Below are positions 1 to 64,000 of a stretch of DNA of 64,000 nt, one piece after another. The stretch comes from Myxococcota bacterium. Its GTDB lineage: Bacteria; Myxococcota; JACRCW01. A program made the translations under genes and the position numbers. The stretch is from assembly GCA_040752415.1 (NCBI GenBank), contig JBFMGU010000003.1, forward strand, positions 1-64,000, given 5' to 3'. Below the pieces are notes generated by a model. That model was given only the letters and a program-made list of their open reading frames with translations, had not been told where the DNA came from and made no database searches. Numbering within the stretch: the first letter of the stretch is position 1; each line of letters starts with the position of its first letter.

Positions 1-676
1 CGGCAAGCAGCCGCCCACCCCGCCCGGCGGCGGGCCGCCCGCCCAGAAGCCCCAGCCCGGCATCCTGGCCGCGCTCACCAAGCTGCCCAAGAACAGCGGC
101 GCGGCGGGCAGCCAGACCATGCTGGCGGCGGTGAGCAACATCAACGCGGTCAAGGTCCCCGGCGGCGCGTCCAGCTTCAAGGTGAGCGCGCTCATTGGTC
201 GCGGCCCCACCACCGGCGTGCAGATTGGTGGCTCCGGCGGTGGCGTGGAGACCAAGGGCCTCAACAGCATCCTGCGTGAAGGCGGGGGCGAGGGGCCCGG
301 TGCGCTCGGCGGCAAGGGCAAGGGCCAGGTGCGTGCGGCTCCCGCCATGGCGCTGCACCGTCAGGCCACCGCGCAAGGTGAGCTCTCGCGCGAGGAGATC
401 AGCAAGGTCATCAACCAGAACATGGGTCAGATCCAGTTCTGCTACGAGAAGGAGCTGCTCAAGAACCCGGGCCTGCAGGGCAAGGTCGTCTTCGAGTGGA
501 CCATCAAGCAGGACGGCTCGGTGTCCGTGGTGCGTACCAAGGTGGGCGCGCTGCCCTCGCCCGCCGCCACCAACTGCATGATCGACAAGATCAAGGGCTG
601 GCAGTTCCCCAAGCCCCGCGGCAATGGCGTGGTGGTGGTGACCTATCCGTTCATCTTCAAGCAGGCTGGCTTCTGA
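1..676 (+). CDS. 5'-partial CDS running in from upstream of the window; AgmX/PglI-type (TonB-C-like) C-terminal domain protein, Gly-rich linker
   Basis: Frame 2 is open from position 2 (GKQPPTPPGGGPP...) to the stop at 676, so the gene is truncated by the window. The C-terminal block EISKVINQNMGQIQFCYEKELLKNPGLQGKVVFEWTIKQDGSV...VVVTYPFIFKQ matches the AgmX/PglI C-terminal domain as I remember it. Gly-rich low-complexity region upstream. Confidence 0.5.
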   Translation, partial: GKQPPTPPGGGPPAQKPQPGILAALTKLPKNSGAAGSQTMLAAVSNINAVKVPGGASSFKVSALIGRGPTTGVQIGGSGGGVETKGLNSILREGGGEGPGALGGKGKGQVRAAPAMALHRQATAQGELSREEISKVINQNMGQIQFCYEKELLKNPGLQGKVVFEWTIKQDGSVSVVRTKVGALPSPAATNCMIDKIKGWQFPKPRGNGVVVVTYPFIFKQAGF

Positions 677-738
677 ACTGAATGCGCGGCCTGCCGTCGC
701 CATGACGACGGTGCCGCGGATGCAAGGGTGCAACTGGC

Positions 739-1467
739 ATGAGCGCGGCGTTGCGGTCCAGGTTTGGCCGTTGGGGGATGCTGCCGGGGTGGCTGCTGTG
801 TGCGGCGGTGTTGTGGTGCGCGCCGTCCACCGCCAGCGCGGTGACTCCCTGGTCTCCCTATGACGACGAGGAGCAGACGCTGAAAGCGGAGGTGGTGCAG
901 CAGCGCCGCTTTGGCAAGCTGCACGAGTTCTCCCTCAGCGGCGGCGTCTATCCCCTGGATGCGCTCTACACCGGCGTGGTGGGCACGTTCCGGTACGTGC
1001 TGCATCTCTCCGACCTGTGGGCCTGGGAGATTGCCGGCGGCAGCTACTCGTTCAACATCACCAGCGGCGTGGAGAAGCGCATGCTGGACCGTTACGGGCT
1101 GCAGTTCACCGACACGGAACGCATCCTGGCGCTGGGCGAGAGCAACGTCATCCTCAAGCCCATCTACGGCAAGTTCGCCGTCTTCAACCGCTGGATCTGG
1201 TACGCGGAGCTCTACCTGCTCGCCGGCGTGGCGCTCTCGCGTTACTCGGCCAGCTGGCGCCCCGGCCCCGACTACGGCGCGGGCATCCGTTTCCACCTCT
1301 TCGACTGGCTCGCGCTGCACATGGATGCGCGGCATTACATCCTGTGGTCCGGCATTCCGCCGCCACCGCGTTCCCCGGCGGATTTCCTGCAAGGCCCCGC
1401 CACCCTCAGCAACGTCGTCTATTTCGGCTCCGGCGTGAGCTTCCTGGTCTGGGACAGGTCCCCATGA
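739..1467 (+). CDS. signal-peptide small outer-membrane beta-barrel-like protein (GltA/GltB/NfsA-B-like paralog 1)
   Basis: 242 aa. N-terminal signal peptide (LLCAAVLWCAPSTASA). Alternating aromatic/hydrophobic beta-strand pattern with a C-terminal aromatic (..VSFLVWDRSP). Its stop overlaps the next start (ATGA at 1464-1467). Paralogous to the next ORF (shared motifs such as NVILKPIYGKFAVFNR vs NLVLKPLYGKFSFFNR). Confidence 0.5.
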   Translation: MSAALRSRFGRWGMLPGWLLCAAVLWCAPSTASAVTPWSPYDDEEQTLKAEVVQQRRFGKLHEFSLSGGVYPLDALYTGVVGTFRYVLHLSDLWAWEIAGGSYSFNITSGVEKRMLDRYGLQFTDTERILALGESNVILKPIYGKFAVFNRWIWYAELYLLAGVALSRYSASWRPGPDYGAGIRFHLFDWLALHMDARHYILWSGIPPPPRSPADFLQGPATLSNVVYFGSGVSFLVWDRSP

Positions 1468-2279
1468 GCACGTGGCATCCCATGCGGCTCCTCGTCGTCG
1501 CCCTTCCTGCGTTGTTCCTGGCGCTCACGCCGGAAACCGCGCGCGCCGACCGTCAGGTCATCCAGAACCGCACCTACCGCATGCAGCATGAGTTCACGTT
1601 GGAAGGCGGCGTGCTGCCGTTGGACGTGCTGTACAAGGCCGGCACCGTCACCGGCCGCTACACGTTCCACTTCAACGACTTCCTGGCATGGGAGGCCTTG
1701 AGCCTGACCTATGCGCCCATGACGGACATCAGCATCTTGAACCTGGGCTTTGGCCCATTCCGGTTCAACCACTTCACGCAGCAGGGCAACGACCTCCAGG
1801 ACAACCACGGCTACGACACCTTTGACGTCGACCAGCTGCGCCTGTTCGCGGAGAGCAACCTTGTGCTCAAGCCGCTGTACGGGAAGTTCTCCTTCTTCAA
1901 CCGCGCCAACGCGCGCGTGGAACTTTTTGGCGTTCTGGGCGGGGCTGTGGCCAATTTCATTGCGTACCGCGCCTGGCCCTTCCAGCCGGAGGAGAACATC
2001 GGCACCGTGCCGCCGCTTCCCGCCACCGCCGCCGACATCTTCCCCAAGCCGGGCCAGACCCTGCTCATCCGCCCCGGCGTCAACTTCGGCGGAGGCACGC
2101 GGCTCTACGTCGGTGAGCACTTCAGCGTCCGCCTCGACGCGCGCAGCTACACCTTCCTGGAGGGCTACACCACGCCCAAGGCGCCCGTGCCGCGGGAGCT
2201 GCCGGAGATTCCCGTCGGCTTCACGCAGGTCCTCTACCTCGGCGTGGGAACCAGCCTGAGCTTTGGAGGTGGGCTGTGA
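1464..2279 (+). CDS. signal-peptide small outer-membrane beta-barrel-like protein (paralog 2)
   Basis: Start MSTWHPMRLLVVALPALFLALTPETARA lies inside the longer ORF 1017..2279 and is translationally coupled to the upstream gene. About 271 aa, with similarity to 739..1467 across the whole length. Stop overlaps the next gene's GTG start (GTGA at 2276-2279). Confidence 0.5.
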   Translation: MSTWHPMRLLVVALPALFLALTPETARADRQVIQNRTYRMQHEFTLEGGVLPLDVLYKAGTVTGRYTFHFNDFLAWEALSLTYAPMTDISILNLGFGPFRFNHFTQQGNDLQDNHGYDTFDVDQLRLFAESNLVLKPLYGKFSFFNRANARVELFGVLGGAVANFIAYRAWPFQPEENIGTVPPLPATAADIFPKPGQTLLIRPGVNFGGGTRLYVGEHFSVRLDARSYTFLEGYTTPKAPVPRELPEIPVGFTQVLYLGVGTSLSFGGGL

Positions 2280-3820
2280 AGGCGCGCGGTCTGGTGTTGC
2301 TGGCGCTCGTCGTGGCGCCGTGGTGGGTGGCCGCGCAGGCCGACAAGAATGGCAAGCCCCCGCCGCCTCCTCCCGCGCAGCCCGTGGCCCCAAGTCCCGA
2401 CGGGGGACCCGCTGCTTCCGTCGACGGCGGTGCTCCCGCGCCCAAGGCGGTGCCGGCCAGCGTGTTCGAGAGCGGTGTGAAGGCCTTCAATCGCGGCAAC
2501 TACGGTGAGGCCGCCGGCAAGTTCTTCCAGTACATCCAGGGCAACGAGCCCGCGGCCACGTTCTATGACTGGTCGGAGTACTACCTGGGGCGCAGCCTGC
2601 GCGCCGGCGGGCTCAACCACGCTGGCGACGAGTATCTCTACAACGTGGCCAAGGCGCGCAGCCGCCCGGAGCTGGTCCCCGACGCACTGCGTGGCATCGA
2701 GGAGGACATCCGCACCGGCGTCTACGACGAGGAGCTGCTCATCAAGGACCTGATTGCCGGCAGCGAGTTCGGCGACCAGCCCAACGACGTCACCGCGTTC
2801 ATCCAGTTCTACCAGGGCGTGGCCGACCTGCGGGACCGCAATGAGCTGTGGGCGCGCGGTCACTTCGAGCGCATCCCGCCCGGCACGCGTTACACCGCGC
2901 AGGCGCAGTACGTGATTGCCGTTCAGGAGCTGGCGCGCGGCAACCTGGAGAAGGCGCGGGAGCTCTTCACGGAGGCCGCCGAGGACCCGCGCGCCGACCT
3001 CAAGACGCGCAACAACGCGCACCGCGCCCTGGCGCGCATGGCGTTCGAGGAGAAGGACTACCTGGGCGCCATCAAGAAATATGGCGACGTGAAGGTCCCG
3101 TTCCTCTCCGAGGAGGAAGCCACCATCTTCCTGGAGATTGCCTGGGCGCGTTACCACCTCAAGGACTACCGCGGCGCACTCGCCATCCTGATTTCGCTGG
3201 ATGCGCCGAGTTATCGCCAGGCCTACTTCCCGGAGCGCTGGATTCTCGAGGCGCTCATCTACAAGAGCCTGTGTCACTACGCTGCGTCCAAGAGCAGCGC
3301 GCGGGAGTTCACCCGTCGGTACGGTGACGCGCTCAAGGCCGTGCGCGAGCAGCGCTCACCGCTGGCCCATCCCGTCATCCGCAACGCCGCGTTGCAGAGC
3401 CCGGTGGCGGGTCGAAGGCTGGCGCACCTCAAGCGTCTCAACGCCGAGCGCGACCGGCTCTCCGGCTTCTCCACCAGCGCCGACCTCTCCAAGCACCTCA
3501 AGCGCCTCTACGACCTCAAGGTCAAGGAAGGCGCGCGTCTCCTCGAGGAGGACCTGGAGAAGGAGGCCAAGCGCGTGGCGGAGGAGCTGTTGGACTTCGA
3601 GGAGCAGGCCCGGCTCGTCGACTACGAGGTGGGCCTGGAGGTGTTCCGACGGGTGCCGCAGGCCGCGCGTCGGGCCACGGTGGAGTCGCGCAGCTCGGCT
3701 CCGCCGCTGGGCGGTCACGACGTGCACTACGTCTTTGACGGTGAATACTGGAACGACGAGCTGCACGACTACCAGGTCTCCATCGAGGACCGGTGCTTTG
3801 CGGAAGGGTTGTTCAAATGA
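2276..3820 (+). CDS. secreted TPR/helical-repeat protein (GltC/NfsC-like position)
   Basis: 514 aa. GTG start with signal peptide MKARGLVLLALVVAPWWVAAQA. A Pro/Ala-rich linker is followed by helical repeats. Stop overlaps the next start (ATGA at 3817-3820). Confidence 0.45.
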   Translation: MKARGLVLLALVVAPWWVAAQADKNGKPPPPPPAQPVAPSPDGGPAASVDGGAPAPKAVPASVFESGVKAFNRGNYGEAAGKFFQYIQGNEPAATFYDWSEYYLGRSLRAGGLNHAGDEYLYNVAKARSRPELVPDALRGIEEDIRTGVYDEELLIKDLIAGSEFGDQPNDVTAFIQFYQGVADLRDRNELWARGHFERIPPGTRYTAQAQYVIAVQELARGNLEKARELFTEAAEDPRADLKTRNNAHRALARMAFEEKDYLGAIKKYGDVKVPFLSEEEATIFLEIAWARYHLKDYRGALAILISLDAPSYRQAYFPERWILEALIYKSLCHYAASKSSAREFTRRYGDALKAVREQRSPLAHPVIRNAALQSPVAGRRLAHLKRLNAERDRLSGFSTSADLSKHLKRLYDLKVKEGARLLEEDLEKEAKRVAEELLDFEEQARLVDYEVGLEVFRRVPQAARRATVESRSSAPPLGGHDVHYVFDGEYWNDELHDYQVSIEDRCFAEGLFK

Positions 3821-6800
3821 GCCGCGGTCTTGCTCTCCTCCTGGCGTTGTCCATTCCGCTGATGTCCGGCGCCGCGGATTGGCGCAACAAGCAGCAGCGC
3901 AAGGATGAGTTCCTCCTGCAGCTCAAGCGGGACATCAACAAGACCGACAAGTCCATTGCCATCACCAAGGACCTCATCGCCCGCAGCAAGGGCGAGAAAT
4001 ACCTCCCGGACCTCCACTTCCGCTTGGCCGAGCTCTACGTGGCCAAGAGCCGCCTCCTGTACTTCAAGGTGCTGGAAGAGGCCGGGCTCGAGGACAAGCG
4101 CAGCGTCACGGCGCCGGAAGCGCGGCTGCTGAAGGACCAGGCCATCCGCACGTACCGTCGCATCCTGCAGGAGTTCCCGGACTACCCGGACAACGACAAG
4201 ATCCGCTTCTTCGTCGGCCATGAGCTGCGTGAGCTCGGCGAGTTCGAGGCGATGATCCGCGAGTACCAGCTCCTCGTGGAGCAGTACCCGGACAGTGATT
4301 TCCGCTGGGAGGCCTACCTCGTCCTCGGCGACTACTACTTTGACAAGGCCGACCTCGATAACGCCGAGCTCTATTACAAGAAGATCGTCAACAGCCCGGA
4401 GACCTACGTCCACAACCTGGCGCGCTACAAACTCGCGTGGTGCCACCTCAACCGCGAGCGCTTCAAGGAAGCGCTGGAGCTGTTCGAGAAAGTCATCCTC
4501 ACCGAGCAGATCGACGTCAACAAGAGCCTCCAGATTGACGCGCACGGCCGCATGAACGTGAAGCGGGAGGCGCTGGTGGACAGCGCGTTCTGCTACACCG
4601 AGGTGAAGAAGCCGCAGGACGCGGTGCCGTACTATCGCAAGCTGGCGCAGAGCCGCTCCGACTACATCGCCGCGCTGGAGAAGCTGGCCCGTCGCTATTC
4701 CATCAAGGGCGACCCGGGCGCCGCCGCCACGCTGTACCGCGAGGCCATGGCGTACTCCAATGACGTCGAGCACAACATGGACCTGGCCCTCAAGATCTAC
4801 GAGATGGTCCAGCAGTCCAAGAAGCGCGACGAGACCGACAAGGACGTGGAGCTCATGGTGGCCGCCGCCGCGCGCTACCGCTTCTCCTGGCGCGGTACCG
4901 AGGAGCAGAAGAAGCAGGCGCTGGAGGACTTTGAGCTCCTCACCCGTGACCTCAGCACCAAGCTGCAGCTGGAAGCGCAACAGAAGGACGACGCCAAGCT
5001 GCACGCCAAGGCCGCGCGCGCCTACAAGGCCTATCTCTCGCTCTTCAAGGACAGCCCCAACGGCAAGGACATGACGTGGAATTACGCCGAGGCGCTGTTC
5101 GAGAGCGGGCAGTACGTCGAGGCGGGGCGCGTGTTCGAGAAGCTGGCGCAGGACGCGGAGAGCGCTTCCGGTCCCAAGCAGGCCGCCGCCGACAAGCCCG
5201 CCGACGCCAAGGCCGCCAAGCCCGACGAGAAGAAGCCCGCCAAGGCCGCGCCCGCTGTGCCGCCTCCGCCCAGGAAGGGGGCCGGCGCCAAGAAGGATGA
5301 CGTCGTCGAAATTGCCACCAAGGCGGGTGGGGGGGCGCCGGAGGATGGTGAGCGTCGCAAGGCCATGTACAGCGCCGTGATGGCGTACTTCCAGGCGCTG
5401 CGGAAGACGCAGAACCTCACCCGGCTGGAACAGACCCTGGCGCGCGAGGGCATCAAGAACCTGGGCGTGCGTTTCGTCGAGGAGTATCCGAAGGATGAGT
5501 TCGCCGCGCAGGTGAAGTTCAACGTGGCGCGCGCGTACTACGAGCAGGGTGAGCTCAAGAAGGCCAATGAGCTCTTTGTGGCCTATGCCGCCGAGCATCC
5601 CGGCAGCAAGGACGCCGTGGCCGCCGCCAACCTGGCGCTGGACGCGTTGCAGCAGCAGGAGAACTACGTGGAGCTGGCCAAGCAGGCGCGCGCGTTCGCC
5701 AAGGACACGCGGCTCGGCGACGACAAGTTCCGCTCCGACATGACCGCGTTGGCCTCGTCGGCGGACCAGCAGGAGATCGACCGCCGCACCATCGAGGCGC
5801 AGGGCAACCTCAAGGAAGCGCTCTCCGACATCATCAAGGAGAAGAAGGGCACCGACCTCGCCGCCAAGGCGCTCTACCAGGCGTTCGCGGTGGCCAAGGA
5901 CCGTCGGGACATCCAGTCCATGCAGAGCGTGGGCACGGAGATCATCACCGAGTATCCCGACTCCACCTACGCGCAAGGCGTCCTTCCCGCGCTGGGTGAG
6001 CTGGCCATCAACGGCGGCGAGTACGACCGAGGCGCCGGCTACTACGAGGAATTCACGCGCCGCTTCCCCAACGACAAGGCCTCCACCGACCTGCTCTCCG
6101 CCGCCACCGAGCTGCGCCTCGCGCTCGGCGACCGCGCCAACGCCATGACGAATCTCGAGAAGCTCATCAAGGCTTCCGAGGGACCCAAGCGCACCGAGTA
6201 CCAGATGCAGCTCATCCGCACGGCGCTGGAGGCCAAGGCGTGGCGTCGTGCCGCCGACGCGTCCGAGCCGCTGCACGACAACCCGCAGGTGGGCGCCGAG
6301 GCGCGCGTGCTGGGGGCGGAAGGGCTCATCAAGGCCGGTGAGGAGGCCGCGGCGGCGCGCGTGCTGCTGGGGGCCACGCAGATGGTGGCGCGCGGTGAGG
6401 GCGGGGAGAATGGCAAACAGGCAGCCTCACGCGCGTCCTTCATGCTGGGGGAGCTGCTGCGCAAGGAGTACGAGCAGATCAAGTTCGGTTCGGGTGCCGA
6501 CGACGCCACCGTGCTGGCCGCCAAGTTCCAGAAGCTGGAGGAGCTGGAGAAGATCTACGGCCAGGCGGTGCAGCTGGGAGATGCCGGCTCCGCCATTGCC
6601 GCGCTCTACCGCGTGGGCCAAGCCTACCGAGGCGCCGCCGACATGCTCGACGGTGCGCCCATGCCCGAGGGCCTTGCCGAGGCCGACCAGCAGGCCTACC
6701 GCGCCGCGCTGGCCGAGCGCAGTGGCCCGCTCCGCAGCACCGGCGACGAGTACCTGAAGACCTGCAAGGAGAAGAGCGGTCAGCTGCGCATCTTCTCCCC

Positions 6801-7269
6801 GTTCGCCCGCGCGTGCCTCACCGGCGCCCCCGTCCCCGACGAGCTGCCCGGTCCCGCGCCGCGCGCCGTCACCGAAATCCCCGGCGCCGCCGAGCTGCGC
6901 GTGAAGCTGCGCAACAACCCCAAGGACGTGGAAGCGCTGGTGGAGCTGGGCAAGCGCGCGCTGGCCGCCGGCGACTACTACGGCGCCCGCGTCATCTTCA
7001 GCCGCGCCGAGGAGCTCGCCGGCAACCGCGCCGACGTCCACAACGGCCTGGGCGTGGCCAACCATGGCACCGGCGACGTGCAGGCCGCGTACTTCTCCTT
7101 CAAGCGGGCGCTCGAGATCGACAGCGGGTTCGCGCTGGCGCATCACAACCTGGCCATCATGTTCTCCGAGGTGGGCGACACCACCAACGCCAACGCCGAG
7201 AAAGGCGCGGCCGGTGGCGCTCCGCCCGACTCCCCGGAGATCATCAAGCCGCAGGGCGGGGGGGCCTGA
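3817..7269 (+). CDS. large secreted TPR-repeat protein (~1150 aa; AgmU/GltD/NfsD-like)
   Basis: Start MSRGLALLLALSIPLMSGAA (signal peptide) is 8 codons inside the listed ORF 3793..7269 and overlaps the previous stop. It is TPR-like across its length, with a Lys/Ala/Pro-rich linker near the middle (KPAKAAPAVPPPPRKGAGAKK). Stop TGA overlaps the next ATG (7269). Confidence 0.55.
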   Translation: MSRGLALLLALSIPLMSGAADWRNKQQRKDEFLLQLKRDINKTDKSIAITKDLIARSKGEKYLPDLHFRLAELYVAKSRLLYFKVLEEAGLEDKRSVTAPEARLLKDQAIRTYRRILQEFPDYPDNDKIRFFVGHELRELGEFEAMIREYQLLVEQYPDSDFRWEAYLVLGDYYFDKADLDNAELYYKKIVNSPETYVHNLARYKLAWCHLNRERFKEALELFEKVILTEQIDVNKSLQIDAHGRMNVKREALVDSAFCYTEVKKPQDAVPYYRKLAQSRSDYIAALEKLARRYSIKGDPGAAATLYREAMAYSNDVEHNMDLALKIYEMVQQSKKRDETDKDVELMVAAAARYRFSWRGTEEQKKQALEDFELLTRDLSTKLQLEAQQKDDAKLHAKAARAYKAYLSLFKDSPNGKDMTWNYAEALFESGQYVEAGRVFEKLAQDAESASGPKQAAADKPADAKAAKPDEKKPAKAAPAVPPPPRKGAGAKKDDVVEIATKAGGGAPEDGERRKAMYSAVMAYFQALRKTQNLTRLEQTLAREGIKNLGVRFVEEYPKDEFAAQVKFNVARAYYEQGELKKANELFVAYAAEHPGSKDAVAAANLALDALQQQENYVELAKQARAFAKDTRLGDDKFRSDMTALASSADQQEIDRRTIEAQGNLKEALSDIIKEKKGTDLAAKALYQAFAVAKDRRDIQSMQSVGTEIITEYPDSTYAQGVLPALGELAINGGEYDRGAGYYEEFTRRFPNDKASTDLLSAATELRLALGDRANAMTNLEKLIKASEGPKRTEYQMQLIRTALEAKAWRRAADASEPLHDNPQVGAEARVLGAEGLIKAGEEAAAARVLLGATQMVARGEGGENGKQAASRASFMLGELLRKEYEQIKFGSGADDATVLAAKFQKLEELEKIYGQAVQLGDAGSAIAALYRVGQAYRGAADMLDGAPMPEGLAEADQQAYRAALAERSGPLRSTGDEYLKTCKEKSGQLRIFSPFARACLTGAPVPDELPGPAPRAVTEIPGAAELRVKLRNNPKDVEALVELGKRALAAGDYYGARVIFSRAEELAGNRADVHNGLGVANHGTGDVQAAYFSFKRALEIDSGFALAHHNLAIMFSEVGDTTNANAEKGAAGGAPPDSPEIIKPQGGGA

Positions 7270-7901
7270 TGAAGACCACGCGTGACCTGCTCATCCCGGT
7301 GCTGATTGCCGCTGCCGCGTTCGCCGGTTGCGGATTGCGCCACCGCGTTGACCGCGACCTGCTGGAACCCATCCCCAACGAGGACAAGCTCCTCCTGTTC
7401 GAGGCGGAGAACGACGTCCTGATCGCCAAGGATGAGATTGCCGCCGCGGAGACCGACCTGGAAGACGCCAAGAAGGCGCTGGACAACGCGGAGGACCAGG
7501 CGGACACGCTGCGTGGGCAGGCGGGTCGCGAGAAGAACGCGCAGCTGGCGGCGCTGTTGCGTCAGTGGGCGGACAAGAAGATCGACTGGCGGGAGGCGGA
7601 GGTGGACCTGGCCAAGGCCCGCAAGGCCGCCGCGTCCGACGCGCTCACCGCCGCCCGCGCCCGCTACGAGAGGGCCAAGGCCCAGATCGTCAAGGAGCAC
7701 GCACCGCGCAGCGCCACCGGCATCTCGCTCAAGGACTTCGAGGGGCAGGTGAAGGACAAGGAGCAGGACGCCGAGAGCGGTCGCAAGGACGTGGAGAAGG
7801 CCAGGAAGCTGCGCGACGAGAAGCGCGCGGCCTATGATGCCGTCAGTCGCAAGCTGCAGCAGGTCAGCGACGGCGCGTACGGAGGGCCGTGGGCGGACTG
7901 A
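7269..7901 (+). CDS. coiled-coil lipoprotein
   Basis: MKTTRDLLIPVLIAAAAFAGC.. is a lipobox (AFAGC), followed by charged heptad-like sequence (EDAKKALDNAEDQADTLRGQ...). The listed ORF 6813..7901 is an in-frame upstream over-extension running antisense-like through the previous gene. The ATG at 7269 is coupled to the upstream stop. Confidence 0.5.
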   Translation: MKTTRDLLIPVLIAAAAFAGCGLRHRVDRDLLEPIPNEDKLLLFEAENDVLIAKDEIAAAETDLEDAKKALDNAEDQADTLRGQAGREKNAQLAALLRQWADKKIDWREAEVDLAKARKAAASDALTAARARYERAKAQIVKEHAPRSATGISLKDFEGQVKDKEQDAESGRKDVEKARKLRDEKRAAYDAVSRKLQQVSDGAYGGPWAD

Positions 7902-7922
7902 CCCCGGCAGAAGAGGCCAACC

Positions 7923-9944
7923 ATGCAACGCCCCCTTCACTCCTGCACCCTGCGCCACCTCCGTCGGCCCGGTAGCGCCCTGGCGCTCTGGTGCGCGCTC
8001 TCCGTGGCTCCCGCCTCCACGCTGGCACAGGAAGAGACCGCGCCCGCACCCGACGCGCCCCCCGCCACCGTGGAGTCGCTGGAGGCCGCCCGCAGCTCCC
8101 AGCCCGACGACGCGGAGAGCCGCTACCTTCTGGCCATGGCCTACGCCAAGGCGGGCAAGGTCGACGAGGCCATCAAGGAGCTGGAAGCCGCCATTGCCAC
8201 CGAGCCGGAGAACCCGGATTTCCACCAGGCCCTGGCCCTCATCCTCGAGAAGAAGGGCGACCAGCCGCGCGCGCTCGAGGAGTACAAGAAGGCCTTTGAC
8301 CTGGCCACCACGCCGGAGACGCAGTTTGACCTGGCGCGCGGTCTCATCCTGGCCGGCAAGGCCGACGAGGCGTGCAAGCACCTGGAGCGCCTGCTGCAGA
8401 AGGACCCCAGCTTCACCGCCGCACGCTTCAACCTGGCGCAGGCCTATGAGGCGGCGGGCCGCTACGAGGACGCGGTTGCCAGCTACACCAAGGTGAGCCA
8501 GGAGCTGCCCGGCGACTCCCGCGCGTTCATTGCCATGGGCAAGATGTACGCGGAGCGCGGCATCTACGACCAGGCGCTGGAGAGCTTCAACAAGGCGCTG
8601 GCCGTCAATCCCAAGGACGCCGACGCCAAGTACAACGTGGGGGTGGTCTATTTCCGCATGAAGCGCTTCGCGGAGAGCGCGCGTGCGTATGAAGAGGCCA
8701 TTGCGCTCAACCCCAAGCGCATCGAGGCGCACAACAACCTCGGCGTGGCCTACCAGAAGCTGGGTCAGAAGGAGAAAGCGGTGGCCCAGTTCCGAAAGGT
8801 GGTGGAGCTGGACCCCGGCTTTGCCGACGCGCATTTCAACCTGGGCCTGGCCGCCTTCCACGCCGCGCAGTTCGACGAGGCGGAGCGCGAGTTCAAGAAG
8901 ACCCTGGAGCTGAAGCCCAACAGCCCGGAGGCCAAGTTCCACCTCGGGGAGGTGTATTTCCAGAAGGGCCAGACCGGCAAAGCGCTGGACGAATACAAGG
9001 CCGCCCTCCAGCTCAGCCCCGACGACGCCGCCACGCACCGTCGACTGGCCGACGCGTACCTCAAGCAGGGCGAGCTGGACCTGGCCATTGGTGAGTACCG
9101 CGCCGCGGTGCAGGGCGACGCCAAGGACACGCAGTCCCGTCACCAGCTGGCGCGCCTGCTGCTGCTGCGCAACCGCGCCGAGGAGGCCGTGGAGGTTGCC
9201 AAGGCCGCCATTGCTGCCAACGAGAAGGACATGGAGGCGCATCACCTCGCCGCCGAGGGCTACAAGGCGCAGTCCTTCAGCGTGCTGGCGGAGAAGCAGT
9301 ACCTGGCCGCGCTGGCCGCCAACCCCGACCACGCGCTCACCCACGCGCGCTACGGCACCGTGCTGCTGGACAAGGGTGACGACGTCAGCGCCGTGCGCGA
9401 AGCCGACGCTGCCCTCAAGCTCGACCGCAAGTGCGCGCTCGCCTACTGGATTCTCGGCGAGGTCAATCTCAAGCGGCAGAACGACACCAAGAAGGCCATC
9501 GACTCGTACAAGAAGGCGGTGGACGCGGACCCCAAGTTCGTCGACGCGCGCGTGGACCTGGCCTTTGCGCAGCTGAAGGATGGCGACACCAGGAAGGCCA
9601 TCGAGAACTTCGAGCGCGCCATCCGTGACGACGGGAAGAACGCTCGCGCGCGCTACTACCTGGGCTTCGCGCTGTACAAGCAGGGCGACAAGAAGCGCGC
9701 GCTCAAGGCCTTTGAAGCCGCCGCGGAGCTGGATCCCTCGCTGGCGGAGGCGCATTACCAGGCCGGGCGCATCCTGCTGGGGGAGGGACAGAAGCAGGAG
9801 GCCGCCAACGCGTTCTTCAAGGCCGCCAGCGCCAAGCAGGGCTACGGCGACGCGCTCCTGGAACTGGACAAGCTCGCCAAGGACGGTATCAAGCCTGCGG
9901 AGACGTCAGCGGCACCGTCGCCCGGGGGCGAGGCACCGCGCTGA
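7923..9944 (+). CDS. secreted tetratricopeptide-repeat protein (AglT/GltE-like)
   Basis: 673 aa. Signal peptide (ALALWCALSVAPASTLAQE), then more than 12 canonical TPR units (e.g. AYAKAGKVDEAIKELEAAIATEPENPDFHQALALILEKKGDQPRALEEYKKAF). Confidence 0.6.
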   Translation: MQRPLHSCTLRHLRRPGSALALWCALSVAPASTLAQEETAPAPDAPPATVESLEAARSSQPDDAESRYLLAMAYAKAGKVDEAIKELEAAIATEPENPDFHQALALILEKKGDQPRALEEYKKAFDLATTPETQFDLARGLILAGKADEACKHLERLLQKDPSFTAARFNLAQAYEAAGRYEDAVASYTKVSQELPGDSRAFIAMGKMYAERGIYDQALESFNKALAVNPKDADAKYNVGVVYFRMKRFAESARAYEEAIALNPKRIEAHNNLGVAYQKLGQKEKAVAQFRKVVELDPGFADAHFNLGLAAFHAAQFDEAEREFKKTLELKPNSPEAKFHLGEVYFQKGQTGKALDEYKAALQLSPDDAATHRRLADAYLKQGELDLAIGEYRAAVQGDAKDTQSRHQLARLLLLRNRAEEAVEVAKAAIAANEKDMEAHHLAAEGYKAQSFSVLAEKQYLAALAANPDHALTHARYGTVLLDKGDDVSAVREADAALKLDRKCALAYWILGEVNLKRQNDTKKAIDSYKKAVDADPKFVDARVDLAFAQLKDGDTRKAIENFERAIRDDGKNARARYYLGFALYKQGDKKRALKAFEAAAELDPSLAEAHYQAGRILLGEGQKQEAANAFFKAASAKQGYGDALLELDKLAKDGIKPAETSAAPSPGGEAPR

Positions 9945-9962
9945 CCGTGTGGAGCTGGGGTC

Positions 9963-10511
9963 ATGGGGCGCCTGCTGTTGTGTGCAGCGCTGCTGGTGTC
10001 CGTGGGTGGTTGCTCGCTGCTGCCGTGGAATCGCGCGGCGGAGGAACGACGTCGTCAGGCCCGCAATGATGCGCTGGTCCGCAAGATGGACCACGTGGTG
10101 CGCTCCTACCTGGGCACGCGCTACCGCCTGGGCGGCAACAGTCACAAGGGCATTGATTGCTCCGGCCTGCTGGTGCGCATCTATGAGGCCGTGGGCATCC
10201 GGCTGCCGCGCACCGCCTCCGCGCAGTACGACGTGGGTCGCGGGGCGGACTCCGACGAGCTCCAGTACGGCGACATCCTCTTCTTCAACACCAAGCCGCT
10301 GGGAAGACGGACGTCGTGCCTGTTCCCCGGGCCCATGGCCCGCGCGGATGTGCCGCTCATCTATGGGTTGACCCACAGCGGGATGTACGTGGGGCGCGGC
10401 CGGTTCGTGCACGCTTCGTCCAGCAGCGGCGTGAGCTATGCCCACCTGGATGACGAGTACTGGCAGGACCGGTTCATCGGCGCTCGTCGGATCCTGGATG
10501 ATTTTGACTGA
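9963..10511 (+). CDS. NlpC/P60 (C40) peptidoglycan endopeptidase lipoprotein
   Basis: Lipobox LVSVGGCS. Catalytic Cys context GIDCSGLLVRIY and His context LTHSGMYVGRGRFVHAS are typical of NlpC/P60. Confidence 0.75.
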   Translation: MGRLLLCAALLVSVGGCSLLPWNRAAEERRRQARNDALVRKMDHVVRSYLGTRYRLGGNSHKGIDCSGLLVRIYEAVGIRLPRTASAQYDVGRGADSDELQYGDILFFNTKPLGRRTSCLFPGPMARADVPLIYGLTHSGMYVGRGRFVHASSSSGVSYAHLDDEYWQDRFIGARRILDDFD

Positions 10512-10619
10512 TCGGACTTGCGCGTGGGCTGGGCCCTTGCCAAATGGCCGCGGCTGATTTTTCTTGTTTCCCCACACCGGGCCTTGGTAGCCCGGGGGCC
10601 TTCCGAGTGGGACCACGGT

Positions 10620-10960
10620 TCATGATTCGTCTGGCGCGTTGGGTTCGACTGCTGTGCGTGGGGGCCATGTTGTGCGCCCCGGGCGCGGCGTTGGCCCGTG
10701 CGCAGACGGACCTGGCCGAGCAGTCATCGCCGGGACAGCGCCTGCTCGAGGAAGAAGTCCACCAGCACGTGGAGCGTCGGCCGGTGGCCCTGCGACACCG
10801 CGGGGTGGTGCCCACGCCCCGGGTTGGCGTCCACCACAAGCGCATCGTTGACCAGCAACCGGTGCATCCCCTGCTGGAACGGGGAGTGGCCGCGCGCCAG
10901 CGCTCCGTCCAGCTGCCGCGGCGCACCGCGCCCCCTCCAGACGTAGAGAAACGCGCCTGA
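10620..10960 (+). CDS. hypothetical small secreted protein (weak call)
   Basis: Internal start MIRLARWVRLLCVGAMLCAPGAALARAQ looks like a signal peptide. No recognisable domain. It overlaps a long antisense artefact ORF. Confidence 0.2.
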
Positions 10961-11144
10961 CGGCGTGAAGGCCGGCTGATTCCCTGACGAGCCCCGGGTT
11001 CGGGCTGCGCATTGTTGCGTGGTCCGCCCGGCCCGTCACCGGCCCACCCATCCACACGCAGAACTGCAACCTCTGTCGTCGTCGGTGATGCCGCCGCACG
11101 CGCTGCGTGTGCCCGGTGTCTCCGAAAGCGCGGGCTGAACCACC

Positions 11145-12755
11145 ATGTCCAACACCTCCTCCGACGTCACCGAGCTGGTCCCGGCGCCCGTCGCGCATGA
11201 CCCCCCTCTCGACGTCACCGAGCCGCCCCGCGTGGTTCCGGTGCTCCTCCTTGCCGTGGTGTCCACCGGACTGCTGGGCGCCTCCAGCCTGGCGCTGGCG
11301 CCGCTGAGCGCGCTGCTGGCCACCCCGTTCCTGGGCGGGCTCCTCGTGCTGCTGGCGCCGGTCTCGCACCGCGGGGTGCTGCGCGCGCTCACACTGGTCA
11401 CGTCGGTGGTGACGCTGGTGCGGGCCTGGTCGCTGCTGGGGCCCTTTGACGGGTCGGTGGCCAGCCTGCAGCTGGTGGAAAGGCACCCGTGGGCCCCGGA
11501 AATGGGGATGTCCTACGTGCTGGGTGTCGACGGGCTCTCGTTCCCGCTGGTGCTCCTGACCACGCTGGTCAGCACGGTGGCCACGGTGGCCTCCGCCAAC
11601 CTCGGCGACCGGCCGCGCGGATTCTGGGGCTGCCTGCTGCTGCTGGAGGCGGCCATGCTCGGCGTGTTCACCGCGCAGGACTGGTTCCTCTTCTACAGCT
11701 TCTGGGAGATCACGCTCATCCCGCTGTTCCTGCTCGTCGGAGTGTGGGGCGGGGCGGGTCGTCACCATGCGGCCATGAGCTTCTTCCTCTACACGCTGGC
11801 CGGCTCCATCTTCATGCTGCTCGCCATGCTCGCGGCGCACGACGCCACGCCGGGCCACACCTTTGACATGGCGGAGATGGCGCACGCCGCGCGCAGCTGG
11901 CCGCTCAACTTCCAGGAGATGGTGCTGCTGGGTTTCCTCCTCGGCTTCGCGGTGAAGATCCCGGTCTTCCCGCTGCACGGGTGGCTGCCGCTGGCGCACG
12001 TGGAAGCTCCGGTGCCGGTCAGCATGCTGCTCTCCGCGGTGCTCCTGAAGATGGGCTCCTACGGGCTGCTGCGCGTTGGCGTCATGGTCCCCGCGGCGCT
12101 GGACGCGTTCGCGCCGGTGCTGATGGGCCTGGCGCTGGTCAACATCATCTACGGCGCGCTCATGAGCTGGCGCCAGAACGATCTCAAGAGCGCGGTGGCG
12201 TACTCGTCGGTGAGCCACATGGGCTTCGTGGTGCTGGGCATCTCCGCCGCCAACCTCACCGGGCTCGTCGGCGCGACGATGCAGATGCTCACCCACGGCA
12301 TCATCACCGCCGGGCTCTTCATGATGGTGGGCGCGCTGTATCACCGCACGCACACGCGACAGCTCACCGAGTACGGCGGCCTGGGTCCGCGGGTGCCCGT
12401 GCTGGCCGCGTTCACGACGGTGGCGGTGCTGGGCTCCATGGGCCTGCCCGGCCTGGCCGGTTTCGTCAGTGAGCTGCACACGCTCGTCGGCGGGTTCGAG
12501 CGCTGGGGCATGGTGGCGGTGCTGGCGTGCGTGGGCGTGATCATCACCGGCGCCACGTGCATCCGCATCCTGGCCCGCGCCTTCATGGGTCCGGCCAACC
12601 CACGCCTCCCGCACCTGGGCGACGCGAACGTCTGGGAGTGGGTGGGCATGGCGCCGTTGGTGCTGCTCGTCGTGGGACTGGGGCTGCAGCCGGCGCTGGC
12701 CCTGGACCTCATGTCCGCCACGCTGGGCCGCATGGCCGCGGCGCTCAACCGATGA
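11145..12755 (+). CDS. complex-I antiporter-like subunit, NuoM/ND4 family (Proton_antipo_M)
   Basis: 536 aa polytopic membrane protein. ND4/NuoM hallmarks are present: LGVDGLSFPLVLLTTLV, FLFYSFWEITLIPLFLLVGVWGG, FFLYTLAGSIFMLLAML, AYSSVSHMGFVVLGI. Confidence 0.75.
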   Translation: MSNTSSDVTELVPAPVAHDPPLDVTEPPRVVPVLLLAVVSTGLLGASSLALAPLSALLATPFLGGLLVLLAPVSHRGVLRALTLVTSVVTLVRAWSLLGPFDGSVASLQLVERHPWAPEMGMSYVLGVDGLSFPLVLLTTLVSTVATVASANLGDRPRGFWGCLLLLEAAMLGVFTAQDWFLFYSFWEITLIPLFLLVGVWGGAGRHHAAMSFFLYTLAGSIFMLLAMLAAHDATPGHTFDMAEMAHAARSWPLNFQEMVLLGFLLGFAVKIPVFPLHGWLPLAHVEAPVPVSMLLSAVLLKMGSYGLLRVGVMVPAALDAFAPVLMGLALVNIIYGALMSWRQNDLKSAVAYSSVSHMGFVVLGISAANLTGLVGATMQMLTHGIITAGLFMMVGALYHRTHTRQLTEYGGLGPRVPVLAAFTTVAVLGSMGLPGLAGFVSELHTLVGGFERWGMVAVLACVGVIITGATCIRILARAFMGPANPRLPHLGDANVWEWVGMAPLVLLVVGLGLQPALALDLMSATLGRMAAALNR

Positions 12756-12765
12756 CGGAGTCACC

Positions 12766-15700
12766 ATGAGCACGCACAACCACGCGCACGAAACTCCCCG
12801 GGACCCCCGCGAGCGCCTCCGTCACGAGGTGGAGCACGCCAGTCATCTGCTCGCGGCGCAGGGGCCCATCCGCACCTTTGTGCACCACAATACGCTGCAT
12901 GGCCTGCAACACCTGCACTTCGACGACGCCATCCGGGAAGCGGAGCGCGTGCTGGGAGGGCAGGGTTATCTGCCGGTGGAGACGTTCCGGCGCCTGCACG
13001 TCGAGGGACGTATCCCGCGGGACCAGCTGCTGCGCGCGCTGGAGGAGCTGTCCGGCCTGCCCCTGACCGAGAAGCCAGCGGCCAACGTCACCGTGCGCGA
13101 CGTGGTGATGGCCCACCTGCTCCACGGCGTGGACCGGGCGTCTCCGTCGGAGTTGGCGTGGGAGATCGAGGGGCGGGGTGCGTTGGGCCGCTTGCGCGGG
13201 GACCTGCCGGCGGACGTGCGCGCGCAGTTGCTGCGGAAGGCCCACGACGAGCTGGAGCGTGGAGTTGCGCGCATTGGCGTGGAGTGGACCATCTCGGACT
13301 GGCTGGGCTCCATCACCGGTCTCGACGTGGCCGGGCATGTCACACGGGTTGCCGCGAGCGGAGGAGACGCCGGTGGCGCGGAACGCGCGTTGCGCGAGCT
13401 GGGGATTCCCGTCGAAAAGCGGGCGGGATACGTCGAGCTTGCGCAGCGTCGATGTCCTTCCGGACCGGACGCGTGGCTGCACCTGGAGGCGTTGACCGTG
13501 TCCGCGCTGGCGGAACGGCATTGGAGCGTGGAGGGAAATCTTCCGTCGCTGCAGCGCCACTTCCGAGAGCACGTGGAGGCCTATGCCGCCGAGACGCTTT
13601 GGCGCGCCTGCCTGGGCATCTGGGCCCTCGAGGACCCCACGTCTCCGACGGACGCCGCGTTGTCCCCGCGCGACCCGCACGGAGGCGTGGCCGAGCAGGC
13701 GTGGATCCATGCGGAGGAGATGGAGGCGGCCGGCGGTCCCGCGGTCACGTTGACGTCGTCACAGGTGGCCACCGTCCAGGCGCTGCTGACGCGAGCGGAC
13801 GAGGGTGACCACGCACGCCTGTGCTGGACCATCCAGCGCGAGTTGCGGGCAGCGGAGCTGGGGCGCGCAGGCTTGGAAGCGCTGCGCACGTTGCTCTCGC
13901 TCCACGCCGATGAAGTGGCTGCCAGGTTGCAGGAAGAGCTGCGCACGCAGGACCCGCACGCGCGCATGCTCGCCCACGCCCACGACGTCGCGACGAGCCT
14001 CATGGACGGACTGGCACACGGTTCCACCCACCGTGACGTTCTCCTGGCGGTCACCGGCGTCGACGTCAACGAGCGCGTGCATCCACGCATGTTGGAGCTG
14101 TGCTCCGCGTTCCTCGACGGAGGGATGGCCACCTGGCGCATGCCCGGTCGGACGCTCGGCCTCTACGACGCGTGGCGGAACCATGCTTCGCATGTGCTCG
14201 ATCTCGGAAATCCCGACGACCAGGAGCTGAAGTCGGCGCTCGCGGAGCTTCCCGTGCTGCCCGTGGACGCGGTGTTGCAGTCGCTGCGCGCGCTTGGTGT
14301 CGAGGAGGAGGCGTGGGGAGGGTACCTGGGACGCATCCTGCTGCAGCTGCCGGGATGGGGCGGGATGATCAGCTGGATGGAGCGCTCCGGACGACGGGAA
14401 CGCTCCGTGGACCTGGTGCAATTCCTCGCGGTGCGACTGTTCCTCGAACGGATGGAGATTGCGCGGCTGGCGCGTCGGACGTGGCACGTGGAGGGGACCA
14501 CCGAGGGCCTGCGCCAGTATTTCCTGACCCACCCCGAGGAGATCGTGGTCCGGCGGGAGCTGTTCTCCGGTTCCCTCCCCGAGCACCTGGCGGAAACCGC
14601 GCGACACCTCTGCCACGACGAGAATCCCCGACACCGCGCCGGTTGGACCTCGCTCGCGAATCTCCTGTGGCACCACCACGAGATCACCGGCGGCATCTCC
14701 GCGCATGACCACGCCTGGCGTCTCTTCCACCTCTCGCAGCTGCTGGGCCTGGGCGCCGAGGAGGTCCGTGCGCTGACCCGCGACGACGCCACGGCGCTGC
14801 TGAGGGTGCTGGACGGGTTTCCCGTCGAGAAGCACCGGCGCATCTGGCAGGCCGCGTATGAAAGCACCTACCGCGACCAGGTCCTGGACGCGCTCTGGCA
14901 GAACCGCGGGCGTGGACGTTGGAAGGACCGCCCGACGAGACCGCGCGCGCAGATTGCTTTCTGCATCGATGACCGGGAGGAGTCGTTCCGTCGTCACGTG
15001 GAGGAGATTGACCCGGAGTACGAGACGCTGGGCGTGGCCGGGTTCTTTGGCGTGGCCGTGCACTACCAGGGTCTCGACGACGAGGCGGCCAGCGCGCGCT
15101 GTCCCCTGGGTGTGAACCCGCAGCACCACGTGCGCGAGGTGGCGCAGGAGGATGCGGGGCGACAGATGGCGCGTCATCGCTCGGAGTCACGCTGGCAGCA
15201 GGCGGTTTCCGACGTGTTGTGGGAGCTGCGTCGCAGCCTGGTGGGCAGCTACTTCCTGGTGGACCTGGTGGGGGCGGTCTCGGCGGTGCCCTTGCTTGGG
15301 CGCGTGGCGTTCCCCGGCGCGTTTGACGACGTGGCGAACCGCGTCCGTAGCCCCATGAACACCGCCGTTCCCACCCGCCTCACCGTGGACGCGCGGGAGG
15401 TGGACGGACGCCGCAGCGGGTTCACCACCGCCGAGCAGGCCGACCGCGTGGAAGCCACGTTGCGCAACATGGGATTGACGTCGGGATTCGGGGCGGTGGT
15501 GCTGCTGTTTGGTCACGGATCCATCAGCGTCAACAATCCACACCTTTCCGCGTACGACTGCGGCGCGTGCGGCGGCAACCACGGTGGCCCCAACGCACGA
15601 CTCTTCGCCGCCATGGCCAATGCGCCGGAGGTGCGCGCGGTGCTGGCCACACGCGGCATCGTGATTCCCGACGACACCTGGTTCGTGGGCGCGGAGCACA

Positions 15701-16524
15701 ACACCTGCAATGAGCTGCTCACGTACTACGACACCGACGTCATTCCCGCGTCCAACAAGCAGGCCTTCGCGGAGCTGGTGAAGGACATGGAGGAGGCGCG
15801 TCGACGTTCCGCGCACGAGCGGGCTCGGCGTTTCCGGTCCGCGCCGCGCAATCCCACGCCGGAGCGCGCGTTGCGGCACGTGCAGGAGCGCGCGGTGGAC
15901 CTCAGCCAGGCGCGACCGGAGCTGGGACACGCCACCAACGCCTGCGCCGTCGTGGGGCGGCGGTCCCTGACGCGCGGGGTGTTCCTGGATCGCCGCGCGT
16001 TCCTCATCTCCTACGACGCCACGCAGGACCCCACGGGGAGCATCCTGGAGCGCATCCTGATGGCGGTGGGGCCGGTGGGGGCGGGCATCAACCTGGAATA
16101 CTACTTCTCCACCGTCGACAACCTGCGCTTCGGCTGCGGCTCCAAGGTGGTGCACAACGTCAACGGGCTGCTCGGCGTGATGGACGGTCCGCGCAGCGAC
16201 CTGCGTACCGGGCTCCCCAAGCAGATGGTCGAGATCCACGAGCCCATGCGGCTGCAGATGATCGTCGAGGCCAGCACGGAAACCCTCGGCGCCATCTACG
16301 GACGACAGAAGCCGTTGCAGGAGCTCATTGGCAACGCGTGGGTGCACCTGGTGGCCGTGGACCCGCACAGCGGGGAGGCCTCGGTGTTCACGCCTGGCCG
16401 GGGATTCGTGCCCTGGACGCCGCCGGGGAGCGCGCTCCCAACGGTCAAGGCCTCGTCGGACTGGTACCGCGAAAAAGCGGATTTCATTCCTCCCGCGCTG
16501 ATCCAGGGGGACCGCCATGCTTGA
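12766..16524 (+). CDS. DUF2309/DabA-like protein (putative beta-CA-like CO2-hydrating subunit of a DAB-type complex), unusually long (1252 aa)
   Basis: N-terminal AAQGPIRTFVHHNTLHGLQH matches the conserved DabA/UPF0753 N-terminus. Internal FCIDDREESFRRH (CxDxR) and GHGSISVNNPHLSAYDCGACGGNHGGPNAR (His/Cys) resemble the Zn-ligand motifs reported for DabA. It starts 11 nt after the upstream ND4-like gene, and its 3' end overlaps the next gene by 8 nt. Confidence 0.8.
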   Translation: MSTHNHAHETPRDPRERLRHEVEHASHLLAAQGPIRTFVHHNTLHGLQHLHFDDAIREAERVLGGQGYLPVETFRRLHVEGRIPRDQLLRALEELSGLPLTEKPAANVTVRDVVMAHLLHGVDRASPSELAWEIEGRGALGRLRGDLPADVRAQLLRKAHDELERGVARIGVEWTISDWLGSITGLDVAGHVTRVAASGGDAGGAERALRELGIPVEKRAGYVELAQRRCPSGPDAWLHLEALTVSALAERHWSVEGNLPSLQRHFREHVEAYAAETLWRACLGIWALEDPTSPTDAALSPRDPHGGVAEQAWIHAEEMEAAGGPAVTLTSSQVATVQALLTRADEGDHARLCWTIQRELRAAELGRAGLEALRTLLSLHADEVAARLQEELRTQDPHARMLAHAHDVATSLMDGLAHGSTHRDVLLAVTGVDVNERVHPRMLELCSAFLDGGMATWRMPGRTLGLYDAWRNHASHVLDLGNPDDQELKSALAELPVLPVDAVLQSLRALGVEEEAWGGYLGRILLQLPGWGGMISWMERSGRRERSVDLVQFLAVRLFLERMEIARLARRTWHVEGTTEGLRQYFLTHPEEIVVRRELFSGSLPEHLAETARHLCHDENPRHRAGWTSLANLLWHHHEITGGISAHDHAWRLFHLSQLLGLGAEEVRALTRDDATALLRVLDGFPVEKHRRIWQAAYESTYRDQVLDALWQNRGRGRWKDRPTRPRAQIAFCIDDREESFRRHVEEIDPEYETLGVAGFFGVAVHYQGLDDEAASARCPLGVNPQHHVREVAQEDAGRQMARHRSESRWQQAVSDVLWELRRSLVGSYFLVDLVGAVSAVPLLGRVAFPGAFDDVANRVRSPMNTAVPTRLTVDAREVDGRRSGFTTAEQADRVEATLRNMGLTSGFGAVVLLFGHGSISVNNPHLSAYDCGACGGNHGGPNARLFAAMANAPEVRAVLATRGIVIPDDTWFVGAEHNTCNELLTYYDTDVIPASNKQAFAELVKDMEEARRRSAHERARRFRSAPRNPTPERALRHVQERAVDLSQARPELGHATNACAVVGRRSLTRGVFLDRRAFLISYDATQDPTGSILERILMAVGPVGAGINLEYYFSTVDNLRFGCGSKVVHNVNGLLGVMDGPRSDLRTGLPKQMVEIHEPMRLQMIVEASTETLGAIYGRQKPLQELIGNAWVHLVAVDPHSGEASVFTPGRGFVPWTPPGSALPTVKASSDWYREKADFIPPALIQGDRHA

Positions 16525-18553
16525 TGTCGTCATCCTGCTTGTTCCCGCGCTCCCGCTGCTGGCGGCCGCGTTGCTCGGCGTGTTGTGGGCGTCCGGTCGC
16601 ACGTTGGCGGAACGGACCGTCAGCCGGATGGTGTGTGGCGCCATCGGCCTCTCGCTCGTCGGGTCGGCGTTTGCGTTGACCCAGGTGCTCACGCTCCATC
16701 ACGGCGTGGAGGTGCGCGCGTGGCGCTGGCTGGAGAGTGGTCGCTTCACCGTGGACGTGGCGTTCCTCGTCGACCCGCTCTCGGGCGTCATGATGACGCT
16801 GGTTTCCCTGCTGTGCCTGGTGGCGTCGTGGTTTGCACGCAACTACATGCACGCGGAGGCGGGGTTCACGCGCTTCTTCGCCCTGGTGAGCCTGTTTGCC
16901 GGCGCCATGCTGGTGCTGGTGATGGCCAACAACTACGTCGTCATGTTCGCCGGGTGGGAGCTGGCGGGCATCTGCTCGTACCTGCTCATTGGCTACCAGC
17001 ATGAGCGCACCTCCGCGGTGCAGGGCGCCACGAGGGCATTCATCACCAAGCGCGTGGCGGAAGTGGCCCTGGTGTTGGGCATCCTGCTCGTGTTCGTGCA
17101 GTTCGGGACGGTGGACTACACGCGGGTGTTCGGTGCGGTGGGTGGATTGTCGACGGAGATGGCCAACGTCATGGCGCTCTGTCTGTTCCTGGGCGCCGCG
17201 GGGAAGGCCGCGCAGCTTCCGTTCGCCACGTGGTTGCCACGCGCCATGGAGGGGCCCACGCCGTCGAGCGCGCTCTTCTACGGCGGCACCATGGTCTCCG
17301 CGGGGGTGTACCTGGTGATCCGCAGCCAGCCCATCTTCAACGCCGCGCCCAACGTGCTGGTGATGGTGGCCATGGTGGGCGTGCTCACCGCCGTGTACGG
17401 CGCGCTCGTCGGGTGGGTGCAGACGGACGTGAAGAGCATCCTGGCGCATTCCGTCATGACGCAGCTGGGGCTCATGTTCCTGGCGTGCGGGCTGGGGGCG
17501 TACACCGCGGCGGTGCATCACCTGGTGGCCCACGCCGTCTTCAGCACGCTGCTCTTCCTGACCGCGCCCTCCATCCTCCTGCGCCTGCGCGACGCGAGCC
17601 CGCGTGAACACGGCGACCGCCACCAGATGACGACGCCACAGTGGCTCTTCATCCTCGGCGTGGCGGGCCTGATGGCCATGCCGTTCGTATCCGGCTGGTG
17701 GGAGACCGACGAGCGCGGCGCGGCATTCGAGGACGCCGGTCACGTGCTGCTGGCTTTTGGCGCGAAGGCGGCGTTCGGCACGGTGGTGCTCTCGTCGCGC
17801 GCGGTGCAACGCGCCTTCGGTGGTCCGCTGGGATCCTCGGTGCTGCGCGTCATGGTGATCAGTCTGGTCGCCGTGGGGCTCGCGGTGGCCGTGCAGCAGA
17901 CGGTGCTCGCCGGTGGGATCGACCAGGGCTGGTTCCAGCGTTTCATGGGCGGGCCGGATGTGAAGCACGGCGACGTGGCCCCGCTGCTGCTCCACGCCTT
18001 GATGCTGGTGCTGCTCGTGGCGCTTACCGTGGGCTGGCTCGGTGCGCTGTACTTTGACCGGCAGCAGCCCGAGGTCCACGGCGCGCTGATGGTCCGGTTG
18101 CGCACGTTGCACGCGGTCGCGTTGCGACGGTTCCATCTCGAGGATCTGCAGGAACGCTGGTTGGTGGCGCCGTTGCTGCGGCTGGGGCGCTGGCTGGACC
18201 GCGTGGATCGTCGGGTCATTGACCGCGCCATGGGGACGCCGGGGCCCGCGCAGCAGGTGCGCAGCGTGCTGGCGCAGTGGGAGGAGCACGTGGCCACCGG
18301 CGGTGCGGTGTCGTCGGAGGGACGGGGCCTGGGACCGGCGCGGGGGCTCATGGGGACGCTGGCGGAGGTTGCTGCGGCGTTCTCGTCGGCGTTGGAGCGC
18401 TACGTCATTGGAATGCTGGTGGGGCGGGGCGTGCCGCAGACCAGTGGCCTGCTGGGGCGGGCGCTCAACGGGCTGGAGCACGTGGTGGGCAAACCCGTGG
18501 TGCTGGGGGCCGTCGTGGCGGCTGGAGCCCTGATGCTGTTGGGGGTGCGTTGA
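16517..18553 (+). CDS. complex-I antiporter-like subunit, NuoL/ND5/MnhA family (DabB-like)
   Basis: 678 aa. ND5/NuoL-type motifs: FAGWELAGICSYLLIGY, AGKAAQLPFATWLPRAMEGPTPSSALFYGGTMVSAGVYLVIRS, SILAHSVMTQLGLMF. Long C-terminal extension typical of L-type subunits. Overlaps DabA-like stop. Confidence 0.8.
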   Translation: MLDVVILLVPALPLLAAALLGVLWASGRTLAERTVSRMVCGAIGLSLVGSAFALTQVLTLHHGVEVRAWRWLESGRFTVDVAFLVDPLSGVMMTLVSLLCLVASWFARNYMHAEAGFTRFFALVSLFAGAMLVLVMANNYVVMFAGWELAGICSYLLIGYQHERTSAVQGATRAFITKRVAEVALVLGILLVFVQFGTVDYTRVFGAVGGLSTEMANVMALCLFLGAAGKAAQLPFATWLPRAMEGPTPSSALFYGGTMVSAGVYLVIRSQPIFNAAPNVLVMVAMVGVLTAVYGALVGWVQTDVKSILAHSVMTQLGLMFLACGLGAYTAAVHHLVAHAVFSTLLFLTAPSILLRLRDASPREHGDRHQMTTPQWLFILGVAGLMAMPFVSGWWETDERGAAFEDAGHVLLAFGAKAAFGTVVLSSRAVQRAFGGPLGSSVLRVMVISLVAVGLAVAVQQTVLAGGIDQGWFQRFMGGPDVKHGDVAPLLLHALMLVLLVALTVGWLGALYFDRQQPEVHGALMVRLRTLHAVALRRFHLEDLQERWLVAPLLRLGRWLDRVDRRVIDRAMGTPGPAQQVRSVLAQWEEHVATGGAVSSEGRGLGPARGLMGTLAEVAAAFSSALERYVIGMLVGRGVPQTSGLLGRALNGLEHVVGKPVVLGAVVAAGALMLLGVR

Positions 18554-20082
18554 TGGAAACGTTTCCGCTGTTGAGCGCGTTGCTGTTCCTTCCGTTGGTG
18601 GCGTCGGTGACCATGACCGCGCTGCGCGACGAACGGGTGGCGCGCCTGGCCGCGTGGGCCTTCGCTGGCGTCGAGCTGTTGCTGGCCGGTGTGATGATCC
18701 TGCGCTTCCAGTCTGGTGTTCCAGGGCCGCAGCTCGTCGAGAACGGGTTCCTCATCCCGGGTCTGGGAGTGCAGTACCACCTCGGTGTCGACGGAATCAG
18801 CGCGTTGTTCGTCCCGGTGGCGGCGCTGATGACCCTGCTCATGGTCCTCCACACCGACGAGCAGGCAGGCGGCGCGCGGCAGAACCTGGCGTCCATCTTC
18901 GCCATGGAGGCCAGCACGGTGGGCGTGCTCGTCTCGTTGGACCTGGGGCTGTGGTGGCTGTTCCTCACGCTGGAGGTGTGGCCCGCGTACCTGGTGATCC
19001 GACGCTGGGGCACCGGGGAACGTCGTCACGAGGTGGCGCGCAGGTTCGCGGCGTTCATGGCGGTCAGCGTGGTGACCTCGTTGGCGGCCGTGGTCTGGCT
19101 CCGCGTGCAGGGCGCGGGACGGCCGTTTCCCCTCAGCGTGACGTCGTGGATGCAGGATCCGCTGGCCGCCGCGGCGCAGGAGCCGGTCTTCCTCCTGTTG
19201 CTGTTGGCGTTGGCCATCCGCATCCCCGTCTTCCCGTTCCACACGTGGCTTCCCCAGGTGGTCGAGCACGGTCCGCTCGTCGGGGTGACGGTGTTCTTCC
19301 TGGGGCTCAAGGTGGGCGCGTACTCACTGCTCCGCGTGGTCATCCCGGTGCTCCCCGACGCCGCGCAGCACTGGGCGTGGTTGATGGCCGGCCTGGGCGT
19401 GGCGGGGCTGTTGCACGGCGGGCTGATTGCCATGGTGGAGCCGAATCTCCGTCGCATGCTGGCGTTCGCGAGCGTGAGTCACGTCGGCGGAGTGCTGCTG
19501 GGAATTGCTTCCCTCACCATGGCGGGGTTCCAGGGCGCGTTGCTGCAGATGCTGAGCCTGGGCGTCTGCGTGGTGTGCCTGTTCTTCCTCGCGGGTTTCC
19601 TCCAGCGGCGGACCGGCGCCGTCGACGCGCCGTCCCTCGGCGGACTGGTGCACCGCGTGCCGCGGCTCTCGGTGGTCTTCCTCGTCATGGCCATGGCGTG
19701 CGTGGGCATGCCGGGCACCAGCGGTTTCAACGGGGAGCACCTCATCATGCTGGGCGCGCTGCGCGCGAACTGGCTCTGGGGCCTGGCCGCGGGTGTGGGA
19801 ACGTTGCTGAGCGCCGCGTACTTCCTCATCTACTTCCAGCGCGCCTTCATCCGCGCGCCCGTCGTCAACACGGCTTCTCCCATCTCCGACCTGACCGCGC
19901 GGGAGTGGCTCACCTGTGGAACGTTGTGCGCGCTGGTGTTCTGGTGCGGTCTCTTCACCGGTCCGTTCCTCGACGTGATGAACGGTTCACTCAAGTCGCT
20001 GGCCCACAAGGTCGACCGTCGCGCGCACACCACCGTGACCACGCTGGAGCAGCAGCCGGGGAGCAACCATGCCCTTGAATGA
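18553..20082 (+). CDS. complex-I antiporter-like subunit, NuoM/ND4 family
   Basis: Start METFPLLSALLFLPLVASV shares the A of the upstream TGA (TGATG). Motifs LGVDGISALFVPVAALMTLLMVL, WWLFLTLEVWPAYLV, FPFHTWLPQVVEHGP. Confidence 0.75.
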   Translation: METFPLLSALLFLPLVASVTMTALRDERVARLAAWAFAGVELLLAGVMILRFQSGVPGPQLVENGFLIPGLGVQYHLGVDGISALFVPVAALMTLLMVLHTDEQAGGARQNLASIFAMEASTVGVLVSLDLGLWWLFLTLEVWPAYLVIRRWGTGERRHEVARRFAAFMAVSVVTSLAAVVWLRVQGAGRPFPLSVTSWMQDPLAAAAQEPVFLLLLLALAIRIPVFPFHTWLPQVVEHGPLVGVTVFFLGLKVGAYSLLRVVIPVLPDAAQHWAWLMAGLGVAGLLHGGLIAMVEPNLRRMLAFASVSHVGGVLLGIASLTMAGFQGALLQMLSLGVCVVCLFFLAGFLQRRTGAVDAPSLGGLVHRVPRLSVVFLVMAMACVGMPGTSGFNGEHLIMLGALRANWLWGLAAGVGTLLSAAYFLIYFQRAFIRAPVVNTASPISDLTAREWLTCGTLCALVFWCGLFTGPFLDVMNGSLKSLAHKVDRRAHTTVTTLEQQPGSNHALE

Positions 20083-21586
20083 GATCATGGCGTTGCAGCA
20101 GGTGGGCTTCCCCATCCTGACCACGCTCATCCTGCTCCCGGTGGCGGCGATCTTCGCATTGCTGGTGGCGCCGGTGAGCTGGTCGCGGAGGGTGGGTTAC
20201 GTGGCCGCGGCGCTGGAGCTGGCGTTGTCCGTGCTCCTGGTGGCGCGCTTCCGGCCCGGCGTGGCGGACATGCAATTCGTGGAGCGCGCCAGCTGGATTC
20301 CCACGCTGGGAGTGAACTGGCACGTCGGTGTCGACGGCATCAGCCTGCTGTTCATCCCGCTGACCTGTTTGCTGACGCTGCTGGTGCTCATCCAGCGCGC
20401 GCCCTCCGCCAAGGTCCACCCGCGCGGGTGGCTGGCGTGCATGTTGGGGTTGCAGGCGGCCACCGTCGGGGTGTTCGCAGCGCTGGACCTGATCCTGTTC
20501 TTCATCTTCTGGGAGCTGACGCTCATCCCCACGTTCTTCCTCGTGTCCCGTTGGGGCTTCGGTCCGCATCGACGGTTCGCCGCCGTGAAATACGTGGTGT
20601 TCATGCTTGTGGGCTCGGCGCCGTTGCTGGTAGCCAACATCATCCTGGGCACCCACGCGGCGCGCATTACCGGCAACTTCGTCGGAGCGTTCGACCTCAC
20701 CGCGCTCCTCGCCACGCCGCTTCCCGTCGAGCTGCAGACCCAGGTGCTCTTCCTGCTGGTGCTGGGGTTCGCCGTGAAGGCGCCCATGTTCCCGTTCCAC
20801 ACCTGGCTGCCCGCGCTGCTGCTGGAGGGGCCCGTCGGGATCGGGGTGTTCATGGTGGGTGTGAAGCTCGGCATCTACGGGCTCGTCCGCCTCGCCATTC
20901 CGCTCGCTCCCGACGCGGCTCGCGAATGGGCCACGGCGGGCATGGCCTGGGGGCTGGTGGGCGTCCTCTATGGCGCGCTCGTGGCGCTGAGCCAGGACAA
21001 CCTCCGTCGGATGCTGGCGTTTCTCGGCGTCAGTCACGTGGGGTTGATGGTCATGGGCCTGTTCTCGCTCAATGTGCAGGGCGTGCAGGGCGCGCTGCTG
21101 GTGATGCTCAACATGGGGATCACCTCCACGGGACTGATGTTCCTCCTCGGCGCGCTCTACGCGCGCACCGGCTCGTCGGACCTGACGGCGCTGGGCGGAT
21201 TGGCGCGACATGCTCCCATGCTCACCACCGCCTTCTTCGTCCTGGCGCTGGGCTCCATGGGTGTCCCGGGAACCAGCGGGTTCAGCAGCGAGCAGGTGCT
21301 GCTGTTGGGCGCATTCAAGGCCCACGGGGGCTGGGCGGCGGCCGCGCTCGTCGGTGCGCTGGTGGGTGCCGCGGCGCTCATCTGGGCCTTCCAACGCGCC
21401 TTCGTCGGTCCCGCCAGCCCACGCCGCGTCGACGATCTGCTCCCCCGCGAGAAGGCCGTGGCCGCCGTTCTCGTCGTGCTCGTGCTTGCCCTGGGGCTCC
21501 ACCCGCGACCGGTGATGGAGACCAGTCGCGCCGCCGTGGATGCCTTCCACCAACGTCTCAACCTTCGCGTCACCGCGTCACGCTGA
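20069..21586 (+). CDS. complex-I antiporter-like subunit, NuoN/NuoM (ND2/ND4) family
   Basis: 505 aa. Motifs VGVDGISLLFIPLTCLLTLLVL, ILFFIFWELTLIPTFFLVSRWG, MFPFHTWLPALLLEGPVGIGVF. Overlaps upstream gene by 14 nt. Confidence 0.75.
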   Translation: MPLNEIMALQQVGFPILTTLILLPVAAIFALLVAPVSWSRRVGYVAAALELALSVLLVARFRPGVADMQFVERASWIPTLGVNWHVGVDGISLLFIPLTCLLTLLVLIQRAPSAKVHPRGWLACMLGLQAATVGVFAALDLILFFIFWELTLIPTFFLVSRWGFGPHRRFAAVKYVVFMLVGSAPLLVANIILGTHAARITGNFVGAFDLTALLATPLPVELQTQVLFLLVLGFAVKAPMFPFHTWLPALLLEGPVGIGVFMVGVKLGIYGLVRLAIPLAPDAAREWATAGMAWGLVGVLYGALVALSQDNLRRMLAFLGVSHVGLMVMGLFSLNVQGVQGALLVMLNMGITSTGLMFLLGALYARTGSSDLTALGGLARHAPMLTTAFFVLALGSMGVPGTSGFSSEQVLLLGAFKAHGGWAAAALVGALVGAAALIWAFQRAFVGPASPRRVDDLLPREKAVAAVLVVLVLALGLHPRPVMETSRAAVDAFHQRLNLRVTASR

Positions 21587-21602
21587 ACCGTCAGAGGTCC
21601 CC

Positions 21603-23234
21603 ATGCAGACCGATTCCGTCGTCAAGGAAAAGCCCGTCGCCAAGAACGTTGCACCGCCGCCCGCGCAGCCCGCGTCGGCGACGCCCAAACCGGACGCGCC
21701 GGACCTGCGTCCCACCGCGAACATCAAGTACGACCTGCCCGCGGGCCTGGTGGTCTTCCTGGTGGCGCTGCCGCTTTGCCTGGGCATTGCGCTGGCCTCC
21801 AACGCGCCGCTGTTCTCCGGCGTCATCGCGGGGATTGTGGGTGGCCTGGTGGTCCCGTTCATCAGCGGCTCACCGCTCAGCGTCAGCGGTCCCGCGGCGG
21901 GACTGGCGGCGATTGTCTCCATGGGCATTGCGCAGGTGGGCGGCTTCCCGCAGTTCCTGGCGGCGGTGCTCCTGGGCGGCGTCATCCAGATCCTGCTCGG
22001 CGCGTTCCGGCTGGGCGCGGTGGCGTATTTCATCCCCTCGTCGGTGATCAAGGGCATGCTCACCGCCATTGGCCTGCTCCTCATCTTCAAGCAGCTCCCG
22101 CACGCCATCGGTTATGACGTCGACAACTTTGCCTCCGTGAAGTTCAAGGCCGCCGACGGCAACACCTTCAGCGTGCTGCTGGACTCGGTGAAGACCATGG
22201 AGTGGGGCGCGTTCCTCATCAGCGCGGTCTCGCTCGTCATCCTGGCGGGTTGGGAGCACACGCCGCTCAAGAAGATCTCGTTCCTCCCGTCGGCACTGGT
22301 GGCGGTCGTTGTTGGCTCGCTCATCAATGAGGGACTGGTGTCGTCGGGCTCCGCGCTGGCGTTGGGGAGCACGCACCTGGTGGACCTTCCGCCCATGGAC
22401 GGCGTGGGTGGCTTCGTGGCGCAGCTGCAGATGCCGCAGTGGAGCGCGTTCACCAACCCGCAGGTGTGGGTCATGGGGCTCACGCTTGGCATCGTGGCGT
22501 CGTTGGAGACGCTGCTCAGCATTGAGGCGGTGGACAAGCTGGACCCGTTCCACCGCAAGAGCCCGCTCAACCGTGAGCTGCTGGCGCAGGGCGCGGCCAA
22601 CGCCACCTCCGGTCTCATCGGCGGGTTGCCCATCACCGCCGTCATCGTGCGCAGCAGCGCCAACGTGAATGCCGGTGCGCGCACGCAGGCCTCCGCCATC
22701 TTCCACGGTGTGTTCCTGTTCCTCGCGGTGGTATTCGCCGGGAGCCTGTTGGTGCACATCCCGCTGGCGTGCCTGGCCTCCATCCTGCTCATGACCGGCT
22801 ACAAGCTGGCCAAGCCCGCCATGTTCCGCGCCATGTTCCAGCTGGGTTGGGGTCAGTTCATCCCGTTCATGGCCACCATCGTCGCCATTGTGTTCACCGA
22901 CCTGCTGCGCGGCATTGGCGTGGGCTTGGTGGTGGGCCTGGCGTTCGTGATCCGCGCCAACATCCGCGACGCGTTCACCGTCAAGAAGCACGGCTCCAGC
23001 TATCTCATCCTGCTGCGCAAGGACGTGTTCTTCTACAACAAGGCCGTGCTCATCCAGGCGCTGGAGCGCATCCCGTCGGGCGCCAGCGTGATTGTCGACG
23101 GAGGCAGCACCGAGTTCATTGACATGGACATCTACGAGGCGGTGCTGGCCTTCAAGGCAGGCGCCGCGGCGCGCAACATCAACGTGGAGCTGCGGCTGCG
23201 CGCGCCCGGCGTCATGGCGCCCGCGGCGCATTGA
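21603..23234 (+). CDS. SulP-family anion transporter with C-terminal STAS domain (BicA/sulfate-permease-like)
   Basis: Start MQTDSVVKEK is preceded by GAGG 7 nt upstream. The listed ORF 21540.. overlaps the previous gene and is less likely. SulP hallmarks: LVVFLVALPLCLGIALASNAPLFSGVIAGIVGGLV.. Multiple TM segments. C-terminal STAS-like fold (YLILLRKDVFFYNKAVLIQALERIPSGASVIVDGGSTEFIDMDIYEAVLAF). Confidence 0.8.
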   Translation: MQTDSVVKEKPVAKNVAPPPAQPASATPKPDAPDLRPTANIKYDLPAGLVVFLVALPLCLGIALASNAPLFSGVIAGIVGGLVVPFISGSPLSVSGPAAGLAAIVSMGIAQVGGFPQFLAAVLLGGVIQILLGAFRLGAVAYFIPSSVIKGMLTAIGLLLIFKQLPHAIGYDVDNFASVKFKAADGNTFSVLLDSVKTMEWGAFLISAVSLVILAGWEHTPLKKISFLPSALVAVVVGSLINEGLVSSGSALALGSTHLVDLPPMDGVGGFVAQLQMPQWSAFTNPQVWVMGLTLGIVASLETLLSIEAVDKLDPFHRKSPLNRELLAQGAANATSGLIGGLPITAVIVRSSANVNAGARTQASAIFHGVFLFLAVVFAGSLLVHIPLACLASILLMTGYKLAKPAMFRAMFQLGWGQFIPFMATIVAIVFTDLLRGIGVGLVVGLAFVIRANIRDAFTVKKHGSSYLILLRKDVFFYNKAVLIQALERIPSGASVIVDGGSTEFIDMDIYEAVLAFKAGAAARNINVELRLRAPGVMAPAAH

Positions 23235-23237
23235 GTC

Positions 23238-23620
23238 CCCCCAAGAAGGAAGTCAGGAGTCAGAAGTCAGAAGATGGTCCCGCGACGACGACGGGTAGGC
23301 ATCTTCTGAAGGGGCGTTGGAGAAGTTCCGACAAGGGCGTCACAACGGAGAGTGTGGTCCTGCCCTGCTTGTTGCGGCGGGCGAGCCCGCACCTGGCAAT
23401 GTGGCGGCGCCAAGCGCGTCACGAAGCGGGTGGGCGGAAGCAGCGGCGCCCTGGAGTGCGGTGCGAACCGAGCGAGCGGTCGACGACGTGAAGCACCGCC
23501 CTGGATCGGGCCGCTCCGACGGCGCATCCGACAGACCCTCAGAAGGTGCTCTCCCGTCGTCGTCACGGGACCAACCTTCTGACTTCTGACTCCTGACTCC
23601 TGACTTCCTTTTGGGATCCC
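23238..23620. repeat. long imperfect palindrome: ~75-bp inverted-repeat arms (GGAAGTCAGGAGTCAGAAGTCAGAAG...GGTCCCGCGACGACGACGGG...) separated by ~235 bp
   Basis: Left arm 23238-23312 and right arm 23545-23620 are reverse complements with only a few mismatches. The outer parts carry a tandem GTCAGAA/GTCAGGA motif. A nested second inverted pair (GTCCCGCGACGACGACGGG / CCCGTCGTCGTCACGGGAC) sits inside. Intergenic between SulP and a hypothetical gene. Confidence 0.7.
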
Positions 23621-23674
23621 CGACAACCCATGACCCACATTGCGACCGCAGATCGCGACCTCTAACGTCAGGGC

Positions 23675-24226
23675 GTGCCGCGCCCGTCCATTCCCCGCGC
23701 CGTGCCTCCCGCCACGCCCGCGGGTGTCATCTCCGCGCGGCCCGGATTGCGTGGTCACGACGGGCGTTGGCCGCGTCGCATCCTGGGCCTGATGCTGTTG
23801 CTGGCGTGCATCCCCGCCACCTGCATGGCGGTGGTGGACCGCCTGTTTCCCACCGAGGGGAGCTTCGCCAACCTGGCGGCCATGCGGGAGCGCGGCTGGC
23901 ACGTGCCCACGTTCGTCCCGCCTGTGGCGACGGAGATCCGCGTGTGGAGCCATCCGCCGGCGCGCACGTGGGCCATGCGGTTCCGTTTCCCGACGGGGAA
24001 TCCCTGGATCTCGTCGCACGGCGTGGAGGTGCCCACCGCGGAGGTGCCCTACCGTCTGCCCACGGAGCAGGTTCCCCCGTGGTGGCCCCCGGAGCTCGAC
24101 GGCGCACGCGCGGTGGGAGCGCAGCCGGGTGTGACGTACGTGCGGTTCCACCGGTCGCGGAATTCCTCGTTCTTCTGCGCGGTCACGGCGGAATCCGTGG
24201 CGCACTGCTGGCACCGGCGACACTGA
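23675..24226 (+). CDS. hypothetical membrane protein
   Basis: 183 aa. One clear TM helix (ILGLMLLLACIPATCMAVV). No recognisable domain. Codon usage is consistent with neighbours. Confidence 0.3.
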   Translation: MPRPSIPRAVPPATPAGVISARPGLRGHDGRWPRRILGLMLLLACIPATCMAVVDRLFPTEGSFANLAAMRERGWHVPTFVPPVATEIRVWSHPPARTWAMRFRFPTGNPWISSHGVEVPTAEVPYRLPTEQVPPWWPPELDGARAVGAQPGVTYVRFHRSRNSSFFCAVTAESVAHCWHRRH

Positions 24227-24287
24227 GTTGCACGGCTGGTTTCCCCGGGGCGGTCCTGCTAGGAGGGGGCCCGGAACCGAGCAGCCC

Positions 24288-24653
24288 ATGCCCAATCCCG
24301 CCGACATTGCCAAAGTGCGTGCGTTCATTTCCCGCGAGCTGGACACCATCAGTGAGTACGTCGCCATGGCGGAGGCCGCCGAGGACCCCGTGGTGAAGGA
24401 GCTCTTCATCCACGTGGCGCGCGAGGAGAAGGAGCACGTGGCGGAGGGCATGCGCCTGTTGCACGCGCTGGATCCGGATCAGGCCAGCGTGGAGTCGGCG
24501 CACGCGGAGGCGCTGCTGGGCGGGGCGGCGGGCTCGTCGTTGGGGCCGTTGGCCACGCCCGTGTCGTCGGCCGCGTCCACGCCCGCTTCCGCGCCGCCGG
24601 ATGGCCCCGGGAAAGGCACCTTCACCGTAGGCAACCTCCGACGGGGCGCCTGA
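24288..24653 (+). CDS. encapsulin cargo: ferritin-like (EncFtn/rubrerythrin-like) protein with C-terminal targeting peptide
   Basis: Start MPNPADIAK is preceded by AGGAGGGGG. ExxH ferritin-like helices (VAREEKEHVAEGMRLLHALD). Disordered Ala/Ser/Pro linker, then C-terminal ...GKGTFTVGNLRRGA, resembling the TVGSLR-type encapsulin cargo-loading peptide. Immediately upstream of an encapsulin shell gene. Confidence 0.7.
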   Translation: MPNPADIAKVRAFISRELDTISEYVAMAEAAEDPVVKELFIHVAREEKEHVAEGMRLLHALDPDQASVESAHAEALLGGAAGSSLGPLATPVSSAASTPASAPPDGPGKGTFTVGNLRRGA

Positions 24654-24709
24654 CCTCCCACGTTGTTATCTTCCTCCCACCCGCATTCCGGTTTGCACGG
24701 AGACACTCC

Positions 24710-25594
24710 ATGCCCACCCCTCCCAGCTATCACAGCTACACCGGTCACGCCGAGAACCCGCTGACGCCCGACGAGTGGAACAAGATGCGCGCCGCGGTCA
24801 TCGAGAGCGCCACGCGTCACATGGTGGGACGTCGGATCATTGACGTCTACGGTCCGCTGGGGCCGGGCGTGCAGAGCCTCCCGTTCGAGCAGTTCGCCGA
24901 CGCTTCGCTGGGCACCGTGGACCTGATTGGTGAGAAGAGCGAGGGCGCGGTGGTGGCGGAGAGCCGTCGCTTCAAGCCCATCCCGATGATCCACAAGGAC
25001 TTCGTGCTGCACTGGCGTGACCTGGAGGCCAGCCGTGGCGGGGCCTTCCCCCTCGACGTCTCGGCGGCGGCGGGCGCGGCCTCGCTGGTGGCGCGGGCCG
25101 AGGACCGGCTCATCTTCTTTGGCAACGCGGAGCTGGGTTACGACGGGCTCATGAACGCGCAGGGCCGCTCCCACGTGGAGATGCGGTCCTGGGAGCGCAC
25201 CGGCGGCGGGTTCGAGAACGTGGTGGAGGCGCTGGAGGTCCTGCTGGCGCACGGTCACTACGGCCCCTACGCCATGGCCGCCAGCCCCAAGCGCTTTGCG
25301 CAGCTGCACCGCGTCTACGAGAAGACCGGCGTCCTCGAGATCGACTCGATCAAGAAGGTGGTCACCGAGGGCATCTTCCAGTCCACCGTGCTCACCGGGG
25401 ACCAGGCGGTGGTGATTGCCGTCGGGAGCGAGCACTTTGACCTGGCGGTGAGCGTGGACGTGGACCTGGCGTACCTGGGCGCGGAGAAGATGAACCATCC
25501 CTTCCGCGTGCTGGAGTGCGTGGCGCTGCGCATCAAGCACCCCGACGCCATCTGCACCTTCGAGGCGGGTCCGCAGCGTCGTGGCAAGGGCTGA
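24710..25594 (+). CDS. family-1 encapsulin shell protein (HK97 fold, linocin M18-like; EncA-like)
   Basis: 294 aa. About half the residues match M. xanthus EncA as I remember it (GHAENPL..EW, VGRRIxDxYGPLG, KDFxLHWRD, PLDVSAAAGAA, GHxGPYA, YEKTGVLEI, MNHPFRVLE..LRIKHPDAICT). Confidence 0.85.
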   Translation: MPTPPSYHSYTGHAENPLTPDEWNKMRAAVIESATRHMVGRRIIDVYGPLGPGVQSLPFEQFADASLGTVDLIGEKSEGAVVAESRRFKPIPMIHKDFVLHWRDLEASRGGAFPLDVSAAAGAASLVARAEDRLIFFGNAELGYDGLMNAQGRSHVEMRSWERTGGGFENVVEALEVLLAHGHYGPYAMAASPKRFAQLHRVYEKTGVLEIDSIKKVVTEGIFQSTVLTGDQAVVIAVGSEHFDLAVSVDVDLAYLGAEKMNHPFRVLECVALRIKHPDAICTFEAGPQRRGKG

Positions 25595-25630
25595 GGCGCA
25601 GGCCGCAGCGGGAAGGAAGATGAGGCGGTC

Positions 25631-26923
25631 ATGACTGGCGTGGTCTGCGTTGGTGCGCAGTGGGGGGATGAGGGCAAGGGCAAGATCGTGGACCTGCTGG
25701 CGGAGCGCGCCGACGTGGTGGTGCGCTTCCAGGGCGGCAACAACGCCGGGCACACGCTGGTGGTGGGCGGAGTGCAGACGGTCCTGCACCTGATTCCCAG
25801 CGGCGTGCTCCACCCGGGCAAGCTGTGCGTGATTGCCAATGGCGTCGTGGTCGACCCGGACGTGCTGCTCTCCGAGGTGGAGACGCTGCAGGCGCGCGGT
25901 CACCTCAAGGACCCTTCCCGGCTGGCGGTGAGTCACCAGGCACACGTCATCCTGGACATCCACAAGCGCATTGACCTGGCGCGGGAGAAGTACCTGCCGC
26001 GCAAGATCGGCACCACGGGGCGCGGCATTGGTCCGGCGTACGAGGACAAGGCGGCCCGTCGGGGATTGCGCGTCCTGGACCTGATGAAGAAGGAGACCTG
26101 GGCGGACCTGCTGCGCGCGCGCGTGTCCGGTGCCAACACCTATCTCGCGGGCCTGGGCGCGCCCCCGGTGAGCGGTGCCGAGCTGGAGGAGATGATCGAG
26201 AAGACGCGTCGCACCGCGGACGCGCTGCGGCCTTTCGTGCGCGACACCGTGGTGCTGCTGGATGAGCAGCGTCGCGCGGGGAAGCACATCCTGTTCGAGG
26301 GCGCGCAGGGCACGCTGCTCGACGTGGATCACGGCACCTACCCGTACGTGACCAGCTCCAACACAGTGTCCGGCGCGGCGTGCGCGGGGGCCGGCGTGGG
26401 GCCCACGGCCATCCAGCGCGTCATTGGCGTGTGCAAGGCGTACGCAACCCGCGTGGGCGAGGGACCGTTCCCCACCGAGCTCCACGACGAGATTGGCGAG
26501 CGGCTGCGGGGCCGGGGGCTGGAGTTTGGCGCCACGACGGGTCGGCCGCGGCGTTGCGGTTGGCTGGACATGGTGAGCCTGCGTCGGGCGGTGCGTCTCA
26601 ACGGCGTGGACTGCCTGGCGGTGACCAAGCTGGACATCCTCTCCGGGCTGAAGCCGCTGAAGGTGGCCGTGGCGTACGAGGTGGATGGCAAGCGCGTCGA
26701 GGAGTACCCGGCGGACACCGAGGAGCTCGCGCGGGCCAAGCCCGTCTACATCGACATGCCGGGTTTCGACGGTGACGTCACCGGGGCTCGTCGCCTGGAG
26801 GACCTGCCGCCGAACGCGCGCGCGTACGTGGAGTGGATTGCGCGGGAGCTCGGCGTGAAGCTGGCGTTGGTGAGCGTGGGCGCGGGTCGTGGCGAGGAGA
26901 TCGCGCTGGACCCCGTGTTCTGA
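25631..26923 (+). CDS. purA: adenylosuccinate synthetase
   Basis: GAQWGDEGKGKIVD P-loop, GGNNAGHT, KIGTTGRGIGPAYEDK, GATTGRPRRCGWLD are canonical PurA motifs. 430 aa. Confidence 0.9.
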   Translation: MTGVVCVGAQWGDEGKGKIVDLLAERADVVVRFQGGNNAGHTLVVGGVQTVLHLIPSGVLHPGKLCVIANGVVVDPDVLLSEVETLQARGHLKDPSRLAVSHQAHVILDIHKRIDLAREKYLPRKIGTTGRGIGPAYEDKAARRGLRVLDLMKKETWADLLRARVSGANTYLAGLGAPPVSGAELEEMIEKTRRTADALRPFVRDTVVLLDEQRRAGKHILFEGAQGTLLDVDHGTYPYVTSSNTVSGAACAGAGVGPTAIQRVIGVCKAYATRVGEGPFPTELHDEIGERLRGRGLEFGATTGRPRRCGWLDMVSLRRAVRLNGVDCLAVTKLDILSGLKPLKVAVAYEVDGKRVEEYPADTEELARAKPVYIDMPGFDGDVTGARRLEDLPPNARAYVEWIARELGVKLALVSVGAGRGEEIALDPVF

Positions 26924-26960
26924 GGCGTTGCGGTTCTCGCGGTGACGTCGTCATCCCCAA

Positions 26961-27127
26961 CCGGCGCGGCCCCTCCGGTGCCTCCCCGAGGTGACGGCGC
27001 AGCGTGACGCGTGGGTTGGGTTGGGAGGGTGTGGCCGGGGGGCCCGCGGAAGGTTCACTTGTCCCAAGGTGTATTACACCTCAAAGAGAACATGACATGC
27101 CCGGCGAGGGGCCCCCCTCCGCACCGG
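26961..27127 (-). repeat. dispersed ~150-bp repeat, copy A (palindromic core GGTGTATTACACC; conserved CCCTCCCAACCCAACCCACGC block)
   Basis: The reverse complement of 26961-27127 aligns nearly base-for-base with 27261-27385 and partly with 39441-39600. Confidence 0.65.
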
Positions 27128-27260
27128 AACCGGTGACACCGACGGTCACCTGACGCGCTGATCCGGATCACCTGGGTCCGGGCGCACGCGGTGGCAGGCG
27201 GCGCATGCCGCTGTTTCAACGTACCCGAAAGCGGCCGGGTGACGGGGCCCGTGCGGCGAT

Positions 27261-27385
27261 CATGTCAAGTCTTGTTTGAGGTGTAATACACCTTGGGGCA
27301 AGTGGAGCTACCGCGGGCCCCCCGGCCACACCCTCCCAACCCAACCCACGCATCACGCTGCGCCGTTACCTCGGGGAGGCACCCC
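27261..27385 (+). repeat. dispersed ~150-bp repeat, copy B (inverted relative to copy A, ~130 bp spacer)
   Basis: CATGTCAAGTCTTGTTTGAGGTGTAATACACCTTGG...CCGCGGGCCCCCCGGCCACACCCTCCCAACCCAACCCACGCATCACGCTGCGCCG. Lies in a convergent intergenic region (purA 3' end / minus-strand gene 3' end). Confidence 0.65.
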
Positions 27386-27413
27386 AAGCGGCCCATCCCG
27401 CGGCGCGCGAAGG

Positions 27414-28013
27414 TCAGACCATGCCGGGGCAATCACCGAACGCGACGACGGCGTTGCGCGCTTCCTCACTCAGCGTGGTGAGGCGCACGCGCCAGCGACC
27501 CTGGTCCTGCACGGCCATCACCGCCCGCGTGACGACGCCGCCATCCACGCTCTCGATGATGGCGCTGCGGTCCGGCTTGAAGTTGAAGCGGCCGCGGTCC
27601 TCGGGCCACTCGAAGAAGACCACCATGCCCGCCTTGGGCTCCACCGGCCCGCCGCGCGGGTAGTAGAGGCTCATGCGCTGCAGGCAGTGTCGCACGTTGG
27701 CGTGGCGACGGAGGAAGTACCCGGCCTTGGGCGTGTTGGCGCCCCCGCCGATCTTCCGGTAGCCGCCCGGGTCGCGCTGGTAGTCGGCGAGCATGGCTTC
27801 CCGGAGGTGGGGCTCGGCCGCGAAGGGGAAGACGTCCAGGGGCGTGAGGGGGCCGCGGCGCCAGTCCCAGCCGTCGTCGGTGGTGGCGCCAATGAGGCCC
27901 TTGGCACGCTCCAGGAGGCGCTTGCGAGCCATCTCCCGCGCGGGGCTGTCAGCGCCCGAGGACGTCTGGGGAGTGCCGCCAGACTTCATGCCCAATGTCC
28001 TCACCACGGCCAT
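27414..28013 (-). CDS. hypothetical protein
   Basis: 199 aa ORF with consistent GC3 bias. No family recognised. Start codon uncertain (alternatives at MKSGG or MARKRL). Confidence 0.35.
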   Translation of the reverse strand: MAVVRTLGMKSGGTPQTSSGADSPAREMARKRLLERAKGLIGATTDDGWDWRRGPLTPLDVFPFAAEPHLREAMLADYQRDPGGYRKIGGGANTPKAGYFLRRHANVRHCLQRMSLYYPRGGPVEPKAGMVVFFEWPEDRGRFNFKPDRSAIIESVDGGVVTRAVMAVQDQGRWRVRLTTLSEEARNAVVAFGDCPGMV

Positions 28014-28173
28014 GCCATGAACCCATGCGTGCGCAAATGTTCTTTCCTCCCGGGAGTTTACGACGACGGGTCCCGGAAGTCATTGCGCCCGTGGCCTGGC
28101 CCCCGGCTGGGACGTCCAAGCCCAGGTCCGAGCGCGTGCCCGCCGGCCGGGTGCGAGGTAACTCCGCGTCCTG

Positions 28174-29382
28174 ATGGCTTCCCCCACGCTGGTCCAGGCC
28201 CCCACCGGGGTCTACGTGCACGTGCCCTACTGCCGGCACCGCTGCCCGTACTGCGACTTCTACCTGGTGGTGGGCCGCCCCACGCCCGCGTTCACCGACG
28301 CCCTGTTGGCCGATTGGTCCGCCGCACGGGAGCTCCTGGCGGGGGTGTCCACGCTGGAGAGCGTGTACCTGGGCGGAGGCACGCCGGGGCGGATGGCGCC
28401 CGGGGAGGTGGGACGGCTGCTGGAGGCCATCCACGCCGCCATCCCGCTGAAGGCCGGGGCGGAGGTCACGCTGGAGGTGAACCCCGACGACGTCACGGCG
28501 GAGACGCTGGCGGGATGGCGCGCCGCGGGCGTGACCCGGATCTCGCTGGGCGTGCAGGCGCTCGACGACGCCACGCTGCGCTGGCTGGGGCGCGGACACA
28601 GCGCGGAGGAGACGTTGGGCGCGTTGGAGGCGGTGGCGGCCGCGGGGTTCCCCACGTTCTCGGCGGACATCATCTTCGGCGCGCCGCAGCAGCCGCTCAG
28701 CGCGCTGGACGAGGCAGTGCGCATCATGGCGGGCCTGGCGCCGCACATCAGCGCGTACTGCCTGACCTACGAGGAGAACACCAACCTGGGCCGGCGCGTG
28801 GAGAAGGGACGCGTGATGCCCTTGGACAACGACGTGGAAGCCGACCTCTACGAGCGCGTCCGCGACGGGCTGCACCGCGCGGGGCTGCGACAGTACGAGG
28901 TGAGCAACCACGCGCGCCCGGGACACGCGGCGGTGCACAACCGGCTCTACTGGGCGGGCGCGCCCACGCTGGGCCTGGGGCCGGCGGCAGCGTCCTACCT
29001 GCGCTTCTCCGACGGAACCGCGCGGCGCTGGCGCGTGGCGCCCGACCTGGACGCGTACCTGCGTGGAGAGCGGCGTGCGGTCGACGTCGACGAGATGGCG
29101 CCGGCGTTGGCCCTCCGCGACCGCATCTTCGCCGGCATCCGCGACCTGGAGCGCGGTGTGGACCTGCGTCGTCTCGAGGTGGAGCACGGGGTGGGGGTGC
29201 CGGATGACGTCGTGGCCGCGCTGGAGCGCGAGGTGGCGGCGGGTGCGCTGGAGCGGGTGGGGGAGGGCCGCTACCGGCTCACCCCGTCGGGCGCGCTGGT
29301 GGGGGACCGGGTGGCGCGCGGTGTGGTGGCCCGGGATGACGACGGAAACCGTCCGTCTCCGCTGACCGTGCTTCCGTCTTGA
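28174..29382 (+). CDS. hemW: radical SAM heme chaperone HemW-like (HemN family, oxygen-independent coproporphyrinogen-III oxidase-like)
   Basis: VYVHVPYCRHRCPYCDF (CxxxCxxC radical-SAM cluster motif at the N-terminus), YLGGGTPG, HemN-like C-terminal domain. About 400 aa. Confidence 0.75.
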   Translation: MASPTLVQAPTGVYVHVPYCRHRCPYCDFYLVVGRPTPAFTDALLADWSAARELLAGVSTLESVYLGGGTPGRMAPGEVGRLLEAIHAAIPLKAGAEVTLEVNPDDVTAETLAGWRAAGVTRISLGVQALDDATLRWLGRGHSAEETLGALEAVAAAGFPTFSADIIFGAPQQPLSALDEAVRIMAGLAPHISAYCLTYEENTNLGRRVEKGRVMPLDNDVEADLYERVRDGLHRAGLRQYEVSNHARPGHAAVHNRLYWAGAPTLGLGPAAASYLRFSDGTARRWRVAPDLDAYLRGERRAVDVDEMAPALALRDRIFAGIRDLERGVDLRRLEVEHGVGVPDDVVAALEREVAAGALERVGEGRYRLTPSGALVGDRVARGVVARDDDGNRPSPLTVLPS

Positions 29383-29521
29383 AGGTGCGTTGGAAATCTC
29401 AGAAGCCTACCCGTGCCCGGCCTTCAGGTTCTCGCCGCGCAGAGGTTGTCGGCGGAAAACCTCGTGGGGCCGCTGCGCCCTCAAGCCGGGCACGGGGTTG
29501 TGAGTGGTTCCCGGTTGGGGC

Positions 29522-31399
29522 CTACCGCTGGGCCAGCGCGGACTGGGAGGTCACGTCGCGCAACGCCAGCGCACTGCCAAACCGCGCGCTGTTTCCGACG
29601 TCACCGCTCCGAACGCGCACGTTCGACGGGTCCAGGCCGCGGGGGCCGCCCAGCATCAGGTACACCCGGCCACCGTGCGCATCCTGCGGCGCCCCGACGA
29701 GCACGTCGCTGTACCCGTCGCCGTTGGTGTCGCCCACGCCGCGCAAGGCACCGCCAAACCCCGCGCCCAGCTGTCCGCGGATGCGCGCGGCGGGCTCTCG
29801 CGGCGCGGTGGTGGCGCCGTGGAACACGTGGATGCGACCCGGTTGCTGCGCGCTCTCGGGAATGGCCACCACCACGTCGGCAAAGCCGTCCGCGTTCACG
29901 TCGCCGGCGCCGGACACGTTCATTCCAAAGCCAAGCTCCTCGGGTGCGCCCTCCAGCATCCAGCCGCGGGCATCCACGCCGGTGGCACCACCCAGCTGCA
30001 CGTAGGCCCGCCCGCTCTCCTCGCCCGGTGCGCCCACCACCAGGTCCGCGTAGCCGTCGCCATTGACGTCGCCAGCGCCGGAAAGCGCGGTGCCCAGGCG
30101 GCTCTCCGACGTGGTGCCCATCAGCGTGGTGGCCGCGCGCGGGTCCGTACCGTCGACGGACCCGTGGTGGACCAGCACCATCCCGCGACCCGCGTGCGAC
30201 ACCGGCGCGCCCACCGCGAGATCGCCGTAGCCATCCCCGTTGACGTCGCCAAGCCCGGCCAGCGCGGCTCCAAACCCGGTGCCCGACGAGCCCCGCAGCA
30301 CCGTGGCGGGAGCCGCCTGCAGCCCGGAGGGCATCCCGTGGTGGATGAACACGCGCGCGTCGCCGGGTGAGCCCACCGCCACGTCGCCGTACCCGTCGCC
30401 ATTGACGTCGCCCACGCCGGCCACGGTGGCCGCGAAGCGCGTGCTGCTGTCCAGCGGGCCGCGCAGCGTGGTGGCCGGGGTCGTCGACAAACCGGCGGCG
30501 TTGCCCAGGTACAGGTGCACCACGCCCCGACGTCCCTCTCCCGGCGCGGTCACCAGCACGTCGGAGAATCCGTCGCCATTGACGTCGCCGGCGTGCGCCA
30601 CGGCGTGGCCCAGCCCGGTGGCGCCGGTGGCATGCGGGAGGACAACGGCGTCCGCGTGACCGGTGAGCACGGACGCGCCGCCGAGGAAGAGCTGCACCTG
30701 CCCCGCGCCATCTGCCGCGCCATGCGCGCCCACCACCACGTCGGCGTGGCCATCCGCGTTGACGTCGGTAACGCTGCCCACCGCCACCGCGCGCGGAGCA
30801 CCGTGACGTCCCACCACCAGCTGCCACGTGGGGCTGACCATGGTGCCCACCGCGCGGCCCTGCAGTGCGCGCAGGCGCCAGTAGACCACGCCGGTGGGAA
30901 GGTCGCGCGGCAGCTCCAGCGTCGAGCCCGTGGCGGTCACGGTTTCCGCCGGACATTCGCAGCGACGGTCGTGACAGATCTCCACCTCCACGCCGGTGGC
31001 CGCCACGTCCGCCAGGAAGCGCAGCGTGGGGCGGGTGCCGGTCACCACCGTCGACGACAGTGGCGCCAGCTGGCGCGGGGGCCGGAGCTCCACGCGTTGC
31101 AGCGCGGGTCCTGGCGAGGGCGTTGTCACGGGCCGCACCACGTCGGGACAGCGCGCCGGCGTCACCCGGACCTGGTCGCCGTCACGGGCGTTGAAGACGC
31201 CGCCGGAGCTGGAGACGGTCAGCACCTCACCTTCCGGTGGTGGGGAGCTGGGCGCCTGGCAGGTGCGGTCCTGGCACACGTTTCCCGTCGGACAATCCCG
31301 GTCCTCCCGGCAATCCGGTGGGTTGAGATCCACGGAGCACGCCGTGACGGAGAGTGTGCAGCCCGCGGTGAGAGCAAGGAGCCCCCGGATGGAGAGCAT
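29522..31399 (-). CDS. FG-GAP (integrin-alpha-like) repeat lipoprotein
   Basis: Lipobox LTAGCTLSVTACS. At least seven repeats of GxxGDVNGDGYxDLxVGAP (FG-GAP/VCBS-like). Confidence 0.7.
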   Translation of the reverse strand: MLSIRGLLALTAGCTLSVTACSVDLNPPDCREDRDCPTGNVCQDRTCQAPSSPPPEGEVLTVSSSGGVFNARDGDQVRVTPARCPDVVRPVTTPSPGPALQRVELRPPRQLAPLSSTVVTGTRPTLRFLADVAATGVEVEICHDRRCECPAETVTATGSTLELPRDLPTGVVYWRLRALQGRAVGTMVSPTWQLVVGRHGAPRAVAVGSVTDVNADGHADVVVGAHGAADGAGQVQLFLGGASVLTGHADAVVLPHATGATGLGHAVAHAGDVNGDGFSDVLVTAPGEGRRGVVHLYLGNAAGLSTTPATTLRGPLDSSTRFAATVAGVGDVNGDGYGDVAVGSPGDARVFIHHGMPSGLQAAPATVLRGSSGTGFGAALAGLGDVNGDGYGDLAVGAPVSHAGRGMVLVHHGSVDGTDPRAATTLMGTTSESRLGTALSGAGDVNGDGYADLVVGAPGEESGRAYVQLGGATGVDARGWMLEGAPEELGFGMNVSGAGDVNADGFADVVVAIPESAQQPGRIHVFHGATTAPREPAARIRGQLGAGFGGALRGVGDTNGDGYSDVLVGAPQDAHGGRVYLMLGGPRGLDPSNVRVRSGDVGNSARFGSALALRDVTSQSALAQR

Positions 31400-31564
31400 G
31401 GCAACCTCGTCGGGAAGCGGTGCTGCCGTGCGCAGGCGCGTGCCTTCACGACCCGCGAGGGGCGGCGCATCACGTTGGTGCGGACGACAGGAAACAGTGC
31501 GCGCCCCACGTGGGGCAACGCGGCAACCCGGCTTGTTATAGCGACGACACGGGCATGCGACCGT

Positions 31565-32347
31565 TCAACGCGACAGGTGCGCCACGATCACCGTGATGTT
31601 GTCCTTGCCCGCCACGCGGTTGGCCATCTTCACCACCTCGTTGGCCAGCCAGTTGATGCGTGAGCCGCGGTGCTCGCTCGGCGCCAGCGCGGCGCGGATG
31701 AGCTCGGTGAGCTTGCGCTCGCTGACAAAGTCGGTGACGCCGTCGCTGCACAGCAGGTAGAGGTCATCATCCTTCACGCGGTCCACGCGCACCGTGGGCA
31801 GCACGTCCATCTCAATGCCCAGCGCCCTGGTGATGATGTTCTTCTCCGGGTGGAAGCGCGCCTGCTCCGGTGAGAGGCGACCGGCGTCAATGAGCTCGTT
31901 GACCTCGCTGTGATCGCGCGTGAGGGGCTCCAGCTTGTCCGCGCGGAAGCGGTAGACGCGGCTGTCTCCCACGTGCGCCACGTGCGCCAGCCCGTCGTGG
32001 AAGAGCAGCGCGGCCACCGTGGTGCCCATGCCCTGCAGGCCGCTGTTGCGCGCCGCGGCGTCGTAGATGGTGTAGTTGGCCACGCGGATGGCCATGGAGA
32101 GACGGTTGCTCTCCGGCAGCAGATTGGGGTCCCACGGGTAGGGCAGCGGGAGGTTGGTGCCCTGGCGCGTGGCGCGGATGAAGTTGGCAATGCTGTCGCA
32201 TCCCAGGCGACTGGCCACCTCACCACCCGCGTGACCACCCATGCCATCACACACCACGTAGAAGCGGTGCACGTCGTCCGTGACGTAGTGATCTTCGTTG
32301 ATCTTGCGATGCACGCCGACATCCGTGCAGGCCACGACTTCAAGCAT
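31565..32347 (-). CDS. PP2C-family Ser/Thr protein phosphatase
   Basis: MLEVVACTDVGVHRKINED..FYVVCDGMGGHAGGEVAS...DNITVIV are PP2C/PPM motifs. The listed ORF extends 16 codons further upstream (to 32395). Start at MLEVV is preferred by homology. Confidence 0.75.
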   Translation of the reverse strand: MLEVVACTDVGVHRKINEDHYVTDDVHRFYVVCDGMGGHAGGEVASRLGCDSIANFIRATRQGTNLPLPYPWDPNLLPESNRLSMAIRVANYTIYDAAARNSGLQGMGTTVAALLFHDGLAHVAHVGDSRVYRFRADKLEPLTRDHSEVNELIDAGRLSPEQARFHPEKNIITRALGIEMDVLPTVRVDRVKDDDLYLLCSDGVTDFVSERKLTELIRAALAPSEHRGSRINWLANEVVKMANRVAGKDNITVIVAHLSR

Positions 32348-32410
32348 CGCGCGACGAACCTCAGGTGGGCCCCACTCTGACGTGATGGGCCTCACAACGC
32401 AATGACGATG

Positions 32411-34525
32411 TCAGTCCTCGGAGCGTGGGACCTTCAGCATGCTGCCCACGCCGGTGAAGGATTCTTCCCCACCTTCTCCTCCCTGGAACGCCTGCCAGAT
32501 GCGCTGGGCGGTGGCGCGGGTGACGCCGGGGACCGCGGCCAACTCCTCGGGTGAGGCCTGCTTGACGGCGGTCAGCGAGCCGAAGTGACGCAGCAGGGCC
32601 TTCTTGCGCGTCTCACCCACGCCGGGAATGGCGTCGAGCTCGGAGCGGAACGCGCTCTTCTTCCGGCGGGCGCGGTGGAAGGTGATGGCAAAGCGGTGCG
32701 CCTCGTCGCGCAGGCGGGTCATGAGGTGCAGCTCGGCGGTGTTGGTGCGCAGCGCAATGGGGTCCTTGACGTCGGGGAGGAACACGCGCTCGGGGCTGTG
32801 CCGGGAGCCGCCCTCCTCGCCGCCTTCCTCCCAGCGCTCCTCAGGCGCGGCCTCGTCCACCAGCTGCTTGCGACCGAAGTAGCCACGTCGACCATCCGCC
32901 TTGAGCGCGCGCGCCTTGGCCAGGGAGCACAGCTCCACCCAGCTCTCGCGGCCGCGTGGCCACAGGGGGGTCCCGTCGTCACGGGTGCGGTTGCTGAACG
33001 CCTCCGCCTCGGTGGCGCTGATGGGGATGCCCACGTCCTGGAACGCGGCGCGCGCCACGCCCAGCTGGCCCTTGCCGCCGTCGATGACCATGAGGTCCGG
33101 GAGGTCATCCTCCTCCAGTCCACGACGGAGACGACGCACCAGCACCTCGTGCAGCATGGCGAAGTCGTTGGTGCCCTGCACGCTCCTGATGACAAAGCGG
33201 CGGTAGCGGCTCTTGTCCGGGACTCCGTCGACAAAGACCACCTTGCTGGCCACCGGCTCGTGCCCCTGGAAGAGCGAGACGTCAAAGCACTCCATCACCG
33301 TGGGACGACGGGAGAGCCGCAGCCGTTGCTGCAGGCGTTCCAGCGCGCGTGAGCGGGTCTCGTGACGTCGGAGATGGTCCTCCAGCAGGGTCTCCGCGTT
33401 GCGCGTGGCAATCTCCACCAGCTTGCGCTTGTCACCGCGTTGGGGCGCGTGGAACTCCACCTTCCGACCGCGCAGCTCGCGGTAGTAGTCGGCGCGCGCC
33501 TCGGCCTCGCCCTCGGGGAGCTCGAGCGGGAGCAGGACCTCGTCGGGGAGGTCGGCGGGGGGCCGCTGGGCGCGCACGTCCAGGACCTGGAGGATGAGCT
33601 CGTCGTCGGGAAGCTCCGCGTCGGCAAAGTACAGGTTGTCCTTCCCCACGATGCGGCCGCCACGCAGGCTGAGGATGCTCACCGCCACCGCGTTGCCGCT
33701 GCGCGCCAGGCCCACCACGTCGGAGTCGGGACGGTCCGGGTCGGCCACCACCTGGCGCTCCACGGTCCGCTCGATGTCCCGCAGCTGGTCGCGGAGTCGC
33801 GCCGCCTCCTCGAACCGCAGCTCCTCGGAGGCATTCAGCATGCGTTGCTGCAACGTGTCCACCAGGGCGTCCTGCTTGCCGGAGAGGAACAGCACCGCGT
33901 CGTCGACGTGCTGGCGGTAGGTCTCCTGCGGAATCTCGAACACGCACGGCGCCATGCAGCGACCGATCTGGTACTCCAGGCACGGGCGCGAGCGGTTCTG
34001 CAGGACGTGGTCGGTGCAGGTGCGGAGCTGGAAGTGCTGATTGAGCAGCCGCAACGTTCCCCGCACCGCCGCCGCCGACGAGTACGGACCGAAGTAGCGG
34101 AACCCCGGCTGCGCGCCTTCCTGGACGAGCTGGTGGGTGCGGAAGACCTCGATGCGGGGGTAGTCGTGGCGCAGGTTGAGCCGGAGGGTGATGAAGCTTT
34201 TGTCGTCCTTGTGGACCACGTTGTAGGGCGGCTTGTGCTGCTTGATGAGCGCTTCCTCCAGCAGCAACGCCTCCTTCTCGCTCCGGACGACGATGACCTC
34301 GAGATCCCCCAGCACGGCGGTGAGCAGGGAGACAAAGGCCCGCGTGTCTCCGCTGCGGTTGAAGTAGCTGCGCACGCGCGAGCGCAGGTTGACGGCCTTG
34401 CCCACGTAGATCACCGCGCCCTTGCGGTCCCTCATGATGTAGACGCCGGGCTCCTGCGGCAGGTTGTCAATGCGGCCGGTCAGCTCGTCGGAGAGGCCGT
34501 AGCGCGAGGGTTCGGGCAGGGTCAT
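32411..34525 (-). CDS. uvrC: excinuclease ABC subunit C
   Basis: N-terminal GIY-YIG (PGVYIMRDRKGAVIYVGKAVNLRSRVRSYF), UvrBC domain, C-terminal RNase H-like and HhH (IPGVGETRKKALLRHFGSLTAVKQASPEELA). 704 aa. Confidence 0.9.
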   Translation of the reverse strand: MTLPEPSRYGLSDELTGRIDNLPQEPGVYIMRDRKGAVIYVGKAVNLRSRVRSYFNRSGDTRAFVSLLTAVLGDLEVIVVRSEKEALLLEEALIKQHKPPYNVVHKDDKSFITLRLNLRHDYPRIEVFRTHQLVQEGAQPGFRYFGPYSSAAAVRGTLRLLNQHFQLRTCTDHVLQNRSRPCLEYQIGRCMAPCVFEIPQETYRQHVDDAVLFLSGKQDALVDTLQQRMLNASEELRFEEAARLRDQLRDIERTVERQVVADPDRPDSDVVGLARSGNAVAVSILSLRGGRIVGKDNLYFADAELPDDELILQVLDVRAQRPPADLPDEVLLPLELPEGEAEARADYYRELRGRKVEFHAPQRGDKRKLVEIATRNAETLLEDHLRRHETRSRALERLQQRLRLSRRPTVMECFDVSLFQGHEPVASKVVFVDGVPDKSRYRRFVIRSVQGTNDFAMLHEVLVRRLRRGLEEDDLPDLMVIDGGKGQLGVARAAFQDVGIPISATEAEAFSNRTRDDGTPLWPRGRESWVELCSLAKARALKADGRRGYFGRKQLVDEAAPEERWEEGGEEGGSRHSPERVFLPDVKDPIALRTNTAELHLMTRLRDEAHRFAITFHRARRKKSAFRSELDAIPGVGETRKKALLRHFGSLTAVKQASPEELAAVPGVTRATAQRIWQAFQGGEGGEESFTGVGSMLKVPRSED

Positions 34526-34655
34526 GGTTGCGGGTCGTCAGCACGGCGGACGTGCCGTGGGCAGCCTTTATAGTGACCGCCGCCGCCTTGGTCAGGGGCA
34601 TCCGGGCGAAGGCCGTCCGACGCCGCCGTGAGCGCAACCGGACCGGTGTTGGGAG

Positions 34656-36242
34656 TCAGGCGGGCTCCACGTTGCGGGGGCCGGCGTGCGTGGTGAGGCC
34701 CCTGGGCCGGCGCAGCGACGTGGCTCCACGGAATGCCAGACGGCGCAGCAGTCGCAGGGCGGGGATGGGACCCTCGATCATGGTCTCCAGCTCGCGCACG
34801 ACGTTGAGGTTTCCCTTCTGCACCCCGGGTTGGAAGAGGACGCGTTTCTGCTCGGCGGGCTCCAGCAGCATGTCCAGCGCGGACCAACCCTCCGTCATGG
34901 GCAACGCCTCCATCTGCATCATGTTGAACCAGAGCCGGCCCAGCCCCGTCAGCGTGTGGCCGGGGCCGCCTGGCTCGATCAGTCCACGACGCCGCCAACT
35001 GTCGACGAGGGCCCGCCCCGCCAGGTTGTCCACCGTGTGCCGCGGCACGCGGAAGAGCAGCAGCCCAAACACCAACGCCCGACGACGGGCCTGGGGAGCC
35101 GCCAGTGGTTTCCACGCGCGGATGGGGAGTTTCTCCTCGGAGATCAGCCGCAGGTACTCCGGCAGGGACGCCACCTGGTGGTAGAGCGTCCCATCGACGA
35201 GGCCGTAGGAGGAGGGCCCCAGGGCGAGGATCTCATCCAGTCCGCTTTGTCCGCCGTAGTGGGTCTGGTTGAACGCGGTGAGGCGCGCGGGGTTCCGGTC
35301 AAACACGTCACCCGCGACGTGGTGGAAGCCCGCGGCAAGCAGCTGCGCTGTCGAGTCCACGCGCATGCGCAACAACGTGTCGCCCGCCGCCTGCGCCGCA
35401 CGCACGCCGGCTCGGATCATCTCGTAGTAACGCGTTCCTGGCGTGGCGACGTAGTGCAGCACGTCCAGCGACGTGGCACCCAGCTCCGTGGCCCGCGCAA
35501 GATCCGAGAGCAGCATCGGCCCATCCTGGCCGGGCAGACCCATCAGGAAGTCCATGTTGAGATCCTGGAAGCCCACGCGCGTGACCGCCTCCGCGCACGC
35601 CGCCACGTCTTCCGCGGTGTCCAGTCGGCCAAGCTGTACGCGCAGCGGCTGGTGGAAGGTCTGCACGCCGATGCTGATGCGCGTGACGCCCAGCGCCTGG
35701 AGGCCGCGCAGGTAGGGCTCGTGGCGGAGTTGATGGGACATGCCCTCGAACGTCACCTCCAGGCCACGACGGAGCGGGAGGTGTCGTGCGGCGGTGGTGA
35801 GGATGCGCTCCACCTGGTCCAAGGTGAGCATGCTGGGGGTCCCGCCGCCGACGTAGATGCAGTCGATCTCGCGCGCCCGCGCCGTGGCGGTGGTTCCCTG
35901 CAGCTCGATCTCACGACACAGCGCGCGGACAAACCGCTCGATGACGTCGGAGGATTGCTCCTTGGGATCCGTGGTCTTGTAGAGCATGCAGAAGTGGCAG
36001 AACGCGGGACAGAACGGCACGTGGAGGTAGAGCTGCCGGGTGCGCTGGCGGCCTCCGGGGCACGCGTCGAGGTAGCGCGCGGTGTCGGGGCGGAGCGCTG
36101 GCGCCCACTGCTCCGGGTGCGGCGCCGGTGACGACGGAAGAAGCTGGTGCACCGGGTACATCTTGATGATGGGTGGAAGGAGGGCGGGGAAGGGTCGGCC
36201 AGGTGGGCCGAACCACCCGCTCCAGAGCGCATCAAGCTGCAT
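34656..36242 (-). CDS. HemN-like (class C-type) radical SAM protein with N-terminal extension
   Basis: LYLHVPFCPAFCHFC (CxxxCxxC), IYVGGGTPSML and a HemN-like fold. Start ambiguous: MQLDALW at 36242 (11-nt overlap with the upstream P450 stop) or MYPVHQ at 36161. The listed ORF runs to 36380 through the P450 3' end. Confidence 0.6.
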   Translation of the reverse strand: MQLDALWSGWFGPPGRPFPALLPPIIKMYPVHQLLPSSPAPHPEQWAPALRPDTARYLDACPGGRQRTRQLYLHVPFCPAFCHFCMLYKTTDPKEQSSDVIERFVRALCREIELQGTTATARAREIDCIYVGGGTPSMLTLDQVERILTTAARHLPLRRGLEVTFEGMSHQLRHEPYLRGLQALGVTRISIGVQTFHQPLRVQLGRLDTAEDVAACAEAVTRVGFQDLNMDFLMGLPGQDGPMLLSDLARATELGATSLDVLHYVATPGTRYYEMIRAGVRAAQAAGDTLLRMRVDSTAQLLAAGFHHVAGDVFDRNPARLTAFNQTHYGGQSGLDEILALGPSSYGLVDGTLYHQVASLPEYLRLISEEKLPIRAWKPLAAPQARRRALVFGLLLFRVPRHTVDNLAGRALVDSWRRRGLIEPGGPGHTLTGLGRLWFNMMQMEALPMTEGWSALDMLLEPAEQKRVLFQPGVQKGNLNVVRELETMIEGPIPALRLLRRLAFRGATSLRRPRGLTTHAGPRNVEPA

Positions 36243-37566
36243 GGTGTCCCCCGTGGTGATGTGGGCAGTGCCTGATGGCCGGCCGTCGTCGAGGATGGAT
36301 GGCGGTGATTTCCACGCGCGTCCCGGTGGAGGGCGCCACCGTGACGCCACCCAGGCGCGCACGTGGTGTTGCGCGTTCAACGAGTCGGTAGTCCGCGGCG
36401 CGCAACAGGGAGGCCAGAAGAACCTTCATCTCGTGCAACGCGAGGTGCCACCCCACGCAGCGACGGACGCCACCGCCGAACGGCAGGAACTCGAAGGGCC
36501 CGAAGGTGCGATCCCCAAAGCGTTCCGGGTGGAATCCGTCGGGATCGCGGAAGACGTCGGGGAGGTGATGGGTCAGGTACAGGCACCCCACCACGGTGTC
36601 GCCGACGGGAATCTCGTAATCACCCACGCGGAAGGGACGCAGCGCCCTGCGCGGCACAAACGGCACCACCGACGCGCGTCGCAGCGCCTCCTGGCATACC
36701 TGCGCCAGGTACGGAAGGTCGACGACGTCACCAGGCGTCGCAGCATCACGAAGCTCCTCCTTCAGACGCAGGTGGACGTGGGGGTGGGCAAGCACCAGGT
36801 ACATGGCCCACGCCAGCGCCTTGCCCAGCGTTTCCTGGCCCGCCACCAGCAGCGACGTCACGTTCTCCAGCAACGCCTGCTCGTCGCCACCGCGAAGGTC
36901 GTCGAGAATGTCCGCAGGATCCACGGCGTCCCCTCGTCGCCGGAGCTCCCGGCGCAGCAGCTCGTGGACCCGCGCTCGTCGACGCAGGACGGGGTCCACC
37001 AGGACGCCCCGCTGCAACGCCGGCACGAACATGGTGACGCCCAGCGAGTTCGCGAAGTCGATGATCGCGGGAACCAGGCGCGCGGCGACGTCGTCAGGGC
37101 ATCGGCCCAGGAGTGCATGGACCACCACGCGCGTGGTCATTCGTTGGAGCGTGGGCAGCAGCGCCATCGGGACGCCCCGTTGCCACGTGGCCGACTCCTC
37201 GTCGACAACGCGCTGGATGACGTCGTTGATCTGCCCGGTGACCGCACCGCGCATGCACCCCTGCACACGTCGGTATTCCGCCAGGTAGGCAGCGCCGGAG
37301 AGCATGAACAAGGACCCGTTCCCGAACAGCCAGCGACCGGATTCCGCCGCGGCGGCAGCGCACAGCACGTCGTCGGGAGCGGTGAGGATTTCGCGCAGAT
37401 GCTCGGGTCGTGAGAACACCACCCAACGCATCCCGGCCATGCGTGGCAACGTGAATGAAGCGCCATACCGCTGAGCGGTGAGACGCAGGAACCCGAAGGG
37501 GTCATGCGCCCAGTGCAGCAACGTGGGAAGCAGGTGCCGCGGACCAGGCGGCAATGACGACGACAT
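36232..37566 (-). CDS. cytochrome P450 monooxygenase
   Basis: Heme-binding loop FGGGVRRCVGWHLALHEM (FxxGxRxCxG). AGQETLGKA is an I-helix-like oxygen-binding motif (AGxET). EALRR is the K-helix ExxR. 444 aa. Confidence 0.8.
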   Translation of the reverse strand: MSSSLPPGPRHLLPTLLHWAHDPFGFLRLTAQRYGASFTLPRMAGMRWVVFSRPEHLREILTAPDDVLCAAAAAESGRWLFGNGSLFMLSGAAYLAEYRRVQGCMRGAVTGQINDVIQRVVDEESATWQRGVPMALLPTLQRMTTRVVVHALLGRCPDDVAARLVPAIIDFANSLGVTMFVPALQRGVLVDPVLRRRARVHELLRRELRRRGDAVDPADILDDLRGGDEQALLENVTSLLVAGQETLGKALAWAMYLVLAHPHVHLRLKEELRDAATPGDVVDLPYLAQVCQEALRRASVVPFVPRRALRPFRVGDYEIPVGDTVVGCLYLTHHLPDVFRDPDGFHPERFGDRTFGPFEFLPFGGGVRRCVGWHLALHEMKVLLASLLRAADYRLVERATPRARLGGVTVAPSTGTRVEITAIHPRRRPAIRHCPHHHGGHHAA

Positions 37567-37730
37567 GGGTTTCCTCCCGCAGTGTCACGGGAGCGGTCCC
37601 AAGCAACGGGGATACCAAGCGCGCGCCGCCTCATTCGGGGGAGGCTGAGGCAATGCGCGGCCTGATCATGCAAGAGTTGCCCGGCTGGATGTTGCCCAGT
37701 TGAGCAAGCGTTGCTTCGTGTCGTCGGGAG

Positions 37731-38798
37731 TCAGTAGGGAAGGTCGCCGACGCCGAGGATGCGTGTGAAGGGCGGGGCGCTACCCACGTCCTGCAAACGC
37801 CCCACCACGCTGGCCTTCTGGCCCAACGTGCCCAGGACGTCGACGGCGCGCTGGGCGTCTTCCTGCCTCACCACCGCCACCATCCCCAGGCCCATGTTGA
37901 AGGTGCGGTACATCTCGTCGGGGGAGACGTTGCCACCGTCGGCGAGCACCTTGAAGAGCGGCGGGGTGGGCCAGGTGGCGGGATCGAGGATGGGGGCGAG
38001 TCCCTTGGGCAGAACGCGCGGGAGATTCCCCGGCAGTCCCGAGCCGGTGATGTGACTCAGCGCGCGGACCTCGAGCTCCTTGCACAGCGTCGTGACGGCG
38101 CGGGTGTAGAGCGCGGTGGGGGTGAGCAGGGCGTTGGCGGCGGTGGTTCCGTCGGGCAGCAGGGGGTCGTGAACGGAGCGGCCCATGCGCTCGAAGATGA
38201 TCTTCCGTGCCAGGCTGAGGCCGTTGCTGTGGATTCCCGTCGAGAGCATGCCCACCAGCGCGTCGCCGGCGCGGACCTTGCTGCCATCAATGAGCTGGCT
38301 TCGCTCCACCACGCCCACGGCGAAACCGGCAAGATCGTATTCTCCCTCGTCGTAGAGGCCGGGCATCTCCGCGGTCTCCCCGCCCACCAGGGCAATCTGC
38401 GCTTCCTCGCAGGCGCGGGCGATGCCGGTGATGACGGACTGCGCCTGGCCCACCTCCAGCTTTCCGCACGCGAAGTAGTCGAGGAAGAAGAGGGGCAGGG
38501 CGCCGGTGGTGAGGACGTCATTGACGCACATGGCGACGAGGTCCTGGCCCACGGTGTCATGCTTGTTGGCCATGAAGGCCACCTTGAGCTTGGTACCCAC
38601 GCCGTCGGTGCCGCTGACGAGGACTGGGTCGGTGAACTTGCCCGCGGCCATGAGCTGGAAGAGGGAAGCGAAACCGCCGACGCCGGCCATGACGCCGGGA
38701 CGGTGCGTGCGCTTGGCTGCCTCGGAGATGGCGTCGACCAGGCGGTCCCCGGCCTCCGCGTCGACACCGGCATCACGATACGTCAGCGAGCGCGTCAT
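37731..38798 (-). CDS. purM: phosphoribosylformylglycinamidine cyclo-ligase (AIR synthetase)
   Basis: MTRSLTYRDAGVDAEAGDRLVD... is the typical PurM N-terminus. GGFASLF and DVLTTGA motifs. Start chosen 5 codons inside the listed ORF. Confidence 0.9.
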   Translation of the reverse strand: MTRSLTYRDAGVDAEAGDRLVDAISEAAKRTHRPGVMAGVGGFASLFQLMAAGKFTDPVLVSGTDGVGTKLKVAFMANKHDTVGQDLVAMCVNDVLTTGALPLFFLDYFACGKLEVGQAQSVITGIARACEEAQIALVGGETAEMPGLYDEGEYDLAGFAVGVVERSQLIDGSKVRAGDALVGMLSTGIHSNGLSLARKIIFERMGRSVHDPLLPDGTTAANALLTPTALYTRAVTTLCKELEVRALSHITGSGLPGNLPRVLPKGLAPILDPATWPTPPLFKVLADGGNVSPDEMYRTFNMGLGMVAVVRQEDAQRAVDVLGTLGQKASVVGRLQDVGSAPPFTRILGVGDLPY

Positions 38799-38904
38799 GC
38801 AGTCACCCTTCACGTCAAGGAGCCTTGCTGCGGTGTATCAGTTCGAGGGACGTTGTCCATAGCGGCACCGAGGACGCCCCCTGGGGTGGTATTGGCGTGA
38901 CGTC

Positions 38905-39453
38905 GTGGCGCGCGAGGCGTGGCAAGGTCGGGAGGAAGGGATGAACGCTGACCGGGATGAAGACTTCGAGGACGGCCCTGACGCGGATCGCGCGGCTGCG
39001 GGCTCGAGGACATTGAAATCCATCCGGCTGCCAACGCACCTGGTGCAGGCGGCGGAACGGCAGGCGAAGCACCTGGGGATCGGGTTTGGTGACGTCGTGG
39101 GGGATGCATTGGCGTCGTGGCTGGGCCACCCGCGAGAGCCCCGGACCATGTTGCTGGCCGAGCTTGCCTCATTGCTGCGGACCGCCTTCTACGACGAGTG
39201 TCCGCCCGACGTGGTGCGCCGCCTCTACCTGGAGATCCAGAACACGCCGCAGTTGTGGGATCTCTATACGGCGGCGATCTCGGAACGCGGGCGTCCCGAT
39301 GAGAAACGACGAGAGTCGCTGCACATCGCGATTGGGCGGATGGTGCCCAGGGTCCTCGAGGCCTTCCCGGATGGGCGCGTCGCCACGGCGGAGGAGACCG
39401 AGCTCATCCGAGGTTATCCCCTTCTGTTTCGCACCCGTGTCAACAAGGTGTAA
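38905..39453 (+). CDS. hypothetical protein
   Basis: 182 aa, acidic N-terminus. No family recognised. Its TAA stop lies inside the palindromic core of repeat copy C. Confidence 0.3.
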
Positions 39454-39600
39454 TACACCTCGAACACAACTTGACATGCCTGCCGGAGGGGGCCCCCCGC
39501 GCCCGCCGGCTCTTCCGCGCTCCCCGCGGACACGCCCTCCCAACCCAACCCACGCATTGCGCTGCGCCGACGTTGCACGGTCAAGCACCCAAGGGGACGT
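39441..39600 (+). repeat. dispersed repeat, copy C (core GGTGTAATACACC; CCCTCCCAACCCAACCCACGCATTGCGCTGCGCCG block)
   Basis: Shares the palindromic core, the TTGACATGCC segment, GGGGGCCCCCC, and the CCCTCCCAACCCAACCCACGCA..GCGCTGCGCCG block with copies A/B at 26.96-27.39 kb. Located in the 5' leader of the pyrC-pyrB fusion gene. Confidence 0.6.
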
Positions 39601-39692
39601 GGAAGTCGTCACGTACAGACTTCCGGACAAACGGAGTGGTCACAGCAGGCATTGTCGCGCGGAACATGATCCGGGTAACAAGCGCGCCGCCC

Positions 39693-41756
39693 ATGGCCAC
39701 CCTCCGACTCCCTGGACTGATCGATCCCCACGTTCATCTCCGTGATCCCGGCGCCACCCACAAGGAGGACTGGGACACCGGCACCGCGGCCGCGTTGGCA
39801 GGCGGATTCACGTGTGTGCTGGAGATGCCCAACACGACGCCACCCGTGACGGACGCGGCGTCGTTGTTGCTGAAGCAGCAGGCGGCGCGAGCGCGCGCGC
39901 GATGCGACTACGGCCTGTACCTCGGCGCCGGCGAGTCGAACGTCGACGACGCTGCGTCACTGGCACCGCAGGTTGCGGGGTTGAAGTGCTACATGGACAC
40001 CACGTTCGGTCCATTGAAGATCGACGGGTTGGCGGCGCTGATGGCACACGCGGCGCGCTGGCCGGCGGATCGTCCGCTGGCGTGTCACGCCGAGGGGCGC
40101 AACGTGGCGACGGCGATCCTGGTGGCGCACCTGACGGGTCGCGCGGTGCACATCTGTCACGTGGCGACGAAGGAGGAGATCGAGCTGATCCGTGCGGCCA
40201 AGAACAAGGGCCTGAAGGTGACGTGCGAGGTTGCGCCACATCACCTGTTCCTGACCGCTGACGACGTCAAGGGAATGGGTGGTCGCGGTACGGTGCGCAC
40301 GCCTCTGGCCACGGCGGCGGATCGCCAGGCGTTGCGCAACAACCTGGACATCGTCGATTGTTTCGCCACGGACCACGCGCCGCACACGCTCGAGGAGAAG
40401 GACTCCGAGAAGCCGCCGCCCGGATTCCCCGGTCTGGAGACGGCGCTGCCGCTGTACCTGGCGCTGGTGCGGGAGAAGGTGTTGACGCTGGAGGACCTGG
40501 TCCAGAAGTGCGTCGACAATCCGCGCCGGATCTTCAACATCCCCGCGCAGCCGGAGACGTGGGTGGAGGTGGATCCGGACTCGGAGTGGGAGGCGCGTGG
40601 CAAGGACATGTTCACGCGCGCCAAGTGGACGCCTTTCGAGGGATGGAAGATGCGTGGCCGCATCACGCGCGTGGTGCTGCGCGGCAAGACCGCCTTCCAC
40701 GACGGAAAAGTGCTGGCGCCGCCAGGCAGCGGGCTGGACCTGATCCGTGAGGGCATCCCGGCGCAGCCCACGGAGCAGCTCCAGCGCTCCACGCGGTTCA
40801 CCGCGCCGATGGCGTCGTCGCCAGGCGGCTCGCGGTTCCACAACCAGCACATCCTGTCCATCTCCCAGTTCACACGCTCCGACCTTCAGGACATCTGTGC
40901 CGTGGCCGAGCAGATGCGCACCATGGTGGAGCTGGTGGGCACGTTTGATCTGCTCAAGGGCAAGGTCCTGGCGTGTCTGTTCTACGCGCCGTCGACACGA
41001 ACGTCGTCGTCATTCATCGCGGCGATTGAGCGCCTGGGCGGCTCGGCCATTCCCATCAGCGGCGTGCAGTTCTCGTCGGTGGCCAAGGGAGAGTCGCTCC
41101 CGGACACGGTGCGCACGCTGGAAGCCTACGCCGACGTCATCGTCCTGCGACACTCCGAGACCGGCGCGGCGGCCACGGCGGCACGGTACGTCAAGAAGCC
41201 CATCATCAACGCAGGCGACGGCGTGGGCGAGCACCCAACGCAGGCATTGCTGGACCTGTTCACCATTCGCGAGGAGCTCGGCCGCGTCGACGGGCTCACG
41301 GTGACCATGCTGGGCGACCTGAAGTACGGCCGCACCGTGCATTCCCTGGCGCGCCTGCTCTCCCTCTACGACGTGAAGCTCAACTACGTCTCACCGGAAA
41401 TCCTGAAGATGCCGCCGTCCATCGTCGAGGAGCTGAAGGCGAAGGGCGTGCCGCAGCGGGAGTTCAACTCGCTGGACCCGGTGCTGGCGGAGACCGACGT
41501 GCTCTACGTGACGCGCGTCCAGAAGGAGCACTTCACGGACATGAAGGAGTACGAGTCCGTGCAGGGTTCGTACTCGATCACGTCGGAGACCATGCTGCGG
41601 GCCAAGCCGCGGATGGTGTTGATGCACCCGTTGCCGCGCGTGGGGGAAATCTCCATGGAAGTGGATAACGACCCGCGCGCTGCGTACTTCCGCCAGATGA
41701 ACTACGGCCTCTACGTCCGCATGGCGCTGCTGGCCATGGTGTTGGGGAAAGCATGA
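39693..41756 (+). CDS. pyrB: fused dihydroorotase-like / aspartate carbamoyltransferase (PyrC-PyrB single polypeptide)
   Basis: N-terminal [20 protein letters not shown]...DHAPH is the amidohydrolase/DHOase metal-binding signature. From about residue 380 the sequence reads as ATCase: [12 protein letters not shown] (STRTR carbamoyl-P site), [15 protein letters not shown] (HPTQ), [15 protein letters not shown]. No stop between the two halves. The listed ORF from 39471 has a non-homologous 5' extension; an alternative start is MIRV at 39666. Confidence 0.75.
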
Positions 41757-43129
41757 GCTTCTTTGGTCTGCTGGAGGAGCGGGCACGCAAGACGTCGTCG
41801 CTGCTGTGTGTGGGACTGGATCCCGCGACGGAAAACGTGGATGGCATCCGCGACGCCTGCTTCCGCATCATCGACGCCACGGCGGAGCATGCCTGCGCGT
41901 TCAAGCCGAACAGTGCGTTCTTCGAGGCGCACGGCGCGAAGGGATGGGCGGCGCTCAAGGAGGTGATTGCGCACGTTCCCCAGGGCATTCCCGTCATTCT
42001 CGACGTCAAACGCGGTGATATCGGCGACACCAACGACGCCTACGCGCGCGCGTGCTTCGACGAGCTGGGCGCTCACGCCATCACCGCGAGCCCGTATCTC
42101 GGCGGGGAAGCGCTTTCACCGCTGCTCAAGCGTTCGGACCGCGGCGTGTTCCTGCTGTGTCGCACGTCGAACCCGGGCGCGGAGGAGCTGCAAGGGCTCA
42201 CCGTCGGTGGGCAGGCGCTGTTCGAGGTGGTGGCGGGGAAGGCGCAGCAGTGGAACCGCAACGGGAACGTGGGCCTCGTCGCGGGCGCGACGGATCCGGA
42301 TGCGCTGGCGCGCGTGCGAGCCGCGGCGCCCGACCTGTGGCTGCTGGTTCCCGGCGTGGGAGCACAGGGCGGTGACCTGGAGGCGTCGGTGCGCGCGGGC
42401 CTGCGTGGCGACGGGCTGGGCATGCTCATCAACGTGTCCCGCGGCATCTCCCGGGCGCAGGACCCCGGCGCGGAGGCGCGCAAGCTCAAGGAGTCCATTC
42501 GCGCTGCCGCCGAGAAGCGCGGTGTGACGACGAGGGCCAAGCACCCCGGTCTCGCGCAGGCGCTGGCGCAGGCGGGTTGTGTGCGCTTCGGAAAGTTCAC
42601 GCTGAAGTCGGGGAAGAGCTCGCCCATCTACATGGACCTGCGACAGCTCGTGAGCTTCCCCGTCGTGCTGCGTCGGGCGGCGCAGGCGTACGCGGGCATC
42701 CTGGCCACGCTGAAGTTTGATCGCGTCGCCGGCATTCCCTACGCCGCGCTGCCCATCGCCACCGCGATTGGTCTCGAGACGGGGCTGCCGGTCATCTATC
42801 CCCGTCGCGAGGTGAAGGAGTACGGGACCAAGGCCGCCATCGAGGGCGTGTTCAAGCCAGGTGAAACCGCAGTCATGATCGACGACCTGGCCACGACGGG
42901 CGACACCAAGATCGAAGCGATCAAGAAGCTGGAGGAGCAGGACCTCGTCGTGAAGGACATTGTGGTGCTGATCGAGCGAGGGCAGGGCGCCACCGAGATG
43001 CTGGCCAAGGCCGGTTACCGCATGCACGCCGTCATCACACTGCGCGAGATCCTCGAGGACCTCCGTCAGACCAACGCCATCACCGTCGAGCAATACCGCG
43101 AGGTCATGGACTTCCTCGCCGCTGGCTGA
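41753..43129 (+). CDS. pyrF: fused orotidine-5'-phosphate decarboxylase / orotate phosphoribosyltransferase (PyrF-PyrE)
   Basis: The N-terminal half is type-2 OMP decarboxylase ([24 protein letters not shown]). The C-terminal half is OPRTase ([32 protein letters not shown] as the PRPP-binding motif). Contiguous 458-aa ORF, ATGA-coupled to the upstream gene. Confidence 0.8.
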
Positions 43130-44208
43130 TGTACCCGCTGATCAAGCCCCTGCTGTTCCGGATGGACCCGGAGCGCGCGCATGAGCGCACCGTGGCCGCC
43201 CTGCAGCGAGTCGGCCATTCCGCCGCGGCGTTGGCCGCCATGCGGGCCATGTATGTCGTCGAGGATCCGCGGTTGCGCGTGAGCGTGGCGGGCCTGGAGA
43301 TGCGCAACCCGGTGGGCCTTGCCGCGGGCTACGACAAGAACGGCGTGGCGGTTCCCGCGTTGGCTGCGTTGGGCTTCGGTCACGTCGAGGTGGGGACGGT
43401 CACGCGCGTGGGGCAGCCCGGCAATCCGCGGCCGCGTGTGCACCGCATCCCGGAAGCGCGCGCAGTGATCAACGCCATGGGCTTTCCCAACGGCGGCGCC
43501 GACGTGATGCACGTGCAGAAGGTCCCCGGCGTACCGGTGGGCATCAACGTGGGGAAGAACAAGGACACGCCGCTGGAGCACGCCGCGGAGGAGTACAGCG
43601 GGCTGTTGCAGAAGGTGCATCCGCAGGCGGATTACCTCGTCGTCAACGTGAGCAGTCCCAACACGCCCGGGCTGCGGCAGCTGCAGACGCGCGCGTTTGT
43701 CGAGGGGTTGGTGCAATCGGTGACGACGGCGGTGAAGTCGCTGACGCCGAAGAAGCCGCTGTTCATCAAGATCTCGCCGGACATGGAAGACGCGGACCTC
43801 GATCACCTGCTGGAGACACTGCTCGCCCACGGGGTTGACGGCGTCATTGCCACCAACACCACGCTCTCCCGCGCGGGTGTCACCGGGTTTGACGACGTGG
43901 CCGGCGGTCTGAGCGGCGCACCGCTGCGAGCGCGCTCCACGGCGGTGATCCGGCGCGTGTATGAGCGGACGCAGGGGCGGTTGCCGATCATCGGCGTGGG
44001 CGGGATCGCCAGCGCGGAGGATGCGCTCGAGAAGCTGCGGGCAGGCGCGTCGGTGGTGCAGGTGTACACGGGTCTTGTCTACGAGGGGCCGGGCCTGGTG
44101 CGACGGATCCTGGAGGGCCTGATCCGCGCATGTGAACGGGAAGCGGTGGCGGATCTCCCGGCGCTGGTCGCGCGCATCCGGTCCGCGCCGCAGGCCCCAA
44201 GCGGTTGA
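43129..44208 (+). CDS. pyrD: dihydroorotate dehydrogenase (quinone), class 2
   Basis: [19 protein letters not shown] is the class-2 N-terminal helix. GLAAGYDKNG, NAMGFPNGG, NVSSPNTPGLRQLQ motifs. 359 aa. Confidence 0.85.
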   Translation: MYPLIKPLLFRMDPERAHERTVAALQRVGHSAAALAAMRAMYVVEDPRLRVSVAGLEMRNPVGLAAGYDKNGVAVPALAALGFGHVEVGTVTRVGQPGNPRPRVHRIPEARAVINAMGFPNGGADVMHVQKVPGVPVGINVGKNKDTPLEHAAEEYSGLLQKVHPQADYLVVNVSSPNTPGLRQLQTRAFVEGLVQSVTTAVKSLTPKKPLFIKISPDMEDADLDHLLETLLAHGVDGVIATNTTLSRAGVTGFDDVAGGLSGAPLRARSTAVIRRVYERTQGRLPIIGVGGIASAEDALEKLRAGASVVQVYTGLVYEGPGLVRRILEGLIRACEREAVADLPALVARIRSAPQAPSG

Positions 44209-44340
44209 CCTCCCAACGGTTTCTCGACGTGCGCAGACCTTGCCGTGAGCAGGTGCAACGTCGATGTCGGCTGGCTATCTCGCGTGCCCACGCGCGGGGT
44301 CTTGTTCCCGTTCATGGCATAGGTTAGGTGCCCAGCCCTC

Positions 44341-47208
44341 ATGGTCGCTCCCACGTCGCCGGTTCACTGTCTCGTCGTCACGTTCCACCGCGCCGAGGAC
44401 CCGCGCGCCCACGGGCTGCTCTCCAGCGCACATGCCCTGGGCTTCACCGGGATCACGCAGGTGGAATGCGCGGATCTCTACTTCCTCGAGGGAGCGCTCA
44501 CGTCGCAGGACCAGCAACGCCTGGCGCGCGAGCTGCTCAGTGATCCCGTGGCGCAGCGTGCGGAGTGGCGCATGGGCAAGGCGGCTGCGTCGGGAGCGGG
44601 GGTCCACCTCGTGGAAACCGCGTTGCGCCCCGGCGTCACCGACCCCGTGGCGGAGCAGATCATCCGCAGCTCGCGCATGCTGGGCATTGCCAGCGTGACC
44701 GCCGCGTCGACGGGACAGCGCTTCGTCCTGCGCGGCGCCATCGACGAGAAGCAGCTCCAGCGCCTGACCCGCGCGCTCCTTGCCAACCCGGTCATCCAGC
44801 GGTGGTCGTTCGGTGAGATCGACCCCGTGTTCCCGCATCCCGCCGAGGCTTCGGGGAAGGTGGAGACCATCCCGGTGCGGGAGCTGAGTGACGACGGACT
44901 GCTGGCCCTCAGCAAGCAGCGTCGTGCCGCGTTGGACCTCGCGGAGATGAAGGCGATCCAGGGCTTCTATCGCAGCGTGGGACGCGACCCCACCGACGTG
45001 GAGCTGGAAACGATCGCGCAGACCTGGAGCGAGCACTGCGTGCACAAGACCTTCCGCGCACGCATCAGCGTGACCGGTCCCGACGGTGCGTCGTCGGAAG
45101 TGGATGGCCTGCTCCGCACGTTCATCCGCGCGCCCACCGAGAAGATCGCCGCGCCGTGGGTGCGCTCCGCCTTCGTCGACAACGCCGGCATCATCGACTT
45201 TGACGACGAGAACGAGGTCTCCTTCAAGGTGGAGACGCACAACCATCCCTCGGCCATTGAGCCCTTTGGTGGCGCCAACACCGGCGTGGGCGGCGTGATC
45301 CGCGACGTGCTCGGTGTCTCCGCCAAGCCCATCGCCGCCACCGACGTGTTGTGCTTCGGCCCGCAGGAGACGCCGCCGCAGGGCCTGCCCGAGGGCGTGC
45401 TGCACCCGCGACGCATCCAGTCCGGCGTCGTCGCGGGCGTGCAGGACTACGGCAACAAGATCGGTATTCCCACCGTCAACGGCGCCATCCTGTACGACGA
45501 GGGCTACACCTCCAACCCACTCGTCTATTGCGGCTGCGTGGGCATTGCGCCCAAGGGCAGTCACCCGCGTCAGCCCCAGAAGGGCGACCGCGTGATCGTC
45601 CTCGGCGGACGCACCGGGCGCGACGGACTCCGCGGCGCCACGTTCTCGTCGATGACCATGGACGCGCAGACGGGTGAGGTGGCCGGCGCGTCGGTGCAGA
45701 TCGGTGATCCCATCGTCGAGAAGGGGCTCATCGAGGTCTGCACGCGTGCGCGGGACCGCAAGCTCTACCACGCCATCACGGACTGCGGCGCCGGTGGTTT
45801 GTCCTCCGCCGTCGGGGAGATGGCCGCCGGAGTAGGCGCCGACGTCGAGCTCTTCAAGGTGCGGCTGAAGTATCCCGGCCTGGCGCCCTGGGAGATCTGG
45901 CTCAGTGAGGCGCAGGAGCGCATGGTGCTCGCGGTGCCGGACGTGGCCCCGCTGCAGGCGCTGTGTGACCTGTATGACGTCGAGCTCACCGACATCGGCG
46001 CGTTCACCGGCGACGGAAAGCTGGTGGTGCGCTACCAGGGCCGCCCCGTCCTGGATCTGCCCACGGACTTCATGCATGACGGCATTCCTCGTCGTCATCT
46101 GAAGGCGGAGATCGTGACGCCGGTGCGTTCGGCCGCTCCCGCGCCGCGCGTTGACGACGTGGGGCGCACCACGCTGAAGTTGCTGGCGCATCCCAACATC
46201 GCGTCCAAGGCGCCCGTCATCCGCATCTATGACCACGAGGTGCAGGGCGGTACCGTCGTGAAGCCGCTGACCGGCGCGGTCAATGACGGCCCCTCCGACG
46301 CGTGCGTGCTGAAGCCCATGGGCACCAAGGGGCTGCGCGGCATCGTGCTCTCCAACGGCGTCAATCCCCAGTTCGGCAAGCGCGACGCGTACCGGATGGC
46401 GCTCAGTGTCGTCGACGAGGCGCTGCGCAACGCTGTGGCGGTGGGTGCGGATCCCACGCGCGTCGCCATCCTGGACAACTTCTGCTGGGGCGACCCGCTG
46501 CGGCCGCAGACACTTGGCGCGCTCGTCGAGGCGGCGCGGGGTTGTCGGGATGCGGCGCTGCACTTCGGAACGCCGTTCATCAGCGGCAAGGACTCGCTCA
46601 ACAACGAGTACCTGGGCGCCGACGGACAGCGTCATGCCATCCCGCCCACGCTCCTCATCAGCGCCATGGGGGTCATCGACGACGTCACCCAGGCCGTCAC
46701 CATGGATCTCAAGGAAGCCGGCAACGTCGTGTATCTCCTGGGGGAGACGCGCGCGGAGCTCGGCGGTTCCCACCTGGGTCTCGTGCTCGGACGCGACATC
46801 GGCGGCGTGGTGCCCGACCAGGTGGAGTTCGCGCCCGCGTTGTTCAAGGCCCTGCACGTCGCCATCCGCGCCGGTGTGGTGCGGGCGTGCCACGACCTCA
46901 GCGAGGGTGGTCTCGCCGTGGCGGCGGCGGAGATGGCCATCGCCGGTCGACTGGGGCTGGAGCTCACGCTGGACGTCGACGACGTGGTGACCGCGCTGTT
47001 CAGCGAGTCCAATGCGCGCTTCCTCGTCGAGGTGCGCAGCAAGGACACCGCCGCGTTCGAGTCCCACCTTGCGGCGCTTGGTCCACGTCGTTACACGCGG
47101 CTCGGCTCCGTCGTCGCCACGCCGGCGCTAAGCATCAAGAACCGCACCGAAACCCTTTGCGCGCTGCCGGTCCAGGAGCTGGTGGCTGCGTGGAACACCC
47201 TTCCGTGA
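44341..47208 (+). CDS. purL: phosphoribosylformylglycinamidine synthase, small-type PurL fused to two N-terminal PurS-like domains (PurS-PurS-PurL)
   Basis: Residues ~1-200 contain two PurS-like units (..LRPGVTDPVAEQIIRSSRMLGIASV..FVLRG..). The PurL body follows (TWSEHCVHKTF, ETHNHPSAIEPFGGANTGVGGVIRD, GDPIVEKG). 955 aa, versus ~740 aa for stand-alone small PurL. Confidence 0.85.
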   Translation: MVAPTSPVHCLVVTFHRAEDPRAHGLLSSAHALGFTGITQVECADLYFLEGALTSQDQQRLARELLSDPVAQRAEWRMGKAAASGAGVHLVETALRPGVTDPVAEQIIRSSRMLGIASVTAASTGQRFVLRGAIDEKQLQRLTRALLANPVIQRWSFGEIDPVFPHPAEASGKVETIPVRELSDDGLLALSKQRRAALDLAEMKAIQGFYRSVGRDPTDVELETIAQTWSEHCVHKTFRARISVTGPDGASSEVDGLLRTFIRAPTEKIAAPWVRSAFVDNAGIIDFDDENEVSFKVETHNHPSAIEPFGGANTGVGGVIRDVLGVSAKPIAATDVLCFGPQETPPQGLPEGVLHPRRIQSGVVAGVQDYGNKIGIPTVNGAILYDEGYTSNPLVYCGCVGIAPKGSHPRQPQKGDRVIVLGGRTGRDGLRGATFSSMTMDAQTGEVAGASVQIGDPIVEKGLIEVCTRARDRKLYHAITDCGAGGLSSAVGEMAAGVGADVELFKVRLKYPGLAPWEIWLSEAQERMVLAVPDVAPLQALCDLYDVELTDIGAFTGDGKLVVRYQGRPVLDLPTDFMHDGIPRRHLKAEIVTPVRSAAPAPRVDDVGRTTLKLLAHPNIASKAPVIRIYDHEVQGGTVVKPLTGAVNDGPSDACVLKPMGTKGLRGIVLSNGVNPQFGKRDAYRMALSVVDEALRNAVAVGADPTRVAILDNFCWGDPLRPQTLGALVEAARGCRDAALHFGTPFISGKDSLNNEYLGADGQRHAIPPTLLISAMGVIDDVTQAVTMDLKEAGNVVYLLGETRAELGGSHLGLVLGRDIGGVVPDQVEFAPALFKALHVAIRAGVVRACHDLSEGGLAVAAAEMAIAGRLGLELTLDVDDVVTALFSESNARFLVEVRSKDTAAFESHLAALGPRRYTRLGSVVATPALSIKNRTETLCALPVQELVAAWNTLP

Positions 47209-47219
47209 GGAATCCCGTC

Positions 47220-47969
47220 ATGGCGCCCCGTGTCCTCATCCTCCACGCCACCGGCACCAACCGGGACCACGACGCAGCCGCGGCCTTCCAGCTCGCCGGC
47301 GCGGAGCCGGAGATTGTTCCGCTCCAGGAGCTGCGTGAACGTCGTCGGAAGTGGCAGGACTACCAGATCCTCGTTGTGCCCGGCGGGTTCAGCTACGCGG
47401 ATGCGCTGGGCGCGGGGAAGCTGTTCGCGCTGGACCTGCAGAGCTACTTCGTCGACGAGGTGAAGGCGTTCGTGCAGAGCGGCCGTCCCGTCATCGGCAT
47501 CTGCAACGGTTTCCAGGCGCTGGTGAAGTCCGGCCTGCTCCCCGCGCTCGACGGAGCCGAGGCCACGCTGACCTTCAACGCGTCGGGCCACTTCGAGTGT
47601 CGCTGGGTGACGCTGCGCCCGGTCTCCCGCGTCTGCCTCTGGACGCGCGACCTCACCGACGAGATCTACTGCCCCGTCGCGCACGGTGAGGGCCGGTTCC
47701 TCGTGGCGTCGGACAGCGCGCTCTCCCAGCTCAAGCAGCGCGACCAGGTGGCGCTCACCTACGTGGGCAACGGCTACCCCGACAATCCCAATGGCTCGCC
47801 GGGTGACGTCGCGGGCGTGTGCAATCCGCAGGGGAACGTGCTCGGGCTGATGCCGCACCCGGAGGATCACATCCAGCCGTTCCAGCATCCGCGCTGGACG
47901 CGGGGTGAGCGCGGCAAGCTGGGGCTCAAGCTGTTGGAAGCCGGCGTGCGCCACGCCGCGGCGATGTGA
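47220..47969 (+). CDS. purQ: phosphoribosylformylglycinamidine synthase glutamine-amidotransferase subunit
   Basis: MAPRVLILHATGTNRDHD..VVPGGFSYAD..GICNGFQAL.. (catalytic Cys)...HPE is a class-I GATase triad. The start is inside the listed over-long ORF 46302..47969. Confidence 0.85.
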   Translation: MAPRVLILHATGTNRDHDAAAAFQLAGAEPEIVPLQELRERRRKWQDYQILVVPGGFSYADALGAGKLFALDLQSYFVDEVKAFVQSGRPVIGICNGFQALVKSGLLPALDGAEATLTFNASGHFECRWVTLRPVSRVCLWTRDLTDEIYCPVAHGEGRFLVASDSALSQLKQRDQVALTYVGNGYPDNPNGSPGDVAGVCNPQGNVLGLMPHPEDHIQPFQHPRWTRGERGKLGLKLLEAGVRHAAAM

Positions 47970-48955
47970 CGGAGGTGATGAAGGTGGACCGGCAGCTCAT
48001 CGTCGACGCGTTCAAGGCGCCCTTTGACGGGACGCAGCTCCCGTTGCCCGGCAAGAAGACTGGCAAGGTGCGCGACTGGTACCCGCTCCCCGACGGGCGC
48101 CGCCTCCTCATCACCACCGAGCGGCTCAGCGCGTTTGATCGCATCCTCGGCTGCGTCCCGTACAAGGGCCAGGTGCTCAACGAGCTCAGCGCGTGGTGGT
48201 TCGAGCAGACGCGCGACATCATCCCCAACCACGTCGTCAGCGTCCCGGATCCCAACGCGCTCATTGCGCGCGAGGCGCAGGCGTTCCCGGTGGAAGTGGT
48301 GGTGCGCGGCTTCATCAGCGGTGTGACGTCGACGTCGCTGTGGACGCGCTACGCCAAGGGTGAGCGCAACATCTACGGCTACACGTTCCCCGACGGGCTC
48401 AAGAAGAACCAGGCGCTCCCGCAGCCCATCATCACGCCCACCACCAAGGCCCAGGACGGCGCCCACGACGAGCCGGTGACCTGCGCGGAGGTGGTCCAGC
48501 GTGGTCTCCTCGACACGCGCACGTGGGACGCGGTGCAGTCCGCCGCCATTGCGGTGTTCAAGCGCGGTCAGGAGCTGGCGCGGAAGGCGGGGCTGGTCCT
48601 CGTCGACACCAAGTACGAGCTGGGCCGCGCCCCCGACGGGACCATCCTGCTCATCGACGAGGTCCACACGCCGGACAGCTCGCGGTTCTGGAAGGCGGAC
48701 ACGTACGAGGCGCGCGTGGCGGCGGGCGAGGAGCCGGACAACTTCGACAAGGAGTTCATCCGCCTGGCCTACGCAGCCAAGGGCTACCGTGGCGACGGAG
48801 AGCCGCCCGTGATGCCCGACGACCTGTGGATCTCCGTCGCCGAGCGTTACATCACGATTTTCGAGAAGCTGACGGGTCGCACGTTCATCCCGGCGTCGCG
48901 CCCGGTTGGGCCGCGGCTGGAGCAGAACCTCCGACGTGCGGGAGTGATGTCATGA
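47966..48955 (+). CDS. purC: phosphoribosylaminoimidazole-succinocarboxamide synthase
   Basis: Long-form SAICAR synthetase: GKVRDWY, ITTERLSAFDRILG. 329 aa. Overlaps purQ and purF start/stops. Confidence 0.85.
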   Translation: MTEVMKVDRQLIVDAFKAPFDGTQLPLPGKKTGKVRDWYPLPDGRRLLITTERLSAFDRILGCVPYKGQVLNELSAWWFEQTRDIIPNHVVSVPDPNALIAREAQAFPVEVVVRGFISGVTSTSLWTRYAKGERNIYGYTFPDGLKKNQALPQPIITPTTKAQDGAHDEPVTCAEVVQRGLLDTRTWDAVQSAAIAVFKRGQELARKAGLVLVDTKYELGRAPDGTILLIDEVHTPDSSRFWKADTYEARVAAGEEPDNFDKEFIRLAYAAKGYRGDGEPPVMPDDLWISVAERYITIFEKLTGRTFIPASRPVGPRLEQNLRRAGVMS

Positions 48956-50382
48956 GCGCGCTGCCCATCCTCTCCACCGACGACCGTCCGCACGAGGAGT
49001 GCGGCATCATCGCCATCTCCGCTCCCGACGAGGACGCCGCGCGCATGGCGTTCTTCGGCCTGTTCGCGCTGCAGCACCGCGGGCAGGAGGCGGCGGGCAT
49101 TGCCGTTTCCGACGGGTCCACCGCGCGCCTGCACAAGGACGTGGGCCTGGTCACCCACGTGTTCCACCCGCAGGACCTCAAGAACCTGCACGGACACGTC
49201 GCCATCGGGCACACGCGGTATTCCACCACCGGTTCCTCGTCGGTGCGCAACGCGCAGCCGTTCCTCATCGAGACGCAGTGGGGCTCGCTGGGCGTGGCGC
49301 ACAACGGCAACCTGGTGAACGCGGGGCAGCTACGGCGGGAGGTGCTGGAGCGCGGCGTGGGGCTCTCGTCGTCGTCGGACAGCGAGGTCATGACCATGAT
49401 GCTCGCGGGCGCCGCCGGGCACACCTGGGAGGAGCGCATCCAGAGCGCCATGGCGCGTTGGCGCGGTGCGTACAGCCTGGTGATCCTGGCGCGCGACTCC
49501 GTCTACGCCGTGCGCGACCCGTGGGGCTTCCGCCCGCTCTGCGTGGGTCGGCTGTCGGGGGGCGGGCACGCCGTGGCGTCGGAAACGTGTGCGCTGCGCA
49601 CGCTGGGCTGTGAGTCCATCCGTGAGGTGGCGCCCGGCGAGATCGTGCACATTCGTGGGAAGGATCTGAAGAGCCACCAGGCCATGCCGGCCATGCCGCA
49701 GACCGCGCTCTGCACGTTCGAGCACATCTACTTCTCGCGCCCGGACAGCGAGCTCGACGGACTCTCCATCCACCAGGTCCGCCAGCGTCTGGGCGAGGAG
49801 CTCGCGCGGGAAGCGGGAGTGCCTGCTGACGTCGTGGTGCCGGTGCCGGACAGCTCGGTTCCCGCCGCGGTGGGCTACGCGCGCGCTTCCGGCATCCCGT
49901 ACAACGACGGGCTCATCAAGAACCGCTACATTGGTCGCACCTTCATCGAGCCCACGGACTCGCTGCGCAAGCAGGGCGTGGCCATGAAGTTCAACGCACT
50001 GGAAGCCAACCTGCGCGGCAAGCGCACCGTCCTCATCGACGACAGCATCGTGCGCGGCAACACCTCCGGTCCGCTGGTGAAGCTGCTCCGCGACGCTGGC
50101 GCCACCGAGGTTCACCTCCGCATCACCTGCCCGCCCATTGCGCACCCCTGTTACATGGGCGTGGACATGGGCACCTACGACGAGCTGCTCGCGCACCGCC
50201 TCTCGCTCGAGCAGATGCGCGCGCACATCGGCTGCGACAGCCTGCGCTTCCTTTCCGTCGAGGGAATGATGCGCGCCATTGGTCGGAGCAGCGGCTACTG
50301 CAACGCGTGCTTCACGGGGAAGTATCCCATTGATGTTCCCGCTGGTGCGGCCAAGACGGGTTTCGAGAAGGCCATTGGATGA
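48952..50382 (+). CDS. purF: amidophosphoribosyltransferase
   Basis: MSALPILSTDDRPHEECGIIAI is the N-terminal nucleophile Cys after Met. HTRYSTTGSS and VLIDDSIVRGNTS (PRTase motif). The start is inside the listed ORF 48523.. and overlaps the purC stop (ATGA). Confidence 0.9.
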   Translation: MSALPILSTDDRPHEECGIIAISAPDEDAARMAFFGLFALQHRGQEAAGIAVSDGSTARLHKDVGLVTHVFHPQDLKNLHGHVAIGHTRYSTTGSSSVRNAQPFLIETQWGSLGVAHNGNLVNAGQLRREVLERGVGLSSSSDSEVMTMMLAGAAGHTWEERIQSAMARWRGAYSLVILARDSVYAVRDPWGFRPLCVGRLSGGGHAVASETCALRTLGCESIREVAPGEIVHIRGKDLKSHQAMPAMPQTALCTFEHIYFSRPDSELDGLSIHQVRQRLGEELAREAGVPADVVVPVPDSSVPAAVGYARASGIPYNDGLIKNRYIGRTFIEPTDSLRKQGVAMKFNALEANLRGKRTVLIDDSIVRGNTSGPLVKLLRDAGATEVHLRITCPPIAHPCYMGVDMGTYDELLAHRLSLEQMRAHIGCDSLRFLSVEGMMRAIGRSSGYCNACFTGKYPIDVPAGAAKTGFEKAIG

Positions 50383-52487
50383 GCACGAAGCGTCTGGTCG
50401 TGCTGGTGTCCGGGAATGGCAGCAACCTGCAGGCCATCCTGGACGCGTGCGCGTCGGGGGCGTTGAACGCGCAGGTGTGCGCGGTGGTGTCCAACAAGCC
50501 GGATGCGTTCGGGCTTGAGCGTGCTCGTCGGGCTGGGGTTCCCGCGGTCAGCAGGAAGAAGGACCCGCAGCAGGATCGCAGCGCGTACGACGCGGAGCTG
50601 GCGAGTCTCGTCGAGGAATACGCCCCCGACTACGTGGTGCTGGCGGGATGGATGCGCATCCTGGGCATGCCGTTCCTCGGTCGGTTTCCCAATCGCGTCA
50701 TCAACCTGCATCCCGCGCTGCCCGGTGCGTTCGCGGGCACGCATGCGATTGAGCGCGCCTTCGACGCATTCAAGCGCGGCGAGGTCACGCACACCGGCGT
50801 CATGGTCCACCTTGTCCCCGACGAGCGCGTGGACCTGGGCCCGGTGCTGGCGCAGGTCAACGTGCCCATCCACACCACCGATACGTTGGACGTGCTGGAA
50901 GCGCGCATGCACGCCGCCGAGCACGTGTTGCTGGTGGATGCACTGAAGCAGCTCTGCAACCAACCTCATTCCTCGACGGAGAAAGCCATGAAGCGGGCCA
51001 TTCTTTCGGTGCACGACAAGACAGGCGTGGTGGAGTTTGCGCGCGGGCTGCATGAGCTGGGGTGGACGCTGATTGCGTCGGGTGGGACGGCCAAGCTGCT
51101 GACGCAGAGCGGGCTGCCGGTGAAGGAGGTGTCCGACTACACGGGCTCGCCGGAGATGCTGGGCGGGCGGGTGAAGACGCTGCACCCGGCCATCCACGGC
51201 GGCTTGCTGGCCCGTCCCACTCCCGCCGACGAGGGCGACCTCAAGAAGCAGGGTTATGGCTACATCGACCTCGTGGCGGTCACCCTCTATCCGTTCGAGC
51301 AGACCATCGCGAAGCCCAACGTGACGATGGAAGAGGTCATCGAGAACATCGACATCGGCGGAGTGACGCTCATTCGCGCTGCCGCCAAGAACCACGAGCG
51401 CGTGACGCTGGTCTGCGACCCGCGCGACTACAATGCGGTGCTCAGCGAGCTGCGGACGGGTGCGGTGTCGTCGGAAACGCGCAAGCGCCTGGCCATCAAG
51501 GGCTTTGCCTCCACCGCGCACTACGACGCCACCATCGCCGGCTACCTCAACCCGGAGGGCGGTCATCACGTGCAGGCGTACACGGTGCAGAAGCTCCGTT
51601 ACGGCGAGAATCCGCACCAGGCCGCCACGCTCTACTCCTTGCAGCCGGGCGGTGGTCCGCTGGGTGGTCGTATCCTGCAGGGCAAGGAGCTCTCCTACAA
51701 CAACCTGCTGGACCTCGACGCTGCGTGGCGCGCCGCGGTTTCGTTTGAGCGGCCCAGCGTCGCCATCGTGAAGCATCTCTCTCCGTGCGGCGTGGCCAGC
51801 GGCGACGATCTCACGACGGCATTCAAGGCCGCGTTGGCCTCGGATCCCATCTCCGCGTTCGGCGGTGTCATTGCGAGCAACAAGCCCTTCGACGCGAAGA
51901 CGGCGGAGACGCTGGGTGATCTCTTCGTGGAGTGCATCGCCGCGCCCGGTTTCACCGACGACGCCAAGGCGTTGCTGGCCAAGCGCAAGCAGTGTCGCCT
52001 GCTGGAGATGCCGGACACGTCGGTGGAGCCGCGCCACGAGCTGCGTTCGGTGACGCGCGGTCTGCTGAAGCAGGACGTGGACTTTGGTGACCCGTCGGAT
52101 GCGCAGTGGAAGGTGGTGAGCAAGCGTGAGCCCACGGCGGCGGAGTGGACGGCGTTGAAGTTTGCGTGGAAGGTGTGCGCGCACGTGAAGAGCAACGCGA
52201 TTGTGTTCGCGCAGGGTGAAGCCACGGTGGGCATTGGTGGCGGTCAGCCGAATCGTGTGGACTGCGTGCGCATTGCGTCGGAGCGGGCGGGCGAGAAGTC
52301 CAAGGGTGCCGCCATGGCGTCGGACGCATTCTTCCCGTTCCCGGACTCCGTTCAGGTGGCGGCCAAAGCCGGCATCACCGCGGTCATCCACCCCGGTGGC
52401 TCCATCCGTGACAAGGAATCCATCGCCGCCGCCGACGAGGCGAACATGGCCATGGTCGTCACCGGCGTGCGCCACTTCCGCCACTGA
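50379..52487 (+). CDS. purH: fused phosphoribosylglycinamide formyltransferase / AICAR transformylase-IMP cyclohydrolase (PurN-PurH single polypeptide)
   Basis: Residues 1-200 are PurN ([29 protein letters not shown]). From ...[23 protein letters not shown] onward it is PurH (MGS-like IMPCH domain, then AICARFT domain with GVASGDDL and [10 protein letters not shown]). No intervening stop. 702 aa. Confidence 0.85.
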
Positions 52488-52553
52488 CCGACTTCGAGTG
52501 GTGGCCGCAGGTTGCTGCGGTTTGACCGGCCAACCGACGGCATGGCCCCCGCA

Positions 52554-54140
52554 CTACTTCCGCTGCGTCTCCAGGATGAGCTGCTTGAGGGCCTCCGTCG
52601 GCCGACGATCATTCGGCAGCATCTTGCACGCCTTCCTCAGCAGCGCATCCGCGCCCGCGTGGTCACTCAACGCGCGCGAAATCTCCCCCGCGTAATACAC
52701 GGCCAACCCGCACTCCGGGTCCATGCGCATCGCCTCTTGCAGGTCCTTGAGGCACTGGGCCGCCAACTTCGGCGTCGCGCGGTACCGGCTCCACGTCAGC
52801 TCCGCGCGGTAGAGCCCCTTCTGCGGATCACAATCGGAAGCAAACTCGAGGAACGGGATCGCCTCCGCGAACTTCCCCGCGTTCATCCTTGCCACGCCTT
52901 CCTTGAACTGCCCGGTGGCGTCGAGGAGGTTCGTCTTGATTGCAAAGTACTTGTCCGGATTCCCGCGGCTCTCCTGCACCGGGTTCATCTTCCGGTGGAT
53001 GAGTGAATTGCGCTGCTCCGCGTCCTGCAGCAGCGCGTACGCGCGGGCCCCGGCAAGGAACAGGTCCTGCGCCCGTTCCGCCAGCGGCTGCAGGTCCGGG
53101 TGCTGGAACGTCCACGGCGCGTATTTCTGGGAGAACGCCAGGAACTTGTCGCGGATGGCAGAAGGCGTGGCGTCGAGCTTGAGGCCCAGCAGGTCAAAGG
53201 CATCCTGCTTGCGGTAGTTGAGGTACGCCGCGGTGACCTCGTTGCGCGTCTTCTCCACATCGACGGGCGGAGGTGGCGGCGCCGCGGGCGCAGGCGCAGC
53301 GGCCGCCGGCGCGGGTGCGGGTTCCGTCGCCACCACGGGCGCTTCCACCACCGGGATCGTCTTCGTGGTGGTCTTCGCGGGGGCGGCGTCGGCGGGAATC
53401 TGGTCCGCCGGGAGCACCACGCCCATGAGGGCGAGCGCGTAGATGAAGCGCGTGAGCTCGTCGGGCGGCAGGTTCGCCTCGACCATCAGCTCGTCGATAC
53501 GCGGCCGCTTCTTGAGCAGCGTCATGACGCGCGTCTGCTTGGCGGACAGCTTCAGGCTGCTGACGCTGATGGGCGGGGCAGGGTGCACCCCCAGGTTCCT
53601 CCCGACGAGCGCGCCAATGTCCGCATCCACCTGTTCCTGCGGCGCGAATCCGGTGACTCCCGCCAGCACGAGCTGCGGCACCCGCACCTTCAGCGGTGAC
53701 TCCACGGCGGGCACGTCGGTGTGGACCTTGAACTGACCCGTCTTCCACGTGAACCCGTCGAGCAGCTTGTGCGCCAGGTTCTGCTGCAACATCTTGAACA
53801 GGTCGAACGCGTTGATGAGCCCGTACTTCAGCAGCACGTCACCCAGCTGCACGCCGCCGGCCACGCTCTCGGAGAGGCAGCGCTGGTAATCCTCCTCTCC
53901 CAGCTTCCCGCGCTCGACGAGAAACTTCCCCAGCGTCTCGTGCAGCAGGTTGGAACGGCAATCCACGGGGATCCCGTCCTCGAAGATGATGTGCTTCTGC
54001 AGCTGGTTGCGTGTGATCTCCAGGACCAGGGAGCGCTCGTGCACGGAGAACGCGTAGAGCAGCACCGGGAACGGCTGGTCGACGAGGTTGCCCTCCTTGA
54101 GGCGGGAGATGTCCTGCAGGTCCTTCGCGCTTGGGATCAC
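52554..54140 (-). CDS. DUF4388 (PATAN-like) / J-domain / TPR multidomain protein
   Basis: N-terminal [26 protein letters not shown] is DUF4388-like. Pro/Ala linker. The J-like domain has [37 protein letters not shown] (HPD motif). C-terminal TPR-like helices. Confidence 0.55.
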
Positions 54141-54152
54141 GACTTCCCCTCC

Positions 54153-54572
54153 TCAGCCCACGCCACTGATGTGCACCACCAGCCGGCGCGCGTGCGACCT
54201 CCCGCGGTGCTCCCAGACATACAGCCCCTGCCACGTCCCCAGGGCCAGCTGGCCGCGGGTGACGGGGATGGTCTCGGAGGTGCGGGTGATGGCGCTGCGG
54301 GCGTGCGCGGGCATGTCATCGGGTCCTTCAGCGTCATGCTCCCATCGCCGGGACTCGGGCGCCAGATCCTGCATCCAGGCGGAGAGGTCGCGCAGGACGG
54401 CCGGGTCGGCGTTCTCCTGGATGACCAGGCTGGCGGAGGTGTGCTGGATGAACACGGTGCACAGCCCGGTAACCACGCTGCTGCGTGCCACCACGGCGGC
54501 CACCACGTCGGTGACGTTGGTGAGCGCGCCGGCGCGGGTCCGGACCTCCACGGTCTCCTGGTGCACCTTCAT
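54153..54572 (-). CDS. YjbQ/UPF0047-family protein (secondary thiamine-phosphate synthase-like)
   Basis: MKVHQETVEVRTRAGALTNVTD..GLCTVFIQHTSASLVIQENADP..GRSHARRLVVHISG is a typical YjbQ fold signature. The start is internal to the listed 200-aa ORF. Confidence 0.7.
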   Translation of the reverse strand: MKVHQETVEVRTRAGALTNVTDVVAAVVARSSVVTGLCTVFIQHTSASLVIQENADPAVLRDLSAWMQDLAPESRRWEHDAEGPDDMPAHARSAITRTSETIPVTRGQLALGTWQGLYVWEHRGRSHARRLVVHISGVG

Positions 54573-54657
54573 GATCGCTCCGTTGCGTTGGCGGCCAAGA
54601 CTGCCCCGTGCCGCCACGTCCTGGCCACCGGCGCCCGACCACCCTACAAACCTGCTC

Positions 54658-55650
54658 ATGCAGCGGCTGGTGGTGGATCCCACAAACCCCGACCCGCGTG
54701 TGCTCCAGCAGGCGGCCCAGGTCCTCCGACGTGGTGGCCTGGTGGCCTTCCCCACGGAGACCGTCTACGGCCTTGGCGCTCGCGCCCTGGACCAGGCTGC
54801 GGTGCAGCGCATCTACGCGGCCAAGGGGCGCCCGGGGTGGAACCCGCTGATTGCCCACGTGCTGGACGCCCACATGGCCCAGCGCGACGTGGTCTCGTCG
54901 TGGCCCCCGCTTGCCGAGACGCTGGCGCGCGCGTTCTGGCCGGGTCCGCTGACGCTGGTGCTTCCGCGACAGGACCGCGTCCCGCCCAACGTGAGCGCCG
55001 GTCTTCCGTCGGTGGCGGTGCGTGCGCCGGCGCATCCGGTGGCGCGGGAGCTGATCCGCCTCCTGGACGAGCCGGTGGCCGCGCCCAGCGCCAACCGCTT
55101 CATGGCCATCTCGCCCACCACCGCGGACCACGTCGAGAAGGGCCTGGGGGAAGCGGTGGACATCCTGCTGGACGGCGGGCCCGCCAACGTGGGCGTGGAG
55201 AGCACGGTGGTGGATTTGACGTCGTCACCGCCGCGCGTGCTGCGCCCGGGGGGGATCACGCTGGACGCGCTGCGCGCCGCCGCGCCGCAGGTCACCTTCA
55301 TCACCGCCGCGGAAGTCGTCGACGGAGAAGCGCGCGCCTCACCCGGCCAGGTGCGCAAGCACTACGCCCCGAAAGCGCACGTCATCCTGGTGCCCCACGG
55401 CGACGTCGGTGGCTGGCGTTCCGCGCTGGCCACCGCGGCGCAGCCCGTCGGCACGTTGTCCTTCACGCTGCAATCCTCCGCGCCCACGGTCGTGCACCTC
55501 CCGCTGGACCCCGTGGCCGCCCAAGCCGCCCTCTACGGCGCATTGCACCAGCTGGAGGACGCGGGTTGCGCCACGGTTGTCGTCGAGGAGCCACCCGCCG
55601 GCCCCGACTGGGACGCCGTCCGCGACCGCCTCTCCCGCGCCGGCGCGTAG
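54658..55650 (+). CDS. tsaC: L-threonylcarbamoyladenylate synthase (Sua5/TsaC/YrdC family, with Sua5 C-terminal domain)
   Basis: VAFPTETVYGLGARALDQAAVQRIYAAKGRPGWNPLIAHV is the YrdC signature. SANRFMAISPT. About 330 aa including the Sua5-type C-terminal domain. The start MQRLVV is internal to the listed ORF 54088... Confidence 0.8.
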   Translation: MQRLVVDPTNPDPRVLQQAAQVLRRGGLVAFPTETVYGLGARALDQAAVQRIYAAKGRPGWNPLIAHVLDAHMAQRDVVSSWPPLAETLARAFWPGPLTLVLPRQDRVPPNVSAGLPSVAVRAPAHPVARELIRLLDEPVAAPSANRFMAISPTTADHVEKGLGEAVDILLDGGPANVGVESTVVDLTSSPPRVLRPGGITLDALRAAAPQVTFITAAEVVDGEARASPGQVRKHYAPKAHVILVPHGDVGGWRSALATAAQPVGTLSFTLQSSAPTVVHLPLDPVAAQAALYGALHQLEDAGCATVVVEEPPAGPDWDAVRDRLSRAGA

Positions 55651-55714
55651 AAACGAAAGGCCCCCGCACCATCCACCGGGGCGGGGGCCCTTCGTCATTC
55701 CATGAGAGACGGGT

Positions 55715-57880
55715 TCAGGGGTCTGACGTCGTCAGCGTGAAGCTGGAGGCCTCGTAGCCGTGCACACCGATGTGCAGCGTGCCGTTGGCGGTGGGCGTGT
55801 CACGCAGCTCCTCGTTGCCGCTGCTGGTGTACGCCAGGGCCACGTGGCTCTCGGTGGTGGGCTGGGCGTCCATCTGCAGGTAGAGGTCCACGTCGTTGGG
55901 CGCGGTGGTCCGGATGACAATCTCCTTGCCCGCCGTCACCGCCACCGTGAAGTACGCAAAGGCTCCCTGCGCCACCGTGCCGCTGACGTTGAGGTGCTGC
56001 GTGGCCGGCGGCGTCACCACCGTGCCACCTCCGCCACCGGCGCCCGGCTCCAGGTAGGTGATGTCCAGCGTGTAGTCGCTGCTCTGCGCGTAGCCGTGCA
56101 CCGCCACGTAGAACTGGCCGGGGCCCTGCGGGCTGCACGTCTCATTGGAGCCGCTCTTGTACGGACGACAGTCGTAGCTGGTCAGCGTGGGCGCGGAGCC
56201 CTTGCGCACGTAGAGGTCGGCGTCACCGGTGCCGGTCATCTTGACGGAGAACAGGCTGCCCGCCGCCACGTTGAACGGGCCGTAGTGCTTCAGCGCGCCC
56301 TTGGTCACCGTGCCGCGCTCCTGCACCGTGCGCTGCTGGCCGCTGCCGGACTCCTCGGTGGCAATGGACGCGTTCAAGAGCGTCATGACGTCGGCGTACT
56401 TGATCTTCCCCTCCGCCACCGACTGCTGCCGCGCGCGCACCGGCAGCCACAGGAAGTCGGGGTGCTGGCGCTTGCTGTCCCCCAGCCACTCGCCGCCCAG
56501 CAGCCTGCCTTCCTGGTCCGCCTCCAGCACGTAGTGCAGCGTGTCGGTGTGCGTGTAGCGGTCAATCTGCGAGGTCAGCGGGCCGTCCACGTTGCTTGCG
56601 CTCTCGCCGATGTACGCGAGATCGGTGATGACCTCGAAGAAGCGCTTGGCGTTGGCGTTGAACTTGTACGCCTTGGGCGTGGTGCCGCCGGAGGTGATGG
56701 TGAGGTTGACGTTGGCCTCGGTGTAGCCGTGCACGGAGATGAACGCCTGGGTCTGGCCCGCAGGCACGTCCAGCTCGCAGGTCTCCGTCGAGCCGTTCTC
56801 GTACGGCCGACAGTCAAAGGCCTGCGCCGTGGGCTGCGCGCCGAACTTCACGTAGAGGTCGCCGTCGCCGGTCATGCCGACCTTCAGCTTGCTGCCCGCC
56901 GTCACCGCCACGGGGTCCAGGTGCTGCCACTGGTCCTTCTGCAGCGTGGCCGCCTTCGTCGTCGTGGTGCCGCCCTCGGTGGTGACGCCCACCAGCGCGT
57001 TGGCTTGCTCGGCGGTGACCTCGGCCCACTTCGTCACGCGGAAGCTGCGCAGCGGCTGGTTCCAGACCTCGTCGTCAAAGGTCCGGTCCATGACGAAGGA
57101 CTGCTGTCGCTTGCCAAGGTAGTTGGCCAGCAGCAGGTGCAGCGTGGCGGGGTTGGTGTCCATGCAGTCGCCCTGCTTGGGGCGGCCGTACTCGTCGTAT
57201 TCAATCTTGCCCTGTCCGTCGTCACGGTCACAGCGCAGGGAGACGAACTTGTTCTCCACGCTGTCGTGCACCAACGTGACCAGCGCCTTGATGTCATTGA
57301 CCTTGAAGGTGACGCCATTGTGGGTGACGGGGTGCTGCGGCTCGGGCACCAGGATGGAGGCGGGGCCCCACGCGTGGCACACGCCCCACCACGTGGGAAT
57401 GCAGCGACCTTCCGTCTGCCCCTCACGCTTGGCACACGCCTCGCCAATCTCCGCCTTGCACTGGCTGTTCTCCGTGCACGCGGTGCGGGTGGAGGCGCCG
57501 GCAATGCCCCGCATGCGGCTCACCGCGTCCTCCACGCCGGTGACGCTGAACGCCTTGCCGAACTTCGTCGTCGGGGCTTCGCTCTGCGGACCGTCCCACT
57601 TGTAGTTGATGCCGTCCTGGTAGACCGGCCAGTAGCTGCCCGCCCACGGCGGGGAGGCGGCCTGGCCCTCCCGCGGCAGCTCGTCGACCTTGTAGGTGAG
57701 GTCGGCGGCAAAGATGCTGGGGCTGTCCGAGGAGCCCCACGCCACGGGCTTGGTGGCCTCCGCGTCCTTGCCGCCCGGAGCCACCTCATCCACCGGCGTG
57801 CTCTCAAAGCCTTCCGTCTGCACCACGCAGCCGCTCGACACGGCCGCACCCACCAGCATCATTCCCAGGACGTTCCGCAT
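55715..57880 (-). CDS. secreted lipoprotein with N-terminal Cys-containing domain and three pre-peptidase C-terminal (PPC)-like beta-sandwich domains
   Basis: Lipobox AVSSGC. N-terminal ~330-aa domain contains WWGVCHAWGPASIL. Three repeats of the pattern (GxxxxFxV..G.GD.DLYV..G..PT...YDCRPY..GS.ETC...Q.FISVHGY). 721 aa. Confidence 0.55.
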   Translation of the reverse strand: MRNVLGMMLVGAAVSSGCVVQTEGFESTPVDEVAPGGKDAEATKPVAWGSSDSPSIFAADLTYKVDELPREGQAASPPWAGSYWPVYQDGINYKWDGPQSEAPTTKFGKAFSVTGVEDAVSRMRGIAGASTRTACTENSQCKAEIGEACAKREGQTEGRCIPTWWGVCHAWGPASILVPEPQHPVTHNGVTFKVNDIKALVTLVHDSVENKFVSLRCDRDDGQGKIEYDEYGRPKQGDCMDTNPATLHLLLANYLGKRQQSFVMDRTFDDEVWNQPLRSFRVTKWAEVTAEQANALVGVTTEGGTTTTKAATLQKDQWQHLDPVAVTAGSKLKVGMTGDGDLYVKFGAQPTAQAFDCRPYENGSTETCELDVPAGQTQAFISVHGYTEANVNLTITSGGTTPKAYKFNANAKRFFEVITDLAYIGESASNVDGPLTSQIDRYTHTDTLHYVLEADQEGRLLGGEWLGDSKRQHPDFLWLPVRARQQSVAEGKIKYADVMTLLNASIATEESGSGQQRTVQERGTVTKGALKHYGPFNVAAGSLFSVKMTGTGDADLYVRKGSAPTLTSYDCRPYKSGSNETCSPQGPGQFYVAVHGYAQSSDYTLDITYLEPGAGGGGGTVVTPPATQHLNVSGTVAQGAFAYFTVAVTAGKEIVIRTTAPNDVDLYLQMDAQPTTESHVALAYTSSGNEELRDTPTANGTLHIGVHGYEASSFTLTTSDP

Positions 57881-58142
57881 GACCCATTCCCTCGCAAAAG
57901 GCCCCCACGTAGCGCCCCAGATGGGTGTGCTCGTGTGGGAAGAGGCCTACATTGTCGCACAGGCCGCGAAAGGGTTGCGAGGAAGATCGGTCAGGTGGAG
58001 GACCCGACTTCTAACGGCATGAATTATCAGGTGAATTTGCGCTCGAGATGATCCCGTGACGGCCGGATACGGCAAGGTGCGGATGGTTTCCGGCGGATGT
58101 CTGTGCCGCACCCCGGTTGGGAATGCGGATCGTGCTGGCCGG

Positions 58143-61100
58143 TCAGCTCCGGCCGCCCCGCGCGCGCCAGCGCCGGCGCCACGTGGTGAGCAGGGCGAGC
58201 GACGCACCCAGCAGGACGGGAGCGCCGGGGTCGCGGCTGGTGTTGCACGCGCACGTGGTGTTGTCGTCGCCGGGGTCGGAGCCACCCGAGGAGGAGCCGC
58301 TCCCACCGCTGGACGTGCTGGAGCCGCCGGTGGCCGCGTCCGGGGATGCCGTGACCGCCGCGTCGCGACCGCCCCCGCCCGCATCCGGCCTCCCCGCGTC
58401 GGGGCGCACCACCGCCGCATCCGGCTCTTCCGACGTGGCCGCGTCCGCGGCGTCGCTGGCGTCGGGCGGGCTGCCCGCGTCGGGAACGGCGCCAGGAGTG
58501 GAGCCGGTGATGGGGATCTCGCGCAGCACCTGGTCGCCCGACTCCAAGCGCAGCGCGCCCTGGAACTGGCCTTCCGTCGTGGGCGCGAACTGCACGCGCA
58601 CCACCGCGGGCGCCCCGTGGAAGAGTTCCGGGGGCAGGGCGGTGTCGGTGAGCGTGAACGCGGGGTCGGTGGTGCTGGTGAGGAGCACCGCGGGCGTCAG
58701 GGGTGTCATGGACAGGCTCTGCAAGCGCAGCTGAAGGCTTGCGGTCTGGCCCACCGCCACCGCCGGGAAGGTCAGGGACGCGGGGTCCGCGTACAGGCTC
58801 GTGGGGCTGAGGTCCGCGTCGTCAAAGATGGACGTCGGGTCACCGCCCAGCAGCAGCTCCATCTCGTCGGCAACGCCGCCCATGTCGGTGTCCACGCTGG
58901 TGGGGTCGGTATTGGTCCCGCCCTGCGCCACGCTCAACAGCTCACGGCCGTCCGCAATCGTGTCTCCGTCGCTGTCCCACAGCTCCGGCCAGGTCCCGGC
59001 CAGGTATTCATCCTCGCTGCTGAGGCCGTCACCATCCTGGTCCAGCGTGCTGTCGGTGCCGTGCGGGTTCGTGCCGTGGAGCTGTTCCCAGCGGTCGGGC
59101 ACGTTGTCGCCATCCGAGTCGACGCCGGGGTCCACCTGCAATCGCTGCGTGGCGCCGCGGCTGACGGGCCCGGCCGAGCTGTCCAGGCGCGCCGTCACCT
59201 GCACCTCGTGTCCCCCCACCGCGGCGGTATTCAGGTACCAGCCCGAGTACACGGAGTCACCCGCAACGCGGTCCGCGCCCAGTCCGTCGTCACGCAGCAG
59301 CAGCAGGCGGCCGGTGCCGTTGGGCGCGCGCACGGTGGCGGAGATGTCCATCACCTGCGCAGCTCGGCTGCTCACCACCCCATTCACCACCACCGGCTCT
59401 CCCTGCGTGGCCCGCGGCGGCGAGAATGAGACGGAGACCACCACGTCGGAGATCACCGACACATCCAGCGTGAAGGGCATGGTCGGCGGCCCGTGCGGGG
59501 TCCATTGGACTTCCGCCTGCCACGTGCCCACGGCCATCTCGTCGGAGCGGTAGCGGATGAAGGTGGAGCCACTGCTGTACTCGAAACCGCTGGTCGGGGC
59601 GTTGCCCCGGTCATAACGCGTGCCGTCCGGCGCGAGGAGCGAAAGCTGGAAGGGCTCCAGCAACGTCCTCCACTTCAACGCCACCATCACATCCTGGACG
59701 GACGGGTCGACCACGAACTCGTAGCGTTGCGGCTCTGCGCTGGTGGCCGCCCCGCGCTCACGCAAAGTGGTGCTCCTCCGTCCCAGCGTCTGGGAAAGCT
59801 CGTAGTAGATGTCCAGCAGCTCATTGGGGTCGTCGGTGAATGCGTAGGTACCTCCGGTGTACTCGGCTATCTGCTGGAGCTGCTGGCTGTCGGCGCCGCC
59901 CAGACCCACGGTGTAGACGGGAATGCCGCTGGAGATCACCGTGGGCAGCACGTCGGCAACCATGGGCGGGGAATTCTCCTGCCCGTCGGTCATGAGGATG
60001 ATCGCCTGGAAGCCGCCGGCATTGCTGTTGACCAGGGAGAGGTAGCCCTGTTGCAGACCGCCACCCACCGACGTGGCACCCCGCGCGTAGATCGTGTCGA
60101 TGGCGTCGATGATGTCGTTGACCACGGTCTGGGCCGCCCCGTCGGTCACGCGCACCGCATCCACGAACCAGCCCTCTCCCGGTGAGGCGCCGGTGATGAG
60201 GCGGAAGCGCACGTGGACGGTGGCGTTCACCGGCAGCGCCTGCTCCACCAGGCCTTCCGCCACGCCGGTGCCGGTCCAAAGCGTCGTCCAGCTGGTTCCG
60301 TCGGTGGAGGTCTGGAGCTGCGCCTGGTCGCCGGTGCCAAGCCGGGACTGCTGCCAGAAGCGCAACGTGGGCTCCCCCAGGGCGCTGGTGTCCAACGGCT
60401 GTGTCAGCGTGGCCGTGGTGTCCGACGACGCGGTGGCCGTGGCGCCCGGGCTGTCGCTGAGGGCGGTGGTGAGTCCCAGGCCCACGCCGGTCTCCGCGGC
60501 CCAGCTACCCGTCAACGTCCATGCCTGCGTGCCCTGTTCGAAGTTGTCGTCGAGCGCCGGGCCGGTGGCGCCGCCCTCCGCGTCGAGTTCGGTGAGCGGA
60601 TAGAGCAGGTCCACGGCGTCGTCGAAGATCACCACGCTCACCAGGTCGCCGGGGGACAGGAGCCGCACGAACAGGCGCGCCGCCTCCTTGGCAACCTCCA
60701 TGGGCAGGCCGCCCATGCTGCCGGAGCGGTCCAGCACCAGCGCCACCTCCACGAACCGGCTCACCTCGCCAAAGTTCACGCTCGTCGTCGCGGTCCCCTC
60801 CGACTGCGCGCCGCCCAGGTTGGCCCGCACCACGAGGTCGCGCAGTCCCACCGAGGCCTGAGCCGCCGGGAGCACCGTCAAGACGTGACCGTCGAGGGCG
60901 GGGAACACGGCGGTGACCGGCGCGGGCAGCCCGCCCACCTCCGCGCTGAACGACTCGCGGCCCAGGAAGCTGGCGTAGCGCCCGGCGGGCGTGTCCAGGC
61001 GCACGTGGACCTGGATGGGGGAGGGCGCGTCGAAACGGCCAGCGTTGGCGGGGCGCGTGGTGGTGGGCTCCACCACGGTGAGCGTGGGACTGCTGCGCGG

Positions 61101-62771
61101 CGGGAGCGCGGCCAATCCCGCACCGGTCAGGAAGTCCACGCCGACCATGCCGGTGGGGCTGGCTGAGGAGAGCAGGGCGGTCTGCAGACCGTCGGGGGTG
61201 AGGGTGGGGTCGGCGGACAGGAGGAGCGCGGCCGCGCCGGCCACGTGGGCCGCGGCGGCGGAGGTCCCCTGGAACACGCCGGTGCCCGTGGCCCGGGTGT
61301 GCACGGCGGCGTAGCCCATCAGGTCCGGCTTGTGCCGGCCATCCGCGGTGGGACCCTGCGCACTGTACGTCTCATCGACGAGACCGCTGCTCCAGCTCGC
61401 CGCGCCCACCGTCAGCACGTGTGGGGAGTCGGCGGGGAAGGCCAGGCTGCCCACCGCGGTGGAATGCTCCAGGCCGGTGCTGGACCAGAGCTCCAGGCGG
61501 ATGCGCCGCCCCGGCGCCACCTGCGGGCTCTTCTGGCGGATCTTGATCCAGTACTCGTCGGTGACGTCGGGGTTGAAGATGAGGTGCTCGTAGGGGAAGT
61601 CATCCCCGTCCTGCACCGCCGTGCCGCCCCACGCCTGACCGGGCTGGATGTCATCCTCCGCCGACGCGGTGGCCACCGGCATGAACGGCGTGTTGATGCC
61701 GCGACGCAACAGCGAGATGTCGAAGTCGTCGCGCGCAATGGCCTGGCCCACGTCCTGCGCGTCCCACTCGTCCCACGTCAGGAAGATGTCCACGCGCTCG
61801 CCCTGCGTGAAGCGCACGTTGTTGAGGCTGTCGGTGGCAAGGTCGGCGTTGAAGTAGTGACCGGTGGCGCCGTTGCCGGTGTACGCGCCGGAGAACACCT
61901 TGTGACGGCCGTTGCCCGCGCCCACCACCACCAACACGCCGGCCGCGCGCGCAGCTTCCAGTGCCTGGTTCACGCCGTGGGGATCCCGCCCGTCCATCGG
62001 CGCCAGCGGCGCGTAGCCCACGGAGAGGGCCACCACGTCGGCGCCCAGGGCCACCGCCTCGTTGATGACGCTGGGCAGCGCGGACAGCCCGCCGTCATTG
62101 CGCATGAGCATCAGCGTGGCTTCGGGCGCCACGTCGTGGATGACCTCCGCGCACGCCACGCCGTGGGCACCGGCGCTTCCGGTCTCCACCTCGGTGGCCA
62201 CGCAGCCGCTGGCCTGACAGAGGTAGCCCTCGGTGTTGGCGGGGAGCTCTCCCGCGGTCTGCGCCGCGGCCACGCCGAGGAACTCGGTATCCACCACCGC
62301 CACGCGCACGCCGGCCCCGGAAATGGCCGGGTCACCGCCCACGTACTCCGCGGCGTTGAGCGGTCCCACGCCCTCCGACGAGACGGCCAGGAGCTGCGCG
62401 GGCGGCATGGGGATGACGGTGCGGAGCCAGGCCTGCTCCGCCAGCGTGTCCAGCGCGGCCAGCGGTCCTTCCACGCTGGCGGAGGCGCCCTCGGTGCGCA
62501 GGACGCGGAAGCCCAGCGCGCGCAGCGCGGCGGCGTGATCGCTTGCTGGGCCGCGTGTGGAGACCAGCAGCGGAAGCGCGTCGGCGCGGGAGGCGAGACC
62601 CAGACGCCGCACCCACGCGTCGGCCCGCTCCGGGGTCAGCCGCGACGTCCGCAGGTGCGCCAGCGGCCCGCCCAGGCTGCCGGCGGGAACGCGCGAGGAT
62701 GCGTCGGCGGAAATGATGGTGGCGGCCGCGAGCAACGCGGCAACGCGGATGGACCTGGAATTCACGTGCAC
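58143..62771 (-). CDS. S8 subtilisin-like serine peptidase with VWA domain, thrombospondin-type-3-like Asp-rich repeats and C-terminal MYXO-CTERM sorting signal
   Basis: Signal peptide. S8 triad contexts VAVVDTEF (Asp), HGVACAE (His), GTSAAAAHVAGAAALL (Ser). VWA MIDAS motif VALVLDRSGSMGG. Asp-rich Ca-binding repeats (DSDGDNVPDRWE, DQDGDGLSSEDE, DSDGDTIADG). C-terminal NTTCACNTS...GAPVLLGASLALLTTWRRRWRARGGRS is MYXO-CTERM-like (Cys-rich motif, TM helix, Arg-rich tail). 1542 aa. Confidence 0.8.
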   Translation of the reverse strand: MHVNSRSIRVAALLAAATIISADASSRVPAGSLGGPLAHLRTSRLTPERADAWVRRLGLASRADALPLLVSTRGPASDHAAALRALGFRVLRTEGASASVEGPLAALDTLAEQAWLRTVIPMPPAQLLAVSSEGVGPLNAAEYVGGDPAISGAGVRVAVVDTEFLGVAAAQTAGELPANTEGYLCQASGCVATEVETGSAGAHGVACAEVIHDVAPEATLMLMRNDGGLSALPSVINEAVALGADVVALSVGYAPLAPMDGRDPHGVNQALEAARAAGVLVVVGAGNGRHKVFSGAYTGNGATGHYFNADLATDSLNNVRFTQGERVDIFLTWDEWDAQDVGQAIARDDFDISLLRRGINTPFMPVATASAEDDIQPGQAWGGTAVQDGDDFPYEHLIFNPDVTDEYWIKIRQKSPQVAPGRRIRLELWSSTGLEHSTAVGSLAFPADSPHVLTVGAASWSSGLVDETYSAQGPTADGRHKPDLMGYAAVHTRATGTGVFQGTSAAAAHVAGAAALLLSADPTLTPDGLQTALLSSASPTGMVGVDFLTGAGLAALPPRSSPTLTVVEPTTTRPANAGRFDAPSPIQVHVRLDTPAGRYASFLGRESFSAEVGGLPAPVTAVFPALDGHVLTVLPAAQASVGLRDLVVRANLGGAQSEGTATTSVNFGEVSRFVEVALVLDRSGSMGGLPMEVAKEAARLFVRLLSPGDLVSVVIFDDAVDLLYPLTELDAEGGATGPALDDNFEQGTQAWTLTGSWAAETGVGLGLTTALSDSPGATATASSDTTATLTQPLDTSALGEPTLRFWQQSRLGTGDQAQLQTSTDGTSWTTLWTGTGVAEGLVEQALPVNATVHVRFRLITGASPGEGWFVDAVRVTDGAAQTVVNDIIDAIDTIYARGATSVGGGLQQGYLSLVNSNAGGFQAIILMTDGQENSPPMVADVLPTVISSGIPVYTVGLGGADSQQLQQIAEYTGGTYAFTDDPNELLDIYYELSQTLGRRSTTLRERGAATSAEPQRYEFVVDPSVQDVMVALKWRTLLEPFQLSLLAPDGTRYDRGNAPTSGFEYSSGSTFIRYRSDEMAVGTWQAEVQWTPHGPPTMPFTLDVSVISDVVVSVSFSPPRATQGEPVVVNGVVSSRAAQVMDISATVRAPNGTGRLLLLRDDGLGADRVAGDSVYSGWYLNTAAVGGHEVQVTARLDSSAGPVSRGATQRLQVDPGVDSDGDNVPDRWEQLHGTNPHGTDSTLDQDGDGLSSEDEYLAGTWPELWDSDGDTIADGRELLSVAQGGTNTDPTSVDTDMGGVADEMELLLGGDPTSIFDDADLSPTSLYADPASLTFPAVAVGQTASLQLRLQSLSMTPLTPAVLLTSTTDPAFTLTDTALPPELFHGAPAVVRVQFAPTTEGQFQGALRLESGDQVLREIPITGSTPGAVPDAGSPPDASDAADAATSEEPDAAVVRPDAGRPDAGGGGRDAAVTASPDAATGGSSTSSGGSGSSSGGSDPGDDNTTCACNTSRDPGAPVLLGASLALLTTWRRRWRARGGRS

Positions 62772-62939
62772 CTCCCCGGGTGGGACGGCGCGTCGACGAA
62801 GACGTGACCGCCCTGCGGGCCAAGGAGGCTACCAGTCGTGGGTGTGCCGAGGAAGGGAGCGTGCCCCGCGGGTGCGAACGCATGCCGGGCGGAGCATGCA
62901 GCGCGGCGGCCGAGTCTGGGGCCGCCGCGCCGCGAAGGC

Positions 62940-64000
62940 TCAGGGAGTCGCAATGCGGTAGTAGACCTCACCCTGCATGGTGAGGGAGCGCTTCTCCTTG
63001 TAGCCCGTTCGTGTGTCGGTCTCGAACTCGACGGTCACGGAGATGCGCGCAGGACCCGCGTCCGGCAGCGCCACCTCCAGGCTTGGCGTCAGGAGGGTGA
63101 AGGCGGTGTAGCCCCCCACGAGGACCGGCGCCTCGGGAGAAACCAGCGTGACCTCCGTGTTGGGGCCCAGGCCCTGGACCTTCACGCTGATGCTGGCGGA
63201 GTCATACGGAGAGGCGGCGTTGCCGTTCACGTCCACGAAACGCACGATGAAGGTGCTGCCGCCATCCACGGGGTGCACGAAGTAGTCGCTGGCGCCCGTG
63301 TGATCGGTCGCGTCCACCGTGTCGATGCTCGCCCCGGGGTAGGCCGGGTCGTTGGCCTCCTGCCCGTCGGGGACCACGTGGAAGAAGCTGTGGAGCCGGT
63401 CGTACAGGACAATGGGACCCACCTGCGCCGGGCCATCCGCGTAGCGCCCGTAGCCGCTCAGCGCCAGCACACCCGCCGGGAGTCGGCCGTTGATGATGGG
63501 ACCCGGGTCGCGCCAGTCGTAGCTGTTGAAGTGGCTGACGCCCAGGAGGTCCGTGGCCAGACCCGCACGACCGGAGAACGCCACGCCGCTGAGCGTCACG
63601 TTCTTGAAGATGAGCGTGTCGGTGTCGTAGCAGGAGTTCACGTCGTCCCACACGCCGTTGTTGTTGCCGTCAATGAACTGGTCGGTCTGGGCAATCCGCA
63701 GCTGGCTGCGTGCAAAGTCGTCAAACGGCGCGCGCTGGTCACCGTCGGTCACCACGAATGAGGCGGTGGTGTCCACCAGCGGCAGCTCCGACGGCTCGAA
63801 CTTCACGAACAGCTTCTGGCCGTTGTCCGCCGTCAGCTCCACCACGCCGAATTGCTGGTTCACCGGGTCAATCACCGCCTGCACGTCGGTGCCAAAGTTG
63901 GTGCGACCCGGAGCGCGGTAGGCCAGCAGGCCCGGGCTGTCTGCGGTGTAGCGCAGCGCGCCCGGCGTCTCGAGCAGGCCCGTGGTGGGCGTGTCATCCG
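62940..64000 (-). CDS. secreted hypothetical protein, probably 5'-truncated by the window end
   Basis: The ORF is open to at least 63884 on the minus strand (first Met). The reading frame may continue to the window edge. Beta-rich with a DGNNNGVWDD calcium-binding-like segment. No family recognised. Confidence 0.35.
   Translation of the reverse strand, partial: DDTPTTGLLETPGALRYTADSPGLLAYRAPGRTNFGTDVQAVIDPVNQQFGVVELTADNGQKLFVKFEPSELPLVDTTASFVVTDGDQRAPFDDFARSQLRIAQTDQFIDGNNNGVWDDVNSCYDTDTLIFKNVTLSGVAFSGRAGLATDLLGVSHFNSYDWRDPGPIINGRLPAGVLALSGYGRYADGPAQVGPIVLYDRLHSFFHVVPDGQEANDPAYPGASIDTVDATDHTGASDYFVHPVDGGSTFIVRFVDVNGNAASPYDSASISVKVQGLGPNTEVTLVSPEAPVLVGGYTAFTLLTPSLEVALPDAGPARISVTVEFETDTRTGYKEKRSLTMQGEVYYRIATP

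Follow-up and report, generated by a model that had tools for sequence, protein, structure and literature searches.

The palindrome and its setting

What is the long palindrome that separates the SulP gene from its downstream neighbour in this Myxococcota genome, and how did it come to lie there? The locus was analysed within a window of 64 kb, the term used here for the whole stretch of DNA under study. Of the 440 bases between SulP and AB2A00_00860, the hairpin element takes up 383 (Table 1). The SulP stop codon is only 3 nt 5' of the hairpin, so that any read-through transcript would enter the left arm, and 55 nt separate the end of the right arm from the AB2A00_00860 start codon. A consensus scan, which for terminators covered loops of 3-8 nt only, gave neither a sigma-70-like promoter nor a canonical terminator at the locus.

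AB2A00_00860 opens a co-directional run consisting of this hypothetical gene, an EncFtn-like gene (EncFtn/rubrerythrin-like), an encapsulin shell gene and purA. When its protein was compared with 5.8 billion proteins, the sole match was itself (hypothetical protein, MAG: Myxococcota bacterium). No record matched the exact SulP and encapsulin protein sequences, and the closest SulP homologues, at 62% identity, are not syntenic. Thus, the source lineage is an isolated one, without conserved synteny around SulP.

Table 1. Features of the hairpin element and the genes on either side of it
Feature	Coordinates	Strand	Size	Remarks
SulP anion transporter gene, upstream	21603..23234	+	543 aa as annotated	Pfam Sulfate_transp E = 1e-53
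Orphan gene AB2A00_00860, downstream	23675..24226	+	183 aa	GC3 0.88
Whole hairpin element	23238..23620		383 bp	fills most of the 440-bp gap 23235-23674
5' purine-rich end motif	23241..23251			CCAAGAAGGAA; immediately 5' of the left heptads
Left heptad array	23252..23272		3 units	GTCAGGA GTCAGAA GTCAGAA
Left inner arm	23275..23321			unique; contains GGTCCCGCGACGACGACGGG and one inverted heptad-like TTCTGAA
Core	23322..23526		205 nt	71% GC; without coding signal, Pfam, S23p or Rfam match
Right inner arm	23527..23573			complementary to 23275-23321 at 79%
Right heptad array	23577..23604		4 units	TTCTGAC TTCTGAC TCCTGAC TCCTGAC; one unit more than on the left
3' pyrimidine-rich end motif	23605..23615			TTCCTTTTGGG; pairs with 23241-23251

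An initial sequence-only reading had described a nested palindrome at 23238-23620, and the repeat search bore this out. An outer inverted repeat (23241-23273 / 23583-23615) pairs 33 nt at 91% and an inner one (23275-23321 / 23527-23573) pairs 47 nt at 79%; because the arms are tandem heptads, there is also an alternative outer register (23251-23273 / 23576-23598) of 23 nt that is perfect. In a gapped alignment of arm against arm, ∼85 aligned positions contained 75 Watson-Crick pairs and 7 mismatches. The same reading had reported tandem heptads in both arms, which are indeed present, though with three units on the left and four on the right, and a second inverted pair, GGTCCCGCGACGACGACGGG, which was recovered with 1 mismatch (0.09 expected). 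Its estimate of ∼235 bp for the central segment was too long, since the core between the inner arms measures 205 nt.

Within the window, the tandem heptads are confined to this element. The pattern GTCAGRA in three tandem units matched 4 times in the 64-kb window, where 0.01 matches would be expected, and all four lie inside the two arms; Tandem Repeats Finder (TRF) assigned the arms a period of 7 with 3.6 and 4.6 copies. The outer arms have a GC content of 47-50%, compared with 69% for the genome. On the + transcript, TTCCTTTTGGG forms a U-rich tail 3' of the heptad stem, so that the stem is followed by UUCCUUUU. The purine-rich arm holds a Shine-Dalgarno (SD)-like AGGAG and the opposite arm an anti-SD-like CUCCU.

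Folding of the full element, which had been proposed as a check, predicted a very stable structure on either strand. For a 401-nt stretch the energies were −223 kcal/mol (+) and −219 kcal/mol (−). The corresponding z-scores were −8.4 (+) and −8.3 (−), with no shuffled sequence out of 100 folding as well. The arm alignment contains 3 G-U pairs as + RNA and 4 as − RNA; this lack of strand bias gives no sign of selection on the RNA. A second hairpin in the window, at 26977-27383, is larger, and an alignment of the two found them unrelated.

Coding capacity, RNA families and further copies

The element does not appear to encode a protein, as had been suggested from the letters alone. GC3 of the ORFs inside the hairpin is 0.64-0.72, a non-coding value when set against 0.87-0.92 in the neighbouring real genes. 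A six-frame search gave no Pfam domain at E <= 10, S23p included, and an unfiltered hmmsearch (--max) of the hairpin with the S23p profile gave a best E of 7.8, compared with 1e-26 to 1e-44 for positive controls.

Searches for known RNAs were similarly negative. An Rfam E-value scan of positions 22000-25000 had a best E of 0.89, far under the gathering score, and none was accepted; a scan of the whole 64-kb window at gathering thresholds found no family and no rRNA. The lack of an Rfam match rules out a known RNA family, and a ribozyme or RNase P was dropped on the same ground. A retron was also rejected: the neighbours are SulP, the orphan 183-aa gene, the EncFtn-like gene, encapsulin and purA, and no RT domain is present.

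The element was found once. Neither the inner arms nor the core recur in the 64-kb window, in agreement with the sequence-only reading. A scan of JGI metagenomes with a 20-mer from the inner arm returned 15 single chance matches and no real second copy, and a plasmid search returned heptad-only matches and no core homologue. The sequence TCCCC flanks the hairpin on both sides, 2 nt out of register, and there is no clean target-site duplication. The element has the terminal inverted repeats, small size and lack of coding capacity of a MITE. The suggestion of a MITE-like insertion gains from the analogy with inserted GTCAGRA/TYCTGAC-armed elements described below; for this copy itself, the searches gave no second copy, no clean target duplication and, among the SulP homologues and the single record of the downstream gene, no orthologous empty site that would demonstrate mobility. 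The companion suggestion of a structured-RNA role found no support, as there was neither an Rfam match nor a core homologue.

GTCAGRA arrays in bacteria and viruses

The heptads recur far beyond this genome. A genome scan for GTCAGRAGTCAGRAGTCAGRAG, with one genome per species, found at least 120 loci, whereas ∼0.5 matches would be expected by chance (our own calculation from base frequencies). The matches listed come from Cyanobacteria, Acidobacteriota, Verrucomicrobiota, Bacteroidota, Nitrospirota, Planctomycetota, Pseudomonadota, Bacillota and others, in hosts of 27% to 69% GC. IMG/VR viral contigs contributed 92 stretches, giving more than 200 GTCAGRA loci in genomes and viral contigs together. 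Control heptads in the viral contigs gave 15 and 19 stretches for two permuted units and 63 for GTGACRA. GTCAGRA is therefore one favoured heptad of several and is not unique. The low GC of the outer arms, together with the spread of the same heptad over genomes with 27-69% GC, speaks against an origin by mere local slippage of native sequence.

Among the matches listed, most GTCAGRA arrays are single and intergenic, and about one-fifth have an inverted partner. Where exact arrays of opposite orientation lie <= 1 kb apart, all 15 of the 15 listed pairs are ordered 5'-GTCAGRA...TYCTGAC-3', and a looser alignment test gave this order in 23 of 24 listed pairs. As the order reads identically on both strands, the polarity is a real property of such hairpins, and the hairpin at 23238-23620 follows it. 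We considered whether the arrays are 5' leaders and rejected this, as ORF starts lay downstream of 72, compared with 81 in the antisense control (n = 246).

The spread of GTCAGRA fits a published excess of heptamers (PMC4692102; PMC4679880; bioRxiv 10.1101/2022.06.06.494920): heptamer repeats are over-represented between bacterial genes, and inverted pairs of them are known (PMC4692102; PMC4679880). With its tandem 7-nt units, three or more per array and outside coding DNA, the element at 23238-23620 qualifies as an intergenic heptanucleotide simple sequence repeat (SSR), a group that includes the cyanobacterial STRR, TAACTGA of Beggiatoaceae, Cyanobacteria and Bacteroidetes, and GGGAATC of Xanthomonas. 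It shares with these the tandem intergenic 7-nt units, copy differences of whole units and the occasional inverted pair able to form a stem-loop. However, such repeats have other units, and most descriptions are of direct arrays that lack a long unique palindrome or a core.

Relation to rRNA intervening sequences

A close precedent for the overall structure is the intervening sequence (IVS) of 23S rRNA, which is inserted in helix 25 or 45 and is found in Coxiella burnetii (helix 45) and also in Leptospira and Salmonella. The IVS of Coxiella is a stem-loop of 428-444 nt whose 5' side carries AGAAGA, three GACAGAT units and GACAGAA; the first heptamer is where RNase III cuts, and the S23p ORF inside is decaying (PMC4990558). 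The window element resembles this IVS in its length of ∼400 nt, in inverted repeats at the ends that pair into a long stem and loop out the interior, and in a purine-rich motif with tandem heptamers at the 5' end (GACAGAT/GACAGAA in Coxiella, GTCAGGA/GTCAGAA here). The left end of the window element, AAGAAGGAA GTCAGGA GTCAGAA GTCAGAA, matches the 5' side of the Coxiella IVS in form.

A second example comes from a Rhodospirillales MAG (L026), in which Rfam places 23S rRNA at 296-3551 and 5S rRNA at 3715-3829. An S23p ORF at 1511-1915 lies within an insertion in conserved 23S sequence, at a site that we take, by eye, to be the helix-45 region. The flanks of this IVS read GTCAGAA GACAGTT GACAGAT GACAGAT... 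and ...CTGTCATCTGTC TTCTGAC, and so include the exact GTCAGAA/TTCTGAC units of the window hairpin. The 23S-5S spacer of the same MAG is filled by a (GTCAGAA/GACAGAT)n hairpin that has no ORF.

The element at 23238-23620 differs from an IVS in lying outside rRNA genes, in having no S23p ORF or remnant, and in its additional 47-nt unique inner arm. It was rejected as an IVS proper on its position between SulP and the orphan gene and on the absence of rRNA from the window. As arrays are mostly single and not associated with S23p, and as other heptads are also common, the heptads alone are no proof of kinship with IVSs. The sequence-only reading had overlooked the tie of the heptads both to rRNA intervening sequences and to bacterial intergenic heptanucleotide repeats.

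S23p cassettes outside rRNA

Plasmid matches to the right arm land on genes annotated 'four helix bundle protein'. In pNPUN01 (Nostoc punctiforme) and Trichormus variabilis plasmid C this is a 121-aa PF05635 (23S_rRNA_IVP) gene (E = 5e-36), with (A/G/T)TCAGRA units upstream that reach the start codon and TYCTGA(C) units that overlap the stop codon. In a sample of 13 plasmid-borne S23p genes drawn across the ranking, 12 were flanked by tandem arrays of 7-8-nt units. The flanking units are lineage-specific and mostly inverted, with the purine-rich array 5'. The association runs one way only, and GTCAGRA was therefore rejected as a marker of S23p genes: these are nearly always flanked by heptads, but arrays are rarely linked to S23p, with an S23p ORF at 3 of the 120 genome loci among the matches listed, 2 of them adjoining the array, and at 0 of the 92 viral loci.

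A query with the pNPUN01 region found the S23p cassette between two genes, geneA and geneB, in 5 plasmids, and the same genes free of the cassette in 8. In the occupied site L121, ∼447 nt made up of two heptad arrays and the ORF lie between geneA and geneB, where L152, L153 and L155 have a gap of 3 nt. This comparison of occupied and empty sites shows that heptad-armed S23p cassettes are insertions. The L121 cassette has a possible 7-bp duplication, ATTCTAA. A different S23p gene (40% identical), with GGGGAAA/CCCTTTT arms, lies at the next gene junction in L154.

The element at 23238-23620 resembles S23p cassettes (PF05635, TIGR02436) in the type and polarity of its arms, in size (∼450 nt for the cassettes) and in its location in a gap between co-directional genes. 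Unlike them, it has no PF05635 gene between its arms; the 205-nt core is non-coding and without detectable similarity to S23p, and with no PF05635 in six frames the element was rejected as an S23p cassette.

Heptad-armed hairpins without an ORF

Hairpins with heptad arms and no ORF do exist as insertions. In Nostoc N6 (L157), an S23p ORF is split by a 182-nt ORF-less hairpin with the 5' arm TTGAAGAAGAA TTCAGAA GTCAGAA TTCAGGA GTCAGAA and the 3' arm TTCTGAA TTCTGAC TCCTGAC TCCTGAA TTCTGTTTG. Set against the intact orthologue, the hairpin proves to have inserted cleanly, leaving no target duplication; it was the sole insertion that could be reconstructed exactly. Across 26 Nostocales plasmids, the core of this insert is present at 37 places, and a homologue with 81% identity is present in a Dolichospermum genome (L038). 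Thus, ORF-less heptad-armed hairpins can be multi-copy and MITE-like.

The window hairpin and this Nostocales element are alike in lacking an ORF, in their heptad arms, in forming a hairpin over the full length and in their end motifs (GAAGAAGAA.../...TTCTGTTTG). The termini compare as CCAAGAAGGAA/GTCAGGA and TCCTGAC/TTCCTTTTGGG in the window, and TTGAAGAAGAA/TTCAGAA and TCCTGAA/TTCTGTTTG in the N6 insert, where the stroke marks the heptad boundary. The Nostocales element differs in having an unrelated core and half the size (182-208 nt) and in belonging to another phylum; it is demonstrably multi-copy, whereas the window hairpin is single in the searches made.

Hairpins of the same nested layout occur in uncultured viral/host contigs. 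On an IMG/VR contig of 60% GC (L160), the interval between two co-directional ORFs is taken up exactly by a 439-nt hairpin at 4177-4615, which consists of four GTCAGAA units, GAAGG, 130-nt arms (96% complementary) around a 168-nt loop, and TTCTGAC TCCTGAC TTCTGAC; L223 is a shorter version of the same layout. These two share with the window element the order of GTCAGRA array, GAAGG/GATGG, long GC-rich unique arm, loop, complementary arm and TYCTGAC array. Sequence similarity is, however, limited to the heptads and the cores are mutually unrelated, and so the viral hairpins are analogues and do not constitute a named family. Counting L160, L223, the L157 insert and L052, there are several further ORF-less heptad hairpins with unrelated cores.

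Interpretation and alternatives

By analogy with these elements, 23238-23620 is most likely a hairpin of the heptad-capped type, having the structure of 23S rRNA IVSs and S23p cassettes, here in an intergenic and ORF-less form. We tentatively favour, as the most plausible single reading, a non-coding, non-autonomous IVS/MITE-like insertion whose transcript would fold into a substrate stem for RNase III. As the arms are identical in type to those of elements inserted elsewhere, we infer the mobility of the window copy by analogy. We know of no transposase for heptad-armed elements.

The main rival is that the palindrome evolved locally, from a heptanucleotide SSR and a palindromic duplication, was never mobile, and serves as a (bidirectional) terminator or 3' stabiliser of SulP that insulates the encapsulin operon. 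The known excess of heptamer repeats between bacterial genes, with its inverted pairs (PMC4692102; PMC4679880), fits such an origin, as does the single, intergenic state of most GTCAGRA arrays among the matches listed, and the difference of one unit between the 3- and 4-unit arrays is what slippage would give. The purine-5'/pyrimidine-3' polarity is also the A-tract, stem and U-tract layout of bidirectional intrinsic terminators, with UUCCUUUU directly 3' of the stem, there is no alternative terminator-like site between SulP and the next gene, and the element is single in the 64-kb window and in the JGI metagenomes. However, the terminator scan, limited to loops of 3-8 nt, was negative at the hairpin itself, and a 205-nt core with 47-nt unique inner arms far exceeds what a terminator needs. 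Moreover, the outer arms lie 20 points below the genome in GC and are identical in sequence to arrays in unrelated phyla, and hairpins built in the same way are demonstrable insertions elsewhere (L157, 37 places). A local SSR palindrome thus accounts for the polarity and the single copy, but not for the unique arms, the core, the low-GC caps or the mobility of the look-alikes, and we regard it as possible but unlikely.

It is improbable that the element is an S23p (four-helix-bundle, 23S_rRNA_IVP) cassette that has lost its ORF. The attraction of this explanation is that inverted arrays of 7-8-nt units, the GTCAGRA type included, bracket nearly all S23p genes, and that an ATG at 23274, 2 nt past the last heptad, opens a frame that, with one internal stop, ends at a TGA within the first 3' heptad, a start and stop layout like that of the Nostoc cassettes; the ORF of the Coxiella IVS is decaying too (PMC4990558). 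Yet there is no similarity in any frame (Pfam at E <= 10; hmmsearch best E = 7.8), the core of 205 nt compares with ∼360 nt for an S23p ORF, and GC by codon position is non-coding. One stop per 103 codons would be expected ∼38% of the time (our own estimate from base composition), and the open frame is therefore uninformative. In addition, heptad hairpins that lack an ORF and have unrelated cores occur elsewhere (L160, L223, the L157 insert and L052).

A function as a structured RNA is a shade less probable again. The element would then be an sRNA, or a riboregulatory 5' leader for the hypothetical/EncFtn/encapsulin operon, with the long stem as closing helix and the core as the functional part. 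Its very stable predicted fold with extra helices in the core, its position immediately upstream of the operon, and the SD-like AGGAG and anti-SD-like CUCCU in opposite arms would all suit this role. Against it, Rfam gave no accepted match even at E <= 1, the consensus scan found no promoter-like site, and no core homologue exists in the plasmids or metagenomes searched, hence no covariation. The two strands fold equally and the G-U pairs are unbiased, as expected of a DNA palindrome, and the right arm stops 55 nt short of the start codon, which leaves the ribosome binding site unmasked.

Least probable of all is a role at the DNA level, in which the heptads bind a repeat-binding protein or cruciform extrusion alters topology or recombination, since we know of no candidate heptad-binding protein, cruciform extrusion with a 205-nt spacer is kinetically unfavourable, and both the array polarity and the example of the IVS favour RNA; its supports are that three heptads span 21 bp, or two helical turns, that the strand symmetry is perfect, and that the existence of a partner binding to heptamers has been proposed for Nostoc (bioRxiv 10.1101/2022.06.06.494920).

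A model for the element and its class

On the favoured reading of an inserted IVS/MITE-like hairpin, transcription of SulP would probably continue into the element; with the SulP stop codon 3 nt away and no terminator-like site in the consensus scan, we infer that the hairpin is very likely transcribed. The arms would then zip together in the transcript, over ∼85 aligned positions with ∼75 Watson-Crick pairs, looping out the core and drawing the flanks close to each other. RNase III would be expected to cleave the long duplex, as experiments have demonstrated for the heptamer stem of the Coxiella IVS, and such a cut would part the SulP message from downstream sequence, while the U-rich 3' side may also promote termination. 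The element would be tolerated in this transcribed gap and is probably near-neutral for the host.

More broadly, heptad-capped hairpins might form one phylum-spanning mobile class that takes in rRNA IVSs, S23p cassettes and ORF-less copies. Members would insert without duplication into transcribed gaps, possibly by an RNA-mediated route or with the aid of Avd-like S23p, and would be tolerated through excision by RNase III, and the intergenic heptamer excess would consist largely of their ends or footprints. We consider this full proposal rather unlikely as it stands. The class itself is one of widespread, little-studied bacterial hairpin elements, and 23238-23620 most likely represents a small non-coding insertion and no new type of system. 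We found no description of a link between the IVS stem, the S23p cassette and intergenic heptamers in the literature searched.

Significance

One heptad and its polarity connect three subjects that are mostly discussed apart: IVSs, the puzzling S23p/four-helix-bundle genes and the unexplained excess of intergenic heptamers. If their common origin is true, it provides a testable model of mobile hairpins that insert without duplication and are excised by RNase III, and this model could account for the origin and spread of IVSs, a question since about 1990. For the host genome, the element itself is probably of little consequence. Hairpins of this kind break assemblies and create spurious ORFs, and their recognition would lead to better annotation.

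A second hairpin and the encapsulin locus

The window holds a second hairpin that is larger than the first, the GTCAGRA-armed palindrome of 23238-23620. Its 143-nt arms (26977-27119 and 27241-27383) are 87% complementary and enclose a loop of 121 nt, and the RNA fold has an energy of −352 kcal/mol (z = −21). The element contains GGGTTGGGTTGGGAGGG (G-rich 5', C-rich 3'), and the palindrome GGTGTAATACACC is present in both arms. It has no GTCAGRA heptads and no sequence relationship to the first hairpin, and is without a match in the Rfam, S23p or plasmid comparisons. The block hyp183-EncFtn-encapsulin-purA thus has a hairpin on either side. The 183-aa gene of the encapsulin locus is an orphan, with no homologue in 5.8 billion proteins.

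Features of the window with their coordinates
Feature	Position	Description
Encapsulin locus	23675-25594	Orphan gene, EncFtn/rubrerythrin-like gene and shell gene
EncFtn/rubrerythrin-like gene	24228-24653	141 aa
Encapsulin shell gene	24710-25594	Linocin_M18, E = 6e-64
Second hairpin	26977-27383	Directly 3' of purA; larger than the first; inverted repeat and RNA fold

Tandem arrays flank S23p genes

Tandem arrays of 7-8-nt units lie on both flanks of S23p/four-helix-bundle genes in 12 of the 13 plasmid loci sampled (L121, L122, L138-L148), an association of which no general description was found in the literature searched. The array units are lineage-specific (AGGAGAT, GGTGACA, AAAGCTA, CTGCCYT, GGACAGA, AAGGTTY and others), and in most cases the two arrays are inverted, the purine-rich one lying 5'. 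Several of these genes are placed between the genes of an operon, such as cas10 and cmr3 or cas6 and cas4. An S23p ORF flanked by GTCAGAA/GACAGAT heptads also occurs within a 23S rRNA intervening sequence of a Rhodospirillales MAG (L026, 1488-1985), at a position that we take, by eye, to be the helix-45 region; the 23S-5S spacer of the same locus (3591-3700) is filled by a separate, ORF-less heptad hairpin.

Insertions in Nostocales plasmids

In plasmid pNPM1 of Nostoc sp. N6, a 182-nt ORF-less, heptad-armed hairpin lies inside an S23p gene (L157, 778-959), with no target duplication at the insertion. The core of this hairpin was found at 37 sites across 26 Nostocales plasmids and also in Dolichospermum (L038), a distribution that identifies the hairpin as a MITE-like family. 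Related Nostoc plasmids provide a comparison of an occupied site (L121, 1096-1543) with empty ones (L152, 546-550; L153; L155), and the indel between them is the whole S23p unit including both heptad arrays. ATTCTAA is found at both cassette junctions, and may represent a 7-bp duplication, equal in length to the repeat unit.

Arrays at other loci and their polarity

The viral contig IMGVR_UViG_3300047160_036057, which is 29 kb long, has a 439-nt heptad-capped hairpin (L160, 4177-4615) that occupies an intergenic gap precisely from end to end; its 130-nt arms show 96% complementarity. The contig has further GTCAGRA arrays as well as GCTAGRA arrays (L173, L265). A second viral contig (IMGVR_UViG_3300014656_000076; L172, 1185-7232) carries seven GTCAGRA arrays in 6 kb, all in the same orientation, interspersed with GCCAGGA/GCCGGAAGATAGAA units and apparently occupying successive intergenic gaps. 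In an Acidobacteriota locus (L059, 1050-1560), the whole interval from the GTCAGAA to the TTCTGAC arrays, ∼350 nt, consists of microsatellite with the units (TCAGAA)n and (TCAAA)n.

At L105 (2230-2300), (TTCTGAC)n is partnered by (GAGTCGG)n. Complementarity between these arms depends on G-U pairs and exists on one strand only, which hints that pairing at this locus takes place in RNA rather than in DNA.

Among the listed genome and viral loci (L001-L120 and L158-L249), inverted GTCAGRA/TYCTGAC pairs no more than 1 kb apart have the purine-rich array first without exception (15:0). This strict polarity would be compatible with a bidirectional-terminator layout; alternatively, it would fit pairing of Shine-Dalgarno-like 5' arms (AGGAG) with anti-Shine-Dalgarno-like 3' arms (CUCCU).

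Follow-up and report, generated by a model that had tools for sequence, protein, structure and literature searches.

The 64-kb stretch of DNA analysed here, which we call the window, has a GC content of 68% and carries two neighbouring genes on the forward strand. The upstream gene (ATG 24288 to stop 24653) codes for a protein of 121 aa which resembles encapsulated ferritins of the EncB/EncC type and is referred to below as the cargo. The downstream gene (ATG 24710 to stop 25594) codes for a protein of 294 aa of the family 1 encapsulin shell type, most similar to EncA. Both reading frames lie at the positions given by the original prediction, which had described them as a nanocompartment operon. 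The 56-bp spacer between them (24654..24709, + strand) carries a GGAG ribosome-binding site 7 nt before the ATG of the shell gene, and a terminator scan did not find a terminator-like site within it. At the distal end of the cargo gene, positions 24618..24644 (+ strand) encode a targeting (cargo-loading) peptide, TFTVGNLRR, delimited by motif scan and conservation and followed by Gly-Ala and the stop codon. The next gene on the same strand is purA, coding for adenylosuccinate synthase (25631..26923; 583 bits to PF00709 and 597 bits to NF002223).

The reading frame of the cargo gene is open from TTG 24228, 60 nt ahead of ATG 24288 (stop-to-stop frame). We favour ATG 24288 as the start codon because the 60-nt extension is without coding bias (GC3 of 0.75 vs. 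0.89 for the cargo gene), because a homologue which is 55% identical (locus L130) has its start codon, preceded by a clear GGAGGA site, at the corresponding position of the alignment, and because the EncB profile begins there. In GC3, the cargo gene and the shell gene (0.92) match the housekeeping genes next to them, purA and the SulP gene having values of 0.90 each. A loose scan for targeting tails and a profile search over the 636 stop-to-stop segments of at least 50 aa detected one cargo and one shell in the 64 kb.

The reference for the comparisons below is the M. xanthus pair EncA/EncB (MXAN_3556/3557; structures 4pt2, 7s20, 7s2t, 7s5c, and 7s5k), as described by McHugh 2014 and Eren 2022 (cited in PMC10402063 and PMC11202242). 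There, too, the gene for the ferritin-like cargo is found directly upstream of the shell gene. The two differ in that the cargo profile and the loose tail pattern did not retrieve an EncC-like or EncD-like secondary cargo, as present in M. xanthus, from the 64 kb of the window.

The shell protein

The sequence of the shell protein is identical to an NCBI entry from a 94-kb MAG contig which is annotated as [quoted passage not shown]. It scores far above the cut-offs of the encapsulin models, with 216.2 bits against PF04454 (Linocin_M18; cut-off 24.3) and 272.1 bits against the equivalog model NF041155 (encap_f1; cut-off 100), the latter match extending over model positions 5–261 of 261. A failure to match such models, which the original prediction had named as a refuting outcome, thus did not occur.

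The closest solved structures are those of M. xanthus EncA (7s4q, 7s20, and 4pt2; E ~1e-109). Next in rank are T=4-type and other large shells, with E values from 1e-63 to 1e-77, and the T=1 shells from T. maritima, M. tuberculosis, and H. ochraceum are found at 1e-10 to 1e-15. The alignment with EncA is ungapped and covers 276 of the 294 residues, 155 of which are identical (56%), so that the earlier estimate of roughly half the residues being shared has been borne out by measurement. At E<=1e-30, 530 relatives were retrieved, for the most part from Myxococcota. A pattern-based genome scan with the shell returned 7 distant loci (37–50% identity) and missed the cultured Myxococcaceae; the relatives were recovered by protein searches.

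An AF2 model of the shell, computed from a 24-sequence alignment, had a mean pLDDT of 36 and was discarded. The HK97 fold of the protomer, with A-domain, P-domain, and E-loop, is hence assigned by homology only. By its model scores, its alignment with EncA, and the neighbouring gene for a tailed cargo, the protein belongs to the family 1 encapsulin shells, within the EncA clade; the peptide-binding pocket gives a mixed picture (see below).

The cargo protein and its targeting tail

The cargo is identical to the NCBI entry "hypothetical protein AB2A00_00865"; a separate look-up by exact sequence returned no record. It scores below all curated cut-offs for EncFtn and EncB and thus does not qualify as a member of these families by score: 23.8 bits against PF22277 (EncFtn-like; cut-off 27), 68.3 bits against NF058679 (EncB_fam; cut-off 90), 42.8 bits against TIGR04535 (cut-off 125), and 71.2 bits against NF058678 (EncB, an exception model; cut-off 210). 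The sole Pfam cut-off that it passes is that of PF02915 (Rubrerythrin), and this barely (23.1 vs. 22.8). Homology to encapsulated ferritins of solved structure is solid all the same. As a single sequence, the cargo matches EncB with an E value of 2.6e-13 and R. rubrum EncFtn with 0.05. A profile built from 10 cargo sequences matches EncC (1.9e-28) and EncB (1.4e-26), followed by the encapsulated ferritins of P. furiosus, R. rubrum (1e-9), N. europaea, and H. ochraceum.

In an alignment of 10 cargo homologues, residues E17, Y24, E46, E47, E49, and H50 are invariant. The spacing of E17, Y24, E47, and H50 (7/30/3) is that of E32, Y39, E62, and H65 in R. rubrum EncFtn, where mutation of the metal ligands E32, E62, and H65 reduces or abolishes ferroxidase activity and Y39 is a highly conserved neighbour (PMC11202242). 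The di-iron ligands of the upstream protein are consequently present on alignment, and their absence, the other refuting outcome that had been named, was not observed. The prediction of ferritin-like ExxH helices held for the fold and for the motif; it did not hold for the number, as each monomer has one ExxH (E47-K-E-H50) rather than several. As is general for EncFtn proteins, a complete di-iron site would be expected to need a dimer.

The AF2 model of the cargo has two helices (residues 4–30 and 34–61; pLDDT 93–99, and >90 over residues 1–60), a short third helix (63–80), and disorder from residue 82 to the C-terminus. Residues 4–61 correspond to the two-helix ferroxidase hairpin, residues 81–110 to a linker, and residues 111–119 to the targeting peptide. 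The model contains neither a rubredoxin nor any other extra domain. When it was searched with Foldseek, the top matches were all encapsulated ferritins, led by EncB with an rmsd of 0.6–0.8 A (0.8 A for the best entry, 7s5k), 47% identity over the helical domain, and a TM score normalised to the target of ~0.9. In addition to the helical domain, EncB shares with the cargo the ligand set and the order of a disordered Ala/Pro-rich linker and an xTVGxLRR tail. EncB is longer (158 aa vs. 121 aa) and has an N-terminal extension which is absent from the cargo of the window; the latter is thus nearer in size to EncC (130 aa).

The C-terminal sequence quoted in the original prediction, ...GKGTFTVGNLRRGA, was found at the end of the cargo, and its assignment to the class of family 1 cargo-loading peptides is consistent with its alignment to the M. 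xanthus peptide EKRLTVGSLR and to the EncC tail LTVGSLRR. When all 64 kb were scanned in six frames with the pattern [LIVFT][TS][VIL]G[SNTDA]L[RK], a single match was obtained, which is 3 residues from the stop codon of the cargo gene. The tails of the homologues read [LF]TVG[SGN]L[RK], with T113, V114, G115, and L117 being invariant. Identity among the homologues amounts to 51% in the helical domain, 17% in the linker, 74% in the tail, and 6% in the last two residues, so that the tail is the sole conserved segment besides the catalytic helices. Of the 30 linker residues, 23 are Ala, Ser, Pro, or Gly. [quoted passage not shown]

The tail deviates in one position from the canonical GSL, which is replaced by GNL (window F-T-V-G-N-L-R-R-G-A vs. 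M. xanthus L-T-V-G-S-L-R-R). The same variant occurs in homologue P0010. In the highly loaded T=3 shell of M. xanthus, the peptide EKRLTVGSLR was modelled with its residues L, V, and L in hydrophobic pockets and with ionic and hydrogen bonds to the shell residues R28, R34, D38, D213, and D243 (PMC10402063). We mapped these contact residues onto the shell of the window with a one-residue numbering offset which is inferred from the alignment, so the equivalences are presumed ones. On this mapping, R41, D45, and D250 are kept and are invariant in 24 relatives, while D213 corresponds to E220, a change that is also seen in a few relatives. The equivalent of R28 is T35, a position which is occupied by Arg in 22 of 23 relatives. 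Thus, four of the five presumed peptide-contacting side chains are kept or conservatively replaced. Because the residues ahead of the hydrophobic core of the peptide differ as well (GKGTF in the cargo of the window vs. EKRL in M. xanthus), a small co-adjustment between peptide and pocket is conceivable from the sequences.

Taken by fold, ligands, and tail, an assignment of the cargo as an encapsulated ferritin of the EncB/EncC type is supported by sequence and model; the curated HMM scores count against it.

Gene order and regulatory signals

In all related loci that were examined (L001, L005, L008, L129, L130, and the P0002 contig), the cargo gene immediately precedes the shell gene. The cargos themselves vary in length and tail: that of L001 has 146 aa and ends in ...RTVGSLFRADRKR, that of L005 has 109 aa and ends in ...WSVGSLKVRSV, and the EncFtn-like cargo of Archangium violaceum (L129) has 159 aa. 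L130 has a shell that is 75% and a cargo that is 55% identical to the proteins of the window.

The original prediction had placed the pair directly beside purA, and purA indeed starts 36 bp past the stop codon of the shell gene; the terminator scan found no terminator-like site between the two. The order shell gene, purA, small ORF, and radical SAM gene is shared by L130 and the P0002 contig, with gaps of ~30 bp between the shell gene and purA. The adjacency is absent from L001, L005, L008, and Archangium L129, and in L008 and L129 a sigma54-dependent response regulator is encoded downstream of the shell gene instead. As the adjacency to purA is confined to the closest relatives, we interpret it as lineage synteny, possibly with read-through transcription, and purA may be co-transcribed with the cargo–shell pair. 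This restricted distribution led us to reject purA as a functional partner or component of the compartment. Also rejected was a third component in the form of the upstream 183-aa ORF (23675–24226), which is without a family match and is not conserved beside the module; with a GC3 of 0.88, it is probably a real gene. The statement that an inorganic-carbon-like gene cluster is found within ~1 kb proved accurate: a DabA/NuoLM-like/SulP cluster is present, and its SulP gene ends 1053 bp upstream of the cargo gene. Since this arrangement is not conserved in the relatives, we attach no functional meaning to the proximity.

A scan of the region 23100–27300 detected no relevant sigma-70 promoter or terminator. 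The single terminator-like match in that region is inside the shell gene and below chance expectation, and we discounted it. A Fur box was not found upstream of the cargo gene, where the best match (9/19) did not exceed that in shuffled sequence, and Rfam reported nothing at gathering thresholds in the 64-kb window. A sigma54-like -24/-12 element, TGGCGCACTGCTGGCA, is located at 24198–24213, 75 nt upstream of the ATG of the cargo gene. It is the sole match in the window, 0.72 matches are expected by chance, and the relatives lack the element ahead of their cargo genes. We consider this sequence element a candidate promoter in the sense of a lead only.

The proposed compartment and alternative interpretations

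Shell HMMs, cargo ligands, cargo fold, and targeting tail agree with each other, and the original reading of the pair as a known type of system, an encapsulin shell with a ferritin-like cargo, is retained. We thus consider it very likely that this uncultured Myxococcota bacterium has, in these two genes, a family 1 encapsulin system of the same type as EncA/EncB of M. xanthus.

By analogy with solved and tested relatives, such a system would operate as follows. The 294-aa shell protein with its HK97 fold would self-assemble into an icosahedral cage, most likely of 180 subunits with T=3 geometry and a diameter of ~32 nm. During assembly, the cargo would be captured via TFTVGNLRR, for which each shell subunit is predicted to offer a docking pocket on its inner face. 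Cargo monomers would pair into four-helix dimers, as EncB and EncC do, and might stack into decamer rings, as dimers do in solved relatives. At each dimer interface, E17, E47, and H50 would provide the ligands of a di-iron ferroxidase centre, close to which Y24 would lie. This centre would oxidise Fe(II) arriving through the shell pores, and a ferric mineral would be deposited in the shell interior. Iron would thereby be stored and withheld from Fenton chemistry. What is said here on the assembly and T number of the shell, on the loading and ferroxidase activity of the cargo, and on the physiological role is transferred from these relatives; the iron mineralisation and the T=3 particles of ~32 nm that had originally been proposed are likewise expectations from homology.

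The same kind of system might have another geometry, either T=1 (~24 nm) or T=4 (~42 nm), with an iron capacity unlike that in M. xanthus. The T number is not readable from sequence, the T=4 shell of Q. thermotolerans is also a strong match (E 1.9e-74), and expression of M. xanthus EncA in the absence of cargo itself gives rise to some T=1 shells (PMC10402063). However, the T=3 shell of EncA is by a wide margin the nearest solved relative and the T=1 shells are remote, so we regard another geometry as unlikely. A further interpretation concerns the function of the cargo, which might be loaded without being primarily an iron-mineralising ferroxidase; it might instead be a rubrerythrin-like enzyme dealing with peroxide or oxidative stress, or have a structural or nucleic-acid-related role. 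The barely passed Rubrerythrin cut-off and the missed EncFtn and EncB cut-offs could be taken in this sense, as could the proposal that the M. xanthus encapsulin protects DNA (PMC9321382). Yet the EncFtn ligand set is complete and exactly spaced, the top matches by sequence, profile, and fold are all encapsulated ferritins, and rubredoxin or other additional domains are absent from the cargo, which makes a function other than that of a ferroxidase highly improbable. Finally, the shell gene might be taken for a phage or prophage major capsid gene of the HK97 type, with the small ORF being unrelated. There is a weak match to a major head protein (PHROG 264, 28 bits) and one to Pfam Major_capside which is below the cut-off (20.7 bits), but weak matches to phage head proteins are expected from the shared HK97 ancestry, and the encapsulin models score 216–272 bits. 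Moreover, genes for terminase, portal, protease, or tail proteins are not found, the neighbours being purA and the genes for a radical SAM enzyme, SulP, and NuoM-like proteins, and the adjoining ORF bears a conserved encapsulin targeting peptide. The phage capsid interpretation is effectively refuted.

Under the preferred interpretation as an EncA/EncB-type system, the resemblance to M. xanthus may extend to most of the presumed peptide-contact residues of the shell. Differences include T35 in place of a conserved Arg at the presumed R28 position, the tail variant, the cargo scores below the cut-offs of the EncB and EncB-family HMMs, and purA as the gene downstream of the shell, where Archangium L129 and L008 have a sigma54-dependent response regulator. 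Classical EncFtn systems (R. rubrum Rru_A0973/4, H. ochraceum, and the P. furiosus fusion) share with the window the two-helix ferritin-like fold, the E/Y/ExxH ligands with identical spacing, the C-terminal localisation sequence, and the position of the cargo gene beside a family 1 shell gene. In sequence they are far more distant, as the R. rubrum E values show, and the shells of R. rubrum and H. ochraceum are T=1 whereas that of the window falls into the EncA (T=3) clade. The encapsulin of the Firmicute Quasibacillus thermotolerans is likewise a large-format family 1 iron-mineralisation shell with clear homology; however, it is T=4, and its cargo IMEF is a four-helix bundle, not a two-helix EncFtn.

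A more far-reaching joint interpretation would see in the short cargo, with its scores below all EncFtn and EncB cut-offs and its annotation as hypothetical, a distinct EncFtn sub-clade of this Myxococcota lineage, with a loading interface re-tuned by the GNL tail together with Thr for Arg, and with co-transcription of cargo gene, shell gene, and purA. We rate this combination as a long shot; if it were true, co-transcription with purA would couple expression of an iron-storage compartment to adenylate synthesis.

For M. xanthus, both the structure and the biochemistry of this type of system are well known. The present analysis has little import beyond annotation and neither raises nor settles an outstanding biological question. 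The "hypothetical protein" AB2A00_00865 can be re-annotated as the ferritin-like cargo of the adjoining shell, which was already annotated. The case illustrates that divergent short cargos such as this one are missed by the curated EncFtn and EncB models. For encapsulin engineers, it adds a variant of the targeting peptide (TVGNLRR) and a variant of the shell pocket (R to T) for comparison. For the organism itself, the cargo assignment would, by analogy, provide this Myxococcota MAG with a system for high-capacity iron storage and protection against oxidative stress.

Genes flanking the encapsulin pair

The encapsulin shell gene is directly followed by a block (25631-29382) which consists of purA, a small ORF without an assigned family that is encoded on the opposite strand (27414-28013), and a gene for a radical SAM enzyme (28174-29382). 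This block is syntenic with the contigs of the two closest relatives, where it is likewise located directly downstream of the shell gene (8892-12147 in locus L130). The gaps between shell and purA are only about 30-36 bp and contain no terminator-like site.

Upstream of the encapsulin pair, a cluster resembling an inorganic carbon pump is encoded on the forward strand (11145-23234). Its DabA-like protein (1252 aa, 12766-16524) matches PF10070 with 844 bits. The 747 positions of this profile are spread across residues 22-1193, which implies large insertions. The gene is flanked by those for four NuoL/M-like membrane proteins (PF00361; 11145-12755, 16517-18553, about 18559-20082, and 20069-21586), which are followed by a gene for a SulP-family transporter (21540-23234).

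An intergenic inverted repeat and its heptamers

A long imperfect inverted repeat (23241-23615) occupies the intergenic region between the SulP stop codon (23234) and an ORF at 23675-24226. Tandem heptamers (AGTCAGR) form its outer arms, with three units on the left and four on the right, and additional complementary arms are found at 23275-23321 and 23527-23573. The RNA fold of the region 23235-23620 has a predicted energy of -223 kcal/mol (z = -9.2 compared to shuffled sequences); Rfam returned no match for the repeat. The repeat is present as a single copy within the window, and both of its flanks carry TCCCC. It may represent a MITE-like or hairpin element.

A metagenome scan revealed the heptamer array in at least 120 contigs, eight of which have convergent array pairs with a spacing of 19-417 nt. 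One of these eight, contig L057, has an insert that codes for a small protein with a weak match to PF05635 (23S_rRNA_IVP; 27.7 bits, below the cut-off). No trace of such a protein was found in the element from the window.

Sequence preceding the cargo gene and possible sigma54 signals

Codon usage in the ORF at 23675-24226 (183 aa, forward strand) is biased like that of a gene (GC3 0.88), and its product has a hydrophobic N-terminal segment; searches against Pfam, NCBIfam, and PHROG gave no match. In related loci, the ORF is not conserved ahead of the cargo gene, and its product thus looks like an orphan protein, which is possibly membrane-anchored.

The only sigma54-type -24/-12 match in the window (TGGCGCACTGCTGGCA, 24198-24213, forward strand) precedes the start codon (ATG) of the cargo gene by 75 nt. 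The chance expectation is 0.72, and the match is not conserved in relatives. In the distantly related locus L001, the upstream region of the cargo gene (5410-5470) is AT-rich and carries palindromic TGCA/ATTGCAAT-type repeats, whereas that of the window is GC-rich and different. The palindromic repeats could be an operator, perhaps a Fur-like one, in the L001 lineage. In Archangium violaceum (L129, 5883-7301) and in locus L008 (7259-8692), a gene for a sigma54-dependent response regulator is found directly downstream of the shell gene, which hints at sigma54 control of the encapsulin operon in some Myxococcota.

Follow-up and report, generated by a model that had tools for sequence, protein, structure and literature searches.

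Small intergenic repeats and the spacer downstream of purA

The small repeats that lie between genes are defined either as MITEs, which carry inverted ends, or as REP/BIME elements, in which palindromic units alternate in a mosaic. The terminal repeats of a typical MITE, like the units of REP elements, are much shorter than 143 nt. The Correia elements of Neisseria and the ERIC/IRU and RU elements of enterobacteria are presented in PMC3184786 and PMC10969869 as small, non-coding and bounded by inverted ends. REPs are described as lying typically past the 3' ends of genes, where transcript stabilisation and termination have been proposed as their roles (PMC2817692, PMC3116915).

The locus that we compare with these systems comes from the genome of an uncultured Myxococcota and was analysed in a window of 64 kb, by which we mean the whole stretch of DNA under study (68.6% G+C). 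In this window purA (Pfam Adenylsucc_synt, E = 4e-175) is met by a conserved gene that encodes a 199-aa protein of no known family and converges on it from the opposite strand, and a gene for a radical-SAM enzyme lies beside them. The purA product is 100% identical to NCBI MEW5847325.1 ('MAG: Myxococcota bacterium'), and the next-closest purA sequences share merely 78-82% identity with it. Between the purA stop codon (26921-26923) and the convergent stop codon (27414-27416) there are 490 bp, of which a pair of inverted repeats spans 407 bp. An earlier description of this DNA, made from its letters and here called the sequence-only reading, had placed the pair in an intergenic region 3' of purA between convergent genes, and the gene assignments bear this setting out.

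Like the Correia, ERIC/IRU and RU elements as described in PMC3184786 and PMC10969869, the DNA in the purA spacer is small (~407-490 bp), non-coding and provided with inverted ends; it also shares with them an intergenic position, a presence that varies between relatives, more than one copy and the potential to form a long RNA hairpin. Unlike them, it has no target-site duplication and no known insertion sequence with matching ends, its 143-nt arms amount to 70% of the element where theirs are short terminal repeats, and its third copy is a re-joined subset of modules rather than a full element. With REP, BIME and REPIN sequences it has in common palindromic units in alternating orientation, an extragenic location and mosaic modules (PMC2817692, PMC3116915). 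However, REPs are about 20-40 nt long and number more than 100 per genome, whereas the unit here is ~143 nt and three copies are documented in the window, where no RAYT gene was found and where the repeat has no sequence similarity to known REPs. Bidirectional hairpin terminators also lie between convergent stop codons and have a GC-rich dyad symmetry that can be read from both strands, but the present structure is larger by an order of tenfold, lacks U/A tracts, is absent from relatives and gave a negative result in the terminator scan. The missing U-tract and the negative consensus terminator scan likewise speak against a role as terminator or stabiliser.

Inverted arms, a rearranged third copy and their motifs

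The inverted repeat consists of two arms of 143 nt each, 87% complementary and 121 nt apart (Table 1). When one arm was compared with the other by BLASTN, E was 2e-48, so that the inverted repeat is not due to chance. The pair of ~150-bp inverted repeats proposed in the sequence-only reading is therefore real, although its borders had been drawn 8-20 nt off: copy A had been given as 26961-27127, copy B had been started at 27261 rather than 27241, and the spacer had been estimated at ~130 bp. The copies had been called near-identical, which is accurate for the outer 73 nt of the arms, where there are 2 differences, but not for the inner 70 nt, where there are 16.

Each repeat unit of ~143 nt begins with a hairpin-prone segment, made up of X, a palindrome of 13-17 bp and Y, and ends in a C-rich tail, Z; in the purA 3' spacer the two units face each other head to head. 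The 13-bp palindrome GGTGTAWTACACC, already noticed in each copy by the sequence-only reading, was recovered in both arms. When up to two mismatches were allowed, the window contained three such palindromes against 0.26 expected from shuffled sequence, and none of 100 shuffles reached three. Together with its flanks, AAGGTGTAWTACACCTC, the palindrome is the same in all three copies except for the central A/T, and the motif TGACATG, which starts 12 nt past it, is identical in all three at a place where neighbouring positions vary. The G/C runs that had been pointed out are present, and both arms have an exact copy of the conserved C-rich block CCCTCCCAACCCAACCCACGC, of which none is expected by chance. 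The TTGACATG segment had been assigned to both copies; it is exact in arm B, but arm A carries ATGACATG instead.

The 121-nt centre between the arms is unique, has short palindromes of its own (GGTGAC..GTCACC, GATCCGGATC and GCGGCGCATGCCGC) and contains no convincing open reading frame. Outside the arms, the predicted fold shows imperfect pairing between the right flank and a part of the left one (about 26961-26969), and the first ~8 nt of the right flank (CCAAGCGG) resemble the CAAGGGG that follows the third copy.

Table 1. Positions, in the 64-kb window, of the repeat copies, their motifs and the genes on either side of the inverted pair
Feature	Position	Strand	Remark
purA	25631-26923	+	
Left flank of the extra DNA	26924-26976	.	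purA stop to arm A; no counterpart in relatives
Arm A	26977-27119	minus	Module order on the minus strand X, palindrome, Y, Z
G-quadruplex motif GGGTTGGGTTGGGAGGG, arm A	27013-27029	+	G-rich strand is the purA sense strand, ~90 nt after the stop
Palindromic core GGTGTATTACACC, arm A	27068-27080	.	
ATGACATG, arm A version of TTGACATG	27092-27099	+	
Centre between the arms	27120-27240	.	121 nt, unique; single copy in the window
Arm B	27241-27383	plus	Module order X, palindrome, Y, Z
TTGACATG, arm B	27261-27268	minus	Exact
Palindromic core GGTGTAATACACC, arm B	27280-27292	.	
G-quadruplex motif, arm B	27331-27347	minus	G-rich strand is the sense strand of the 199-aa gene, ~70 nt after the stop
Right flank of the extra DNA	27384-27413	.	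Arm B end to the stop codon of the 199-aa gene
199-aa gene	27414-28013	minus	Converges on purA
Copy 3, module P	39444-39497	+	81-83% identity to the same module in arms A and B
Palindrome, copy 3	39447-39459		In module P
TTGACATG, copy 3	39471-39478		In module P
Copy 3, module Z	39512-39589	+	39512-39569 (58 nt) 86% identical to arms A and B
C-rich block, copy 3	39535-39555		In module Z
G-quadruplex motif, copy 3	39535-39551	minus	G-rich strand serves as template for the pyrimidine operon

A third copy occupies 39444-39589, 12 kb from the pair and 5' of a CAD-like pyrimidine operon, and has the same modules in another order. Its module P comprises the palindrome, 12 nt, TGACATG and then GGGGGCCCCCC; in its module Z the similarity to the arms becomes weaker beyond 39569 and continues out to AAGCACC (39589). 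In arms A and B the palindrome separates TGACATG from Z, whereas in copy 3 both stand on one side of it, a layout that would arise if a complete pair lost the DNA stretching from where X ends in arm A to mid-Y in arm B. An equally good description of the family is a mosaic whose modules can be separated. The three copies at two loci within 64 kb are linked by BLASTN E values of 1e-9 to 2e-48 and by profile matches of 1e-19 to 1e-26, and neither BLAST nor profile searches found further copies in the window, even degenerate ones. Upstream, copy 3 adjoins a gene of 170-182 aa (38941-39453 in its 170-aa form) whose product has an Arc-like ribbon-helix-helix segment (PHROG 6506, E = 3.6e-4) and whose TAA stop falls inside the copy 3 palindrome; downstream, the start codon of a DHOase-ATCase fusion gene lies at 39693, 103 nt past the end of module Z. 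The same locus can also be described as lying between an AIR-synthase-like gene and the DHOase-ATCase gene.

The C-rich sequence "CCCTCCCAACCCAACCC" is the complement of GGGTTGGGTTGGGAGGG, in which four G3 tracts are joined by loops of TT, TT and A (G4Hunter score 2.12), and this motif is identical in all three copies. Judged by sequence, GGGTTGGGTTGGGAGGG conforms three times to the definition of a G-quadruplex motif, with four runs of at least three G and loops of 1-7 nt. In a regular-expression scan these were the only such motifs with loops of up to 3 nt in the window, which is otherwise poor in them: nine with loops of up to 7 nt were found, compared with 23 in mononucleotide shuffles. 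The sequence-only reading had mentioned neither the G-quadruplex nature of the C-rich block nor the third copy. With three copies, the conservation of this block does not significantly exceed chance (permutation p = 0.11), because there are merely 8 differences in the whole 58-nt module.

Cahoon and Seifert reportedly described a G-quadruplex motif, GGGTGGGTTGGGTGGGG, upstream of pilE in Neisseria gonorrhoeae. Like the pilE motif, the one found here has four G3 tracts and short loops and stands alone in non-coding DNA; unlike it, this motif is accompanied by no sign of recombination-based variation, no associated promoter and no silent gene copies. The G-quadruplex-forming repeats of Xanthomonas and Nostoc are described in PMC4692102 as tandem heptamers, whereas here one motif is embedded in a larger unit. 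Literature searches on myxobacterial repeats or G-quadruplexes found nothing specific.

The arms contain mirrored open reading frames of 46-49 aa, in which 25 of 38 aligned residues are identical. We rejected the hypothesis that they are coding: of the 17 nucleotides at which they differ, 5, 10 and 2 are at codon positions 1, 2 and 3, respectively, hence mostly at the first two, and the frame is lost in copy 3. A gene remnant was also rejected, as tblastx against relatives gave the scattered, non-colinear matches that are typical of GC-rich sequence. No tRNA gene was found. There is no turn of the GC skew at the locus that would indicate a replication origin or terminus, and no dif-like architecture was apparent on reading the sequence. 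A retron, an integron attC site and a recombinase core site were set aside in the same way, since no reverse transcriptase or integrase gene is adjacent and, by reading, the core consensus does not fit.

Empty sites in relatives and distribution in other species

The relative L010 shares the gene order purA, 199-aa gene, radical-SAM gene ... uvrC, and three distinct syntenic relatives (L010/L011, L017 and L023) allowed the purA spacer to be compared. The gap between the purA stop and the convergent stop is 7 nt in L010/L011 (TGA + 7 nt + TCA), 3 nt in L017 and 2 nt in L023, in which the junction reads TGA-GT-TCA and which has an encapsulin gene upstream of purA in common with the window. Since the stop codons abut in these relatives and the coding ends of purA and of the 199-aa gene are unaffected in the window, essentially all of the 490 bp is an addition: the spacer is DNA gained in this lineage. 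Empty orthologous sites, as found here, are what is looked for in a MITE. The sequence-only reading had also considered that the two copies might be the only ones and that the region might be ordinary terminator sequence conserved in relatives. An extra copy exists, and the relatives that lack the element have purA and the convergent gene 2-7 bp apart, so neither supposition holds.

At the second locus, L020 and L021 carry the same pyrimidine operon with a different leader, a conserved hairpin followed by a T-run (AGAGAGCC...GGCTCTCT-TTTTT), which is absent from the window upstream of the operon. Copy 3 is not a conserved leader, as it is missing from the orthologous leader in both of these relatives. 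Overall, no trace of the element was found in ~71 kb of relatives' DNA.

Beyond these relatives, a scan for CCCTCCCAACCCAACCCACGC in species-representative genomes (185,579) and viral contigs gave chance matches or none, and so did a scan for the palindrome plus TGACATG in species-representative genomes, JGI metagenome contigs and viral contigs; matches were judged to be due to chance from their low GC content (45%) or their origin in unrelated phyla. BLASTN against phages and plasmids gave only one chance match of 37 nt, and when the concatenated six-frame translation of one unit was compared with 5.8 billion proteins, none scored. As the genome, metagenome, viral, phage/plasmid and protein searches were all negative, these data show that the repeat family is not widespread among other species; the collection scans returned no match to the window itself, and they speak to other species and little to the copy number in its own genome.

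Taken together, these results lead us to favour, with moderate confidence, the view that the inverted pair and copy 3 belong to a new family of small mosaic palindromic repeats that are non-coding, specific to this lineage and akin to MITEs and REP/BIME elements. This kinship is suggested by repetition at two loci, gain in the lineage, lack of coding capacity, modular construction and strong dyad symmetry. As in a MITE, the element is small (a 407-bp pair in 490 bp, where MITEs are under about 500 bp) and non-coding, and its ends are inverted repeats. Copies were found at two loci within the 64-kb window. No target-site duplication was seen: the flanks, ...GGCCCCTCC|GGTGCC on one side and GGCACC|CCAAGCGG on the other, share only CC, and a direct repeat CCCCAA(C/G)CGGC occurs near the ends, with its left copy displaced by 12 nt. 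The terminal 15-28 nt have no second site within the window, and no gene for a transposase, a RAYT or another recombinase adjoins the element. With regard to REP, BIME and REPIN elements, the alternation of extragenic mosaic units is evident in the head-to-head pair and in copy 3, which re-joins P and Z, but the palindromic unit of about 20-40 nt is not, as the unit is ~143 nt and its clean palindrome is just the 13-17-bp core. The suggestion of a small composite or MITE-like element made in the sequence-only reading thus stands as far as the second locus, the empty sites in relatives and the non-coding nature of the DNA are concerned, but not for a MITE proper, which would have a target-site duplication. 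With no target-site duplication or mobilising enzyme found, and with three copies on record, we do not file the element as a MITE or a REP proper.

Alternative explanations and the likely consequence of the insertion

The repeat could instead have arisen by local rearrangement, in which an inverted duplication produced by replication fold-back or template switching was followed by one ectopic recombination 12 kb away, leaving only three copies. Neither a target-site duplication nor a transposase points to transposition, and no copy was detected outside the window in the searches of other genomes, contigs and proteins. Self-complementary G/C runs (GGGGCCCC) at the module borders would be plausible switch points, and copy 3 has the layout that a deletion within a complete pair would leave. 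However, a divergence of 13% between the arms and of 14-19% for copy 3 indicates old events rather than one recent accident, and a dispersed family would more typically account for insertions at two intergenic sites that relatives have empty. We consider a purely local origin unlikely, though it is the alternative that fares best.

A second possibility is that the unit is a cis-regulatory module, with AAGGTGTAWTACACCTC as an operator bound by a dimeric transcription factor, perhaps the adjacent Arc-like protein, the G-quadruplex/C-rich block as a modulator, and purA and the pyrimidine operon as one regulon. Both loci adjoin nucleotide-biosynthesis genes (purA; AIR-synthase-like/DHOase-ATCase), and neither the flanked palindrome nor the TGACATG at a distance of 12 nt changes between the three copies, while neighbouring positions do. 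In addition, copy 3 is in the leader of the pyrimidine operon, where it replaces the hairpin and T-run leader of relatives, and the gene for the Arc-like DNA-binding protein ends within the palindrome. Against this, arms A and B lie 3' of two convergent genes and so have no promoter to control as operators, the homology extends over 54-143 nt, far past any operator, the sequence is missing from relatives at both loci, and no consensus promoter accompanies any copy. To our knowledge none of the operators of NrdR, SlmA and RutR, the parS and matS sites or the GntR-type operators fits the palindrome, and a literature search on its sequence turned up nothing but unrelated primer sequences. The position of two loci beside nucleotide-biosynthesis genes could easily be coincidental, and we judge this regulatory role to be rather improbable, behind a local rearrangement.

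The sequence-only reading had also suggested a pair of structured small RNA genes. Transcribed from the palindrome towards Z, the unit would yield an RNA in which the unpaired C-rich stretch CCCUCCCAACCCAACCC could pair with G-rich ribosome-binding sites; the C-rich small RNAs RsaE and RoxS of Firmicutes would be its analogues. In the predicted folds this stretch is largely unpaired or loosely paired in all three copies, and a downstream stem (CGCA/UGCG) tolerates all three substitutions, two in the loop and one changing an A-U to a G-U pair, on the C-rich strand only. Weak -10-like TAATAC hexamers can also be read within the palindrome. However, single units, in which the earlier reading had proposed to look for a conserved structure, folded as RNA no better than shuffled sequence on either strand (z from +0.27 to -1.71). 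The whole pair folded exceptionally well (z = -21.5 and -17.7 for the two strands) because it is an inverted repeat, and the compatibility of the arms with G-U pairing showed no strand bias (5 vs 3). No Rfam family matched either locus at E <= 1, none reached the gathering threshold anywhere in the window, and the sole match at E <= 5 was a chance one (E = 2) outside copy 3. Scans for promoters and terminators, which covered consensus forms only, found none at either locus, so that a promoter and an intrinsic terminator belonging to the unit are both missing by this measure. The sequence is also absent from all relatives sampled, and a different module lies upstream of Z in copy 3, which means that the promoter context is not conserved. 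With no Rfam family, promoter, terminator, special fold or conservation in relatives in its favour, the proposal of small RNA genes is unsupported, and we rank it as slightly less probable again than a regulatory module.

Very unlikely, in our estimate, is a selected cassette in which a protein-bound palindrome and a strand-specific G-quadruplex together shape transcription around nucleotide-biosynthesis genes. Here the G-quadruplexes would insulate the convergent purA pair at the level of RNA, in both 3' UTRs, and would form a template-strand roadblock in the pyrimidine leader, replacing the ancestral attenuator; the Arc-like protein might recognise the palindrome.

Inverted repeats around a short unique segment form the arrangement of invertible switches, and metagenome assembly is known to produce inverted chimeras, so the layout matches both a switch whose 121-nt centre is flipped by a site-specific recombinase and a chimeric assembly; together these are the least credible explanations, since no recombinase lies nearby and the centre has no consensus promoter, while an artefact would give identical arms rather than arms that are just 87% identical inside a 94-kb contig. 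With 13% divergence between its arms and a place deep in the contig between intact conserved genes, the inverted repeat is not an assembly artefact.

Having weighed these alternatives, we return to the lineage-specific repeat family: the most fitting reading of the 490-bp insertion is a small mosaic intergenic repeat, not seen before but of an ordinary kind, rather than a demonstrated RNA gene. Either transposition in trans or exchange at palindromic G/C runs, through recombination or template switching between them, may have spread such a repeat, and any effect that it has today would be a by-product. A transcript that ran on past the end of either purA or the convergent gene would first encounter an RNA G-quadruplex (GGGUUGGGUUGGGAGGG), next GC-rich hairpins and finally a potential 143-bp duplex. 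These structures may act as a two-way barrier or as a 3'-end stabiliser between genes that almost abut in relatives; from the position and structure of the element, we infer that this is its likeliest consequence.

If the preferred reading is right, the element adds one more lineage-specific intergenic repeat family, from an uncultured, deep-branching member of the Myxococcota. The repeat would then mark a recent change in the genome and explain the long spacer between genes that abut in relatives, and annotators would be cautioned to call neither open reading frames nor small RNAs in this spacer. If the palindrome and the G-quadruplex motif prove to be functional, the repeat would be a portable, structure-forming cassette that rewires the 3' ends and the leader of nucleotide-biosynthesis genes.

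The pyrimidine operon at copy 3

The palindrome of copy 3, the rearranged third copy of the 143-nt repeat family, contains the stop codon of an Arc-like gene, whose protein family we found to be small, with 55 representatives among 1.84 billion proteins, most of them of approximately 150 aa. Downstream lies a gene encoding a DHOase-ATCase fusion. The best full-length homologues of this protein are the eukaryotic CAD proteins of animals (48–59% identity), and ordinary bacterial pyrC/pyrB genes were not among them. Inter-domain gene transfer is one possible origin of the CAD-like fusion, and common ancestry with CAD is another. In the relatives' contigs L020 and L021, the two domains are encoded by separate adjacent genes; next in order come a gene for a fused OMP-decarboxylase/phosphoribosyltransferase and one for DHODH.

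The pyrimidine leaders of L020 and L021 have in common a hairpin followed by a T-run (AGAGAGCC ... GGCTCTCT TTTTT), located 5' of the operon, immediately before the start codon in L020 and ~200 nt further 5' in L021, and this element looks like a transcription attenuator. The leader of the pyrimidine operon in the window was found to be without a hairpin and T-run of this type, and carries copy 3 instead.

Coordinates of the features described in the window and in relatives
Feature	Sequence	Position	Strand	Remarks
Second large inverted repeat	window	23241-23321 and 23527-23615		directly 3' of SulP-type permease stop codon
Encapsulated-ferritin-like cargo and encapsulin shell gene pair	window	24228-25594	+	shell: Linocin_M18, E = 6e-64
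Seven tandem repeats	window	29674-30777		within minus-strand ORF 29522-31399
Arc-like ribbon-helix-helix segment protein	window	38941-39453	+	170 aa; PHROG 6506, E = 3.6e-4
DHOase-ATCase fusion gene	window	39693-41756	+	687 aa; directly 3' of copy 3
Separate DHOase and ATCase genes	L020	3671-6064		Myxococcota-like contig
Separate DHOase and ATCase genes	L021	6001-8173		Myxococcota-like contig
Hairpin and T-run	L020	3875-3916		5' of pyrimidine operon
Hairpin and T-run	L021	5800-5838		5' of pyrimidine operon

Genes on either side of purA

The encapsulin/cargo pair is directly 5' of purA, a linkage also present in two relatives, L018 and L023. The tandem repeats in the long minus-strand ORF, spaced at ~170 nt and 65–83% identical, are probably a repeated protein domain; the gene is missing from the syntenic stretch of the relative L010.

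G-quadruplex motifs and a second inverted repeat

Canonical G-quadruplex motifs are scarce in the window as a whole (9 with loops of ≤7 nt versus ~23 in mononucleotide shuffles), and all three of its short-loop motifs fall within the 143-nt family, arms and copy 3 included.

The ~1-kb spacer between the SulP-type permease gene and the encapsulin operon contains a second large inverted repeat, which has stems of ~75 bp with GTCAGRA heptamer repeats, a predicted RNA fold with z = -9.9, and a possible flanking direct repeat, TCCC(C). This structure is unrelated to the 143-nt family, so that the long palindromic structures between genes in this genome belong to two families or more.

Follow-up and report, generated by a model that had tools for sequence, protein, structure and literature searches.

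A cytochrome P450 gene and a rare HemN-like radical SAM gene between purM and uvrC in a Myxococcota bacterium: a candidate two-gene tailoring cassette

Introduction

Class C radical SAM enzymes, of which about 12 have been characterised, attach C1 units to unactivated sp2 carbons, a chemically difficult reaction. The addition of C1 units to sp2 carbons is described for the class in general (PMC10114718), and CoeI, an enzyme of a type II PKS cluster, takes part in the modification of anthraquinone C2 that leads to hydroxymethyl and methoxymethyl groups (PMC9714029). In a published phylogeny, the ChuW/HutW clades are the neighbours of natural-product class C enzymes such as YtkT/C10P (PMC10114718). 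In the literature, we found nothing on the cluster architecture of the clade described below, nor on KS-linked HemN-like enzymes beyond CoeI and Jaw5.

Here, we analysed a locus of a Myxococcota bacterium in which a HemN-like radical SAM gene adjoins a cytochrome P450 gene. The initial annotation of this DNA had offered two readings of the pair, a two-enzyme tailoring system and a heme- or tetrapyrrole-modifying (ChuW-like) function, and both are weighed below.

Results

The gene pair and its surroundings

The window, by which we mean the whole 64-kb stretch of DNA that was analysed, contains the features summarized in Table 1. The results agreed with the initial annotation in its main points: a P450 and a HemN-like gene in the same direction beside uvrC, a 444-aa P450 with the FxxGxRxCxG loop (from the ORF, the Pfam match, and the motif positions), a HemN-family protein of about 530 aa with CxxxCxxC and GGGTPS motifs, and an 11-nt overlap of the two genes when the MQLD start is used. 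The open frame of the radical SAM gene extends upstream as far as a TTG at 36380. The MQLD start is supported by the alignment of 13 of 13 family members from M1, by the identical 528-aa product called by NCBI (MEW5847331.1), and by a switch in the GC3 frame signal near 36220–36300. The overlap suggests that the translation of the P450 and radical SAM genes is coupled. Overlaps between neighbouring genes are common in high-GC genomes. When positions 32000–39500 were scanned for promoters and terminators, nothing exceeded the shuffled expectation.

Table 1. Features of the P450–radical SAM locus and its boundaries, numbered from the first letter of the window.
Feature	Position	Strand	Description
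P450 and HemN-like radical SAM gene pair		-	Flanked by purM and uvrC
Cytochrome P450 gene	36232..37566	-	444 aa, ATG start, intact; from ORF and translation
Predicted class C (HemN-like) radical SAM gene	34656..36242	-	528 aa from the MQLD start
Overlap of P450 stop and radical SAM start	36232..36242	-	ATGCAGCTTGA; 11 nt, direct sequence reading
Shine-Dalgarno-like GGGGGA	36247..36252	-	Within the P450 CDS, 4 nt 5' of the radical SAM ATG
Shine-Dalgarno-like GGGAGGAAA 5' of the P450 ATG	37570..37578	-	GGGAGGAA 4 nt upstream of the ATG; direct reading
purM, upstream boundary	37731..38813	-	Pfam AIRS and AIRS_C; 164-nt spacer to the P450 gene
uvrC, downstream boundary	32411..34525	-	Pfam UvrC domains; 130-nt spacer from the radical SAM stop codon
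HemW paralogue, housekeeping, outside the cassette	28162..29382	+	TIGR00539, 227.2 bits (cut-off 205.4)
P450 heme-ligand loop FGGGVRRCVG	36451..36480	-	Residues 363–372, Cys370
CPAFCHFC (CxxxCxxC), [4Fe-4S] cluster motif	35988..36011	-	Residues 78–85, family-invariant
GGGTP, SAM-binding motif	35835..35849	-	Residues 132–136, family-invariant
N-terminal extension of the radical SAM protein	36036..36242	-	About 69 aa relative to HemW; conserved motif (K)xYP(V/L)HQLLP
C-terminal extension of the radical SAM protein	34659..34907	-	About 80 aa past the ends of the ChuW and HemN models; family-conserved

The surroundings of the pair in the window are of the housekeeping kind (purA, HemW, uvrC, purM, pyrB, pyrF, purL, purC, and purH), and the canonical HemW gene lies about 5 kb from the radical SAM gene. 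The window covers 64 kb of a 94-kb contig. About 30 of its ORFs were scanned with Pfam, and no PKS, NRPS, terpene synthase, or UbiA was detected; no PKS, NRPS, terpene, RiPP, or prenyltransferase core gene of the kind expected in a biosynthetic gene cluster was found in the window, nor any type A-like small peptide with a C-terminal GGCG. The earlier statement that no other biosynthetic core genes are nearby therefore holds, and because no core biosynthetic gene is present within 64 kb, the window offers no substrate candidate.

Fold and extensions of the radical SAM protein

PF04055 was the sole Pfam domain detected in the radical SAM protein of the window and in all core-family members, and HemN_C (PF06969) went undetected by Pfam in every one of these. 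The equivalents of HemN residues Y56, H58, E145, and R184 are invariant across the family. In a profile search of the PDB, HemN (1olt) matched with 134 bits over residues 63–435, and NocN, a solved class C methylase, was the second sequence match. An AF2 model of moderate quality (pLDDT 73) matched 1olt in Foldseek with an E value of 3e-23 and a TM score of 0.71 over 412 columns, and predicts a HemN-type fold that includes the C-terminal substrate domain. Judged by its sequence, the protein is HemN-like (class C), and is neither a housekeeping HemW nor a HemN.

The N-terminal extension of about 70 aa given in the initial annotation depends on the reference. It is right relative to HemW, whose model alignment begins at residue 70 of the protein, but the extension is only about 20–30 aa long when compared with HemN or ChuW. 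The conserved C-terminal extension, which was absent from that description, carries a family-conserved basic segment, GNxxxxRELExxIEGPxPxLRxxRR, and takes the form of low-confidence helices in the AF2 model.

A rare clade and its genomic company

The family comprises about 13 clusters among 5.8 billion proteins, and when 185,579 species-representative genomes were scanned for the motifs of the family alignment, there were 72 pattern matches and 0 relatives. The protein of the window is 45–50% identical to the clade globally (46–53% locally) and keeps its N-terminal xYPxHQLLP motif, its C-terminal extension, and all of the approximately 130 family-invariant residues. In a tree constructed without the characterised class C enzymes, it branches off deepest within the clade and has a long basal branch, and given this position its function may differ from that of the KS-linked members. 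On sequence comparison, the clade is a very rare, uncharacterised class C group with its own conserved N- and C-terminal extensions. To our knowledge, neither it nor its sister clade has a characterised member.

The genomic contexts of the core-family relatives were counted for the other clade members with readable flanks. KS or KS-like genes adjoin the radical SAM gene in 9 of 9 distinct contexts, and the next gene downstream is a flavoprotein or has a flavoprotein-like start in 8 of 9, a count that includes two loci with a GxGxxG start only (L010 and L012) and one with a small ORF in between (L008). These contexts are type II PKS-like or prenyl-aromatic clusters. Members of the sister clade are found next to HpnE/CrtI-like flavoproteins or a trans-AT PKS, or carry a fused SQS_PSY domain. 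The locus studied here departs from the arrangement of a KS/KS-like pair upstream and a flavin monooxygenase directly downstream: the P450 gene is upstream and uvrC downstream, and across the 64 kb this is the only clade member without a KS-type cluster around the radical SAM gene. In public annotations the relatives appear generically as “coproporphyrinogen III oxidase,” and one member as “anaerobilin synthase” (JGI auto-annotation).

Comparison with the heme-related HemN-like families

We compared the radical SAM protein with NCBIfam models at their curated cut-offs. As suggested in the initial annotation, the search was intended for subfamily assignment, and the protein missed the cut-offs of HemW (TIGR00539; 131.2 bits, cut-off 205.4), HemN/CpdH (TIGR00538; 98.3 bits, cut-off 324.95), HemZ (126 bits, cut-off 321), and ChuW/HutW (TIGR04107; 199.5 bits, cut-off 400), the last being its best NCBIfam match and nearly full-length.

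The HemN fold and motifs, together with the generic annotation of the relatives, would fit a housekeeping oxygen-independent coproporphyrinogen oxidase (HemN/CpdH or HemZ) or a HemW. All three scores are below their cut-offs, however, HemW is encoded separately, and the extreme rarity of the family, 13 clusters in 5.8e9 proteins and none in 185,579 genomes by motif scan, is incompatible with a housekeeping role. This identity is effectively refuted, and we assign it a negligible probability.

A HemW-type chaperone could also be dedicated to the heme loading of a co-translated P450. Heme chaperones do occur among HemN-like proteins (PMC10114718), and here the radical SAM gene is tightly coupled to the gene of a hemoprotein. 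Nevertheless, the HemW score is below the cut-off, HemN_C was undetected, and a canonical HemW is already encoded in the window. The radical SAM core is 34% identical to this HemW over the N-terminal 185 aa only, and the C-terminal half could not be aligned with it. Moreover, in eight of the nine contexts of the relatives, the gene next door encodes a flavoprotein instead of a hemoprotein. We reject a dedicated chaperone as very unlikely.

The remaining heme-related explanation is anaerobic heme degradation of the ChuW/HutW type or another modification of tetrapyrroles, in which the P450 heme might be the substrate or a partner. The partner is a hemoprotein, the ChuW/HutW model is the best and nearly full-length match, and the “anaerobilin synthase” label of one family member points the same way, but the score is only half of the curated cut-off. 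The match is unspecific because the HemW of the window reaches 163 bits on the same model, and generic because distant relatives of all tiers reach approximately 200–235 bits. Genuine ChuW-ChuX fusions score 177–180 bits on the family profile, whereas the family itself scores 867. None of the ORFs scanned across the window encodes ChuX/HutX, ChuY, or a heme receptor, uptake protein, or transporter, and no heme-utilisation genes were found in the loci of the radical SAM relatives, which belong to KS, flavoprotein, and prenyltransferase clusters rather than heme loci. This explanation is rejected as highly improbable, and with it the heme-directed reading proposed earlier for the pair.

The cytochrome P450

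The P450 matched the Pfam p450 model (PF00067) with an E value of 1.2e-47 and 163 bits (cut-off 22.8). The motifs PPGP (residues 6–9), AGQET (242–246), EALR (293–296), PERF (347–350), and FGGGVRRCVG (363–372) were located, and the full catalytic set is kept: the Cys-ligand loop FxxGxRxCxG, ExxR, PERF, and the I-helix AGxET. The C-terminal tail is unusual and His-rich (HCPHHHGGHHAA). Among 5.8e9 proteins, the best homologue is 35% identical. Under the CYP nomenclature convention, members of one family share >40% identity; the closest database matches are labelled CYP135 or CYP110, and at 35% the P450 falls outside these and other named families. The closest solved structures are CYP4, CYP97, CYP51, and CYP120, and in sequence the protein resembles these lipid- and terpenoid-oxidising E-class P450s. 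Its best curated model, that of the ApyO RiPP P450 (NF050147), gave 138.3 bits against a cut-off of 525. The GC3 of the gene, 0.80, is the lowest of 26 genes (z = −3.3).

Conservation of the pairing

No orthologous P450 was seen adjacent to the relatives of the radical SAM gene, and the two P450 relatives inspected, on the longest contigs among the top matches, had no radical SAM neighbour. A tblastn search with four P450s against 80 HemN-like metagenome loci (760 kb) gave no match. Among 10 long HemN-like proteins, there were fusions to SQS_PSY, an AMP-ligase, or ChuX, or duplicated radical SAM domains, and none to a P450. Because no P450 relative exceeds 35% identity, the pairing is seen solely at this locus, and with exactly one locus, comparative support for the joint working of the two genes is absent. 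Conservation of the pairing in relatives was thus not borne out; of the two results named in the initial annotation as together refuting its proposal, a grouping with housekeeping HemN/HemW and an unconserved pairing, only the second was obtained.

When the 185,579 species-representative genomes were scanned for UvrC, the best match was just 44–46% identical, and no purM, P450, or radical SAM gene was found upstream of uvrC at the nearest matched loci. A search for flanking repeats returned a single 9-nt match, at the two stop codons, which ranked first of 325 gene pairs. This is barely over the background, since other gene pairs reach runs of 8 and 7, and the repeat is unproven as an insertion scar.

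These results bear on the possibility that the two neighbouring genes serve no common pathway, or that the cassette is what remains of a horizontally acquired cluster, orphaned and now lacking a substrate. A pairing unique to one locus, the housekeeping setting from purA to purH, the low GC3 of the P450 gene, the short repeat at both ends of the cassette, and the long basal branch of the radical SAM protein are consistent with such a history. On the other hand, both ORFs are intact, the approximately 130 family-invariant residues and every P450 catalytic motif are kept, the 11-nt overlap with its internal Shine-Dalgarno-like sequence favours co-expression, and the repeat hardly differs from those of other gene pairs. 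We consider this explanation unlikely.

Discussion

A candidate tailoring cassette

We favour the reading, with a probability of roughly 50%, that the two genes are transcribed together, are probably coupled in translation, and form a cassette whose products modify a small lipophilic molecule with its biosynthesis encoded elsewhere in the genome. Of the two earlier readings, that of two-enzyme tailoring is favoured by the secondary-metabolite-type clusters of the relatives, and that of heme or tetrapyrrole modification is not retained. By analogy, the radical SAM enzyme would work like other class C C1 transferases: it would bind two SAM molecules, one of which would be cleaved at the [4Fe-4S] cluster to give a 5'-deoxyadenosyl radical; a SAM-methylene radical would then add to one of the sp2 carbons of the substrate, SAH would be released, and the new carbon would remain as part of a methyl, methylene, or cyclopropane group. 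The P450 would oxygenate the same scaffold, either before this step, making an electron-rich ring, or after it, for example by converting the methyl to a hydroxymethyl group. At this locus, it would fill the slot that a flavin monooxygenase holds beside nearly every other clade member. For the cassette, we infer co-expression, two-SAM chemistry, the attachment of a C1 unit to an sp2 carbon, the order in which the enzymes act, and a lipophilic substrate derived from polyketides or isoprenoids. Sequence does not reveal which outcome class C chemistry has (methyl, cyclopropane, ring opening, or none).

It is also conceivable, although quite unlikely in our estimation, that the pair is a self-sufficient system acting on a primary membrane lipid or a respiratory quinone of the Myxococcota lineage, with a new class C reaction in the wider clade. 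An example would be the C-methylation or hydroxymethylation of an sp2 carbon of menaquinone, squalene, or a polyprenyl chain. If this were true, the class C reaction of the clade would serve undescribed prenylated aromatic or quinone pathways, in which an AmcF/G-like KS pair and the radical SAM enzyme would be combined with a UbiH-like hydroxylase, a MenA-like prenyltransferase, a Rieske protein, and a decarboxylase.

The locus draws attention to a very rare, uncharacterised clade whose members occur repeatedly in two cluster architectures that are themselves undescribed, and with two genes and no cluster around them it is the most compact starting point possible for experiments on these enzymes. 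If the pair alone alters a cellular lipid or quinone, this would establish a new enzyme activity as well as a new P450 family whose role is defined; if no such change occurs, it would be an example of tailoring genes stranded in housekeeping regions. The analysis also likely corrects a mis-annotation, namely the automated “anaerobilin synthase” and “coproporphyrinogen oxidase” labels on family members.

Comparison with known systems

With HemW (TIGR00539), the protein shares a radical SAM core, in which it has 34% identity to the HemW of the window across 185 aa, but it is about 69 aa longer N-terminally and about 80 aa longer C-terminally, and its C-terminal half is unrelated, with HemN_C undetected. 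ChuW/HutW (TIGR04107) is the best-scoring curated model and aligns over nearly the full length; in contrast to these enzymes, the protein reaches only 199.5 of 400 bits and has no heme-uptake or ChuX/ChuY context, and genuine ChuW-ChuX fusions score far below the family on its own profile. The P450 shares the PPGP hinge and the catalytic motifs with bacterial E-class P450s of the CYP110, CYP135, and CYP120 type, from which it differs in its identity of ≤35% to any protein and in its His-rich C-terminal tail.

The class C C1 transferases (CoeI, Jaw5, YtkT/C10P, NosN/NocN, TbtI, and MenK) differ from the clade of the window protein, which is separate and rare, has N-terminal and approximately 80-aa C-terminal extensions with HemN_C undetected, and reaches no curated model cut-off; the copy in the window also stands without a surrounding cluster. 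The HemN fold, CxxxCxxC, and GGGTP are nevertheless common to both, the equivalents of the HemN residues for SAM and the cluster are likewise conserved in the family, and the PKS-type embedding of CoeI (type II PKS) and Jaw5 (iterative PKS) is like that of the relatives of the window protein (PMC9714029, PMC10114718).

Structure of the Gene Pair

The P450 gene (444 aa) and the HemN-like radical SAM gene (528 aa) lie on the minus strand, with a 164-nt spacer to purM upstream and a 130-nt spacer to uvrC downstream; past uvrC, the minus-strand order continues with a PP2C phosphatase and an FG-GAP protein. A strong ribosome-binding site (GGGAGGAA) precedes the P450 ATG by 4 nt, and the stop codon of this gene and the radical SAM start overlap by 11 nt (ATGCAGCTTGA). 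The latter start is the ATG of MQLD, with GGGGGA ahead of it. It is supported because residue 1 is the common alignment start in all 13 family members, the NCBI gene call gives an identical 528-aa product (MEW5847331.1, adjoining the P450 MEW5847332.1 on a 94-kb Myxococcota MAG contig), and the GC3 frame signal changes over at about this position. With the gene structure, MQLD start, and motifs checked, the initial annotation therefore described the pair correctly, including the sizes, the overlap, and the uvrC neighbor. Its statement that no biosynthetic core genes are nearby also held: Pfam scans of ~30 ORFs across 64 kb detected no PKS, NRPS, terpene synthase, or UbiA, and the scanned ORFs comprised purine and pyrimidine genes, a DabA/antiporter-like cluster, TPR proteins, proteases, and similar genes.

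Among these other genes, a DabA-type putative inorganic-carbon transporter subunit (PF10070, 844 bits) is surrounded by four NuoL/Mrp-antiporter-like membrane subunits. The nucleotide-biosynthesis fusion ORFs join an amidohydrolase (DHOase-like) to aspartate carbamoyltransferase; PurS to the FGAR-AT linker and PurL; and a formyltransferase (PurN-like) to MGS and AICARFT/IMPCHase (PurH). Adjoining a 1,561-aa subtilase-VWA protein is one that combines a transglutaminase-elicitor domain (PF16683, E = 5e-96) with three PPC domains.

Coordinates of the features in the window and in the metagenome loci (L numbers) of radical SAM relatives
Feature	Sequence	Positions	Strand
DabA/antiporter-like cluster	window	11139–21586	+
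DabA-type gene	window	12541–16524	+
HemW gene	window	28162–29382	+
uvrC	window	32411–34525	-
Radical SAM gene	window	34656–36242	-
P450 gene	window	36232–37566	-
His-rich tail of P450	window	36241–36270	-
purM	window	37731–38813	-
Repeat cTGACTCCC(G/A)AC, at stop codons of radical SAM gene and purM	window	34648–34664; 37723–37739	
Nucleotide-biosynthesis fusions	window	39303–41756; 44323–47208; 50334–52487	+
Transglutaminase-elicitor protein	window	55715–57946	-
Subtilase-VWA protein	window	58143–62828	
Small ORF, type A	L001	7782–7958	
Small ORF, type A	L002	174–350	
Small ORF, type A	L003	7783–7980	
Small ORF, type A	L007	1137–1304	
Type B cluster	L004 (= L015)	3184–15665	
Sister-clade locus	L017	3475–6756	
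Sister-clade locus	L018	1088–7760	
Sister-clade locus	L019	185–15253	

Family of the Radical SAM Protein

The protein had been placed in the HemN family on its CxxxCxxC and GGGTP motifs, and this assignment was confirmed. The top match of the family profile was E. coli HemN (1olt; 134 bits, residues 63–435), followed by the class C methylase NocN (9p2u; 101 bits). The AlphaFold model (pLDDT 73, pTM 0.75) matched 1olt in Foldseek (E = 3e-23, TM 0.71); the protein has the HemN fold. The family shows no variation in the cluster cysteines, in GGGTP, or at the positions aligned to HemN Y56, H58, E145, and R184. The reported ~70-aa N-terminal extension, in which members share xYP(L/V)HQLLP, stands relative to HemW (~69 aa), but the segment reaches only 20–30 aa beyond HemN or ChuW. 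A basic C-terminal extension of ~80 aa (GNxxxxRELExxIEGPxPxLRxxRR) is likewise common to the members.

In sequence searches, the core family, i.e., the clade including the window copy, is very small, with a sharp boundary. A search of 5.8 billion proteins gave 13 full-length clusters (46–53% local identity, 480–537 aa), beyond which the score dropped from 488 to 144 bits. At the level of 1.84 billion 50%-identity representatives, the family was reduced to a single one, with a sister tier of ~17 (260–450 bits) and a continuum below it. No member turned up in a motif scan covering 185,579 species-representative genomes.

The radical SAM protein fell below every curated NCBIfam cut-off, including those of the ChuW/HutW (199.5 bits; cut-off, 400), HemW (131; 205), HemZ (126; 321), and HemN (98; 325) subfamilies. 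A housekeeping HemW or HemN was rejected on these scores and on the separate HemW gene in the same window (TIGR00539, 227 bits against a cut-off of 205), 5.3 kb away. This gene already covers the housekeeping role, and the window thus encodes two HemN-like paralogues whose roles differ. Their identity is 34%, limited to the N-terminal 185 residues, and Pfam did not detect HemN_C in the radical SAM protein. The initial annotation had also offered a ChuW-like heme- or tetrapyrrole-modifying function. Since the ChuW/HutW model gives 163 bits even for the window's HemW, and 200–235 bits for more distant relatives of all tiers, the match at half the cut-off is generic and not diagnostic. True ChuW–ChuX fusions reach 177–180 bits against the family profile, compared with 867 for the family itself, and the 64-kb window contains no ChuX/ChuY or heme-uptake genes. 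ChuW/HutW identity was rejected on this evidence, and the heme reading is not supported.

Gene Neighborhoods of the Relatives

The core-family genes were examined in nine distinct contexts, in which two layouts recur. In type A (L001, L003, and L007), genes for a KR, an ACP, four KSs, an α/β-hydrolase, a thioesterase, a DSBA-like protein, and a 55–65-aa peptide precede the radical SAM gene, and those for a flavoprotein, a UbiE-type methyltransferase, DUF898, a P450, an acyl-CoA dehydrogenase, and O-methyltransferases follow it. The small ORF directly 5′ of the radical SAM gene has a conserved ending (GAYDxDxAGGCG*) and resembles, in sequence, a RiPP-type precursor or scaffold peptide; neither the window nor the type B loci have it.

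Type B (L004–6/L015, L008, L009, and L016) runs from a polyprenyl synthase, a KS, and a KS-like gene through the radical SAM gene to an FAD monooxygenase, a UbiA prenyltransferase, and EthD-like, Rieske, amidohydrolase-2, and PEP-utilizing enzyme genes. Its KS is nearest to the cispentacin AmcF subunit, its flavoprotein is UbiH-like, and its prenyltransferase is MenA-like, all with scores under the cut-offs. The cluster may encode the synthesis of a prenylated aromatic compound or quinone; literature searches gave no counterpart to the layout, and it is apparently undescribed. The short contigs L010/11 and L012 carry a KS, a KS-like gene, the radical SAM gene, and a gene with a GxGxxG Rossmann start. 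Across these three groups, every relative thus has KS genes next to the radical SAM gene. Downstream of it comes a flavoprotein gene, or one starting like it, in eight of the nine contexts, the exception being L003, which has a convergent P450 operon there instead.

The sister clade (32–38% identical) has comparable surroundings. In L017, the radical SAM gene is flanked by genes for a UbiB-like kinase and an HpnE-like flavoprotein; in L018, it is grouped with those for an SDR, an MMPL transporter, and a CrtI/CrtO-like flavoprotein; and in L019, it follows a trans-AT PKS and precedes a flavin halogenase/monooxygenase-like gene and a Rieske protein gene. A further protein, P0243, carries a fused squalene/phytoene-synthase-like domain. 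These neighbors hint at isoprenoid lipid substrates. The theme common to both clades is a class C enzyme beside a redox enzyme in polyketide/isoprenoid lipid chemistry.

The P450 and the Origin of the Pair

The P450 keeps all the catalytic motifs (PPGP, AGQET, EALR, PERF, and FGGGVRRCVG). It lacks close relatives: its closest homologue among 5.8 billion proteins is 35% identical, its nearest database matches are labeled CYP135 or CYP110, and the nearest solved structures are the lipid- and terpenoid-oxidizing E-class CYP4, CYP97, CYP51, and CYP120. The L003 P450 is the nearest cluster P450, yet only 30% identical. The C-terminus is an unusual His-rich tail (HCPHHHGGHHAA), whose coding sequence harbors the Shine-Dalgarno-like sequence and start codon of the radical SAM gene.

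Conservation of the pairing in relatives was not borne out: neither of two inspected P450 relatives had a radical SAM neighbor, and tblastn with four P450 queries found no P450 in 80 HemN-like metagenome loci. The pairing was seen in one locus, with genome data from the 64-kb window. In a neighbor-joining tree of the uncharacterized core family, rooted on the equally uncharacterized sister clade, the window protein is the deepest core-family branch, and the KS-linked members together form its sister group. No other member has neither KS genes nor a flavoprotein alongside; the redox enzyme adjoining the window protein is the P450 instead.

The GC3 of the P450 gene (0.80, z = -3.3) is the lowest of 26 window genes, and that of the radical SAM gene (0.86) is ordinary for the window. 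A 9-nt match (cTGACTCCC) at the purM and radical SAM stop codons brackets a 3,075-bp cassette. This may be an insertion scar or may be due to chance; the match tops 325 gene pairs, marginally (a run of 9 vs. 8). Origin of the cassette by insertion is possible.

Proposed Function

In the established class C paradigm, SAM gives rise to a methylene radical, which adds to an sp2 carbon (PMC10114718). CoeI, from a type II PKS cluster, is involved in C2 modification to hydroxymethyl and methoxymethyl on an anthraquinone (PMC9714029), and Jaw5 acts on enoyl intermediates bound to a PKS (PMC10114718, PMC13459092). Based on these precedents, we propose a C1-addition/oxygenation cassette. The two genes would be expressed together; the radical SAM enzyme would add C1 to a lipophilic substrate of polyketide or isoprenoid origin produced elsewhere, and the P450 would carry out oxygenation. 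The chemistry, step order, and substrate are what we infer by analogy. The initial proposal gains partial support: of its alternatives, two-enzyme tailoring is favored by the cluster company of the relatives over a heme function, and the pair lacks conservation. Valuable mainly as a compact experimental way into an uncharacterized class C clade, the pair is a distinct, rare variant among known class C enzymes, in an unusual stand-alone setting.
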